A stretch of DNA of 43,707 bases from an uncultured Mycoplasmatota bacterium (GCA_946630615.1 CAMOYX010000001.1:1-43707), one strand, 5' to 3'; numbered from the stretch's first letter, positions 1-43,707 are shown. Notes: a model not told the origin generated them from the sequence alone. Numbers and translations are program-made.

Positions 1-1579
1 CAATTCTTGTAATAAGTCTTTTTGTAACTTTCTTTCCATCTGCATTATTTGGATCTAATAGTGATTTTGAATATTCTAATATCGACAAAACAACAGTTAT
101 TACAGGTACTGATAATTTAATAATTACGTATATTACGTCTAAAAATTTTTTTAAGGCTGTTTTTTCTCCATCAAAATAAAGTATTGAATCACAATGAACA
201 TCAACTTCGCTTGTAGCTAAGGGTGCAAAAATATTTTTATATTTATCAGATGTAGAACCATTCTCCATTTTTGAGTTGCTACTACTAGAAGAGTTAGAGT
301 TACTATATGTTTCGTCAGGCCATTTTTTGTATCTTAAAATAAATTTATAACTAGTATCTACTTTACCAAAGTAAACTTTTTTTATACTGCCTCCTGCGCA
401 TTCTACTGTTCTCATTTGTCCTGTTGAATCTTTACCTATATATATTACTACATGATTATAATTACCAGTTGAACTTGCTGAACCTTTTTTAACAATAATA
501 TCTCCTGGTTCAATGCTAGAAAAATCACTATTCTTTGAAACAATTTCAAAGTTTTCTGTGTTACTAATAAACCCTACTGCTGTATTTTCTCCAACTCCAT
601 ATCCTGAATGGTAAAACGCCCATGATACAAATGCAGAACAATCTAATTCTTTTGGGTTTGCGTTTAGTATTTCGCCATCTCCATGTCCTTTAGAATATTT
701 ATATGTTGTTTTACCATATAGGCTAGCTGCTTTTTTTATTAAATCAACTCTTCCTTTCGATATGTTTGAAGGCCATGATTTTGATACTTCTTCTAATATT
801 TTTTTAGCTTCTTCTGTAAGATTAGCATCATCAAATTTTACTTCTTCTTTAACTTGTGTATTAACTCCTGATGATGAATCTTTTTCTATTTCTTTAGTGT
901 AATTAATTATTCCATTTGCTATTAAAGTTGTATTTGATGCAAATGTTGTTCCTGTTAGGGACGATAAGTTATCTCCTACTATTAGAGAAGTAGCTGGTAT
1001 TTCAGAATATTTTATCTCATTATTCATTGCATCTCTTTCACCGGTTTGATTTTCTAAAGTTACCCCACTTGATTTTAGATTAGTTAAAATATCTGAACAT
1101 AGTTCTTTAGATTTATTATTAATTCCTGTTGTATTATTAGTTAATTGTGCATTTCCACTTTTTAAATATTTGCAAGCCATTCCTTTTGCTTCAGAACTAT
1201 TTTCATGTTCTATTCCTATATAGATATCTGCTGTATTATTTGCAATAACTATTCTAGCAATATCATCTAATCCTGCACTATTAAGCATTAATACTTGATA
1301 ACCTTCTGTTAATAGATTATCTCTTACTGCGTTTGCAAATGTTAAATTTGCTTGGGATGCTGTTGTTCCATTTGAAAGAGAAAATGCTTGTGTATATGGA
1401 TTAATGGCAATTGTAACATTGTTTTTTTCACTTGGAGTATAAAGAATAGCACTGCCAGATGTAGTAGTTGCTTTGCTTGCATTAGTCCATGTGGAGTCTA
1501 AGGTAATTTGTTTTGATGTCACTTCTGCGTTAACTGGTATAGCTATTAATAGTAATAAAATATAAAGTATTTTTTTCAT
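1..1579 (-). CDS. Secreted peptidoglycan hydrolase, 3'-truncated by the window edge. Architecture: signal peptide, amidase_3-like region, NlpC/P60 cysteine peptidase domain, Ser/Asn linker, C-terminal TM-hairpin module.
   Basis: Absent from the ORF track because it runs off the left edge. Manual translation of the minus strand from ATG 1579..1577 (RBS AAAGGAA upstream) gives about 526 uninterrupted codons starting MKKILYILLLLIAIPVNAEVTSKQ. ADIYIGIEHEN and EIPATSLIVGDNLSS resemble MurNAc-LAA. ELDCSAFVSWAFYHSGYG ... NHVVIYIG ... ECAGG is an NlpC/P60 Cys-His signature. A SNSNSSSSSNS linker follows, then HCDSILYFDGEKTALKKFLDVIYVIIKLSVPVITVVLSILEYSKS, which matches the module of the five upstream paralogs. 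Confidence 0.8.
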   Translation of the reverse strand, partial: MKKILYILLLLIAIPVNAEVTSKQITLDSTWTNASKATTTSGSAILYTPSEKNNVTIAINPYTQAFSLSNGTTASQANLTFANAVRDNLLTEGYQVLMLNSAGLDDIARIVIANNTADIYIGIEHENSSEAKGMACKYLKSGNAQLTNNTTGINNKSKELCSDILTNLKSSGVTLENQTGERDAMNNEIKYSEIPATSLIVGDNLSSLTGTTFASNTTLIANGIINYTKEIEKDSSSGVNTQVKEEVKFDDANLTEEAKKILEEVSKSWPSNISKGRVDLIKKAASLYGKTTYKYSKGHGDGEILNANPKELDCSAFVSWAFYHSGYGVGENTAVGFISNTENFEIVSKNSDFSSIEPGDIIVKKGSASSTGNYNHVVIYIGKDSTGQMRTVECAGGSIKKVYFGKVDTSYKFILRYKKWPDETYSNSNSSSSSNSKMENGSTSDKYKNIFAPLATSEVDVHCDSILYFDGEKTALKKFLDVIYVIIKLSVPVITVVLSILEYSKSLLDPNNADGKKVTKRLITRI

Positions 1580-1592
1580 TGCAAATTCCTTT

Positions 1593-2048
1593 CTATATAC
1601 ATGTCTCGATATTATATAAGCCAAATAAATTAAATATTAATTGTAGGATAAATGGAAGTAAGAAAATTAATAAGCCAATTATTAATCTTATAGTTACAGT
1701 TTTCATTACTGATTTAATTTCTTTTTCTGTACCATTAATGATATTTCTAGTAAAATCTAGAACTGTTATGATTATTATTATTACTGGAGTAATTACTTTT
1801 ATTATAGTAAATAGTATATCTATAAAATCTCCTAGTGGGGTTTTATCTCCGTCTTTGTTAATAAAAGCAGTACAGCTTTTATCTTCTTGGTTATTTTGTA
1901 GTGGAGTAATTAGATTTGGATAAGAATCTGTTTTAGAGCCGGATGACATGATTAGATCCATTCTTGTAATGTTATTAATTTCTAATGCATTAGTAGTTAA
2001 TGGCATTATTAGCAGAACTGCTATTATTAATAATTTTATATTTTTCAT
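1593..2048 (-). CDS. Paralog P1 of the Cys-bracketed TM-hairpin family (signal peptide plus variable ectodomain plus module)
   Basis: ORF track 1593..2069. Start moved to ATG 2048 (RBS GGAAGTGGAG). Signal peptide MKNIKLLIIAVLLIMPLTTNA. Module: KSC-x17-FIDILFTIIKVITPVIIIIITVLDF ... IRLIIGLLIFLLPF ... ETCI. Stop lies 13 nt from the hydrolase start. Confidence 0.7.
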   Translation of the reverse strand: MKNIKLLIIAVLLIMPLTTNALEINNITRMDLIMSSGSKTDSYPNLITPLQNNQEDKSCTAFINKDGDKTPLGDFIDILFTIIKVITPVIIIIITVLDFTRNIINGTEKEIKSVMKTVTIRLIIGLLIFLLPFILQLIFNLFGLYNIETCI

Positions 2049-2085
2049 AACTCCACTTCCTTTTAACATTACAATTATAACATAT

Positions 2086-2118
2086 ATAAAAAAAGAACTG
2101 AGTATTTTTCAGTTCTTT
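2086..2118 (-). terminator. Rho-independent terminator after paralog P2
   Basis: On the minus strand the stem AAGAACTGA / TCAGTTCTT is followed by a T-run. It lies directly after the P2 stop codon. Confidence 0.65.
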
Positions 2119-2517
2119 TTAGCTACATTTTGATACATCCCAGATGCAAGTAAAACATTCATTGTAATTACTTTGAACATCATTTTGGAAACCACTTACC
2201 CATCCAAATATAAAGTCTACAAATGCTGGTAAGAAAAAGATTATTACACCTGCAGCCAAACGTTTTGCAATAGTCATTGCAGCTGGCTTTAAGTCATCTG
2301 GTTTTGGCCCTACCATAGCTTTTGCAAAGTCTACAAATCCTAAGACTATTATTATTATTGGAATGAATATTTTAGCAACTTGTACAATGTGGCCAATGAA
2401 CTTAACTGTTGGACCAAGTCCAGCATTTTCACCTGTACAATATGCTGCATTAACATTATTTGCAAATACTATTATAGAAGTTAATATAAATGTCATTAAA
2501 TATTTTAGTTTTTTCAT
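2119..2517 (-). CDS. Paralog P2 of the Cys-bracketed TM-hairpin family
   Basis: Signal peptide MKKLKYLMTFILTSIIVFANNVNA. Module: AYC-x13-KFIGHIVQVAKIFIPIIIIVLGFVDFAKAMVG ... KRLAAGVIIFFLPAF ... NECFTCIWDVSKCS. RBS GGGAGG upstream. Confidence 0.75.
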   Translation of the reverse strand: MKKLKYLMTFILTSIIVFANNVNAAYCTGENAGLGPTVKFIGHIVQVAKIFIPIIIIVLGFVDFAKAMVGPKPDDLKPAAMTIAKRLAAGVIIFFLPAFVDFIFGWVSGFQNDVQSNYNECFTCIWDVSKCS

Positions 2518-2529
2518 GATAACCTCCCG

Positions 2530-3294
2530 TTAATTATTACTTGGTTCTTTAGCTGTAACTACGTTTTTTTCACCTGTGTTAGGTGTTGTAGTTGTACTGC
2601 TTGTGTTTGTTGTAGTAGTTGAGCTTGGATTAGTAGATGAAGATTTAACACATTGATCTACATTTAATACACATTTAGCACATGCTCTAGTGTATCCGCT
2701 CATTTGTGTCCAACCTGCTACTAAGTTAAATAATAAGTATACTATTGTAGGTATTAAGAATATTACAACACCTGATATAGCTCTGAATATTAATTTTCTT
2801 ATTGCACCTTTTACTTCTTTTTCTTCAGTTACCATAGCTTTTCCGAAGTCTACTATACCCATGATTATTAATATAATTGGGATTATAATTTTAAATATTT
2901 TTACTATTTGGCCAATGAATTGTAGAGGATCAGCAAGTTTATTACAGTATGCACTTTCTTCAGCTGTTATAGTGTTTGTAGTTGCTGCTCTTTGTGCTCT
3001 TTTTGCTTCTTTTTGTGCTTCTTCTTGTTGTTTATTTTTAAGATCATCTAGGTATTCTTGTTGTTTAGTATTATCGTAATAGTATGTAACTCCTTCTAGA
3101 GTTACTGAGCTTTGTCCGATTGTTCCGCCTCTTTGTATTATTTGTTCTTGTGTGTAAGTATTGCAATGTCTTTCAGACTTACATAATACAAATGAATAAT
3201 TATTATCTCTATATAGATAATTAGTTAAGGCATCTACTTTAATAGTAAAGCCTGCTAGTAAAATTGTTGCTATTATTAATAATTTCTTTTTCAT
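2530..3294 (-). CDS. Paralog P3 of the Cys-bracketed TM-hairpin family, with a larger N-terminal ectodomain and a Ser/Thr-rich tail
   Basis: ORF track 2530..3327. Start moved to ATG 3294 (RBS AAAGGA; signal peptide MKKKLLIIATILLAGF). Module: AYC-x9-QFIGQIVKIFKIIIPIILIIMGIVDFGKAMV ... FRAISGVVIFLIPT ... RACAKCVLNVDQC. Tail: SSSTNPSSTTTTNTSSTTTT. Confidence 0.75.
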   Translation of the reverse strand: MKKKLLIIATILLAGFTIKVDALTNYLYRDNNYSFVLCKSERHCNTYTQEQIIQRGGTIGQSSVTLEGVTYYYDNTKQQEYLDDLKNKQQEEAQKEAKRAQRAATTNTITAEESAYCNKLADPLQFIGQIVKIFKIIIPIILIIMGIVDFGKAMVTEEKEVKGAIRKLIFRAISGVVIFLIPTIVYLLFNLVAGWTQMSGYTRACAKCVLNVDQCVKSSSTNPSSTTTTNTSSTTTTPNTGEKNVVTAKEPSNN

Positions 3295-3307
3295 GTTAAC
3301 TATCCTT

Positions 3308-3793
3308 TCATTTTCCACAGTCTTCACTATAAGTTAGAATACATTTTGTACATTCAGAGAAGTTATTATTATTAAATGTATCTACCCATGTGAATACAAA
3401 TTGAATTAAACCTGGTAATAGGAAAATAAATACTCCAGCTATTACTCTTACAAACATTGATAAGGCCATTGTAGTTAGTTTTACATCTTTTATAGCTGTT
3501 ACTGCTTTATAAGCATCTATTAATCCAAATACTATTATTAGTATTGGAGCTACCCATCTAGCTATATTTAAAACCCATCCAACTATTTTAGTTACCATAA
3601 TGTAACCTTTTTCTTTACAAACATCACTTGTAGAACTAATAGAATTATCTATGTTATAGTCATATCCATCTGTTTTAGCTAACATAAATACTTTAGGTTC
3701 TTCATATATTTCATATGCTTTAGTATCTTTAATTGTTACTAAAGATAATGTAAGTAGAAGTATTATGATTGTAAGATATTTTAGTTTTTTCAT
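3308..3793 (-). CDS. Paralog P4 of the Cys-bracketed TM-hairpin family
   Basis: Signal peptide MKKLKYLTIIILLLTLSLV. The first 18 nt are identical to those of P2. Module: DVC-x11-KIVGWVLNIARWVAPILIIVFGLIDAYKAV ... VRVIAGVFIFLLPG ... SECTKCILTYSEDC. Confidence 0.75.
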   Translation of the reverse strand: MKKLKYLTIIILLLTLSLVTIKDTKAYEIYEEPKVFMLAKTDGYDYNIDNSISSTSDVCKEKGYIMVTKIVGWVLNIARWVAPILIIVFGLIDAYKAVTAIKDVKLTTMALSMFVRVIAGVFIFLLPGLIQFVFTWVDTFNNNNFSECTKCILTYSEDCGK

Positions 3794-3866
3794 ATTATCT
3801 CTTCCTTTAACATTCTAATTATAACAAATAAAACTAGGTTTTACACTAAATAATATCTATATGTAA

Positions 3867-3896
3867 ATAAAAAAGAATCTCTTTTTAGAGATTCTT
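3867..3896 (-). terminator. Rho-independent terminator after paralog P5
   Basis: Stem AAGAATCTCT / AGAGATTCTT with loop TTTT, followed on the minus strand by a T-run. It separates P5 from the P4-P3-P2 unit. Confidence 0.7.
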
Positions 3897-3903
3897 ATTT
3901 ATA

Positions 3904-4284
3904 TTAGTCAGTTCCCCAAGCTCTATCTGCAGCAGTTACGCATGAGTTTCCACCTGGATTAACAATACATTCTTTACATTCATCAAAGTCATTTTTAGCA
4001 GTTGTATTGAAATTAGATACTAGTCCCATGATTACACTTATTAATGTTGGGATTAAGAAGATTACAACACCAGCGATTACTCTGAATGCTAATTGTTTTA
4101 CTGCTTTCTTAATATCGTCTTCTTTTGATCCTACTACTGCTTTTCCTAAGTCAATAATTCCGTAAATAATTAAAATGATAGGAATTATAATTTTGAATGC
4201 TAATAAAATGTAACCAACGATTTGCCAAATATTTGCAGAACTATAGCAAATACCTGTATTACTTCCGATGTCAGATGTTAACAT
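3904..4284 (-). CDS. Paralog P5: minimal member of the family, with no signal peptide or ectodomain
   Basis: 126 aa. Sequence: GIC-x7-IWQIVGYILLAFKIIIPIILIIYGIIDLGKAVVG ... FRVIAGVVIFLIPT ... DECKECIVNPGGNSC. Closest by eye to P3. It has its own terminator. Confidence 0.75.
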   Translation of the reverse strand: MLTSDIGSNTGICYSSANIWQIVGYILLAFKIIIPIILIIYGIIDLGKAVVGSKEDDIKKAVKQLAFRVIAGVVIFLIPTLISVIMGLVSNFNTTAKNDFDECKECIVNPGGNSCVTAADRAWGTD

Positions 4285-4375
4285 ATTTATACCTCTTTCC
4301 TTTTTTATTATAGTTTAATTTTAAATTCAATATAGCATAAAGTCAAGAAAATAAGCTTGTAAATAAACGTGTATT

Positions 4376-5071
4376 TTACTTATTATTTTTTTTTCTTGTC
4401 TTTTTAGTTGTAGTTATATTTATTGTTTCTTCTTTATATTCTTTTTCGTTTTCTTTTTCTTCTTTTATTTGGGTATCTATGACACATGTATTGGATACCA
4501 AGTCATGTAAAGATAAGTTATCTCTTCTAATAAATAAGAATGCTATATCTATATATAGTAATATAGTTCCTGCATTTGTAATAACATTATTTATATTATA
4601 GAAGTTATCACTATTAAGAGTTAATATTGCTACTATTTGAGCTATTTCAAATAATACATTTTTAGCTACTAATACTCTTAAGAAATAATTACCTAGAGTT
4701 AGTTTTTTTCTCTTATCTTTTTCATTTACCATTTTTAAATTAAATAGCTTTTTACCTAGTGTTTCTCCATCCATTAGTAATGGGACTACGGTAAAGTATA
4801 GTAGTGTTACTATTAGAGTTACTATTTTTGTATGAATAGTGTATTTACTTATGTAATACATTATTGGTTTAATACTACTATCATAGTCATCTTTTGATAA
4901 TTCATTATTTACATACTGAGTAGTTATACTAACTAATTCATTATATTTTTCTTGGTAATCTACTTTATTTGGATTAATTATTGGTATTAATGATATTAAG
5001 AACGATACAATAAATACTAATATTAAATCAAATAGAAAAGCATTTATACGTCTAACTAATAATTTGTTCAT
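4376..5071 (-). CDS. RDD-family membrane protein
   Basis: ORF track 4376..5089. Start moved to ATG 5071 (RBS AAAGGAA). RDD hallmarks: RRINAFLFDLIL, DGETLGKKLFNLKMV and RRDNLSLHDLVSNTCVI. Several TM segments. Confidence 0.65.
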   Translation of the reverse strand: MNKLLVRRINAFLFDLILVFIVSFLISLIPIINPNKVDYQEKYNELVSITTQYVNNELSKDDYDSSIKPIMYYISKYTIHTKIVTLIVTLLYFTVVPLLMDGETLGKKLFNLKMVNEKDKRKKLTLGNYFLRVLVAKNVLFEIAQIVAILTLNSDNFYNINNVITNAGTILLYIDIAFLFIRRDNLSLHDLVSNTCVIDTQIKEEKENEKEYKEETINITTTKKTRKKNNK

Positions 5072-5110
5072 TTGTTCATTTCCTTTCATCTTAATAATTA
5101 TAGCATACTT

Positions 5111-5140
5111 ATAAAAAGAGTTGGTTATTAACCAACTCTT
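5111..5140 (-). terminator. Rho-independent terminator of serS
   Basis: Palindrome AAGAGTTGGTTA-T-TAACCAACTCTT overlaps the serS stop codon, with a T-run on the minus strand. Confidence 0.65.
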
Positions 5141-6428
5141 AGTTATTTTTAGGTACTATTAATTCTTTACCACCCATGTATGGTTGTAGAGCTTTTGGAA
5201 TCTTAATAGATCCATCTTCTTGATAGTTATTTTCAATTAATGCTATTAAGCCTCTTGGAGAAGCTACTACTGTGTTATTTAGTGTATTTACTAAGTAAGT
5301 ACCATTTTCACCTTTAGCACGAATTTGTAAACGTCTTGCTTGTGCATCACCTAGTGTAGAACATGAACCTACTTCAAAATATTTCTTTTGACGTGGTGAC
5401 CATGCTTCTACATCACATGATTTAACTTTTAAGTCTGCTAAGTCTCCTGAGCAACATTCTAAAGTTCTTACTGGTATATCCCAGTTTCTAAAGATTTCTA
5501 CAGTGTATTTCCACATCTTGTTATACCAATCCATTGCTTCTTCTTCTTTACATAGTACAATCATTTCTTCTTTTTCAAATTGATGTACACGATATAAACC
5601 TCTTTCTTCTATACCATGAGAACCTACTTCTTTTCTAAAGCATGGAGAGTAAGATGTTAGAGTTATTGGTAATTTTTCCTCTGGTATTATTTGATCTTTA
5701 AATCTACCAATCATAGAATGCTCTGAAGTACCAATTAAGTATAGATCTTCATTTTCTATTTTATACATCATATCATCCATTTCTTTAAATGACATTACAC
5801 CTGTAACTACATCGCTTCTAATCATGAATGGTGGAATTACATAAGTAAATCCTTTTTCAATCATATAGTCTCTTGCATAAGCAATCATAGCTTCATGAAG
5901 TCTTGCTATATCACCTAGTAAGTAATAGAAACCCATTCCTGAAGTTCTTCCTGCAGCTTCTTTATCAATACCACCTAATCTTTCAATAATATCAGCATGA
6001 TGTGGTATTTCGTATGATGGAACTACTGGTTCACCAAATTTTTCATTTTCAACATTCTTAGAGTCATCTTCTCCAATTGGTACAGATGCATCTATAATAT
6101 TTGGGATAACTAACATACGTTTTTTAATTTCTTCTTCTAGCTTAATTTCTTGTTCTTCTAGATTAGTTATTTCATCATTCATTTTTTTAACTTCTAGTTT
6201 AGCAGTTTCAGCTTCTTCTTTTTTACCGTCTTTCATTAAAGAACCTATAGCTTTAGAAGTTTCGTTTTTCTTAGCTCTTAGAGTATCAGCATTTACTCTT
6301 GCTTCTCTCCATTTAGTATCTAAGTCAAATACTTCATCTACTAATGGTAGTTTTTCATCTTGGAATTTCTTTTTAATATTTTCCTTTACTAAATCTTTAT
6401 TTTCTCTTATTAACTTAATATCTATCAT
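5139..6428 (-). CDS. serS: Seryl-tRNA synthetase
   Basis: MIDIKLIRENKDLV..., an N-terminal coiled-coil arm and a class II core. The track ORF begins at an upstream GTG inside the leader terminator. ATG 6428 has the RBS GAAAGGAAGGG. Confidence 0.93.
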   Translation of the reverse strand: MIDIKLIRENKDLVKENIKKKFQDEKLPLVDEVFDLDTKWREARVNADTLRAKKNETSKAIGSLMKDGKKEEAETAKLEVKKMNDEITNLEEQEIKLEEEIKKRMLVIPNIIDASVPIGEDDSKNVENEKFGEPVVPSYEIPHHADIIERLGGIDKEAAGRTSGMGFYYLLGDIARLHEAMIAYARDYMIEKGFTYVIPPFMIRSDVVTGVMSFKEMDDMMYKIENEDLYLIGTSEHSMIGRFKDQIIPEEKLPITLTSYSPCFRKEVGSHGIEERGLYRVHQFEKEEMIVLCKEEEAMDWYNKMWKYTVEIFRNWDIPVRTLECCSGDLADLKVKSCDVEAWSPRQKKYFEVGSCSTLGDAQARRLQIRAKGENGTYLVNTLNNTVVASPRGLIALIENNYQEDGSIKIPKALQPYMGGKELIVPKNN

Positions 6429-6430
6429 AT

Positions 6431-6660
6431 AAACCCTTCCTTTCGTTAATAAAATAAAAAAGGATGGTATATAAGGCGTCACGTAGACTATACCATCCTT
6501 TAGTTTAACTTTTATGTTTTTAACGGTAACACCGGGTGTTATTACACCTCTCAGAAAGTAGATTCACAAAGTATCTTTCGTTATTTACACCAACCATAAC
6601 GTCTCTTTATAAAGATAGTTTTGTTACTAGTCTTTCGTCAACAAGTTAGCTAGATTATAG
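6431..6660 (-). promoter_or_regulatory. T-box leader (Ser, candidate specifier UCU) with extended -10 promoter and intrinsic terminator
   Basis: All read on the minus strand.
- Promoter: TGCTATAAT.
- Stem I base: GACGAAAG...CTTTC.
- Specifier loop: 5' side ACUAGUA (AGUA motif), 3' side GAA-UCU-A. UCU is at 6562..6560.
- Distal motif: AGAGACGTTATGGTTGGTGTAAATAACG.
- T-box-like core: CCGGTGTTACCGTT.
- Terminator: AAAGGATGGTATA...TATACCATCCTTTTTT, just upstream of the serS RBS. Confidence 0.75.
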
Positions 6661-6689
6661 CACAAAAAAAAATCCTTTTAAAGGATTTT

Positions 6690-7520
6690 TTATTTTCTTC
6701 TTGGAAGTTCTATTTTCTTTGGTAATTCAATAGAAGGTTTAGATACTTCTACTGGTTTTACTTCTTCTTTTTTCTCTTCTCTAGATACATATACTGAAGA
6801 GAATACTTCTGGTCTTGGAACTTGTTTTACTGGTTCTTCTTTTCCTTCAGTAAAGATATTTAGAGGAGCTTCTTTTTCTTCAGTTAATACTGGATTAGTT
6901 AATTCTTCTTTAATTGGAGCAGCCACTTCTTTTGGAGTGTTTTTAGTTTGCTCTTCAGGAATATTAAAATCTTTAATTTCTTCTAGTTTAGGTTCTAAGT
7001 TAATAGATGGCATTGTGAATTCTTCTTTAATTAGAGGTTCTTCTTCGTTTGCTTTTGGTGCAGGTGATGCTTCAGTATTCTTTCCTAAGCTATCTAATTC
7101 TTTAGTAATTGCAGCAGCTAAAGCATCAAAATCAAATTCTTTAGTTTCTTCTATAGCTTCTTTAGAGTTAATAGGTTCTTCATTTATAGTTTTTTCTTCT
7201 GCTGGGATGAATGAATCTGGTTGTGGTTCAAATGAAGGTTCTACAAATGAAGCTACTTTATCTTCACTTATATTCATTTCAAATGGATTTGGAACGTCAT
7301 AAGTTTTAAGATTTTCTTCTTTTGGTTCTTCTGTTTCTGTTGTAAATACTGGTTTTGATTCGTCAGTATTCTTATCTTCTTTTACTTTTTTATCTTTAGG
7401 TTTAGAGTCTTTTGCTCCAAAGAATAATACCATTACAAATAAGATTACTAAAATTCCTATTACTATGAATAGGTATATTCCAAAATTTTGTATACTAAAT
7501 AGTTTATCTAAAAAATCCAT
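6690..7520 (-). CDS. Membrane-anchored Glu/Pro/Lys-rich low-complexity protein, function unknown
   Basis: N-terminal TM segment FGIYLFIVIGILVILFVMVLFFG followed by an acidic, proline-rich sequence. Flanked by hairpin terminators at about 6663-6690 and 7602-7629. Confidence 0.55.
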   Translation of the reverse strand: MDFLDKLFSIQNFGIYLFIVIGILVILFVMVLFFGAKDSKPKDKKVKEDKNTDESKPVFTTETEEPKEENLKTYDVPNPFEMNISEDKVASFVEPSFEPQPDSFIPAEEKTINEEPINSKEAIEETKEFDFDALAAAITKELDSLGKNTEASPAPKANEEEPLIKEEFTMPSINLEPKLEEIKDFNIPEEQTKNTPKEVAAPIKEELTNPVLTEEKEAPLNIFTEGKEEPVKQVPRPEVFSSVYVSREEKKEEVKPVEVSKPSIELPKKIELPRRK

Positions 7521-7623
7521 GTGTTACCACCCTTTTATTCCTTACTCTTTTATATTCTAACTAGATAATAGCATAATTAAAAGTGTTTAGTCAATAATAT
7601 TAAAAATAAGTAGAGCTTAAGCT

Positions 7624-7836
7624 CTACTTATTGTATTTATTCATTTGTGCCATGACTTGATTTATTTGCTTTTGAGAAGCAGGTCTTCCCATTTGAGCAA
7701 ACATTGCTTTAATCATGTTTTCGTTTATTGGTGGATTCTTTTGCATGTATTTTTTAGTTAATACACGTGATAGTAATACACCTATTACTAATCCAATTAC
7801 TAAACCAATAATTATTAATAATATATCATGTAACAT
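7624..7836 (-). CDS. yneF: UPF0154 (YneF-like) small membrane protein
   Basis: Single TM segment, then [40 protein letters not shown], which is characteristic of UPF0154. TAATG overlap with the rny stop codon. Confidence 0.8.
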
Positions 7837-9392
7837 TATTTAGCCTCCTCTTGTGCACGTGATTCACGAATAACTAAGATCTTGATTGTACCTGGATACT
7901 GCATCTCAGTTTCAATCTTTTTCTTCATGTCTCTTGCAATTTTAAAAGCTTGTGAATCATCTACTTCGTTAGGTTTAACCATAACACGTACTTCTCTACC
8001 GGCTTGCATTGCAAATGTTTTTTCAACACCTTCAAATGAGTTACCGATACTTTCTAATTCTTCTAATCTCTTAATATAGTTTTCTAAAGAATCATTTCTT
8101 GCACCAGGTCTTGCTGCAGATAAAGTATCTGCTATTTCAACTAATATTGAAATAATTGAAGTTTGAGCTGTATCACCATGGTGAGAAGCTATTGCATTTT
8201 GCACGATTGGATCTTCTTTATATTTCTTTGCTATAGATAAACCTAATTCTACATGTGAGCCTTCAACTTCAAAGTCTATGGCTTTACCTATATCGTGTAA
8301 TAAACCAGCTCTTTTAGCTAAGTTTATATTTTCACCAAGTTCACTTGCCATTAAGCCACATAATTGTCCAACTTCAATTGAATGTTTTAAGCAATTTTGA
8401 CCATAGCTTGTACGGAAATTTAATTTACCTATTAGGTGTACTAATTCTGGATCTACTTTAGATAGTCCAAGTTCATATAAAGCGTTATTACCTAATTCAG
8501 TAATTTTATTATCCATATCTTTTGTAACTCTATCGTATATTTCTTCTATACGTGCTGGATGGATTCTTCCATCTTTAATAAGAGTTTCAATAGTAATTCT
8601 TGCTATTTCTCTTCTTAATGGATCAAATGAAGATATTGAGATAGCTTCAGGAGTATCATCAATAATTAAATCTACACCTGTAACTGATTCGATAGTTCTT
8701 ATGTTTCTTCCTTCTCTACCGATTAATCTACCTTTCATTTCATCACTTGGTAATTGAATTGTTGAAACTGTTTGTTCTGTTGCAACATCATCAGAGTATC
8801 TTTCCATTGCTTCAACAATAATACTTTTAGCTTGTTCATTTGCTTTTAATCTAGCAATATGTTCTTGTTCTTTGATGTAGTCTGCTATTTCTTTGCTCAT
8901 TTCCTCTTCTGTCCTTTTCATAATTAGGTCGTGAGCTTTTTCTTTGGAGAATTTTGCTACTTCTTGTAAAGTAACCATTTCCTCTTTTAGTAGTTCGTCC
9001 ATCTTATTATTTTTTTCTTGTAATTCTTTTTGTTTAACTAATAAATTATTTTCTTTGTCATCTAGTGACATGTCTCTTTTTTGTAGAAGTTCATCTCTTT
9101 TATCAAGACTTGCTTCTCTTTCATGTAAGCGATTTTGTTCCGCAGCTATTTCTGCTTTTTTTTCTTTAACTTCTTTATCTGTTTCTTGTTTTATTCTATA
9201 ACTTTCTTCTTTTAGTTCAAGAAGTCTATCTCTTTTTTCTTTTTCAGCTTCACGTTTTGCTTTTTCTAAAAACTTATCAGCCTTTGATTTAGTGCTTTTA
9301 TGATAAATATAACTGAATAGGACAGATAAGGCTATACCTACCACTAAGCCAAGAATTAAAGTTAAGATGGGCTCATGATTCATTGGTCCCAT
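7836..9392 (-). CDS. rny: Ribonuclease Y
   Basis: N-terminal TM segment, a long coiled coil, a KH domain ([13 protein letters not shown]) and an HD domain (LLHDIGKA ... ASHHGD). RBS AAGGAG lies 6 nt before ATG 9392. Confidence 0.93.
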
Positions 9393-9513
9393 AATAAACT
9401 CCTTTTCTTTAATAGTTGTATTTAAAATAATACAATCTATGATTTTATTATAAGAAAGAATAATTTATTTTACAAGGAAAACAAGGAATATAAAAAGAAT
9501 GCTTAAAGCATTC

Positions 9514-10167
9514 TTAGTATAGTTTAGAAGCTATTGTCATTCCTGGTTTAACATTTAAATAATCAGATGCTTCTTTAGTTATTATTTCTTTTGAGGTTGC
9601 TTCTTTTGTAGCTGTTTTATATACATTTGCTACATCTAGATATATTCCATCTTCAATTAGAGTATTGTTATTTATAAATATATAGAATAATAATGTTACA
9701 TTATCTTCTATTTTTTCATAGCCAATTATAGTTTTAATATTACCATCATTTTTTTCTATATAATTAAATGATAAGTCATTTATTTCTTTAGTATTAATAA
9801 TATAATTATTATTTCTAATAGCTGTTTCTATGTTATTTAATGAAGTATTTGGTAATACGTTAAATGCATATATAGCATTGTAGGCATTGTCGTAATACAT
9901 ATTCTCTATACCTAGTAGATTAATTTCTTCATCTTCTGTAGTTTCTGATATTAATCTATTTGGTATTTCAATACTATAACCATTTATATTTGTAGTTAAT
10001 GTTTCTTTTACTACTTCTGTTTCTTTTGGTTCTTCTTTTATTTCTATTGGTTTAGCATCATTTATATCTTTTATTATAGTGAATGTTAATATAGTAATTA
10101 TTACTATAAGTATTAAAACTATTATATAAAATACTATCTTATTCTTCTTTTTTGATGTGTTGTTCAT
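9514..10167 (-). CDS. Membrane-anchored hypothetical protein
   Basis: N-terminal TM segment IVFYIIVLILIVIITILTFTII with no motif I recognise. Hairpin AAGAATGCTT/AAGCATTCTT at 9492-9515 follows it. Confidence 0.5.
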   Translation of the reverse strand: MNNTSKKKNKIVFYIIVLILIVIITILTFTIIKDINDAKPIEIKEEPKETEVVKETLTTNINGYSIEIPNRLISETTEDEEINLLGIENMYYDNAYNAIYAFNVLPNTSLNNIETAIRNNNYIINTKEINDLSFNYIEKNDGNIKTIIGYEKIEDNVTLLFYIFINNNTLIEDGIYLDVANVYKTATKEATSKEIITKEASDYLNVKPGMTIASKLY

Positions 10168-10246
10168 TTTTACTACCTTCTATTCTCATATATTAAAATA
10201 CTAACATATTTATTTATATAAAAAAAGAGATTATAAAATCTCTTTG

Positions 10247-11278
10247 TTAACTATTTTTTAATTCTTCTTTTTCTTCTTTAGTTGGTTTATCAAAGCCATA
10301 GTGTAATCTTACTTTATGTTCTAATTCTTCTTTTAAGTTTTTATCTGACTTAAGAATTGATTTAAAGTTTTCTCTACCTTGAGCAATCTTTTCACCCTTG
10401 TATGAGTACCATGCACCTGATTTTTCTACTATACCTAAGTCTGATGCCATATCTACTATTTCACCAGCATGAGATACACCTTCACCATACATAATATCAA
10501 CTACTGCAGTTTTAAATGGTGGAGCTACTTTATTCTTTACAATTTTAACATTTGTTTTGTTACCTATAACGTTTGCTCCATCTTTAATTTGTTCTCCTCT
10601 TCTTACATCAAGTCTAACTGACGAATAGAATTTTAGAGCACGTCCACCTGGAGTAGTTTCTGGATTTCCAAATAATACTCCAACTTTTTCTCTTAATTGG
10701 TTAATAAAAATTGCTGTAGTGTTTGTTTTATTAATAGTACCTGATAGTTTTCTTAGAGCTTGAGACATAAGTCTTGCTTGTAAGCCTACGTGAGAGTCTC
10801 CCATGTCTCCATCAATTTCTGCTTGAGGAACTAGTGCTGCGACAGAGTCTATAACAATAATATTTACTGCTTCACTTCTAACTAGTGCTTCACATATTGC
10901 TAGAGCTTGTTCACCAGTGTCTGGTTGAGATAATAATAACTCATTTATATTAACGCCTAAGTTTTTAGCATATACAGGATCTAGAGCGTGTTCTGCATCT
11001 ATGAATGCTGCTCTTCCTCCATTTTTTTGACATTCAGCAATTGCATGAAGTGCAAATGTAGTTTTACCAGATGATTCTGGTCCAAAGATTTCTATAATTC
11101 TTCCTTTTGGATAACCACCTACGCCTAAGGCAACATCAAGTGCTAGAGAACCTGATGAAGTAACTTCTACTTCCATGTGTGAGTTATCACCAAGTTTCAT
11201 TATGGCACCTTTACCAAATTGTTTTTCTATACTTTTTAAGACTTCTTCTAAAGCCGCATCGTTTTTATTTGTTTTCAT
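10247..11278 (-). CDS. recA: Recombinase RecA
   Basis: Walker [10 protein letters not shown], and sequence typical of RecA throughout. Terminator AGAGATT/AATCTCT plus T-run at 10220-10243. Confidence 0.97.
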
Positions 11279-11313
11279 GAATAACCTCCCAGTTAATGTG
11301 TTTCACAGTTCTC

Positions 11314-11342
11314 ATTTTATATTAGTAAATATTGGATGTCAA
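11314..11342 (-). promoter_or_regulatory. Putative sigma-A promoter of recA
   Basis: Minus strand: TTGACA (11342..11337), 17-nt spacer, TAAAAT (11319..11314). Confidence 0.5.
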
Positions 11343-11353
11343 GAATTAATATC

Positions 11354-11365
11354 AAACATTTGTTT
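11354..11365 (-). promoter_or_regulatory. Possible degenerate LexA (Cheo-type) box upstream of recA
   Basis: AAAC-N4-GTTT (plus strand aaacatttgttt) against the GAAC-N4-GTTC consensus, one mismatch per half-site. It lies just upstream of the -35. Confidence 0.25.
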
Positions 11366-11483
11366 TGTATGTTTTTATATTCAGATTTATATAAATTTTC
11401 TATAGCAAAAGTGTGTTTATTTGAATCTTTAATTTTACAAATTTAAGGTAATCTATAAAAACTATTAAATAAAAAAAATTGGA

Positions 11484-12062
11484 TTAATCCAATTTTCTAT
11501 ATTTAAAGTAATGACTAATTGCACTTATCAAGTACGTTACTACACCTATATCAATTAGTAGATCTGCAACATATATTCCAAATGCTTCAAATGGTAAGTT
11601 ATAGAATAACATTAAGGCTGATCCTAAGAATATTAATAAAATAGATAACTTATCTAGTTTATTTGGTAGAAGTTTTTCTCTTTTATCTAAATATAATGGT
11701 CTTAGAGTCATTATTAATATTTCTCTAGTTATTAATATAATTGGTACAATTACATTTATAAATCCGTAGAATGATAATGTAGTTATTGTTATTAATATTA
11801 ATAGACTAGTTGCAAAGTTTGAAAGACTTCTTGTTTTTAATTCGTAGTTTCTTCTTGAAATACTATTTCCTAGGTAGTATAGAACTATTTCTATTACATA
11901 TAGAAATCCTGCAATTAAAAATTTTACATCTACTAGTATTTTTCCCATTACTAAGATTTCTTTAGTATTTATTCCTATTTCATTAAAAGGGAATGATATA
12001 ACTAATAGAATTATTATAGTTAAGATTATTCTTGTTACTGATAATTTATTTGCTAGATTCAT
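11484..12062 (-). CDS. PgsA-like CDP-alcohol phosphatidyltransferase homolog lacking the catalytic Asp motif
   Basis: Start at ATG 12062 (RBS GGAGG). MNLANKLSVTRIIL, ITREILIMTLR and FYNLPFE align with PgsA. The region where DxxDGxxAR...G...D...D should sit reads IEIVLYYLGNSISRRNYELKTRSLSNFATSLL. It occupies the position conserved for pgsA, between the rodZ-like gene and recA. Confidence 0.7.
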   Translation of the reverse strand: MNLANKLSVTRIILTIIILLVISFPFNEIGINTKEILVMGKILVDVKFLIAGFLYVIEIVLYYLGNSISRRNYELKTRSLSNFATSLLILITITTLSFYGFINVIVPIILITREILIMTLRPLYLDKREKLLPNKLDKLSILLIFLGSALMLFYNLPFEAFGIYVADLLIDIGVVTYLISAISHYFKYRKLD

Positions 12063-12063
12063 T

Positions 12064-12504
12064 CTAACCTCCAATTATTGATATAGTAATAATAGCCCAT
12101 GTTAGGATTAAGAACATAGTTAATCCTATTATTATGTTTACCATTACATAAAATTTATCACTGTGTTTTTTTGATGGTTTAGTATAAGGACTTGGTACTG
12201 TTTGTTCTTGTTCTTTAATTTGTTTTTCTACTTCTTTTTCAATATCTTTTAAAGGTATCTTAGAAGTATATTCAAATATATATTCATTAAAATCATTTAT
12301 GATTTCATCTTCATTTAAACCTAAGTATTTAGCGTATGTACGTATATTATCTCTTAGTTCATATATATTTTTAAATGAACCTATAGTACCTGCTTCAATA
12401 TTTTCTAATACTACATCTTTGATATTTAAGTCCTTGCTCGCTTCTTCTATAGATACTAGAGATGAAGTACGAGTAGTTTTTAGCTTTTCTCCTATCCCAT
12501 TCAT
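12064..12504 (-). CDS. rodZ: RodZ/YmfM-like HTH (XRE) membrane protein
   Basis: N-terminal HTH IGEKLKTTRTSSLVSIEEASKDLNIK, a C-terminal TM segment, and a position immediately upstream of the pgsA-like gene as in Bacilli. It is short and lacks a large extracellular domain. Confidence 0.55.
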   Translation of the reverse strand: MNGIGEKLKTTRTSSLVSIEEASKDLNIKDVVLENIEAGTIGSFKNIYELRDNIRTYAKYLGLNEDEIINDFNEYIFEYTSKIPLKDIEKEVEKQIKEQEQTVPSPYTKPSKKHSDKFYVMVNIIIGLTMFLILTWAIITISIIGG

Positions 12505-12529
12505 ATAAACACTTACTTTCTTATTAAAA

Positions 12530-12868
12530 AAAATAACTTATAAGCCTTGTTCTGTACGAGTAAACTCGCGACAAATATTTATCTACCTTTCGGTCTCATG
12601 ATTTGTTTTAATTCCATTTCATGAGCTCCCCTACCAAATTTGGGTTTCTTGCGTGTGGGGTTTACCACGTTCCACTTCCGGGATTGCTCCCTTCTTCGTC
12701 ACTTTGGCACTTTATGGCTAATTTAATCCCAGGGGGATTATTTCGCCGCCGTTAGCTAAATAGCTACCTAGGGTTATTTATTCCCCTAGCACATAAACTA
12801 CAATCATTTCAGATTGTGCAAGCAAGGACTTTCCTCAAGCACACTAGGTACCAGCATTTGTCCAGTTA
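12530..12868 (-). ncRNA. rnpB: RNase P RNA
   Basis: Relatively GC-rich non-coding island. The minus strand contains the universal P4 motifs GAGGAAAGTCC (reverse complement of 12824-12834) and ACAGAACAAGGCTTA (reverse complement of 12541-12555). P1-like pairing ATAACT/AAGTTAT at the ends. Adjacent to gpsB, as in Bacillus. Ends are approximate. Confidence 0.88.
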
Positions 12869-12877
12869 TTTTTTTAA

Positions 12878-13210
12878 TTAATCTTCTCTATTAAATTTAG
12901 AGTATACAATTTTCTCTAGTTGGCTTAATCTTCTCATGATGTCTAAGTTTGAAACTTCTTCTTCGTGAGAAGGTTTAGAATCTAATTTAGTTTCTAAAGA
13001 ACGGTTTTCTTTCTTTAGATTTTCTATTTCTTCTTCTAAAGCTTTAATTTCTTTTGCTTGACGACGAATCATTTTAGTAAATTCTGTATAATCCATGATT
13101 ACTTCATCAAGAAAATGGTCAACCTCTTGTGGTCTATATCCTTTCGCATCAATTTTAAATTCTTTTTCAACTATCTCTTCAGGGGAAAGTTTAATTTTTT
13201 CATTTAACAC
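12878..13210 (-). CDS. gpsB: Cell-cycle protein GpsB (DivIVA-domain)
   Basis: LNEKIKLSPEEIVEKEFKIDAKGYRPQEVDHFLDEVIMDY plus a coiled coil. Start placed at GTG 13210 (RBS AAGGAAG 8 nt upstream) rather than the upstream TTG of the track ORF. Confidence 0.85.
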   Translation of the reverse strand: MLNEKIKLSPEEIVEKEFKIDAKGYRPQEVDHFLDEVIMDYTEFTKMIRRQAKEIKALEEEIENLKKENRSLETKLDSKPSHEEEVSNLDIMRRLSQLEKIVYSKFNRED

Positions 13211-13317
13211 AAGTATCACTTCCTTAATAAATATTATCAAAACTTATAATTATAGTCAATTAAGTCTATCTTTTAATAATACTTTATTTATAGTATAATC
13301 TTTGGACAGGTGATTTA

Positions 13318-13884
13318 ATGAATTATCCTAATAATATTAAAAAAGTTAAAACTGCTAACAAAGTTATTACCTATGGAAACAGAGGTATGGGACTAGAAAG
13401 TTTAATTAATGAATCTTGTGAATATTATAATGAAGTTGATAGAGCTTTAATTTATAAGAAGCCTACTCCAATAGGTATAAGTGAAGCAAGTTATAACAGT
13501 AAAGGTAGAGTTATTAAAAATGGTTACTTTAAAGCTCCATCCACACTTGATTACAACGGTATATATAAAAATAAATATATAGAATTTGAAGCTAAGGAAA
13601 CAAGTAATAAAACTAGTTTTCCACTATCAAATTTTCATGAGCATCAAATAAAATATATACCTCGAGTATTGGCTCATGGAGGAATTTGTTTTATAATAAT
13701 GAAGATAAATAATATAATCTACTTAATAAAAGGAAGTGACTTTATCTCTTTTATTAATAATAATGAAAGAAAAAGTATTCCTTATGATTGGATAGTTAAA
13801 AATGGATTTGTAATCAAAGAAGGTTACAATCCAGCTTTAAACTACTTAGATGTTGTAGATGAAGTTTATTTTGAAGGAGAATAA
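13318..13884 (+). CDS. recU: Holliday junction resolvase RecU
   Basis: Typical RecU sequence (GNRGMGLESLINESCEYYN ... DYNGIY ... FEAKET). Conserved recU-ponA pairing, divergent from gpsB. Confidence 0.9.
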   Translation: MNYPNNIKKVKTANKVITYGNRGMGLESLINESCEYYNEVDRALIYKKPTPIGISEASYNSKGRVIKNGYFKAPSTLDYNGIYKNKYIEFEAKETSNKTSFPLSNFHEHQIKYIPRVLAHGGICFIIMKINNIIYLIKGSDFISFINNNERKSIPYDWIVKNGFVIKEGYNPALNYLDVVDEVYFEGE

Positions 13885-13887
13885 AAA

Positions 13888-16539
13888 ATGGCGAAGAAAA
13901 AATTGAAATTAAAAAGCCCTACTCAAATTAAAGAAGCTTTAAGTAAGAATAAAGAAACTAAAAATAAAACCAAGAAGAAAAGAAAGAAAAGAAATCTTCA
14001 TATAGGTAGAAAGCTTCTTACTCTTATAGTATTTGGTTTAATACTTGCTGCAGTTTCTACTATTGCATTTGGACTTTATATAGTATTTACTGCACCAGAA
14101 TTTACACAAGAAGCCTTATATAATAAGGAAGCTAGTGTAATTTACTTTAAAGATGGATCAGTAATGACTAGACTAGGTTCAGAAAACCGTGTTATTAAGT
14201 CATACGAAGAATATCCTCAAGTACTTGTTGATGCATTAATAGCAACAGAAGACTCAAGATTCTTCCAACATAATGGTCTTGATGCAGCTCGTTTTATTAA
14301 AGCTACTCTAGGTCAATTTGCAGGACACTCTGATGCCGGTGGTGCATCTACTTTATCAATGCAACTTGCAAAGAATAACTTTAATGGTTCTGAATCAAGT
14401 GGTTTAGAAGGTATCATTCGTAAGTTCAAAGATATCTATATGGCCGTATTTAAAATAGAAAAGAATTATACTAAAGAAGAAATTATAGAAATGTATTTAA
14501 ACTCTTTATGGTTTGCTGGTGGAGACACTAATACTGGTGGTATCTATGGTGTTGAACAAGCTTCTAAATACTTCTTTAATAAATCTGTAAGTGATTTAAC
14601 ACTACCAGAAGCTGCAATGCTTGTTGGTATGGTTAATAACCCTACAATTTATAGTCCATACATTTATCCTGAGTATGCAGAAGATAGAAAAGATACAGTA
14701 TTATCATTAATGAATAGACATGGGTATATTACTGAAGAAGAAATGAAGGATGCTCAAAATATTGATATTAATACTTTAGTTGTTAAGAAATCTTCTTCTA
14801 CTACTTCTCCATATCAAGTATTAGTTGATTATGTTAAAGATGAAATCTTAGATAAAGAAGGAATAGACATTTATACCAATAGTTATAATGTATACACTAC
14901 TTTTGATAGAAATGTTCAAGATGTAATTAATAACATGCAAAATGGTGCTGCTACAGAATTTAGAGATGAATTAGTACAAGTTGGTGTAGCTGTTACTTCT
15001 ATAAGTGATGGATCTATTTCAGGTTTAGGACCAGGTAGACATTATGTAGCTCAAGGTGATAATAGAGCAACAACTAGAAACCAACCAGGTTCTACTATTA
15101 AGCCTTTAATCGATTATGGTCCATTAATTGAATATAATAACGCATCTTCTTCACAAATGTTTCTAGATGTTAACTATACCTACAATGCTGGTGGTACAGT
15201 TAATAACTGGGATATGTCACATAAAGGTGCAATGACTATGAAAGATGCTTTATCTGCATCAAGAAATGTTACTGCTGTACAAGCATATCAAATGAATAAT
15301 AAAGATAATATTAAGAAGTTCTTAAATGGACTTGGAATTGATGAAGATAATTATGGTTCGGGTGGTTTGTTTGAATCATTTGCAATTGGTGGTTTACCTT
15401 ATGGTTTATCTCCATTAGAGTCAAGTGCTGCTTACGCTGCATTCTCAAGAGGCGGAGATTATATCACTCCTTACTCTTATACAAAGTTAGAAAATACTGA
15501 AACTCAAGAAGTAATTGAATTTAAACCAACAAGAACAAAAGCTATGAGTAAAGAAACTGCTTGGATGGTGACTGATATGTTACTTCAAGCTACAAGAGAA
15601 GGTGTTGGTGGAAATATTTCTTATAACTTAAGAGGTACAATCGCATCTAAATCTGGTACAACAAATATTTCTTCATCTGATGCAAGTGCTAAGGGTGTAT
15701 CTGTATACACTACTCCAGATCACTGGGTTAATACTTATAATAGTAAATATGCTATTTCTATGTGGTATGGATATGATAAGAAAGATATGGATGGAGATCA
15801 CTACTTAACAAGTAACTCTGGTACTGCTGCAAGAGGTGCTATATCTGCATATCTTGCAAATAACATATTAACTACAGGTGAAACATTTAACAAACCTGAT
15901 AGTGTTATTCAAGTATCTGTAGAAAAAGACTTATTACCATTAAAGAAAGCTAGTGAATATACTCCTGAATCTTTAAAAACAACAGCTTACTTCAAATCAG
16001 GTACTGAACCAGCTGAAACATCTAAGAGATTCTCTAAATTAGATAATCCAAGTAATGTAGAAGCTACTAAGAAGAGTGATACAATTATTAGAGTAACTTG
16101 GGATGCAATAAGTGGTAACAGTGGTTACTCAGCTGATCAAGCTAAAGTAGATTTAGCAAATTACTTTAAAGATTTCAAAGCTAATTATCCAAATAGTTAT
16201 CAAACATTTGAAACAGCTTACTTAAATTCATTTAAGACTAACCTTTCTTCATATGTTGGAGAATTAGGATATATAGTAACTGTAACTGATCCAAGTGGTA
16301 ATACTACTACACTTAACTGGACTAAAGATACTTCTCTAGATTATAAGTTTAGTAAAGCTGGTAAATATACATTTAGTGTTAAAGCAAGTTATAGTATTTT
16401 AAAAACAAATCAATCTAGTCCTGTAACAGCAACTATTACAATAAAAGATACAACTAAGACTGAGACAGAAAAGACTACTGATACAAGTAATAACACTACT
16501 ACAACTACTAAGCCTAAAACTGGTAATGGTTTAGATTAA
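13888..16539 (+). CDS. ponA: Class A penicillin-binding protein (PBP1A-type glycosyltransferase/transpeptidase) with C-terminal Fn3-like and Thr-rich extension
   Basis: GT51 motifs EDSRFFQHNGLD and GASTLSMQL. Transpeptidase motifs STIKP (SxxK), SRN (SxN) and KSGTT (KTG). N-terminal TM anchor. Confidence 0.93.
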   Translation: MAKKKLKLKSPTQIKEALSKNKETKNKTKKKRKKRNLHIGRKLLTLIVFGLILAAVSTIAFGLYIVFTAPEFTQEALYNKEASVIYFKDGSVMTRLGSENRVIKSYEEYPQVLVDALIATEDSRFFQHNGLDAARFIKATLGQFAGHSDAGGASTLSMQLAKNNFNGSESSGLEGIIRKFKDIYMAVFKIEKNYTKEEIIEMYLNSLWFAGGDTNTGGIYGVEQASKYFFNKSVSDLTLPEAAMLVGMVNNPTIYSPYIYPEYAEDRKDTVLSLMNRHGYITEEEMKDAQNIDINTLVVKKSSSTTSPYQVLVDYVKDEILDKEGIDIYTNSYNVYTTFDRNVQDVINNMQNGAATEFRDELVQVGVAVTSISDGSISGLGPGRHYVAQGDNRATTRNQPGSTIKPLIDYGPLIEYNNASSSQMFLDVNYTYNAGGTVNNWDMSHKGAMTMKDALSASRNVTAVQAYQMNNKDNIKKFLNGLGIDEDNYGSGGLFESFAIGGLPYGLSPLESSAAYAAFSRGGDYITPYSYTKLENTETQEVIEFKPTRTKAMSKETAWMVTDMLLQATREGVGGNISYNLRGTIASKSGTTNISSSDASAKGVSVYTTPDHWVNTYNSKYAISMWYGYDKKDMDGDHYLTSNSGTAARGAISAYLANNILTTGETFNKPDSVIQVSVEKDLLPLKKASEYTPESLKTTAYFKSGTEPAETSKRFSKLDNPSNVEATKKSDTIIRVTWDAISGNSGYSADQAKVDLANYFKDFKANYPNSYQTFETAYLNSFKTNLSSYVGELGYIVTVTDPSGNTTTLNWTKDTSLDYKFSKAGKYTFSVKASYSILKTNQSSPVTATITIKDTTKTETEKTTDTSNNTTTTTKPKTGNGLD

Positions 16540-16567
16540 AAAAAGAGGATTTTAATCCTCTTTTTTG
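16538..16567. terminator. Bidirectional terminator between ponA and nth
   Basis: Stem AAGAGGATT / AATCCTCTT flanked by an A-run and a T-run. Confidence 0.7.
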
Positions 16568-17181
16568 TTTGTCTTATAATAATTACAATACTTTTTTAAT
16601 TTACATTCATTACAGTTTGGATTTATAGATTTACATAAATTCCTTCCAAAGTATATTAATTTATGATGAGTATCTAGTATAAATTCACTTGGAAAGAAAC
16701 TTTCTAGAATACTCTCTATTTCTTCTAGAGTATTATTTTCACTAGCTAAACCAAGTCTTAAAGATATTCTTTTAACATGAGTATCTACTGGCATCTTTTT
16801 TTCGTTAAATATCATAGCTCTAAAAAGATTAGTAGTTTTTATTCCTATTCCATCTAAAGACAATAAAAACTCTTCATTATTTGGAATAGTATCGTTATAT
16901 TCTTTTAGTTTATTTGCAATGCTAACTATATATTTTGATTTCTTAGTTTGATTGCCTATAGGTTTTAGAATACTTTCTATATCTTTAATATTTGCATTTC
17001 TATAGTCTTCTATAGTTTTATATTTATTAAATAAAATATTTGTTACTTTATTAACTGATTCATCTTTAGTTTGAGCTGAAAGCATTATAGCTATTAGTAA
17101 TTCAAATGGATTACTATAGTTAAGCATGCATTTAGCATTGTGATACTTTTCATCTAGAAAGGTTAATATATCATTTTTCAT
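16552..17181 (-). CDS. nth: Endonuclease III
   Basis: HhH-GPD sequence (LDGIGIKTTNL) and the 4Fe-4S cluster loop C-x6-C-x2-C-x5-C (CKSINPNCNECKLKKYC). Start chosen at MKNDILTFLDEKY by alignment with Nth N-termini. The track ORF extends to 17205. Confidence 0.85.
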   Translation of the reverse strand: MKNDILTFLDEKYHNAKCMLNYSNPFELLIAIMLSAQTKDESVNKVTNILFNKYKTIEDYRNANIKDIESILKPIGNQTKKSKYIVSIANKLKEYNDTIPNNEEFLLSLDGIGIKTTNLFRAMIFNEKKMPVDTHVKRISLRLGLASENNTLEEIESILESFFPSEFILDTHHKLIYFGRNLCKSINPNCNECKLKKYCNYYKTNKKED

Positions 17182-17803
17182 TGTCTGATAACCAATCATA
17201 GTCAAATAGATCTAGATCTCTATCATCATTTTTCTTAAGACCTTTTTCTACATCTTCTAGTTTTTTATAGCCTTTCTTTTCCCATTCAAATAATATTCTA
17301 TCTATATATCTTAGAGAGTTTACTCCATTATAAACAGCTTCTTTTAAGGCTCCTTTTATTAATTCTTCAGGATAATCTTTATCTAACCATCCAGTTATTA
17401 TTTCATATTCTATATTAGATAAGGCTCTACCTAATTCTCTTTGAAATATATCGTAGATAGTTTCATTTGATTTATTCTTCTCTTCATTTACCTTTTCTTC
17501 ATTTATTTCTTTATATAGAGGTTTTAGAGAGATAACTTCAGATTGACGATTATTAGAATCCTTTCTTGTTTCTAAGTTTATTAGTTTTAATGTTAATAAG
17601 TGATTGAATGCTTCATATATTTGTGTTTCTTTAACATGAAGTACTTCACATAGTTTAGTTACATCAAATTCTTTAGTGTCATCATTTTCATAGTAAGTTA
17701 AAAATAATAATTCAGTTATATTTAATTCATATTTAGATGAATACTTAATAAGATGATCTGAAAGCACAAACATTTTTTCACCTAGACAAGATGAGTTATT
17801 CAT
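17171..17803 (-). CDS. dnaD: DnaD-domain replication initiation/membrane attachment protein
   Basis: C-terminal DnaD/DnaB_2 repeat motif (IYDIFQRELGRALSNIEYEIITGWL ... YIDRILFEWEKKG). Conserved dnaD-nth adjacency. An alternative start at ATG 17773 (RBS AGGTGA) is possible. Confidence 0.8.
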   Translation of the reverse strand: MNNSSCLGEKMFVLSDHLIKYSSKYELNITELLFLTYYENDDTKEFDVTKLCEVLHVKETQIYEAFNHLLTLKLINLETRKDSNNRQSEVISLKPLYKEINEEKVNEEKNKSNETIYDIFQRELGRALSNIEYEIITGWLDKDYPEELIKGALKEAVYNGVNSLRYIDRILFEWEKKGYKKLEDVEKGLKKNDDRDLDLFDYDWLSDNEK

Positions 17804-18878
17804 GGGATAACCTTCTTTCGTTTATATAATTAGTTATACTATCACGATTATTAGAAATTGTGCCATTTAAAATGTTATTTTCTATATCATTTAATAAATT
17901 TCCTATATCTTTACCTTTAACACATGCAATAGATAGTATTTCTTCTGTAGATAAAACTATATCTTTTCTAGTGTGTATTGGCATATCCATATATATCTTT
18001 TTTATTTTTTCTTCTTTTATACCAAGTATTTCTGCTACTAAAGAAGATTTATAGTAACCATATTTATAAATAGTGTTAGCATTAACTACTCCTAGTTTTA
18101 AATATGATTTAAATAATTCTATAGCATTTTCATTATTCTTCTTATGTGGATATTTTTTAGTAACATTAATTTGGGCCCATAAGGCTTCTATATCCGGAAC
18201 ATAAACAATTTCTTTAGTTATTATTCCTAGTGGTTTTAACATATTATAATTATTTAATAAATGGAATCCATTATTTAATAATATTTTATTTAATTCTCTT
18301 AATATAAGATCAGTTCTAATACTATCTAATAGATCAATATTTTTTATAATTGCATTTAATAATTCTTCATGTATTTTAAAATTATATGAAGCTTGAAATC
18401 TAACTGCTCTTAATATTCTTATAGGATCTTCTTCTAATCTCTTATTTGCATTTCCTATTACTCTTATAGTTTTATTTTGTAAATCATTTAATCCATTTAA
18501 GGGATCTACTAAATTACCATCTTTATCCATATATATAGCATTTATAGTAAAATCTCTTCTTATAGCATCTTCTTTAATATCAGAAGTATATTCTACTTCA
18601 AATGGTATATGATTATTATAGCTTCCTTCCCTTCTAAATGTTGTAATATCTACATTTATCTCGTTAGTTAAATTCATGTTATATGAACCACATATAATAT
18701 CTTTTTTTGGTGGTCCAAATATAGTTACTATATCCTTTGGTGTAGCACTTGTAGCTATATCAAAGTCATTAGTTTTTTTATTTAGAAGTGAATCTCTAAC
18801 AAAACCACCTACTAGGTATGCTTCAAAGCCAGAGTTCTCTAATTTTTCTAGTATGTGTCTTACTTGTTCTGGTATCAC
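17796..18878 (-). CDS. cca: CCA-adding tRNA nucleotidyltransferase (PolyA_pol family)
   Basis: Head-domain motif GGFVRDSLLNKKTNDFDIATSA, with RRDFTINA downstream. Confidence 0.85.
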   Translation of the reverse strand: MIPEQVRHILEKLENSGFEAYLVGGFVRDSLLNKKTNDFDIATSATPKDIVTIFGPPKKDIICGSYNMNLTNEINVDITTFRREGSYNNHIPFEVEYTSDIKEDAIRRDFTINAIYMDKDGNLVDPLNGLNDLQNKTIRVIGNANKRLEEDPIRILRAVRFQASYNFKIHEELLNAIIKNIDLLDSIRTDLILRELNKILLNNGFHLLNNYNMLKPLGIITKEIVYVPDIEALWAQINVTKKYPHKKNNENAIELFKSYLKLGVVNANTIYKYGYYKSSLVAEILGIKEEKIKKIYMDMPIHTRKDIVLSTEEILSIACVKGKDIGNLLNDIENNILNGTISNNRDSITNYINERRLSHE

Positions 18879-18991
18879 TTTATCACCTACGTTTACTCAC
18901 AAAAAGGCCTTAGATATATCAATATCTTAAGACCCTTAATACCTAGCTAAATCGTATCAAATATAATAATCTTTGTAAAGAGAGGAAATAT

Positions 18992-19179
18992 TTGACTTTT
19001 AGGCGGCTTTTCTATATACTATTAGCAGCTTGAAAGTTTGGCAGGGAACCAACTTATACATAACGTGTAGTTGAGATTATTTCTTCATAAGTATAATCTG
19101 CCTTTAGAAAGTGTTAACAACTACTCCCTATGATAAGTGTTCAAATAACTTTTAAGAAATAAATGAAAGGAGAAATATT
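18992..19179 (+). promoter_or_regulatory. rpsD promoter and long 5' leader (possible S4 autoregulatory leader)
   Basis: TTGACT (18992-18997), 17 nt, TATACT (19015-19020), followed by a leader of about 155 nt before the RBS AAAGGAG. S4 autoregulation through the leader is known in Bacillus; the structure was not verified here. Confidence 0.45.
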
Positions 19180-19782
19180 ATGTCAAGATATACTGGACCA
19201 GTTTATAAAAGATCAAGAAGATTTAACTTCTCTACTTTAGAAAACGGAAAAGAACTTGCAAAGAGACCTTATGCACCAGGTGCACACGGAACTGACAGAA
19301 GAAGCAAATTATCTGAATACGGAGTTCAATTACAAGAAAAACAAAAAGTAAGAACAATGTATGGCTTATCTGAAAAACAATTCCACAGAGTATTTAATAA
19401 GGCTTCTCACATGGAAGGTGTTCCAGGTGAAAACTTACTATTCTTACTAGAATCTAGATTAGATAACTTAGTATACAGAATGGGTTTAGCTAATACTCGT
19501 AGAGCTGCAAGACAACTTGTTAACCACGGACACATTTGTGTTAATGGTGTTAAAGTAGATATTCCTTCTTATACTTGTAAAGCTGGAGATGTTATTACTT
19601 TAAAAGAACAAAGTGCATCTCATAAAGCAGTACTTGCAAGTTTAGAAGAAAATAGACCATTAAAAGCATTCGTTGATTTTGATAAGAAGAAAATGTGTGG
19701 TACTTATTTAAGAAGACCAGACAGAACTGAACTTAATGCTGAAATTAATGAAGCTCTTATCGTTGAGTTCTACAACAGATAG
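19180..19782 (+). CDS. rpsD: 30S ribosomal protein S4
   Basis: [15 protein letters not shown]..., about 200 aa, with an S4 RNA-binding domain. Confidence 0.97.
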
Positions 19783-19790
19783 TTTTAGAG

Positions 19791-19822
19791 AAAAAAAGCA
19801 ATGTATTACATTGCTTTTTTTT
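19791..19822 (+). terminator. rpsD terminator
   Basis: Stem GCAATGTA / TACATTGC followed by TTTTTTTT. Confidence 0.75.
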
Positions 19823-19867
19823 ATGTATTTCTTTATAATTTTACTTAGGATTAAGGTGATTAATAAT

Positions 19868-20977
19868 ATGGATTTAAAAAAATTTGGAGACTTCTACTAC
19901 ACTCACAAAGGTTTAGTAAGAGCTTTAATAGGTTTATTAATATTTTTAGTAATTGCTATTGTTGTTTTAATCATAGTGTTAAATTTAACAAGAAGATACT
20001 CAGCTAAGGAAATGGAACCAATACTTGTTAAAGCGGCTAATAAGTATATGGGTGCAAATAGTAACTTAGTTCCTGGTTTTGAAGAAACTTACACTGTAAC
20101 TTATGATGAGTTAGTAACAAATGGATATATTAAAGAAAGAAGTAAAATGTTTAAAGATTCTTCTTGTGATGCTTCTGTAGATGTATTAAATAGCAATGGA
20201 AAATACAGAATTACTCCAAGAGTTAAATGTGATACTTATGAAAGAAAATCTTTAGCTAGTGAAATTACTAGCAAAGAAAAGATAGTTGAAAGTGGAAATG
20301 GTTTATATTTATTTAATAATAAATATACTTATCGTGGAGAATTTGTTAATAACTATCTAAAGTTTGATGATTATACTTGGAGAATTGTAAAATTTGATGA
20401 AAATGATACTTACTTAATACTAGATGGTTTTACAGATGAAAAGAATGCTCAAGTATTTGATGATAGATATAATGAATCTGTTAGATCTAATAGAGGATTT
20501 AATACTTATGCTACATCAAGAATTAAAGATGTTTTAGATAATGTATATACTGAATTTTTAGCTGATTCAGGTGCATATATAAATGAACATAATATTTGTA
20601 TTGGTAGTAGAGGCGAATTAATACCTAATAGTGATGGAGCATTGGAATGCTCAAATACTATTTCTACTACTATTGGTTTATTACCTTTATTTGATTATTT
20701 AAATGCTTCAGTTGATAGAACTTGTAATTATTCACTTGCTAAGAGTTGTATGAATTATAATTATTTATCTAAATTAGATACAAATTATTGGTTATTAACA
20801 CCAGATAGTGATACAACATATAAAACATATGCTGTTTCTGCTATAGGACAACCTTTATTAGAAAACTCTAATGCTAAGAAATTTGTAAGACCTGTTATTG
20901 TTATTCCTTCTACTCTATTCTATAAGAGTGGTAATGGTACTGAGGCAAGTCCTTACGAAATTGAAAGATTTAATTAA
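19868..20977 (+). CDS. Membrane-anchored, Cys-containing extracellular protein of unknown function
   Basis: The track ORF starts at 19736 inside rpsD. ATG 19868 has the RBS AAGGTGA and follows the rpsD terminator. TM segment LIGLLIFLVIAIVVLIIVL. The pattern WRIVKFDENDTYLILDG ... NYWLLTPDS ... FVRPVIVI resembles DUF6273-like domains (from memory, low confidence). Confidence 0.6.
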   Translation: MDLKKFGDFYYTHKGLVRALIGLLIFLVIAIVVLIIVLNLTRRYSAKEMEPILVKAANKYMGANSNLVPGFEETYTVTYDELVTNGYIKERSKMFKDSSCDASVDVLNSNGKYRITPRVKCDTYERKSLASEITSKEKIVESGNGLYLFNNKYTYRGEFVNNYLKFDDYTWRIVKFDENDTYLILDGFTDEKNAQVFDDRYNESVRSNRGFNTYATSRIKDVLDNVYTEFLADSGAYINEHNICIGSRGELIPNSDGALECSNTISTTIGLLPLFDYLNASVDRTCNYSLAKSCMNYNYLSKLDTNYWLLTPDSDTTYKTYAVSAIGQPLLENSNAKKFVRPVIVIPSTLFYKSGNGTEASPYEIERFN

Positions 20978-20980
20978 AGT

Positions 20981-21010
20981 AAAAATACTGCATATTAATG
21001 CAGTATTTTT
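20981..21010. terminator. Bidirectional terminator between convergent genes
   Basis: Stem ATACTGCAT / ATGCAGTAT flanked by A- and T-runs. Confidence 0.7.
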
Positions 21011-21918
21011 TATAGTTTAGAATCTATATATTCAATAGCTTTTAAGCTTGATAATGTACCATCTGCAATAGATGATGTAATATCATCTACTCTTTTTTCT
21101 CTTACATTACCTGCAGCAAATAAACCAGGTAATTGAGTTTCTAAATCATGATTAGTAATTATATACTTATGTGGATTTAGTGTTATTAGATCTTCTACTA
21201 ATTTAGTGTTAGGTGTATGACCTATGTTAATAAATAGACCTTCTACATCTAAATTTTGTTCTTTACCTTCGTGTTCTATTTTAATTGATTCTATTTTATC
21301 TTTACCATTTATTTCAGTTACTATTGTATTTAATAATAGTACTACGTTTGGTTTTTCTTTAATAGATTCTATTTTAATAGGTTCAGTTTTAAATATATCT
21401 CTTCTATGTATTAAATATATTTTCTTAGCTATATTAGATAAATACAGAGTAGAATCTATAGCAGTGTTACCACCACCTACTATAGCTATTACTTTATCTT
21501 TATAGTTAGGTCCATCTATAATAGCGTTGTTAGATATACCTTTACCTCTAAATTCTTCTTCACCTTTTATACCAAGTTTATTTGATTCTACACCTGCAGC
21601 ATATATTACTGTTTTACTTTGATATGTTTGATTAGATTTAGTAAATATAAAGAATATATCATGTTCTTTTTCTAGTTTAGTTACTTCATCTATTACTATA
21701 TCTGTACCCATGTCTTCTACTTGTTTTTTTAAGTTTCTAGCGAATTCTTCACCTTTTACATTAATTATACCTGGATAGTTATTTAATACTTCTACGTTTA
21801 GAATTTGACCACCTATAGAGTCATTTTCTATTAGTAATACTTTCTTATTTACTCTTCTTGCATATATTGCTGCTGCTAGGCCTGAAGTTCCTCCGCCTAT
21901 TATTATAATGTCATACAT
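21010..21918 (-). CDS. Thioredoxin-reductase-fold FAD/NAD(P)H flavoprotein lacking the redox-active CxxC
   Basis: GGGTSGLAAAIYA (FAD), GGGNTAIDSTLYLSNIAKKIYLIHRRD (NADPH) and GLFAAGNV are present. The position of the TrxB motif CATCDG reads NNAIIDG. Confidence 0.8.
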   Translation of the reverse strand: MYDIIIIGGGTSGLAAAIYARRVNKKVLLIENDSIGGQILNVEVLNNYPGIINVKGEEFARNLKKQVEDMGTDIVIDEVTKLEKEHDIFFIFTKSNQTYQSKTVIYAAGVESNKLGIKGEEEFRGKGISNNAIIDGPNYKDKVIAIVGGGNTAIDSTLYLSNIAKKIYLIHRRDIFKTEPIKIESIKEKPNVVLLLNTIVTEINGKDKIESIKIEHEGKEQNLDVEGLFINIGHTPNTKLVEDLITLNPHKYIITNHDLETQLPGLFAAGNVREKRVDDITSSIADGTLSSLKAIEYIDSKL

Positions 21919-22039
21919 AACTTCAACTACTTTCCTTAATTAAATTATAACACGTATAATACTGACTAGTAAATTGATGAAGTTGCTAATCATTGATTTA
22001 TTAGTATAATAATTTTTACTTATTTTATAGAATAAGTAA

Positions 22040-23470
22040 GAATTGTACGATTGAGTTTAGGCAGATTATAACAAGGGTCTTCGCATCCATATTTCTGACG
22101 GCCTAGCTCTTTTCTTTTTATTATCCTAGTTTTAGAATGTGAAGATTATTTATCAATCTTATATAACAAGCGTGATGAGGAGTGAGAAGTATAAAGAGTT
22201 CAATCGTAAAATGAAAGGATGTTGCTTATGCCAAGTTGTTTAGCTATTGATGTAGCTAAAGGCAAAAGTATGGTTACTTTAGTTAGTTCTTGTGGTGAAG
22301 TACTAATTGATCCATACGAAGTTGATCATTCTATTAATGGTTTTTCTAATTTACTTAATAGAATTAATAATCTTAAATTAGATAATATTTCTGTAATAAT
22401 GGAATCTACTAACATTTATCATAGACCTATAGAAAGATTCTTCTTAGAAAATGGTTTTAAAGTATTTGTTATTAATCCTATTTACGGGAGAATGCATAAA
22501 AGAAATCTAAGAAAAACTAAAACCGATAAAGAAGATTGTATTAATTTAGTTAATTTATTTATGTCTAATACTTTTAAAGAATATATTAAACCTGATAAAT
22601 AATATTTAGATTTAAATGCTTTATCTAGACAGTATTTTGCTTTAGATGATATATGTGTAAATATTAAAAATAGATATAGAAATCTAATTTACTTATGTTT
22701 TCCAGAATATGAAAACATATTCAAGAATAATCTTATATATTCTAATATTGCATTAGAATTTATAAAATCATTCCCTCATGCTGATATTATCTCTAATACT
22801 AGAATTGATAGAATTCAAAATTTCTTTAAGAAACATGAATTTAGATATTGGAAAACTAAAGCAATTTTAATAAAAGATACTGCTTCTAATTCTTACCCAT
22901 CTGTTAATATGAATGATGAGATAGTTTCTAATTTATCTCAAATGGCTAATCTTGTTAATGAATATCAAAAAACAATCAATATTATTAAATACAAAATGAC
23001 TTTTTTAGCTAAAAAATCTAAATACTTTAAGAGTATTAATTCTATTTATGGTATTGGTGAGTTTACTACATCTATCATTATTGCAGAACTTGGTGATATT
23101 AATAGATTTAACAATATTAAAGAATTAACAGCTTACTGTGGACTCGATCCATCAATTAAACAATCAGGTAAATCAATTAACGTTCATGGTCCCATTTCAA
23201 AATCAGGCAACAAATATATGAGAAAAATTCTTTACGTAGCTTGTTCCAATATTATTAGACTTGCAACAATTTTTAAAAATGAAAATGATATAGAAATTTA
23301 TTACAGAAAAAAACGTAATGAAGGTAAACATCATTACGCCGCAATAGTTGCTTGCACAACTAAATTACTCCGAAAAATTTTAGCTTTGTGTAAGCAATTA
23401 GACAATCAGTAGTCTCACCACAGACTACACTTATATTATATACTAAATAGCACATTGTTTGATAATTTTT
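22040..23470 (+). mobile_element. IS110-family insertion sequence (ends not determinable from this window)
   Basis: Contains a DEDD-type N-domain and a Transposase_20-type C-domain recombinase gene, with a structured non-coding leader of about 180 nt. Boundaries are guesses. Confidence 0.6.
22228..23412 (+). pseudogene. IS110-family transposase interrupted by a single in-frame TAA (22600-22602)
   Basis: Track ORFs 22219..22602 and 22909..23412 are in the same frame. Manual translation of 22603-22908 shows no further stop codon (YLDLNALSRQYFALDD...FPEYENIF...). DEDD residues are present (AIDVAKG, MESTNIYH, KTDKEDC). C-terminal sequence: GIGEFTTSIIIAELGDINRF ... DPSIKQSGKS. Confidence 0.8.
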
Positions 23471-23586
23471 AAAAAATATCAAATTTCGTGTGTTTTCAGT
23501 GTGTATTAATATATCATAAAAATCTATTATTGACAAAACTTAGAATGTCATGAATAAAAGTAATATAAAAAGAAGTAAAGGTATAC

Positions 23587-23610
23587 TGAAGTGAACCCCA
23601 AATAGTTCAC
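23587..23610 (+). repeat. Solo IS3-family terminal inverted repeat
   Basis: TGAAGTGAACCCCAAATAGTTCAC is identical (24/24) to the reverse complement of 26012-26035. It shares its first 10 nt with 25492-25515. Confidence 0.75.
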
Positions 23611-23631
23611 TTCATATAATCATTTCTTTTA

Positions 23632-25404
23632 TTAGATACAAGTTATAGCAATTGAACTATAGTTTGATTCTATATTAGTTTTTAAATTAGCAGCCTTAAC
23701 ACAGTCTAGTTTTATTGTTGTTAGGTTGCTACAATTTGAAAACATAGAACCCATATATTCTACTTTACTTGTATTAAAGCCACTTAAGTCTAGCGTTGTT
23801 AGACTGCTACATCTGTAAAACATATTAATCATATCTGTTACATTACTTGTATTAAAGCCACTTAAGTCTAGGGCTGTTAGGTTGCTACAGCTTTGAAACA
23901 TACATGACATATCTGTTACATTACTTGTATTAAAGCTACTTAAATTTAGACTGGTTAAGCTACTACATCCATAAAACATACGATCCATATTTGTTACATT
24001 ACTTGTATTAAAGTTACTTAGGTCTAGGGTTGGTAAGTTACTACATTCCTTAAACATACCTTCCATATTTGTTACATTACTTGTATTAAAACTACTTAAG
24101 TCTAGGGTTATTAGGCTACTACATCCTCTAAACATTTCATACATAATTGTTACATTACTTGTATTAAAGTTGCTTAAATCTAGAGTTGTTAGTCCACTAC
24201 AGCGATTAAACATTTCCCGCATAGATTTTACATTACTTGTATTAAAGTTATTTAAATCTAGGGTTGTTAGACTACTACAATTATAAAACATACCTTTCAT
24301 AGTTGTTACATTACTTGTATTAAAGCCACTTAAGTCTAGGGTTGTTAGGCTGCTACAGTCAGAAAACATATAACTCATATTTGCTACTTTACTTGTATTA
24401 AAGTTACTTAAATCTAGACTGGTTAGACCACTACACCAATCAAACATATCTTCCATAGTTGTCACATTACTTGTATCAAAACCACTTAAGTCTAGGGTTG
24501 TTAAGTTGCCACATCCATAAAACATATTACTCATATTTGTTACAAGTGAAGTATCAAAATTTGCAAAATCTATACTTACAATATTACTATAACCATCCTT
24601 TTCGTAATATCCGCTTTCTCCAAACCTATCATTTTGCATATTTATGGTTGATGCATCACTATAGTAATATAATGTTGTATCTTCCATCCAAGCATAAGCT
24701 TTATTCTTTGAACTATCATCACTTATTACTTTTGCACTTGCAAGTATATCACTACTTGGTGTACCAACATATGGCATAATCTTTGTTGCTGTTGCTTTAA
24801 AATCGTCTAAAGAAGCAAAGGCATTTTCTTTTAATAAAGCGCTATCTCTTTCTATTGTTGCAAAAGAACTAATTGTAATATTTGATGCAAAGGTTTTACC
24901 CATTACTTCACTAGAATTTGTTACTTTTTCATCAAGCCATAGTCTAAGTGAGAACTCCTTAGTCTTGCCTGCATCTACAATACCAGTTTTAAGTATTTTA
25001 CTATCTTTTGCATCAGATAGGATTGGACTTACATTTGTTTCTAGTTCATTTAAGATTACTGGTTCTTCATCAGATATACTTACTTTAATATATTTAGAAT
25101 CTAGAGAAGATGATGCTAGAGTCTCTAGGTTAATATTATATGCAGCATTGGTTGTACAAGTATTCTCTATCTTAAAGGTGTAGGGAGTTAAACGCATTCC
25201 CTCTTCATCAGTTACTGGATATGCTTTATCTAGAGTTATGGTGTTTGCCTCGCCAGTAAGTTCTAAATTAAAGCAACCTGATTTAACTAAGTTATTTGTA
25301 TTTTGTGTTTTAGTAGTTTGCCATATTGCATAACTTGTTCCAAGTACGATTGCAATTAGTGCAATAGATATCATGCTTATTTTTATTATTAATTTCTTGT
25401 TCAT
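23632..25404 (-). CDS. Surface protein with DUF285/BspA-type leucine-rich repeats
   Basis: Start at ATG 25404 (RBS AGGTGA). N-terminal signal/anchor MNKKLIIKISMISIALIAIVLG. The C-terminal half has 11 tandem 25-aa repeats, LDLSxFNTSNVTxMxxMFxxCSSLTT. Confidence 0.85.
   Translation of the reverse strand: MNKKLIIKISMISIALIAIVLGTSYAIWQTTKTQNTNNLVKSGCFNLELTGEANTITLDKAYPVTDEEGMRLTPYTFKIENTCTTNAAYNINLETLASSSLDSKYIKVSISDEEPVILNELETNVSPILSDAKDSKILKTGIVDAGKTKEFSLRLWLDEKVTNSSEVMGKTFASNITISSFATIERDSALLKENAFASLDDFKATATKIMPYVGTPSSDILASAKVISDDSSKNKAYAWMEDTTLYYYSDASTINMQNDRFGESGYYEKDGYSNIVSIDFANFDTSLVTNMSNMFYGCGNLTTLDLSGFDTSNVTTMEDMFDWCSGLTSLDLSNFNTSKVANMSYMFSDCSSLTTLDLSGFNTSNVTTMKGMFYNCSSLTTLDLNNFNTSNVKSMREMFNRCSGLTTLDLSNFNTSNVTIMYEMFRGCSSLITLDLSSFNTSNVTNMEGMFKECSNLPTLDLSNFNTSNVTNMDRMFYGCSSLTSLNLSSFNTSNVTDMSCMFQSCSNLTALDLSGFNTSNVTDMINMFYRCSSLTTLDLSGFNTSKVEYMGSMFSNCSNLTTIKLDCVKAANLKTNIESNYSSIAITCI
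23716..24540 (-). repeat. Tandem 75-bp coding repeats (11 copies) within the LRR gene
   Basis: The 75-nt periodicity is visible directly in the DNA (recurring ...cacttaagtctagggttgttag...ctacat...acattacttgtattaaag...). Coordinates were derived from the protein repeat register. Confidence 0.8.
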
Positions 25405-25491
25405 ATTATCACCTATCTTATTTAACCTTAGTAAGGTTATCAAAAATAATCGTTAATGTCAAATTGCATAAAATTAAAAAGATGACAATTT

Positions 25492-26035
25492 TGAAGTGAA
25501 CTCCATTTTGGGTACTTAAAAAAATAAGACATTGTAATAAAATAACATCTCAAGAAAGTGAGGTGTTATTTTTATGGGAAAACATTATGATGAAGTTTTT
25601 AAAGAAAGAGTTGTGAAAGAATTTAAAACTGGAGTATAGTGTGGTCATGCTAAAGTAGCCAAAAAATACGGAATCAATAATAATACAATTTAGCATTGGA
25701 TAGCAAAATAAAAAGAAGTACATGGATTAATCCTACATAGTGCTCAAGGATTCCAATATACATATAATCAATACAAAGCTATTTGTGAGTCAAATGGAAT
25801 AACTATTTCTATGGCTAGAAAAGGTACTCCAATCGTTGATGTGCCAATCGAAAGTTGGCATGTATTACTCAAAAAAGAAACTCTGTACAATAATAATATC
25901 CATTCTTCTACAAGTTTTTAGTATTCTTGTAGAGATGTGATATTATTTTATAACGCAAAAAGTACAAAATTAAAAAAACATTAGATTTTTATCTAACGCT
26001 TCTTTTTTTGTGTGAACTATTTGGGGTTCACTTCA
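25492..26035 (+). mobile_element. Internally deleted IS3-family element remnant (544 bp)
   Basis: Terminal repeats TGAAGTGAACTCCATTTTGGGTAC (left) and TGAAGTGAACCCCAAATAGTTCAC (right, reverse complement) flank fragments of orfA and the orfB C-terminus. Confidence 0.75.
25574..25921 (+). pseudogene. IS3-family transposase remnant (OrfA HTH fragment fused to the end of the rve domain, multiple stop codons)
   Basis: Translation: MGKHYDEVFKERVVKEFKTGV*CGHAKVAKKYGINNNTI*HWIAK*... then HSAQGFQYTYNQYKAICESNGITISMARKGTPIVDVPIESWHVLLKKETLY. Compare the IS3 pattern HSDQGxQYTS...SMSRKGNPxDNAxxESFF. Confidence 0.75.
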
Positions 26036-26182
26036 TACTTTATTTCTTATAATTTATCTTATTAGTTAATTAAAACTATTATATTATTATCTGTAGATAT
26101 TACTTTGTAATTTATATGTATCACTTCCTTTCTATGTATACATCATAGTTTAGAAATGTGAAATTTATATTAAAAAAATAAA

Positions 26183-26210
26183 AAGAAGATGGTAACAAGT
26201 TCATCTTCTT
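26183..26210 (-). terminator. Terminator of the infC-rpmI-rplT operon
   Basis: Stem AAGAAGATG / CATCTTCTT followed by a T-run on the minus strand. Confidence 0.65.
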
Positions 26211-26217
26211 TTAATAA

Positions 26218-26757
26218 TTAACTTAAAGCTTCAACTAATTCGGCTTTTTTCATTCCTGAAAAGCCTTTGATATCTTTTTCTTTAGCCATTTCTTTTAATT
26301 CAGCTAAAGTTTTAGATGATAAATCATTATTAGCTACTTCTTTTTTAGGAGCAACTTTCTTTTCTTCTTTAACTACTACTTTAGTAGCTTTCTTAGCACC
26401 TGAAGCTAATGATTTTTTAGAAACTTCTACTAATTTAGTGAAGTTAGCTGGTTCATTAACTGCAAGTTCAGCTAATACTTTTCTATTTACTTCGATTCCA
26501 GCAATTGCTAAACCGTTCATGAATTTAGAGTAACTAATATCATTCATACGGCATGCAGCATTGATTCTTGTAATCCATAGTTTTCTGAAATCTCTTTTCT
26601 TTCTTCTTCTGTCTCTGTAAGCATAAGCACCACTGTGGAATACTTGTTCTTGAGCAGTTCTATATAATCTGTGTTTAGAACCAAAGTAACCTTTAGCAGC
26701 TTTTAATACTTTTCTACGTCTATTTTTAGAAACGTTTCCGCCTTTAACTCTTGCCAT
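26218..26757 (-). CDS. rplT: 50S ribosomal protein L20 with a ~60-aa C-terminal extension ending in a Rho_N-like HeH motif
   Basis: [26 protein letters not shown]... is canonical L20 for about 118 aa. A Lys/Ala/Val-rich linker follows, then [30 protein letters not shown]. Confidence 0.93.
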
Positions 26758-26770
26758 CTATGTTTCCTCC

Positions 26771-26968
26771 TTATAATACTTTCTTTAGTCTCTTAGCTTC
26801 ACCTTTAGCTAATGTACCTTTATTTCTTCTTTGTCTTACTTGTTTGCTTGTATCAGATGCTGTTTGTTTTCTACTGTTACTCTTAGAATATGAAAGAGTA
26901 CCATTTTTTCTTAGTTTGAAAACTTTTCTACTTGCTTTATGAGTTTTCATTTTTGGGCCTTTTGCCAT
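26771..26968 (-). CDS. rpmI: 50S ribosomal protein L35
   Basis: PKMKTHKASRKVFKLRKNG..., 65 aa, located between infC and rplT. Confidence 0.93.
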   Translation of the reverse strand: MAKGPKMKTHKASRKVFKLRKNGTLSYSKSNSRKQTASDTSKQVRQRRNKGTLAKGEAKRLKKVL

Positions 26969-26990
26969 GTTTGTTTCCTTCTTTCTTATT

Positions 26991-27524
26991 TTATTTCTTA
27001 TTTATAGGGGCTAATATGATATCCATATTACGTCCTTCTAATCTTACTTTAGATTCAATAGTAGAGACATCACTTAACTTATCAGCAAAACGATTTAGTA
27101 CGTCTGCTCCACGATCTACGTGATCCATTTGACGTCCTCTAAAACGAATTGATCCTTTAATCTTATGACCTTTTACTAGGTAATCATAAGCATTTTTAAC
27201 ACGAGTGTTAAAATCATGGATATCAATATCTGGTGAGAAACTGTATTCTTTTAAGTTCTTGTTAGATTCACGTTGTTTTTTCATAGCTTCTCTTTGTTTT
27301 TTTTGTTTTTCATACTTGAATTTAGAATAATCCATTATTTTACCAACTGCTGGTGTAGATGTATTATTTAATAATACTAGGTCAAGTCCTGCGAATTGTG
27401 CAACTACTTTTGCGTCTTCTAGGCTCTTGATACCCATCTTCTCACCATTTGGTCCGATTACCATTAATTCAGGTACTCTAATCTCGTCATTGACTAATAA
27501 GTCATTACTATTCTTTGCTATAAT
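26991..27524 (-). CDS. infC: Translation initiation factor IF-3, non-canonical ATT start
   Basis: The track ORF starts at an internal Met (27464). The in-frame upstream sequence IIAKNSNDLLVNDEIRVPELMVIGPNGE matches the IF-3 N-terminus. ATT at 27524..27522 lies 7 nt after GGAGG. An unusual start codon is the classic infC autoregulation feature. Confidence 0.85.
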   Translation of the reverse strand: MIAKNSNDLLVNDEIRVPELMVIGPNGEKMGIKSLEDAKVVAQFAGLDLVLLNNTSTPAVGKIMDYSKFKYEKQKKQREAMKKQRESNKNLKEYSFSPDIDIHDFNTRVKNAYDYLVKGHKIKGSIRFRGRQMDHVDRGADVLNRFADKLSDVSTIESKVRLEGRNMDIILAPINKK

Positions 27525-27709
27525 AAATCAGCCTCCATACAATTAAAAAAGATGGACGCAGTCCATCTTATACTTTATTAATTATTAATAGAATAATTAG
27601 TTAAGCATTTACCTAGTTATATGTTAACTCAGGTGAGCAATGGACTTGCTTCTTTCTTTTTCTTTTAAAATAACAACGTTATATTAATAGATTATTAGGA
27701 ATTTGTCAA
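27525..27709 (-). promoter_or_regulatory. infC operon promoter plus L20-type attenuator leader
   Basis: Minus strand: TTGACA (27709..27704), 17 nt, TAATAT (27686..27681). The leader ends in the intrinsic terminator AAGATGGAC-tgc-GTCCATCTTTTTT (27545-27569), immediately upstream of the infC RBS. Its assignment to the L20 leader family rests on position and architecture only. Confidence 0.55.
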
Positions 27710-27718
27710 GCAAATTCA

Positions 27719-29107
27719 TTAAATAATATATGTTGTTCCTTCTTTAGTATCTTTTAGTGTAATACCTTTAGAGTTTAGTTCTTCTCTTATTTCGTCTGCT
27801 AGAGCATAATCTTTATTCTTTTTTGCTTCTAGTCTTTCTTCTATTTTTTTATTAATGTATTCTTCTAGTTCTTTAGATATAGTTTTTTCTTCTATTAGAT
27901 TAATAGATAATACTTTATCAAATGATTTTATTAATTCATATTTAGTTTTACCATTTAAGTTAGATTTTAATACTTCGTATAATATTGTTATAGCGTTTGC
28001 TGTATTTAGATTATCTGCTAGAGAATCTTTAAATTTATTATTATAAGTATTAAAGTCTTCTTCTATTAAGTTACCATCTTCTTTATTAATATTTTTAATA
28101 TCATTTAGAAGTTTTTCATAACTTGTTGTAAAGTTATCTAATATATCATAACTAAATAGTAATTGTTTTCTATAGTGAGAGTTTAAGCACATGAAACGAT
28201 ATGCTAAAGGATTATATCCTTTTTCTTCTAATAATGAAACTGTTAAGAATTCTCCTTTAGATTTACTCATTTTACCTGTTGTATCGTTTAGGTGTTCCCC
28301 ATGTACCCAGTAGTTGCACCATTTGTGACCTAGATAGGCTTCTGATTGTGCTATTTCATTTGTATGGTGTGGGAAGATGTTATCTACTCCACCACAGTGT
28401 ATATCTAAGTGTTCTCCTAGATTTTTAATAGAGATACCACTACATTCTATGTGCCATCCAGGGTATCCTACACCCCATGGTGAATCCCATTTTAGAGCTT
28501 GGTCTTCGAATTTAGATGATGTAAACCATAAAACAAAGTCTCCTTGGTTTTTCTTATTATCATCTTTTTCTACGCCTTCTCTTACTCCTACTACCATTTC
28601 ATCTTCTTTATTACCTGTTAATTGATAGTAGTTGTTAGCTTTAGATATATCAAAGTATACGTTTCCACCTGAGATATAAGCTATATCTTTATCTAATAGA
28701 TCTTTTATTATTTTAAAATAGAATTCAATGTTTTCTGTAGCTGGTGAAACTATTTCTGGCCATTTGTTATTTAATTTAGACATGTCTTTTTTGAATGCCT
28801 CAGTGTAGAAGTGTGCTATTTCTAAGACTCCTTTATGTTCTTTTTTAGATTCCTTTAGCATCTTATCTTCTCCGGAGTCAGAATCACTTGTTAAGTGTCC
28901 TACATCAGTAATGTTCATACATCGAGTTACCTCGTAACCTAAGTATCTTAAAGACTTCTCAAGAATGTCTTCAAATATATATGTACGTAGGTTTCCGATG
29001 TGAGCATAGTTATATACTGTAGGCCCACAGGTATACATTTTAACTTTACCTTCCACAAAAGGTTTAAAGTCTTCAACTGTATGACTTAATGTATTATATA
29101 TTTTCAT
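27719..29107 (-). CDS. cysS: Cysteinyl-tRNA synthetase
   Basis: HIGH-type motif AHIGNLRTY, KMSKS motif KMSKSKGEF, and a class I core. Confidence 0.93.
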   Translation of the reverse strand: MKIYNTLSHTVEDFKPFVEGKVKMYTCGPTVYNYAHIGNLRTYIFEDILEKSLRYLGYEVTRCMNITDVGHLTSDSDSGEDKMLKESKKEHKGVLEIAHFYTEAFKKDMSKLNNKWPEIVSPATENIEFYFKIIKDLLDKDIAYISGGNVYFDISKANNYYQLTGNKEDEMVVGVREGVEKDDNKKNQGDFVLWFTSSKFEDQALKWDSPWGVGYPGWHIECSGISIKNLGEHLDIHCGGVDNIFPHHTNEIAQSEAYLGHKWCNYWVHGEHLNDTTGKMSKSKGEFLTVSLLEEKGYNPLAYRFMCLNSHYRKQLLFSYDILDNFTTSYEKLLNDIKNINKEDGNLIEEDFNTYNNKFKDSLADNLNTANAITILYEVLKSNLNGKTKYELIKSFDKVLSINLIEEKTISKELEEYINKKIEERLEAKKNKDYALADEIREELNSKGITLKDTKEGTTYII

Positions 29108-29308
29108 ATAATAACTCCTTTCTAATGTAATAAGAATAACATAATTATAAGTAAAAAAAAAGAATAGGCTTTATAAATAAAGGCTATTCTTTTTATATTT
29201 TTTAATGCTTTGACCATTAAAAATGAATTATTGTAATAATACTATCTGTGCACATTTATAATTATTACGTTAGATATACTAACATATATATATTAAAAAA
29301 GAAAGCTA

Positions 29309-29563
29309 TTAGCTTTCTTTTAGAGTTTGATTCTTTAAGATATCTATTAATCTTATTACAAGAGTAGTATCTTTTACTTCTTCTATATATGTTTCGTTGT
29401 TATCTATTACTTCTTTTATTATAGATACATTTTTAGTATCTACTTCATCGTTAGTCATTCCCATGACTAAGTAATATTTATTATCTTCATATATAGTTTC
29501 ATTTAATACCATGTATTTTTGATTATTAGATAATTTAATAATAGTATTAATTTTTATTTCCAT
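29309..29563 (-). CDS. Small acidic hypothetical protein, translationally coupled to the upstream coiled-coil gene
   Basis: TAATG overlap at 29563. 84 aa. Hairpin AAAGAAAGCT/AGCTTTCTTT overlaps the stop codon. Confidence 0.55.
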   Translation of the reverse strand: MEIKINTIIKLSNNQKYMVLNETIYEDNKYYLVMGMTNDEVDTKNVSIIKEVIDNNETYIEEVKDTTLVIRLIDILKNQTLKES

Positions 29564-31515
29564 TACTTATCCTCATTTAATAGATCATTAAAGTCTATAT
29601 ATGCTGTGTTATCTAGAATTTGTAAGTCATCTGTATCTACTAAAGGTTCTAGTTCTTTTTCAGCTGTGTCTTCTAGTGATGGAGTTCGAACTTCTTCTTG
29701 AGTTGGTTCTTCAATGAAAGGAAGAGTTATATCTTCTTTCTCTTTAGTAGGTTTATTATCTTCTACTACTTCTTCTTTTTTAGTTTCATTAATTGGTTCA
29801 ACACTTACTACTTTTAATCTTTGAGTTCTTTCAGTTCTTGATAGAGGCTTAATTTCTTCCTCTTCTTCTATAGCTTTAATAGCTGGTTTAATACTTTCTT
29901 CTTCTAGTTCTTTTTTCTCTTCACGTTTTTCTTTAGCATTAATTCTATAGTCTTCTAGATTAATGTATTCTTCTTCAGAGTTATTTGGAGTTTCAAATTC
30001 CTCTTTTGTTCTACCTTGTAAGCTTAATTCTAGTTCATCATAGATTTCATCTGGAGTAGTTTTATATTTCATTCTATTTTTAATTTTTTCTACTTCATCT
30101 GATAGTTTCTTTAATTCTACTTTATCTTTTTCTAAAGCAAGAATATCTTCTGTTCTAGAATTTAGCATTATTAGTTTTTCTATTTCATTTATTTCTTTAT
30201 TAATTAACTTAATTTCTTCTTTTTTACTAGTTAATTCTTTTTCTTCTAATAGTTTAGAAGAGTTAACTAAATTTTCTAAGTCTTTTTGATATGAAGATAA
30301 AATAGTACTTACGTGTTCTAGTTCTTCTACTTTACGATGGAAAGCAGCATTTAATAGGGCTTTCTTTCTTGGTGTTTTATATTCATTATTACTCTTTAAT
30401 ACTTTTTTATAGTCTTCTATATCTGAAGTTAGTTTATCTTTTATAAGTTTAGTTTCATTTACTTTAGTTCTTAATTCTTTTACTTCTTCAGTATCTATTT
30501 TATTAATTTTATCTTTTAAGATATCTATTTCTTCTTCTATAGTATTCTTTTTAGATTCTAGGTATGCTATTCTATCACTCATTATAGATTTATCTTCACC
30601 GTTGTAGTTTTTGCTATCAATAAGAGATGCAAATTCATCTCTTTTTGATGTAGCTTGTTCTAGAGCTTCTTCTAGTTCACTTGAGATAAAATCCATGTAT
30701 GGACGTTTTTTAACTATTTCAGTTAAGTTTTTAATTTCTTTTAGAGCAGTAGTAATATCATCTTCAACAACTGCTTCTTCAGCTAAGTATCCGATGAATG
30801 CTGGATCTTCTAAGATTTCTGTTTTTCTATCTTCTAGTTTATTTAGTTCTTCTTCTAATTTAGATATTTTTTCTTTATCGCTTTCTTTTAATTCTTCATC
30901 TATGTATGAGTTTTTGTTATTTAGAATATCAATAGTTTCTTGTAATCTAGATTTATCTTCATTAATTTGAGTTTCTAATTTAGATCTTTCTTCTCCAAGA
31001 GTATTTAATTTATCTGTAATAATTAAATGAGAATCTTTTTTAGTATTTAGAAGTGATTCATTTTCTTTAATTGAAGAAGTTGTTTCACTCATTAAATCTT
31101 CATAGAATGAATAGGCGTTTTTATCTTTTGAGCCAATTGTTTTTAATTTAAGTTCTAAAGAATTTAGGAATGAAGATAGTCTTTCTAATTCTGTTGTTAT
31201 TTCTTCAATAGCTTTATGAGATTCTTCTTCTTCTATGCTTATTTCTTCTATATTATTTAATAAAGTAGATAGTTCTTTTTCTTCTCTTTCTAATTTATTT
31301 GTTAAACCTATTTTTATATTTTCATCTATTATTCTTGCTGATGATTTAATGTATCTTTCTGGAATAATAGTCTTTTTAATATCATTTATTTTATTTCTTT
31401 CATAAGATATATCTTTATTAATAGAATCTAATTCTTCTTTTAAATTTTCATAGTGATTATTAGTGTCACTCATTTCTACTAATAAATCTATTTTCTTCAT
31501 AATTTCATTTTGCAT
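29563..31515 (-). CDS. 650-aa Glu/Lys-rich coiled-coil protein with an acidic C-terminal tail, function unknown
   Basis: Heptad-like charged sequence throughout, with no TM segment and no enzymatic motif that I recognise. Confidence 0.6.
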   Translation of the reverse strand: MQNEIMKKIDLLVEMSDTNNHYENLKEELDSINKDISYERNKINDIKKTIIPERYIKSSARIIDENIKIGLTNKLEREEKELSTLLNNIEEISIEEEESHKAIEEITTELERLSSFLNSLELKLKTIGSKDKNAYSFYEDLMSETTSSIKENESLLNTKKDSHLIITDKLNTLGEERSKLETQINEDKSRLQETIDILNNKNSYIDEELKESDKEKISKLEEELNKLEDRKTEILEDPAFIGYLAEEAVVEDDITTALKEIKNLTEIVKKRPYMDFISSELEEALEQATSKRDEFASLIDSKNYNGEDKSIMSDRIAYLESKKNTIEEEIDILKDKINKIDTEEVKELRTKVNETKLIKDKLTSDIEDYKKVLKSNNEYKTPRKKALLNAAFHRKVEELEHVSTILSSYQKDLENLVNSSKLLEEKELTSKKEEIKLINKEINEIEKLIMLNSRTEDILALEKDKVELKKLSDEVEKIKNRMKYKTTPDEIYDELELSLQGRTKEEFETPNNSEEEYINLEDYRINAKEKREEKKELEEESIKPAIKAIEEEEEIKPLSRTERTQRLKVVSVEPINETKKEEVVEDNKPTKEKEDITLPFIEEPTQEEVRTPSLEDTAEKELEPLVDTDDLQILDNTAYIDFNDLLNEDK

Positions 31516-31629
31516 AGTACCTAGCCTACTTTCCTATTTATTCTTATACATTATAATGATAGCAAAAAATATTTTTAAAGTAAATAAAGGAAATAATAAA
31601 AGGACTTAAAATATAAGTCCTTTTGTTAT

Positions 31630-32043
31630 TTATTTTCTTTTTAGTGTTTTTTCTCTTTCTGGTAATTTATATTGGTTTGCAATATTTTTACCGTATATTC
31701 TTTCTAAAAACATGTTATATACTTCAGGGTAACCTGATCCGTAGGTTCTTGGAATTTGGTTTTCATAGTTGTAGTAAACTTTATTTTCATTAGCGTAGTC
31801 AGTTATACTTACTATTGCTCCCCATGTAGATATAAAGTCTAAGTCATCTTCTCCTGACTTTTTTTCTATTACGATACCTTTATAATCTTTAATGCTTTTT
31901 AATATTCCAGCTTCTCTTGCATCAAAACCAGCGTAGTATCTATGTACTATTACTTTTTTTCCTATTGCGTGTTCTTTTAGAAGTTTAAAGTATCTATTTG
32001 CTTTTATTTCTTTTTCTTCATCAGTTAATTCAATTTTATTCAT
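31630..32043 (-). CDS. Hypothetical cytoplasmic protein
   Basis: Start at ATG 32043 (RBS AAAGGAAAGAG). Terminator AAAGGACTT/AAGTCCTTTT at about 31600-31626. Confidence 0.5.
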   Translation of the reverse strand: MNKIELTDEEKEIKANRYFKLLKEHAIGKKVIVHRYYAGFDAREAGILKSIKDYKGIVIEKKSGEDDLDFISTWGAIVSITDYANENKVYYNYENQIPRTYGSGYPEVYNMFLERIYGKNIANQYKLPEREKTLKRK

Positions 32044-32100
32044 AAATCTCTTTCCTTTGGTCATATTGTAACATAAAAAAAGAATAAAGCTATATATACT

Positions 32101-32892
32101 TTATTCTTCTTTTTTATTAGTTATTTTTTTAACTAAGTTTTCAGCTGTTTTAGCATCAAAACCATCTTGGCCAAATGCTCTTAATACTTCAATTGGTATT
32201 GCAAATATTATTGTATTTGATTGGTCTGATGATAAATCATTTAGAGTAGCTAGTGTTCTTAAGTGAAGAGCACCAGGAGCTTCTGACATTGTTCTTGCAG
32301 CGTCAGCTAAGTTATTTGCAGCAATCTTTTCACCTTCAGCTTTAGTGATAACAGCAGCTCTTTCTCTTTCTGCTTCTGCAGCTTTAGCAATAACTCTTTG
32401 CATTTCTAGAGGTAGTTTAATGTCTTTTAATTCAACATTTTCAACTTTGATTCCCCATGGGTCAGTAGCTTTATCAATTATTTCACAGATTTCTTCAGAG
32501 ATTTTATCTCTTTGTGATAATAATTCATCAAGTGTTACTGCACCTACAGCGTTACGCATTGTAGTTTGTGCAAGTTGAGATACTGCATAAGAGTAATCTT
32601 TAACTCCGATTACTGCTTTAGAAGCATCAAATACAGAGAAGTATAATACTGCATTTATTCTTACTGAAACGTTATCTTTTGTAATAGCGTCTTGTTCTGG
32701 TACATCTATTGCTCTTGTACGAACATCAATTTTTACAAAAGAATCAATAATTGGGAATACTAGATTCCAACCTGGATTTAATATTCTATTAAATTTACCA
32801 AATCTAAATAGAATTCCTCTTTCATATTCATTTACTACTCTTATAGATGTTAAGATTATAAATAAAATAATCATTAATACTATTAATAACAT
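32101..32892 (-). CDS. SPFH/band 7 (stomatin-like) membrane protein
   Basis: N-terminal TM segment, then VNEYERGILFRFGKF ... RTRAIDVPEQDAITKDNV ... LAQTTMRNAVG ... AEAERERAA, typical of SPFH. Confidence 0.85.
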   Translation of the reverse strand: MLLIVLMIILFIILTSIRVVNEYERGILFRFGKFNRILNPGWNLVFPIIDSFVKIDVRTRAIDVPEQDAITKDNVSVRINAVLYFSVFDASKAVIGVKDYSYAVSQLAQTTMRNAVGAVTLDELLSQRDKISEEICEIIDKATDPWGIKVENVELKDIKLPLEMQRVIAKAAEAERERAAVITKAEGEKIAANNLADAARTMSEAPGALHLRTLATLNDLSSDQSNTIIFAIPIEVLRAFGQDGFDAKTAENLVKKITNKKEE

Positions 32893-32939
32893 ATATAAAA
32901 CCTTCCTTTCTATTAATAATTATAAAAAAAAGAAATTGG

Positions 32940-33491
32940 TTAATCAATTTCTTTTATACTTGTAACTATAAAATCATATAAATATAATGGATAGTCAGTT
33001 TTGCAATATAGACAGTTACCATTTCTATCAACATTTATTGGGTGTCCACATGATGGGCAGATTGGAGCAACTGGCATTTCTTTAGCATCTTTACTCTTAG
33101 ATAAAGATACTTCATAGTTATGGAATTCTCTTTCAGATCTTGCTCCATGGTCTGAAGTGTATGAAGTATCATTTAAGTTTATTTCATCTTTAAGATACTT
33201 AACTAATACATTACATGTTATTTTATAGGAGTCTTGTTCCTCTCTAATATTAGTAATAGATACTTCATCTACATTTAATTCTGCATAAATTGTTCTTTTA
33301 CCATCTTTTGTATCTTTATCTAATTTAGATTTAAGAGATTCTTGTAATTCTTTAGATAAGAAGTAATTTATATTTGTTAGTTTATTTAAAGATAATGCAG
33401 AGAAGTATCTTTTCATGTAGCTTTGCATACGTGAAGTAAATACTTCTTTAGTAAATGTTTTATCAATATTTGAATATTCTTCTATTTGCAT
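32940..33491 (-). CDS. Cytoplasmic Tim44-like-domain protein with embedded zinc ribbon
   Basis: Tim44-like pattern (FTKEVFTSRMQSYMKRYFSA ... ELNVDEVSITNI ... YKITCNVLVKY) and CPSCGHPINVDRNGNCLYCKTDY. Confidence 0.5.
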   Translation of the reverse strand: MQIEEYSNIDKTFTKEVFTSRMQSYMKRYFSALSLNKLTNINYFLSKELQESLKSKLDKDTKDGKRTIYAELNVDEVSITNIREEQDSYKITCNVLVKYLKDEINLNDTSYTSDHGARSEREFHNYEVSLSKSKDAKEMPVAPICPSCGHPINVDRNGNCLYCKTDYPLYLYDFIVTSIKEID

Positions 33492-33502
33492 ATTATCACC
33501 TC

Positions 33503-34345
33503 TTAGATATTTCTTTTTGAACTTAATACAAGTTTAGATGGTTTCTTATTAAGTTTTGAATCACAGTATGGGCATGTAGTAGAAGATACACTTGAAACAT
33601 CTGCACCACAGTGAGGACAAGTAATACTTTCTTTTGGTAATTCACTTACAACATGTTTTAAGATATATCTATTATTAATTTTGTAAGCATTTCCACCTCT
33701 TGTAATATGATTATTAGTTGTATCTATTACATAGTCAAAGAATTTTGCATTTAAGTATGATTCTACTGTTATTACTCCATTTTCTTTTTCTACTTTTATA
33801 ATTTTGATATCTAATTTTTCAAAATCACTCATTACATTTTTACCTTTTTTAAGTTTTAGAACTTCTAAGTCATTAACATAACTATCATATAATTCTTCAG
33901 ATATTATTTCTTCAAATTTATCATAGTCAAATTCCATCCATGCATTTTGTACATCTACGAAGTTATCCCAGATTTCTTGCTTTAAAGTTTCTAGAGTTTC
34001 ATTAGGTAAGAATTCTTTTAATGTGTCTTCAGATATATCTTTATATGAAGATGAAGTTCCTTCACCTTTACCACCAAATTTAGCTATTACTATAAAGATT
34101 ATTGCTATAACAACTATAGATATTATTATATCTTCAATACTAGCTTCGCCATCATAGGATGAAGATGATGAAGAATAAGATGAATGTGATGAGTATGATG
34201 AATAAGATGATGATGAAGATGATGAAGAGCCACCGCTATAACTTGAACCCCATCCAGAGTCTGCTCTTGTAATCATAATTTGTAAAGGTATAACTGTTAC
34301 TATTAAAAGTATTATTGGTATTATTTTTTTAATTATTTTTTTCAT
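33503..34345 (-). CDS. Membrane protein: signal/TM segment, Ser/Tyr-rich low-complexity region, second TM segment, Tim44-like domain, zinc ribbon
   Basis: Low-complexity run GSSYSGGSSSSSSSSYSSYSSHSSYSSSSSSYDG. TM segment IIISIVVIAIIFIVIA. Tim44-like sequence WDNFVDVQNAWMEFDYDKFEEIISEELY ... FFDYVIDT. Zinc ribbon CPHCGADVSSVSSTTCPYCDSKL. 4-nt ATGA overlap with the ATPase stop codon. Confidence 0.55.
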   Translation of the reverse strand: MKKIIKKIIPIILLIVTVIPLQIMITRADSGWGSSYSGGSSSSSSSSYSSYSSHSSYSSSSSSYDGEASIEDIIISIVVIAIIFIVIAKFGGKGEGTSSSYKDISEDTLKEFLPNETLETLKQEIWDNFVDVQNAWMEFDYDKFEEIISEELYDSYVNDLEVLKLKKGKNVMSDFEKLDIKIIKVEKENGVITVESYLNAKFFDYVIDTTNNHITRGGNAYKINNRYILKHVVSELPKESITCPHCGADVSSVSSTTCPYCDSKLNKKPSKLVLSSKRNI

Positions 34346-36687
34346 ATTCTCTCCTCTACTTTGATTGTATTATCAATCTTATTAAATACGTGTGTAACAA
34401 TGTAGTTAAATAAATTATACATGTATAAGCTATCTATTGCTAGAACTAAGATAATTAAAATCATAGCTAGGTTAAATGAAACTACATTAAAGAAATCATG
34501 AACAAATAATACTGAGAATGTAAATCCAAATAACATAGTATAGAATAATAAACCTCTTATAACTGTATATGGAGTACAAATCTTATGAAGATATATTAGA
34601 CCAGTTATACCAGTAAGAATTACTGCTATAGAACTTGATACTTCGTAAGTTAGTCCAAAGACATTTGCAAAACCTGTTACTATTAATACATTAAATAGTA
34701 CTGTAAGTGATACAGGTAGAGCTCTTGCCACAATCTTGAGTAAGAACTTACCTTTAACTAGTTCATTATTAGGTTCTAAAGCTAATATGAATGATGGTGC
34801 TCCGATAGTAAATGAAGTTATTAAAGTTAATTGAATTGGTACAAAGAAGTATCTTTGCATTGCTACTACACTTAGTATTATTAAGAATATTGTATACATT
34901 GTTTTAGCAAGTAGCAAAGATCCACTTCTTTCAACATTATTAATTATTTGTCTTCCTTCTTTAACTACATTAGGAAGTGAGTTAAAGTCGTCATTTAATA
35001 ATATTAATTGAGATATATTTCTTGCTGCATCTGTTCCAGATTTAACTGAGATAGCACAGTCAGATTGTTTTAGAGCAAGTACATCGTTTACACCATCACC
35101 TGTCATTGCAACTGTATGGCCTTCTCTTTGTAATTCTTCAATTATCCATTTCTTTTGTTCTGGTTTTACTCTTCCAAATATATCTATAGTTTTAACTAGT
35201 TTTTGTATTTCTTCTTTTGATAAATCTCCGATGTCTTTAGCAGTTGCTTCTATGCCAACTTTTTTGGCAATAGATTGAACTGTCTTAGCATCGTCTCCTG
35301 ATATTATTTTTACTAATACATCATTTTGTTTAAAGAATTCTAAAGTTTCTTTAGCACTTGGTCTAATTACATCTTCTAGTAAAACAAATCCAATTATTTC
35401 TAAGTTTTCTGGATTCTTAGATAGTTTTTTACCTTTAGCTATTGCAAGAACTCTGTAATCAGTTTGATAATCTTCTATTTCTTTTAGAATAGATTTACCA
35501 CCTAAGATATCTGGTGCTCCAAGATATAAGGTTTCTTTTTCAAATGTTAGACATCCAAATTTACGATCTGATGAGAAGTTTAGTTCTTCTTTAATATTTT
35601 CTTTTATTCCATCTTTAAAATAATCTTTTAAACACATCATAGTAGAATTTGTATCGCTACTTTGATTTGCATATTTATTTAAGTATTCTCTTACTTCATC
35701 TTCTTTATGTTTTTTATATGGAATTATACTTTTTATTGCCATCTTGCCTTCTGTTAGAGTTCCTGTTTTATCAAGACATATAGCATCTACTCTTGCAAGT
35801 ATTTCTATTGCATATAGTTGTTGAACTAATACATGTCTTCTATAAAGTTTTATAACTCCAACTGCCATGACTGATGAAGTTAATAACACTAGGCCTTCTG
35901 GAATCATACCAATTAGTGCAGCTACGGTTGCATAAATTGAGTCACCTGCTGATTTAGTAATAGCAAATTGAGAAAATGCCATTACTATACCTATTGGGAT
36001 TAGTAATACTGATAAAACTCTTAATAGTTTTTCAAATGATTCCATTATAACTGAGTTTATTTTTTTATCGTATTTTGCTTCTTTTGAAATCTTTGATACA
36101 TAACAATCTTTACCAACGTTTGTTACTTTAGCATAGCAAGTACCAGATGTAATAAATGAGCCAGATAATATATTATCGTCTTTCTTTTTAGAAATATTAT
36201 CTGCTTCACCTGTTAGAAATGATTCATTTACTTCTACTATTCCATCTATAATAACAGAATCTGCTACTACTTGATGGCCTAGAGTAAGTTTAATAATATC
36301 ATCTACTACTACATCTTCATAGGATATTATTTGTTCACTGCCATTTCTTATAACAGTAACTTTTGTTTCTGAAATAATTGATAGTTTATCAGTAATTTTC
36401 TTAGATATTATTTCTTCTATAGTACTAATAATAGTATTTACTATTATTACTCCTACAAATAAACAGTTTTTTAAACTTCCAAAGAAATTATTATTTATTA
36501 AACCTGCTGTTAATACTGCAATGGCTAATGCTAAGTTTAAAAAATTAAAGTAAGTAAATAAGTTATCTTTTATTATTTGTTTTATAGTTTTGGTTTTAGG
36601 AATATCACTTATATTTACTTGTCCTTTTTCAATTCTTTCTGTTACTTCTTTTGTTGTTAATCCTTTTATATCTTTCATAATCATCAC
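34342..36687 (-). CDS. Cation-translocating P-type ATPase (P2-like, HAD-IC)
   Basis: Motifs CLDKTGTLTEG, MTGDGVNDVLALKQSD and a TM4 PEGL motif (MIPEGLVLL), with the N-terminal cation_ATPase_N-like sequence LTTKEVTERIEKG. Confidence 0.88.
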   Translation of the reverse strand: MMIMKDIKGLTTKEVTERIEKGQVNISDIPKTKTIKQIIKDNLFTYFNFLNLALAIAVLTAGLINNNFFGSLKNCLFVGVIIVNTIISTIEEIISKKITDKLSIISETKVTVIRNGSEQIISYEDVVVDDIIKLTLGHQVVADSVIIDGIVEVNESFLTGEADNISKKKDDNILSGSFITSGTCYAKVTNVGKDCYVSKISKEAKYDKKINSVIMESFEKLLRVLSVLLIPIGIVMAFSQFAITKSAGDSIYATVAALIGMIPEGLVLLTSSVMAVGVIKLYRRHVLVQQLYAIEILARVDAICLDKTGTLTEGKMAIKSIIPYKKHKEDEVREYLNKYANQSSDTNSTMMCLKDYFKDGIKENIKEELNFSSDRKFGCLTFEKETLYLGAPDILGGKSILKEIEDYQTDYRVLAIAKGKKLSKNPENLEIIGFVLLEDVIRPSAKETLEFFKQNDVLVKIISGDDAKTVQSIAKKVGIEATAKDIGDLSKEEIQKLVKTIDIFGRVKPEQKKWIIEELQREGHTVAMTGDGVNDVLALKQSDCAISVKSGTDAARNISQLILLNDDFNSLPNVVKEGRQIINNVERSGSLLLAKTMYTIFLIILSVVAMQRYFFVPIQLTLITSFTIGAPSFILALEPNNELVKGKFLLKIVARALPVSLTVLFNVLIVTGFANVFGLTYEVSSSIAVILTGITGLIYLHKICTPYTVIRGLLFYTMLFGFTFSVLFVHDFFNVVSFNLAMILIILVLAIDSLYMYNLFNYIVTHVFNKIDNTIKVEERI

Positions 36688-36748
36688 TCAAAAGTATTAT
36701 AACTTAGTTCCAATAAAAAAAGAATAGTCTTAAGACTATTCTAATTTA

Positions 36749-37543
36749 TTAAACGTGATAAATTTTTGAACGTTTAGTAATTACGATTGTAGCTACAGCT
36801 ACTACTAATGCAGAAGCAATAATGGCTACTGGTAAGTAAGATCCTGTTTCAGGATTTTCAGCTTTTGTACAATTTGCATTGTAGTCAGCTTCAGTAGTTA
36901 CATTACCATTAGCATCGTAGTATACTTTTTGTCCGTCTTTACCAGTTTCAACTTTACAAGTACTTACTTTAGCTTCACATTGTTCTTCGAACATTTCTTG
37001 AGTACAATTACTTCCATCTTTACAATAGTATGCACCTGTTGATGTTTTAGAACATGCTGGGCTTAATTCTAAAGAACAGTCACCTGTAGCAGTTGTTGAA
37101 GCTTGATATGTTATTGTAGCAATTTGGTTGTCTTTTGAGTAGCCAGTTGAAGCAGGCATACCAGTTGTACTAGTTAAAGTAACATAGTAATATTTTTTAC
37201 CAGTTGTAGAATCAGTTTTTACAAGCTCAACTGATGAAAGTTTGTAAGATCCAGAACCAACTACGCCTGTTTTAGTATCAATTGAATATCCATTTGAAGT
37301 AACTACAGTAAAACGTGCAGTTTTTAATGATCCTGCGCTTGCACCTTTAACTCCAACATATGCTGTGTACTTTCCTCCAACTGCTGTTAGAGTAATACCA
37401 TTTTGTCCAATTGTAGTTTGAGCATCAGTTGTAGCTTCAGTAATAGCTGCATTAGATCCAAAGATTGTTGCTGCATTAACATTTGTAGCAAATACTAATG
37501 CAAATGCTGCAATTGCTAAAGATAAAAATATTCTTTTCTTCAT
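36749..37543 (-). CDS. Sortase-anchored surface protein (NPETG sorting signal) with a beta-rich domain and a Cys-rich stalk
   Basis: Signal peptide MKKRIFLSLAIAAFALVFATNVNA. C-terminus NPETG, then the hydrophobic segment SYLPVAIIASALVVAVATIVI, then KRSK. Terminator AGAATAGTCTTAAGACTATTCT downstream. Confidence 0.75.
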   Translation of the reverse strand: MKKRIFLSLAIAAFALVFATNVNAATIFGSNAAITEATTDAQTTIGQNGITLTAVGGKYTAYVGVKGASAGSLKTARFTVVTSNGYSIDTKTGVVGSGSYKLSSVELVKTDSTTGKKYYYVTLTSTTGMPASTGYSKDNQIATITYQASTTATGDCSLELSPACSKTSTGAYYCKDGSNCTQEMFEEQCEAKVSTCKVETGKDGQKVYYDANGNVTTEADYNANCTKAENPETGSYLPVAIIASALVVAVATIVITKRSKIYHV

Positions 37544-37652
37544 TTTATACTCTCCTTCTATAATAAAATTATAGCATATATTTTTTTTCTTGCTAGATAT
37601 TTTTACTTAGAATGTAAATTTTGTGATATAGTATTTTTAGAATGATAATAAG

Positions 37653-39287
37653 GTGGTGAAGGATAAATTGAAAAAAATTGTTATTTCTATTCAAGATAAT
37701 TCTTTACTAATTTCTTATAAACATAATCAAATAATAAGAGAAGATCTTATGAACACTAATATTATTTCTAATGAAGAAATTGTTTTTTCTGATGATTATT
37801 TAAAAGAAAATATTAATATTGTACTTCCATTTTTTTATGAATTATGTGAAATGAATAAAATAGATACTTTAGTATTTCAAAGTAATTCTTTAGCTTTATT
37901 CTTATTACCTTATTTTAGAAAAGTTAAAATTGTTAGTATTAAGATTAAGAAGCAAGAAACTTTTTTATATGAAGTATATGAAGAAATATTAAGATTTGGA
38001 ACAGTTAAGTTTTTGGATGTGTTTACTATTCCTAATTATATGTTTGAATTATTAGATAAGAATGGTATAAATGTTACAACTCATTCTGAAGTATTTTATA
38101 TTTCTCCTTTTATGGAAGATAATCATTTAACTATATATTCAAATATGTATTATAAAAAGGATATTAGTATATTTAATGAATTAACAAATGAAGATAAAGA
38201 TGATTTTAATACTTTTTTAAGAGTTAATAGAAAATTAAGATATATTAAGATTATGAAATTTAATATTAATGATATTAAGTTTATATTTGAAATATTAAAT
38301 AAGTATAAATATAAATATGTATTTATAGAAATATATGACAATATTACTAATAATCAAGATATCTTAAAATTAAAAGAATTAAATAAGAAATATAAACATA
38401 AACATATAGAGGTTGGATTAAGATACTCTGAAGAATACATATCAGCTAACTTAATGAAACAAGTTAATATAAATACTTTAAAGTTATCAAGTATTTTATT
38501 AATTTCCATGGTATTTTTAATATTCGGTTATTCTTTATATGAGAATTACTTGAGTTTAACAGTTGTTAACAATATTACTGATAAAGTTAATGAAGTAATA
38601 GAAAAAAGTAACAATAATGATCCAATTGATATTGTTGAAGGATATAATTTTGCAAATAGGCCAATAGTAAATAAATATATTGCTTCCCTACTACAAATTA
38701 ACCAAGATGTAGTTGGATATATTAAAGTTAATAACACAGCTGTAGATTATCCAGTTGTTAAAAGTACTGATAATAACTTTTATTTAAAAAAGAACTTATA
38801 TGGTGAAGATGATAGAAATGGTTGGATATACATGGATTATAGAAATTCTGATAAATATTTATCGGATAACACTATAATATATGGTCATAATATGTACTAC
38901 TCTGGTGTAATGTTTGGTACATTACATAAAGTAATGTATTATAACTGGTACAGTAAACCAGAGAATCAAATAATACAATTTGATACTATGTATGAATCTA
39001 TGAAATGGCAAATATTTTCAATATATACTATTTCAAATACTACAGATTATTTAAGAGTTAACTTTGAAACTGATGAAGAAAAACAAGCTTACTTAGATCA
39101 AGAAGTAAAAAGAAACAGAGTTAAGATTGATACTTCAGTGAGTGTTAAAGATAAGATACTTACTCTATCTACTTGTTCTGGAGATACTGAAAGACTTGTA
39201 ATTCACGCTAAGTTAATTGAAGATAAAAAAGAAGAAACTACTGAAGAGCCAAGTGAAGAGAACATACAAAAAGAAGAAACTAATTAG
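37653..39287 (+). CDS. srtB: Class B sortase with a ~275-aa N-terminal cytoplasmic extension of unknown function
   Basis: C-terminal domain: DVVGYIKVNNTAVDYPVVKS, IIYGHNM (His), LTLSTCS (Cys) and ERLVIHAKL (Arg). The TM segment LKLSSILLISMVFLIFGYSLY lies around residue 280. Start codon uncertain (GTG 37653 or TTG 37665). Confidence 0.8.
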   Translation: MVKDKLKKIVISIQDNSLLISYKHNQIIREDLMNTNIISNEEIVFSDDYLKENINIVLPFFYELCEMNKIDTLVFQSNSLALFLLPYFRKVKIVSIKIKKQETFLYEVYEEILRFGTVKFLDVFTIPNYMFELLDKNGINVTTHSEVFYISPFMEDNHLTIYSNMYYKKDISIFNELTNEDKDDFNTFLRVNRKLRYIKIMKFNINDIKFIFEILNKYKYKYVFIEIYDNITNNQDILKLKELNKKYKHKHIEVGLRYSEEYISANLMKQVNINTLKLSSILLISMVFLIFGYSLYENYLSLTVVNNITDKVNEVIEKSNNNDPIDIVEGYNFANRPIVNKYIASLLQINQDVVGYIKVNNTAVDYPVVKSTDNNFYLKKNLYGEDDRNGWIYMDYRNSDKYLSDNTIIYGHNMYYSGVMFGTLHKVMYYNWYSKPENQIIQFDTMYESMKWQIFSIYTISNTTDYLRVNFETDEEKQAYLDQEVKRNRVKIDTSVSVKDKILTLSTCSGDTERLVIHAKLIEDKKEETTEEPSEENIQKEETN

Positions 39288-39302
39288 TTTCTTCTTTTTG
39301 TA
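39265..39302. repeat. Perfect 38-bp palindrome spanning both convergent stop codons (probable bidirectional terminator)
   Basis: TACAAAAAGAAGAAACTAATTAGTTTCTTCTTTTTGTA checked base by base against its reverse complement. Confidence 0.9.
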
Positions 39303-39654
39303 ATCTCTTTTTTAAGTGTCTTCCATATAATTCATATATTGAATATATTAATGCTACTAGTATTATAAATCCTATTAGTATTTGCCAAATATAATGTATT
39401 TTTAATATAGATATAAATGTTGCTACAAAAGAAATAATAAATGAGTCAAATATACTAATTATAATTATTTCTTTCTTTATATTTAATTTTTTTATGTCTA
39501 TTTTAAATTTATTTTTAATATAAGATAATTCCATGATATCTTTTGTTTTTCTCTTTTTTAATTTATATTTATTAGCTAATAGTATTACTATGAATGCTAG
39601 TATAAATACTACAATAAAAAATATTAGATTAAATATTATTTCTTCTTGGCTCAT
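39280..39654 (-). CDS. Small multi-TM membrane protein
   Basis: 124 aa with three hydrophobic segments. Its 3' end overlaps the sortase gene by 8 nt. Confidence 0.5.
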   Translation of the reverse strand: MSQEEIIFNLIFFIVVFILAFIVILLANKYKLKKRKTKDIMELSYIKNKFKIDIKKLNIKKEIIIISIFDSFIISFVATFISILKIHYIWQILIGFIILVALIYSIYELYGRHLKKRLQKEETN

Positions 39655-39721
39655 ATTATCCCTCTCTATTAATATTATACATCATAAAAAGATGTTTGCA
39701 AAAGCAAGCATCTTTTATGTT

Positions 39722-41344
39722 TTAATTTGTTTTTTCGAATGCTTCCATTAAGCCTGGTAACATTTGTTTTTTTCTACTTACCATGTCTTTGATAAATGTA
39801 CCTTCTTCTAATTCTTCTAGGTCATATGCATCCATTAGGATTTCTTTACTCTTTTCATCAAATAATATGTATGAACCATTTTTAACTATATCTGTTACAA
39901 ATACAGCAATTGTTTTAAAGTTTGTTTTACCTAATTCATTTAATCTAGTAACAAATTCATCTTTCATATTATTAATCTTATCAATATCCATTGTAATTAC
40001 TTGACCAATACCAAATGTGTTATTAGATACTTTAAATGTCTTGAAGTCATTGTAGATAATATCATCAATTGACATACCTTCGATTGAAGAACCAGCTTTT
40101 AATAAATCTAGGCCGTATTCTTCATAGTTTACTTTAGCAATTTTTGATAATTCTTCTACTGCTCTTCTATCCATATCTGTAGTTGTTGGGCTCTTTAAAA
40201 TTAAAGTATCAGATAAAATAGCAGATAACATGATACCAGCAATATTTTGTGGAATTTCAACTTCTTTTTCTTTATATAAGTAATATAGAATTGTAGAAGT
40301 ACAACCAACTGGCATACCACGGAAGTTAATTGGAACGTTAGTACCAATACCACCTAGGTTGTGGTGATCAATTATTTCAACAATGTTTGCTTCATCTAGA
40401 CCAGTTACTGATTGTTCAAAGTTATTGTGGTCAACTAAAATTACATCTTGTTTAGTGTATGATCCAGCATCTGTTAATCTTATTAAACCTTCACATTTAT
40501 CATTTTTATTTACTACTGGATAGTTTGTATGTCCTAGTTTGTTGGCTTCTTGTACGAAGTCTGTTAAGAAGTTTGTATCTTGGAAAACTTTAGGGTTTTT
40601 ATTTAAAGCTATTGTTCTTACATAGTTAGATAAAGCTATTTTAGAACATGTATTATAAGTATCATGTGGAGATGATATTACATTTACTTTGTTTTTCTTT
40701 GCTAATTCTAGTAAGTCACTTTCTAGTTCAATACCATTTGTTATTACTATTAAAGATATTTTAGAATTAATACAATGTTCTAAGATTTTATGTCTATCTC
40801 CAATTATTAGAATATCATTTTTATTGATGTTAGCACGATCAAAGAAAGTTTGACTTTGATATGAACCTGCTAAGATCTTTCCATCAAATTCATCGTCGTA
40901 ATGTAATATTTCTTTTCCGTCTAAAGTTTCTAGTAATAAATTATAGTTTGTACTTAAGTGATCTTTACTATTTTCTACAAATACTTTAGCTATTTCTTTT
41001 AATGAAATAAATGCGTTTAGTTTATTCTTTTCATCTACTATTGGCATACCTGAGCATTTATTTTTATTCATTGAATCTATTACTTCTTTAATAGATGATT
41101 TTTCACTCATCATTACGCCTTTAGCGTAGTTTACATCTCTAATTCTAACTTTAACATTATCTAAGAATTCAGGTTCTTCTATATTAAATGTTTTTAATGC
41201 GTATTGAGCTTCTTTATTTAAGGCTCCAAGTACTCTTGGTTCTGTATGATTACCTAATTTGTTTTCTAAATATGATAGTGCTATTGCTGAGCATGTAGCA
41301 TCTGTATCTGGATTTCTATGTCCAAAGATATATGTTTTTCTCAT
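39722..41344 (-). CDS. ppaC: CBS-domain-containing family II (DHH/DHHA2) inorganic pyrophosphatase
   Basis: Start at MRKTYIFGHRNPDTDATCSAIA (ATG 41344). Motifs VDHNNFEQS and IIDHHNLG. A CBS pair is inserted (SGMPIVDEKNKL ..., NYPVVNKNDKCEGLI). DHHA2 motif SDTLILKSPTTT. Confidence 0.85.
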   Translation of the reverse strand: MRKTYIFGHRNPDTDATCSAIALSYLENKLGNHTEPRVLGALNKEAQYALKTFNIEEPEFLDNVKVRIRDVNYAKGVMMSEKSSIKEVIDSMNKNKCSGMPIVDEKNKLNAFISLKEIAKVFVENSKDHLSTNYNLLLETLDGKEILHYDDEFDGKILAGSYQSQTFFDRANINKNDILIIGDRHKILEHCINSKISLIVITNGIELESDLLELAKKNKVNVISSPHDTYNTCSKIALSNYVRTIALNKNPKVFQDTNFLTDFVQEANKLGHTNYPVVNKNDKCEGLIRLTDAGSYTKQDVILVDHNNFEQSVTGLDEANIVEIIDHHNLGGIGTNVPINFRGMPVGCTSTILYYLYKEKEVEIPQNIAGIMLSAILSDTLILKSPTTTDMDRRAVEELSKIAKVNYEEYGLDLLKAGSSIEGMSIDDIIYNDFKTFKVSNNTFGIGQVITMDIDKINNMKDEFVTRLNELGKTNFKTIAVFVTDIVKNGSYILFDEKSKEILMDAYDLEELEEGTFIKDMVSRKKQMLPGLMEAFEKTN

Positions 41345-41439
41345 ATTATTCCTCTTTTCCTTTTTACAATAACGATAATATAGCACATTTATAGAGTAAA
41401 TAAAAGAAAAGATGTTATTAACATCTTTTCTTTAGTTTA

Positions 41440-41685
41440 TTATTTAAATATTTCTGCTAGTTCATCTAGGGCTTCTTGTACTGTTATAGTTTCAGTTTCT
41501 GATTTTTGATAACTAACTTTAGAAGCTTTTTTGTTATCAGGAAGAGTATCATTTACTATTATACTTTGTTCAGTTCTTTCGTAACTTGAAATAGTATTTA
41601 GGGTACTAGTTATTCCTATTAAAACTAATATTACAAAAGATATTTTAACTATTTCTTTTCCTACTTTGCTTTTTATAATATTCAT
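41440..41685 (-). CDS. Small membrane-anchored hypothetical protein
   Basis: 81 aa with the N-terminal TM segment IVKISFVILVLIGITSTL. Terminator AAGAAAAGATGTT/AACATCTTTTCTT downstream. Confidence 0.45.
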   Translation of the reverse strand: MNIIKSKVGKEIVKISFVILVLIGITSTLNTISSYERTEQSIIVNDTLPDNKKASKVSYQKSETETITVQEALDELAEIFK

Positions 41686-41741
41686 TTCTTTTCTCTACCT
41701 TTCTATAAATATTATATTTATATTTTTAAATAAAGTAAATA

Positions 41742-43697
41742 TTAGTTTTCACTTTTTAGTTCAAATAGTAAATCTCTTAGTTCAATTGCTCTTTCATAGT
41801 CAAATGATTTAGCAGCTTCTAACATTTCTTTTTCTATGTTAGCTATGATAGATTCTTTTTCTTTCTTTGTTAAGTCTTTCTTAGTTTCTTTTTTATCTTC
41901 TTTAATAACGTTAGAGATAACATCTGTAATCTTTTTAGTAACTGTTTTAGGAATAATTCCATGTTCCTTGTTATAAGCCATTTGAATTGTTCTTCTTCTT
42001 TCAGTTTCTTTAATAGCTTTATCCATAGATTCTGAGATAGTATCTGCATACATGATTACATGTCCATTTGCATTTCTTGCTGCTCGTCCTATAGTTTGAA
42101 TTAAACTACGTTCATTTCTTAAGAATCCCTGTTTATCAGCATCCATGATTGCAATTAAAGATACTTCTGGTATATCTATACCTTCTCTTAGTAGGTTTAT
42201 ACCTACTAAGACATCATATACTCCACTTCTTAAGTCATGGATTATTTTTAATCTTTCTAGAGTTTTTATTTCATTATGTAAGTATGCAACTTTAAGACCT
42301 ACTTCTTTTAAATAGTTAGTTAGTTCTTCACTCATACGTATAGTTAGGGTAGTTATTAATGTTCTTTCATTTTTGCTAATTCTTATTCTTATTTCATTTA
42401 TTAGATCATCTATTTGGCCTATAGTAGGTCTTACTTCTATTTCTGGATCTAATAAACCTGTAGGTCTAATTATTTGTTCTACAAATTTATTATTACATTT
42501 TTCTATTTCATAGTCTCCAGGGGTAGCTGATACATATATTATTTGATTAATCTTCTTTTCAAATTCATCAAACTTTAATGGTCTATTATCAAGTGCACTT
42601 GGTAGTCTAAAACCATATTCAACTAAAGTAGTTTTTCTCATTCTGTCCCCATTATACATACCTCTTACTTGAGGAATAGTAACATGAGATTCATCTACAA
42701 ACATAAGAAAGTCTTTTGGAAAGTAATCTATTAAACATGTAGGGGTTTCTCCTTCACCTCTTAGGGCTAGGTGTCTTGAGTAGTTTTCTATACCACGACA
42801 GAAACCTGTTTCTTTTAACATTTCTATGTCATAGTCTGTTCTTTGTTTTAGTCTTTCTTCTTCTAAAAGTTTACCTTTATCGTGTAATTCTTTTACTCTT
42901 TCATCTCTTTCTTTTTCTATTCTTTCAATAGCAATAGCAAGTTTTTCTGGAACTGTAACAAACTGTGATGCTGGTGATATTGTTATAGAAGAAACTTTTT
43001 TTAGAACCTCTCCAGTTACTGGATCAAATTTCTTAATAGAATCTATTTCATCTCCAAAGAATTCTATTCTTATTCCATTTACATGTTCATTTATCGGAAT
43101 GATATCTAGAGTATCACCATGGACTCTGAATGTTCCACGATGGAAATCTATATCATTTCTTTCATATGTCATATCAATTAGTTTTGATATGATATTGTTT
43201 CTTTTAACTTCATCTCCAACTGTTAAAATTAACATGTTTCTTTCATAGTCTTCTTTTTCTCCTATACCATATATACATGATACAGAAGCTATAATTATTA
43301 CATCTTTATAGTTAATAAGTGCAGATGTAGCAGCGTGTCTTAACTCATCTATTTCATCATTTATAGATGAGTCTTTTTCTATATAGGTATCTGTTTGAGG
43401 TACATATGCTTCTGGTTGATAGTAATCGTAGTATGAGACAAAGTATTCTACATGGTTATTTGGAAATAGTTCTTTAAACTCTGAGTATAATTGGCCTGCT
43501 AGAGTTTTGTTGTGAGCAAGTATTAATGCTGGTTTATTAGTTTTAGCAATTATGTTTGCCATGGTAAATGTTTTACCTGTACCTGTAGCACCATGTAATA
43601 CTTGATGAACCTTTCCTTCGTTAATACCTTTTACTAATTCTTCTATAGCTTTAGGTTGATCTCCCATTGGTTTATATTTAGATACTAATTCAAACAT
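41742..43697 (-). CDS. uvrB: Excinuclease ABC subunit B
   Basis: Walker A GATGTGKT, helicase motifs, and the C-terminal UVR domain ([21 protein letters not shown]). Confidence 0.97.
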
Positions 43698-43707
43698 GTA
43701 ATGCCTC

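What the first reader, a model, noticed from the sequence alone, without database searches (positions are those of the whole stretch)
1..4284. Five tandem paralogs sharing a cysteine-bracketed TM-hairpin module, plus a peptidoglycan hydrolase carrying the same module: candidate uncharacterised envelope or pilin-like system
**Seen in the sequence.** Six consecutive minus-strand genes share one module.
- A Cys lies 7-19 residues before TM1.
- TM1 reads (F/I)(I/V)G.(I/V)...(K/R).(I/V).P(I/V)(I/L)(I/L)I..G(I/F/L)(I/V)D.
- A Lys-rich loop follows (xKAxxG....K), presumably cytoplasmic by the positive-inside rule.
- TM2 reads R(L/V/A)(I/A)(A/S/I)G(V/L).IF(L/F)(L/I)P.
- An extracellular tail carries ECxxC (ECFTCI, ACAKCV, ECTKCI, ECKECI; ETCI in P1).

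**Architecture.**
- Four members add a signal peptide and unrelated N-terminal ectodomains of variable length.
- P2 and P4 share an identical 18-nt 5' end, which indicates duplication.
- The last gene is a secreted amidase-like/NlpC-P60 hydrolase whose C-terminus is the same hairpin.

**Inference.** Both termini face outside, so the flanking cysteines could form disulfides across the hairpin. The topology and size recall VirB2/TrbC-type or Gram-positive T4SS pilin-like proteins, and conjugation systems of Gram-positives also encode NlpC/P60 hydrolases. No ATPase, coupling protein or relaxase is visible in this window, and the flanking genes (RDD, serS) are core genes. I could not place the family in a characterised system.
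Basis: partly seen in the sequence, partly recalled or inferred. Interest (0 to 1): 0.85.

Follow-up and report, generated by a model that had tools for sequence, protein, structure and literature searches.

The report
Pilin gene array of a chromosomal T4SS
The six genes are a family of VirB2-like pilin proteins, some fused to cell-wall-cutting enzymes, belonging to a type IV secretion machine that lies just beyond the window edge; the machine lacks the DNA-transfer genes and is conserved in at least 80 species of uncultured gut Bacilli, a design so far described only in the unrelated Patescibacteria.

Summary
A profile built only from P5 orthologues in other genomes hits exactly the six genes among 256 six-frame ORFs of the window (E 6e-5 to 4e-33).

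The module is a VirB2-like T4SS pilin (Pfam PF18895). Window copies score just below threshold; 60 of 72 orthologues match.

A 99.8%-identical longer contig continues past the left edge of the window. It carries:
- a seventh module protein with a C39-like peptidase domain;
- a VirB6-like protein;
- a VirB3-like protein;
- a VirB4 ATPase split into two genes.

This order, pilin array then VirB6, VirB3, VirB4N and VirB4C, recurs in 69 loci from gut Bacilli metagenome-assembled genomes (MAGs). VirB4 is 70-78% identical across them. Flanks are housekeeping genes, with no relaxase, coupling protein or integrase.

Further features:
- Extracytoplasmic cysteines are even in number in 197 of 214 modules.
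- The small P5-type gene comes first and is followed by a terminator in 26 of 32 cases.
- Ectodomains diverge fast.

Best reading: a domesticated, non-conjugative T4SS with a pilin array. Its closest known analogue is the Patescibacteria T4SS. A December 2025 review calls that system the only Gram-positive-type T4SS with VirB2 pilins. Its function is inferred, not shown.

The parts
3904..4284 (-). P5: 126-aa minimal VirB2-like pilin (class A). Proposed major subunit. No classical signal peptide. Four conserved Cys (C13, C103, C106, C115).
   Evidence: PF18895 at 22.5 bits. 138 orthologues at 44-65% identity, of which 60 of 72 match PF18895. AF2 model has pLDDT 83.9 and a helical hairpin at residues 17-51 and 55-90. 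Invariant columns are listed.
4318..4346 (-). Promoter-like site upstream of P5 (TTGACT, 17 nt, TAAAAT).
   Evidence: Consensus scan; sequence. This is a consensus match only; the number of such sites in the region is not above the shuffled expectation.
3873..3896 (-). Intrinsic-terminator-like hairpin plus T-run directly after P5.
   Evidence: A comparable hairpin follows 26 of 32 P5 orthologues in other species. The rate is 47 of 231 after other pilin genes and 0-2 of 70-80 after VirB6, VirB3 and VirB4N.
3308..3793 (-). P4: 161-aa class A pilin-module protein with a signal peptide and a short ectodomain.
   Evidence: A1 profile E = 5e-26; BLASTP against paralogues.
2530..3294 (-). P3: 254-aa class A pilin-module protein. 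It has a signal peptide, an ectodomain of about 100 aa with Cys and Tyr motifs, and a Ser/Thr-rich C-terminal tail.
   Evidence: PF18895 at 24.6 bits. A1 profile E = 3.7e-33. Its ectodomain family occurs in 16 proteins of related loci.
2119..2517 (-). P2: 132-aa class A pilin with a signal peptide and almost no ectodomain.
   Evidence: A1 profile E = 1.1e-27.
2090..2120 (-). Terminator-like hairpin after P2, with a 12-bp stem.
1593..2048 (-). P1: 151-aa class B module protein. Its tail is FGLYN...C, with one Cys upstream and one downstream.
   Evidence: A1 profile E = 1.7e-15. It is closest to the modules of the hydrolase and the C39-like protein, at 37-41% identity.
1..1579 (-). Secreted two-domain peptidoglycan hydrolase (Amidase_3-like plus NlpC/P60) fused to a class B pilin module. 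It is truncated by the window edge; the full protein is 561 aa in L001.
   Evidence: Pfam NLPC_P60 at 28.8 bits and Amidase_3 at 24.7 bits. Full sequence. A1 profile E = 6e-5 on the truncated module.

Best explanation
The six genes are the pilin-gene array of a chromosomally fixed, non-conjugative type IV secretion system. The system is of the monoderm (MPF-FATA) lineage. Its motor genes lie just beyond the left edge of the window.

**Shown.**
- The shared hairpin is a VirB2-like pilin module of Pfam PF18895.
- The array is always followed, on the same strand, by a VirB6-like polytopic protein, a VirB3-like protein and a VirB4 ATPase.
- That ATPase is split into an N-domain gene (TrsD/TraC-like) and an ATPase gene.
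- The set is conserved in at least 80 species-level genomes of uncultured gut Bacilli, between housekeeping genes.
- No relaxase, coupling protein or integrase lies in the cluster or its flanks.

**Inferred mechanism.**
1. Each module inserts in the membrane with both ends outside and the basic loop inside.
2. The N-proximal Cys and the C-terminal Cys residues clasp the two ends together, by disulfide or possibly by a metal site. This would be functionally like the head-to-tail cyclisation of T-pilin and RP4 TrbC. That comparison rests on my own knowledge of those pilins.
3. VirB4, VirB3 and VirB6 extract the pilins from the membrane and stack them into a filament or stalk that crosses the peptidoglycan.
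4. P5 is the major subunit. It is the most conserved copy, always comes first, and forms its own transcription unit ending in a terminator.
5. The class A copies with signal peptides and fast-evolving, Cys-rich ectodomains are variant subunits. They display those domains on the outside for contact with other cells or surfaces.
6. The class B copies lie next to VirB6. They tether wall-cutting enzymes (amidase/NlpC-P60, C39-like peptidase) to the machine. This does the VirB1 job of opening the cell's own wall, and possibly a target's wall.
7. Without a relaxase or coupling protein, the machine most likely serves contact-dependent exchange or uptake with neighbouring cells rather than plasmid or ICE (integrative conjugative element) transfer. 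The same has been proposed for the Patescibacteria T4SS.
For: **Module is a pilin.**
- PF18895 hits: P3 24.6 bits, P5 22.5 bits, C39-like fusion 19.3 bits.
- 60 of 72 P5 orthologues match PF18895, the best at 6.7e-8. Four also match T4SS_CagC.
- Weak NCBIfam hits go to Mycoplasma ICE pilin-like and transmembrane proteins.
- The AF2 model is a helical hairpin with pLDDT 83.9.

**T4SS context.**
- L001 is 99.8% identical to the window over 12.5 kb.
- The 596-aa protein matches VirB4 models: NF045975 at E = 7e-100 and CD1110 at 1.5e-54.
- The 187-aa protein matches positions 92-276 of the same VirB4 model (E = 6e-15) and PF26593.
- The 105-aa protein gives weak TcpE/PrgI hits.
- The 729-aa protein gives weak TrbL/VirB6 hits.

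**Conservation.**
- 112 relatives were found in one-genome-per-species GTDB contigs. The best 80 are all 70-78% identical.
- All 69 loci with enough flank have the same gene order.
- Median identity to the L001 proteins: VirB4C 74%, VirB4N 61%, VirB3 59%, P5 46%. Ectodomains are mostly undetectable.

**Not mobile.**
- Flanks are serS/RDD and a MiaB-like gene.
- In other genomes they are pyk with pgsA-like and FtsK genes, or pyk with Fic and DnaB/DnaI genes.
- The rest of the window is housekeeping.
- The best plasmid VirB4 hit is 29% identical. P5 has no hit in 72,556 plasmids.
- The nearest named VirB4 relatives (about 33% identity) sit in real ICEs or plasmids that do carry a recombinase, a relaxase or ArdC.

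**Cys clasp.**
- Cys patterns 1+3 or 1+1 dominate.
- The count is even in 197 of 214 modules.
- The upstream Cys lies at a fixed 22-24 or 29-31 residues before the TM1 Pro.

**P5 as the major subunit.**
- It comes first in the array, with order P5, class A, class B, VirB6.
- A terminator follows it in 26 of 32 orthologues.

**Surface exposure.** All five amino-acid differences between the window and L001 (which L003 shares over the stretch it covers) fall in the ectodomains of the hydrolase, P1 and P3; a fourth contig, L002, adds one change in the P1 signal peptide, one in the P3 ectodomain and one in RNase Y.
Against: - No pilus or filament has been seen. Gram-positive T4SSs are generally held not to make pili.
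- The window's own copies score below the PF18895 gathering cut-off.
- Foldseek and a profile search against the PDB gave nothing significant, so there is no structural confirmation.
- The VirB6 and VirB3 assignments rest on weak hits plus position and topology.
- No VirB8-like component was found.
- Absence of a coupling protein or relaxase is shown only for the cluster, 10-kb flanks and this 43.7-kb window, not for whole genomes.
- Disulfide formation in an anaerobic gut Firmicute needs an oxidase, and I did not find one. A Cys4 metal site would fit class A equally well.
- Enzyme-pilin fusions occur only in a subset of species.
- Strain-level SNP numbers are small.
Confidence: 0.7

Rival explanations
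1. The hairpins are not filament subunits. They are VirB2-derived membrane anchors, or short stalk and channel-lining subunits. They dock variable ectodomains and wall hydrolases onto the VirB6/VirB3/VirB4 translocon, and no extended pilus is made.
For: - Characterised Gram-positive T4SSs lack pili.
- Class B modules carry enzymes and always sit next to VirB6.
- Ectodomains of 100-700 aa on most copies would be bulky for a tightly packed VirB2 filament.
- In L032 the module lies in the middle of an 819-aa protein, with Big_2 and YkuD domains after it.
Against: - The small P5-type copy without an ectodomain is the most conserved and has its own terminator. This is the layout expected of an abundant polymerising subunit.
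- The analogous Patescibacteria arrays are essential and are interpreted as pilins.
Confidence: 0.25
2. The machine is a DNA-uptake system, like H. pylori ComB or the archaeal Ced system. The pilin filament captures DNA from the environment or from neighbouring cells.
For: - Relaxase and coupling protein are absent.
- In two relatives (L007, L009) the P5 orthologue lies directly downstream of a ComG-like pseudopilin or T2SS-E ATPase operon.
- ComB and Ced are T4SS relatives that import DNA; this rests on my own knowledge and.
Against: - The adjacency to ComG-like genes is not conserved; in other genomes pyk or serS/RDD is upstream.
- Nothing DNA-binding lies in the cluster.
- In Saccharibacteria the essential role of the T4SS was separable from competence.
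Confidence: 0.15
3. It is part of an integrative conjugative element or its decaying remnant, and the pilin array is conjugation-related.
For: - VirB4 belongs to the MPF-FATA conjugation lineage.
- Its nearest named relatives are ICE or plasmid genes of Thomasclavelia, Mycoplasmatota and Erysipelotrichaceae, with the same VirB6, VirB3, VirB4N, VirB4C order.
Against: - There is no relaxase, coupling protein, recombinase, primase or SSB in the cluster or its flanks.
- Flanks are housekeeping genes and differ between genomes.
- All genes are intact, and VirB4 is 70-78% identical across at least 80 species. Decay would not preserve that.
- P5 has no plasmid homologue.
- The small hairpin proteins of the related ICEs are not detectably related to this pilin family.
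Confidence: 0.06
4. The hairpin proteins are unrelated to secretion, for example holins, bacteriocin-immunity proteins or generic membrane anchors. They happen to sit near a T4SS.
For: Two-TM hairpins are common. Spurious weak hits to GPCR and Frizzled families show that composition drives part of the scores.
Against: - The array and VirB6-VirB4 are strictly co-linear on the same strand in 69 loci.
- PF18895 is the top family in 60 of 72 orthologues.
- The class order within the array is conserved.
Confidence: 0.03

Closest known systems
Patescibacteria (CPR) T4SS, e.g. Ca. Southlakia epibionticum SEML1_0006-0019 (Wang et al. 2023, PMC10633639; Quinonero-Coronel et al. 2025, PMC12102498)
   Same: - Both are chromosomal.
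- Both have a monoderm MPF-FATA-type VirB4.
- Both have a separate gene for the VirB4 N-domain (TrsD or TraC-like).
- Both have VirB3- and VirB6-like proteins.
- Both have arrays of 2-11 sequence-divergent VirB2-like pilins detected with PF18895.
- Neither has a relaxase.
- In both, wall hydrolases are encoded in the cluster.
   Different: - The host is a walled Firmicute lineage. Evidence: RNase P class B, PBP1, sortase, SpoIVA in a relative, and records labelled Bacilli, Tenericutes or Erysipelotrichaceae.
- The nearest named VirB4 relatives are Erysipelotrichales and Mycoplasmatota elements, not Patescibacteria. No joint phylogeny was made.
- I did not find the following features described in the papers I read on the Patescibacteria system: an ordered array (P5, class A, class B), enzyme-pilin fusions and a conserved Cys bracket.
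- Essentiality is unknown here.
Conjugative T4SS modules of Erysipelotrichales and other Firmicutes ICEs or plasmids (Thomasclavelia ramosa ICE, locus L092; MobL/ArdC element, locus L093)
   Same: - The order is identical: small hairpin protein, VirB6-like, VirB3-like, VirB4N, VirB4C, followed by a two-domain wall hydrolase.
- VirB4C is about 30-33% identical.
   Different: - Those elements carry adhesins (SpaA/TED), SSB, a primase, a serine recombinase or a MobL relaxase, and ArdC. Here none is present.
- They have one small hairpin protein with no Cys bracket and no detectable similarity to this family (hhalign probability 0.3%; no PF18895 hit). Here there are 5-7 PF18895 copies.
- Their hydrolase is a separate gene downstream of VirB4. 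Here it is fused to a pilin module upstream of VirB6.
Mycoplasma ICE (MICE) transfer genes: Mbov_0395 pilin-like, Mbov_0396 TM protein, Mbov_0397 VirB4 (NCBIfam NF045849, NF045889, NF045975)
   Same: - The best NCBIfam model for the ATPase is NF045975. The 105-, 187- and 596-aa genes together tile that 894-position model.
- The order pilin-like, TM protein, VirB4 is the same.
- There are weak hits of the modules to NF045849, NF045889 and NF045848.
   Different: - All scores are far below the curated cut-offs (335 against 590 bits; 13.7 against 40 bits).
- VirB4 is split here.
- The hosts are walled.
- No MICE transposase or TraG is present.
VirB2/TrbC/TraA conjugative pilins of Gram-negative T4SSs (Pfam PF04956; T-pilus, RP4, F)
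   Same: - Both are small proteins with two hydrophobic helices joined by a short basic loop, with both ends outside.
- Both are encoded with VirB3, VirB4 and VirB6.
- The N- and C-terminal ends are held together, by cyclisation in T-pilin and TrbC (my own knowledge) and by the proposed Cys clasp here.
   Different: - There is no PF04956 hit.
- There is no outer-membrane complex and no VirB5.
- Many copies carry large ectodomains or enzymes.
- The clasp would use cysteines rather than a peptide bond.
- The host is a monoderm.

Membership tests
VirB2-like T4SS pilin, Pfam PF18895 (T4SS_pilin) | Match to the family HMM at or above the gathering score (26.6 bits). | tested here: inconclusive
   Window copies score just below the cut-off: P3 24.6, P5 22.5 and the C39-like fusion 19.3 bits. 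60 of 72 P5 orthologues match at E <= 0.01, the best at 6.7e-8. Several orthologues carry a precomputed PF18895 assignment. The family as a whole qualifies; the individual window proteins are borderline.
VirB2-like T4SS pilin, Pfam PF18895 (T4SS_pilin) | Two hydrophobic helices joined by a short basic loop, with the termini on the outer side. | tested here: met
   The hydropathy scan finds two TM segments per module. AF2 gives helices at 17-51 and 55-90 with pLDDT 83.9. The Lys/Arg-rich loop is visible in the alignment. The orientation is inferred from the signal peptides and the positive-inside rule.
VirB2-like T4SS pilin, Pfam PF18895 (T4SS_pilin) | Encoded in a T4SS locus with VirB3, VirB4 and VirB6. 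| tested here: met
   Seen in L001 and in 69 other loci, on the same strand and directly upstream of the VirB6-like gene.
VirB2-like T4SS pilin, Pfam PF18895 (T4SS_pilin) | Polymerises into an extracellular filament. | not testable with these tools
The PDB searches were uninformative.
Conjugative MPF-FATA T4SS (ICE or plasmid) | VirB4-family ATPase. | tested here: met
   NF045975 at E = 7e-100, NF045971 at 1.5e-54, TIGR00929 at 1.5e-22, and P-loop_TraG, AAA_10 and DUF87 above their cut-offs.
Conjugative MPF-FATA T4SS (ICE or plasmid) | Coupling protein (VirD4/TcpA) and relaxase linked to the system. | tested here: not met
   Neither is present in the cluster, in 10-kb flanks in three genomes, or in the 43.7-kb window. 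The FtsK in L090 has alpha and gamma domains, so it is the chromosomal FtsK. Whole genomes were not scanned.
Conjugative MPF-FATA T4SS (ICE or plasmid) | Hallmarks of a mobile element: integrase or recombinase, variable presence, plasmid relatives. | tested here: not met
   Flanks are housekeeping genes. VirB4 is 70-78% identical in at least 80 species. The best plasmid hit is 29% identical, and P5 has no plasmid hit.
Patescibacteria-type non-conjugative T4SS | Chromosomal cluster with a VirB2-like pilin array, a separate TrsD-like gene, VirB3, VirB6 and VirB4, and no relaxase. | tested here: met
   compared with the descriptions read.
Patescibacteria-type non-conjugative T4SS | VirB4 falls in the monophyletic Patescibacteria clade, and the host is a Patescibacterium. 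| tested here: not met
   The host is a Bacillus-class Firmicute. The nearest named VirB4 relatives are Erysipelotrichales and Mycoplasmatota. No joint tree with Patescibacteria sequences was built, so the clade question itself stays open.
Patescibacteria-type non-conjugative T4SS | Required for growth on a host cell. | not testable with these tools
   The organisms are uncultured.
Mycoplasma ICE transfer proteins (NCBIfam NF045849, NF045889, NF045975) | Scores above the curated equivalog cut-offs. | tested here: not met
   335 against 590 bits, 13.7 against 40 bits, and 17.2 against 70 bits.
VirB1-like T4SS wall hydrolase (CwlT/PrgK/TcpG type) | Secreted peptidoglycan hydrolase domains encoded in the T4SS cluster. 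| tested here: met
   NlpC/P60 is above its cut-off and Amidase_3 just below. The signal peptide is visible. The fusion to a pilin module is a departure from the known members.

The most novel reading that the evidence does not exclude
A whole lineage of uncultured gut Bacilli, found in human, mouse, rabbit, chicken and ruminant samples, carries a vertically inherited, relaxase-less T4SS that builds a VirB2-type pilus.
- This would be the first such case in true Firmicutes. It parallels the essential Patescibacteria system and implies a contact-dependent lifestyle on other cells, such as episymbiosis, predation, or uptake of nutrients or DNA.
- Its pilins are closed by a cysteine clasp. That would be a new solution to the end-joining achieved by cyclisation in T-pilin and TrbC.
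- Some pilins are natural fusions that carry wall-degrading enzymes or variable Cys-rich adhesin-like domains on the filament.
Probability: 0.3. Interest if true: 0.8.

Novelty: new variant of a known kind. Interest (0 to 1): 0.62.

Why it matters
- The December 2025 T4SS review (PMC12857230) states that VirB2 pilins are absent from Gram-positive T4SSs except in Patescibacteria. It calls the Patescibacteria system unique among monoderms in its potential to build a pilus.
- The cluster described here would be a second, independent case, in a walled Firmicute lineage common in animal and human guts.
- Public annotation names its parts only 'DUF87 domain-containing protein' or 'hypothetical protein'.
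- It offers a comparison point for three questions:
  - where the Patescibacteria pilin arrays came from;
  - how a VirB2-type filament could cross a thick wall;
  - what a T4SS does without DNA-processing genes.
- It would also suggest that these poorly understood gut Bacilli depend on physical contact with other cells.
- The enzyme-pilin fusions and the conserved Cys bracket are concrete features that experiments could test.

Tried and rejected
- **Foldseek of the P5 AF2 model against the PDB.** The best E-value was 2.1. Helical hairpins are not discriminated, so the result is uninformative.
- **Profile of P5 orthologues against PDB sequences.** Only chance hits to opsin and Shaker transmembrane regions appeared.
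- **Naming the ~600-aa VirB4 relatives.** No organism names were on record, so I could not tell whether Patescibacteria proteins are among the nearest relatives.
- **Two context look-ups with window ORFs starting at TTG or GTG.** Both failed because the called genes start elsewhere. I annotated the window with Pfam instead.
- **Homology between this pilin family and the small hairpin proteins of related ICEs.** None was detectable.
- **GTDB order of 'Candidatus Ventrenecus'.** I found nothing, so the order (RF39, RFN20 or Erysipelotrichales-related) is not established.
- **Literature searches for this system in RF39 or RFN20.** I found no report.
- **Rejected readings.** Holin or bacteriocin-type proteins, and an active ICE; reasons are given under the rival explanations.
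- **Pilin counts over 'complete' arrays.** The 10-kb flank limit biases this towards short arrays, so I do not use it as a distribution.

Full report
**1. What is in the window.**

Positions 1-4284 carry six consecutive minus-strand genes:
- P5: 3904-4284, 126 aa.
- P4: 3308-3793, 161 aa.
- P3: 2530-3294, 254 aa.
- P2: 2119-2517, 132 aa.
- P1: 1593-2048, 151 aa.
- A hydrolase that starts at 1579 and runs off the left end of the window.

Each gene has a Shine-Dalgarno-like sequence.
- Pairwise BLASTP aligns the hairpin regions of all pairs at 31-90 bits.
- A profile built only from P5 orthologues of other genomes (alignment A1) was run against all 256 six-frame ORF segments of the window. It hits only these six: P3 3.7e-33, P2 1.1e-27, P4 5e-26, P1 1.7e-15, and the truncated hydrolase 6e-5.

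Two sub-classes emerge.
- Class A (P5, P4, P3, P2) has a tail with CxxC plus one further Cys.
- Class B (P1, the hydrolase and one further gene) has a tail reading FGLY(D/N)...C.

The 18 identical nucleotides at the starts of P2 and P4 exist. They encode only MKKLKY.

**2. What the module is.**

- Pfam places P3 (24.6 bits) and P5 (22.5 bits) just under the gathering score of PF18895, T4SS_pilin, which is 26.6 bits.
- P5 has 138 relatives at E <= 0.001 in the 5.8-billion-protein collection; the 120 listed are 44-65% identical to it. A few of them carry a precomputed PF18895 assignment.
- Of 72 aligned orthologues, 60 match PF18895 (best E = 6.7e-8) and four match T4SS_CagC.
- NCBIfam gives weak hits to Mycoplasma ICE (integrative conjugative element) proteins, including the 'pilin-like' Mbov_0395 family.
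- An AlphaFold2 model of P5 (pLDDT 83.9) is a long helical hairpin at residues 17-51 and 55-90, followed by two short helices.
- Searches against solved structures were uninformative.

**3. The missing partners lie just outside the window.**

A 59-kb contig (L001) is 99.8% identical to window positions 1-12517. It continues leftwards with these genes:
- The full 561-aa hydrolase.
- A 414-aa protein with a Peptidase_C39_2-like domain (23.4 bits) and the same class B hairpin.
- A 729-aa polytopic protein with weak TrbL/VirB6 and MMCAP2_0566 hits.
- A 105-aa two-TM protein with weak TcpE/PrgI (VirB3-like) hits.
- A 187-aa protein that matches PF26593 (TraC-like) and positions 92-276 of the VirB4 model NF045975.
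- A 596-aa ATPase that matches positions 294-893 of the same model (E = 7e-100), as well as CD1110-type VirB4, TraC and VirB4_CagE models.
- A 309-aa protein that is not conserved elsewhere.
- A radical-SAM MiaB-like housekeeping gene.

So the window holds the pilin and hydrolase end of a T4SS cluster of about 11.6 kb, and that cluster has a split VirB4.

**4. Conservation.**

- A scan of one genome per GTDB species with the ATPase found 112 relatives. The best 80 are all 70-78% identical.
- Nearly all come from metagenome-assembled genomes (MAGs) labelled uncultured Bacilli, Tenericutes or Erysipelotrichaceae. The sources are rabbit, human (Hadza, UMGS), mouse, chicken ('Candidatus Ventrenecus') and ruminant guts.
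- In all 69 loci with enough flank the order is the same: pilin-module genes (2 to at least 9, 112-830 aa), then VirB6-like, VirB3-like, VirB4N and VirB4C.
- The split VirB4 is therefore not a pseudogene.
- Median identity to the L001 proteins is 74% for VirB4C, 61% for VirB4N, 59% for VirB3, 46% for P5 and 34% for the membrane part of VirB6.
- The other pilins match only over the module. Most ectodomains have no detectable counterpart.
- In the roughly 40 closest species the array is ordered: P5-type first, then class A, then class B next to VirB6.

**5. The cluster is not a mobile element.**

- Flanks are housekeeping genes and differ between genomes:
  - serS/RDD and a MiaB-like gene here;
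  - pyruvate kinase, a pgsA-like gene and FtsK in L090;
  - pyruvate kinase, Fic and DnaB/DnaI in Ventrenecus.
- The rest of the window is housekeeping: UvrB, RecU, PBP1, DnaD, Nth, the CCA-adding enzyme, S4, TrxB, IF3, L20, CysS, a P-type ATPase, sortase, RecA, RNase Y, SerS and RNase P RNA class B. The exceptions are a broken IS110 and a DUF285 surface protein.
- No relaxase, coupling protein or integrase was seen anywhere.
- Against 72,556 plasmids, the best VirB4 hit is 29% identical and P5 has no hit.
- At 50% clustering, the family has one representative at 64% identity and a sister family at 41%, which is also chromosomal. The next hits, at about 33%, are named Thomasclavelia ramosa, Coprobacillus, Solobacterium, Erysipelotrichaceae and a Mycoplasmatota plasmid.
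- Two of these relatives were inspected and are true conjugative elements.
  - One carries SpaA/sortase, SSB, a primase and a serine recombinase.
  - The other carries a TED adhesin, ArdC and a MobL relaxase.
  - Both have the same VirB6, VirB3, VirB4N, VirB4C order.
  - Their single small hairpin protein is not detectably related to this pilin family.
- The simplest history is domestication of such a module, with loss of the DNA-processing genes and gain or expansion of PF18895 pilins.

**6. Features that bear on mechanism.**

Cysteines were examined in 214 modules from about 80 species.
- The commonest patterns, written as upstream, core and tail counts, are (1,0,3) in 102 modules, (1,0,1) in 40, (1,1,3) in 19 and (1,0,7) in 17.
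- The extracytoplasmic count is even in 197 of 214.
- The upstream Cys lies a fixed 22-24 or 29-31 residues before the TM1 proline.
- In P5 orthologues C13, C103 and C106 are invariant and C115 nearly so.
- This fits a clasp between the N- and C-terminal outer segments, by disulfides or, for class A, possibly by a Cys4 metal site. It would be functionally comparable to the cyclisation of T-pilin and TrbC, a comparison that rests on my own knowledge of those pilins.

Transcription signals also set P5 apart.
- P5 has a promoter-like site and is followed by a hairpin with a T-run.
- Such a terminator follows 26 of 32 P5 orthologues. The rates elsewhere are 47 of 231 for other pilin genes, 0-2 of 70-80 for VirB6, VirB3 and VirB4N, and 41 of 77 for VirB4C, the operon end.
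- That pattern suits an abundant major subunit.

Ectodomains of the other copies fall into 46 similarity clusters.
- Most are Cys-rich and have no Pfam match.
- The recognisable ones all act on the cell wall: Amidase_3 with NlpC/P60 (14 loci), C39_2-like (12), Amidase_3-like (11), and Big_2 with a YkuD L,D-transpeptidase domain placed after the module (4).

Between the window strain and L001, 17 of 26 SNPs lie in the first 4.3 kb. All five amino-acid changes lie in the ectodomains of the hydrolase, P1 and P3, and none in the housekeeping genes. L003 shows the same differences over the stretch it covers. L002 differs at only five sites, among them one change in the P1 signal peptide, one in the P3 ectodomain and one in RNase Y. 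The numbers are small.

**7. Comparison with what is known.**

- The closest described system is the Patescibacteria T4SS. It has:
  - a chromosomal location;
  - an MPF-FATA-like VirB4;
  - a separate TrsD gene homologous to the VirB4 N-terminus;
  - PrgI/VirB3 and VirB6 components;
  - arrays of 2-11 divergent VirB2-like pilins found with PF18895;
  - usually no relaxase;
  - an essential role in the epibiotic growth of Ca. Southlakia epibionticum.
- A December 2025 review states that VirB2 is not found in Gram-positive T4SSs apart from Patescibacteria. It calls the Patescibacteria system unique among monoderms in its potential to build pili.
- The present cluster matches that architecture point by point, but it sits in walled, in part spore-forming, Firmicutes.
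- I found no paper in the held library that describes it.
- Public annotation reads 'DUF87 domain-containing protein' or 'hypothetical protein'.
- I file it as a new variant of a known kind. It is not a member of the Patescibacteria clade, because the host and the nearest named relatives differ and no tree was made. It is not a conjugative MPF-FATA system, because the coupling protein and relaxase were sought and not found.

**8. Verdict.**

- What the machine transports, and whether it makes a true pilus, remain inferred.
- Confidence:
  - about 0.9 that this is a VirB2-like pilin array of a chromosomal T4SS;
  - about 0.7 for the fuller mechanistic picture;
  - about 0.3 for the most novel reading, a pilus-forming, contact-dependent lifestyle system with clasped pilins and enzyme-bearing subunits.

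Noticed in passing
L001 12680-13924 (just beyond the window's left end): A seventh module protein of 414 aa. It has a signal peptide, a Peptidase_C39_2-like domain (23.4 bits against a cut-off of 24) and a class B pilin hairpin. What a papain-like peptidase does on a pilin anchor is unknown; it could cleave the wall or process pilins.
   Followed up: partly
L007 5262-9912 and L009 1-4445: In two related genomes a ComG-like pseudopilin or T2SS-E ATPase operon (N_methyl and T2SSE hits, then small proteins of 79-340 aa) lies directly upstream of the P5 orthologue. The adjacency is not conserved elsewhere.
   Followed up: partly
L091 15697-18031; also L042, L044 and L047 downstream of VirB4C: 'Candidatus Ventrenecus' genomes carry a second array of three class A pilin-module genes (about 396, 275 and 104 aa). 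It lies a few kb downstream of VirB4, after the Fic and DnaB/DnaI genes.
   Followed up: partly
L032 341-2830: An 819-aa protein has the pilin module in the middle, followed by a Big_2 domain and a YkuD-like L,D-transpeptidase domain. Enzymes can therefore be attached at the C-terminal side of the hairpin as well.
   Followed up: partly
window 899-969: Ten of the 26 differences between the window and L001/L003 cluster within 70 bp of the hydrolase ectodomain. This looks like a short recombination tract.
   Followed up: no
window 22219-23412 (+): An IS110-family transposase is split into two ORFs: DEDD_Tnp_IS110 (127 aa) and Transposase_20 (167 aa). It is probably a frameshifted or decayed copy. 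Next to it lies a 603-aa DUF285/LRR surface protein at 23632-25443 (-).
   Followed up: no
window 26218-26757 (-): Ribosomal protein L20 carries a C-terminal extension of about 60 aa that matches the Rho_N domain (E = 1.3e-9). A Rho_N-like segment also appears in the C-terminal region of the T. ramosa VirB6-like protein (L092; E = 2.8e-4, 21.2 bits against a gathering score of 24.9).
   Followed up: no
window 29563-31515 (-), 36749-37543 (-), 9514-10167 (-), 6690-7520 (-): Several sizeable ORFs (650, 264, 217 and 276 aa) have no Pfam match at E <= 1e-4 (1e-5 for the 650-aa ORF). The 276-aa protein is an acidic, low-complexity protein with an N-terminal TM segment.
   Followed up: no
window 37653-39287 (+): A sortase domain sits at the C-terminal end of an unusually long 544-aa protein. 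Field et al. (PMC10868615) report that srtA/B sortases are missing from the orders RFN20 and ML615J-28. A sortase here argues weakly for an RF39- or Erysipelotrichales-like placement.
   Followed up: no
L023, L048, L054, L085 (genome contigs records): Contigs carrying this Bacilli-type cluster are filed in bins named Muribaculaceae, Methanobrevibacter and Phocaeicola vulgatus. This is probably binning contamination in the public MAGs.
   Followed up: no
L050 and L077 (same MAG, Lapin-011__bin94): Two separate VirB4 loci occur in one MAG. L077 shows a pilin-module gene directly before VirB3, with no VirB6-like hit. This could be a second system or mixed strains.
   Followed up: no
window 5116-5140 and 3873-3896: Two perfect palindromic hairpins score as terminators. 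The one at 3873-3896, after P5, scores on both strands. The one at 5116-5140, between serS and RDD, scores on the + strand only.
   Followed up: no
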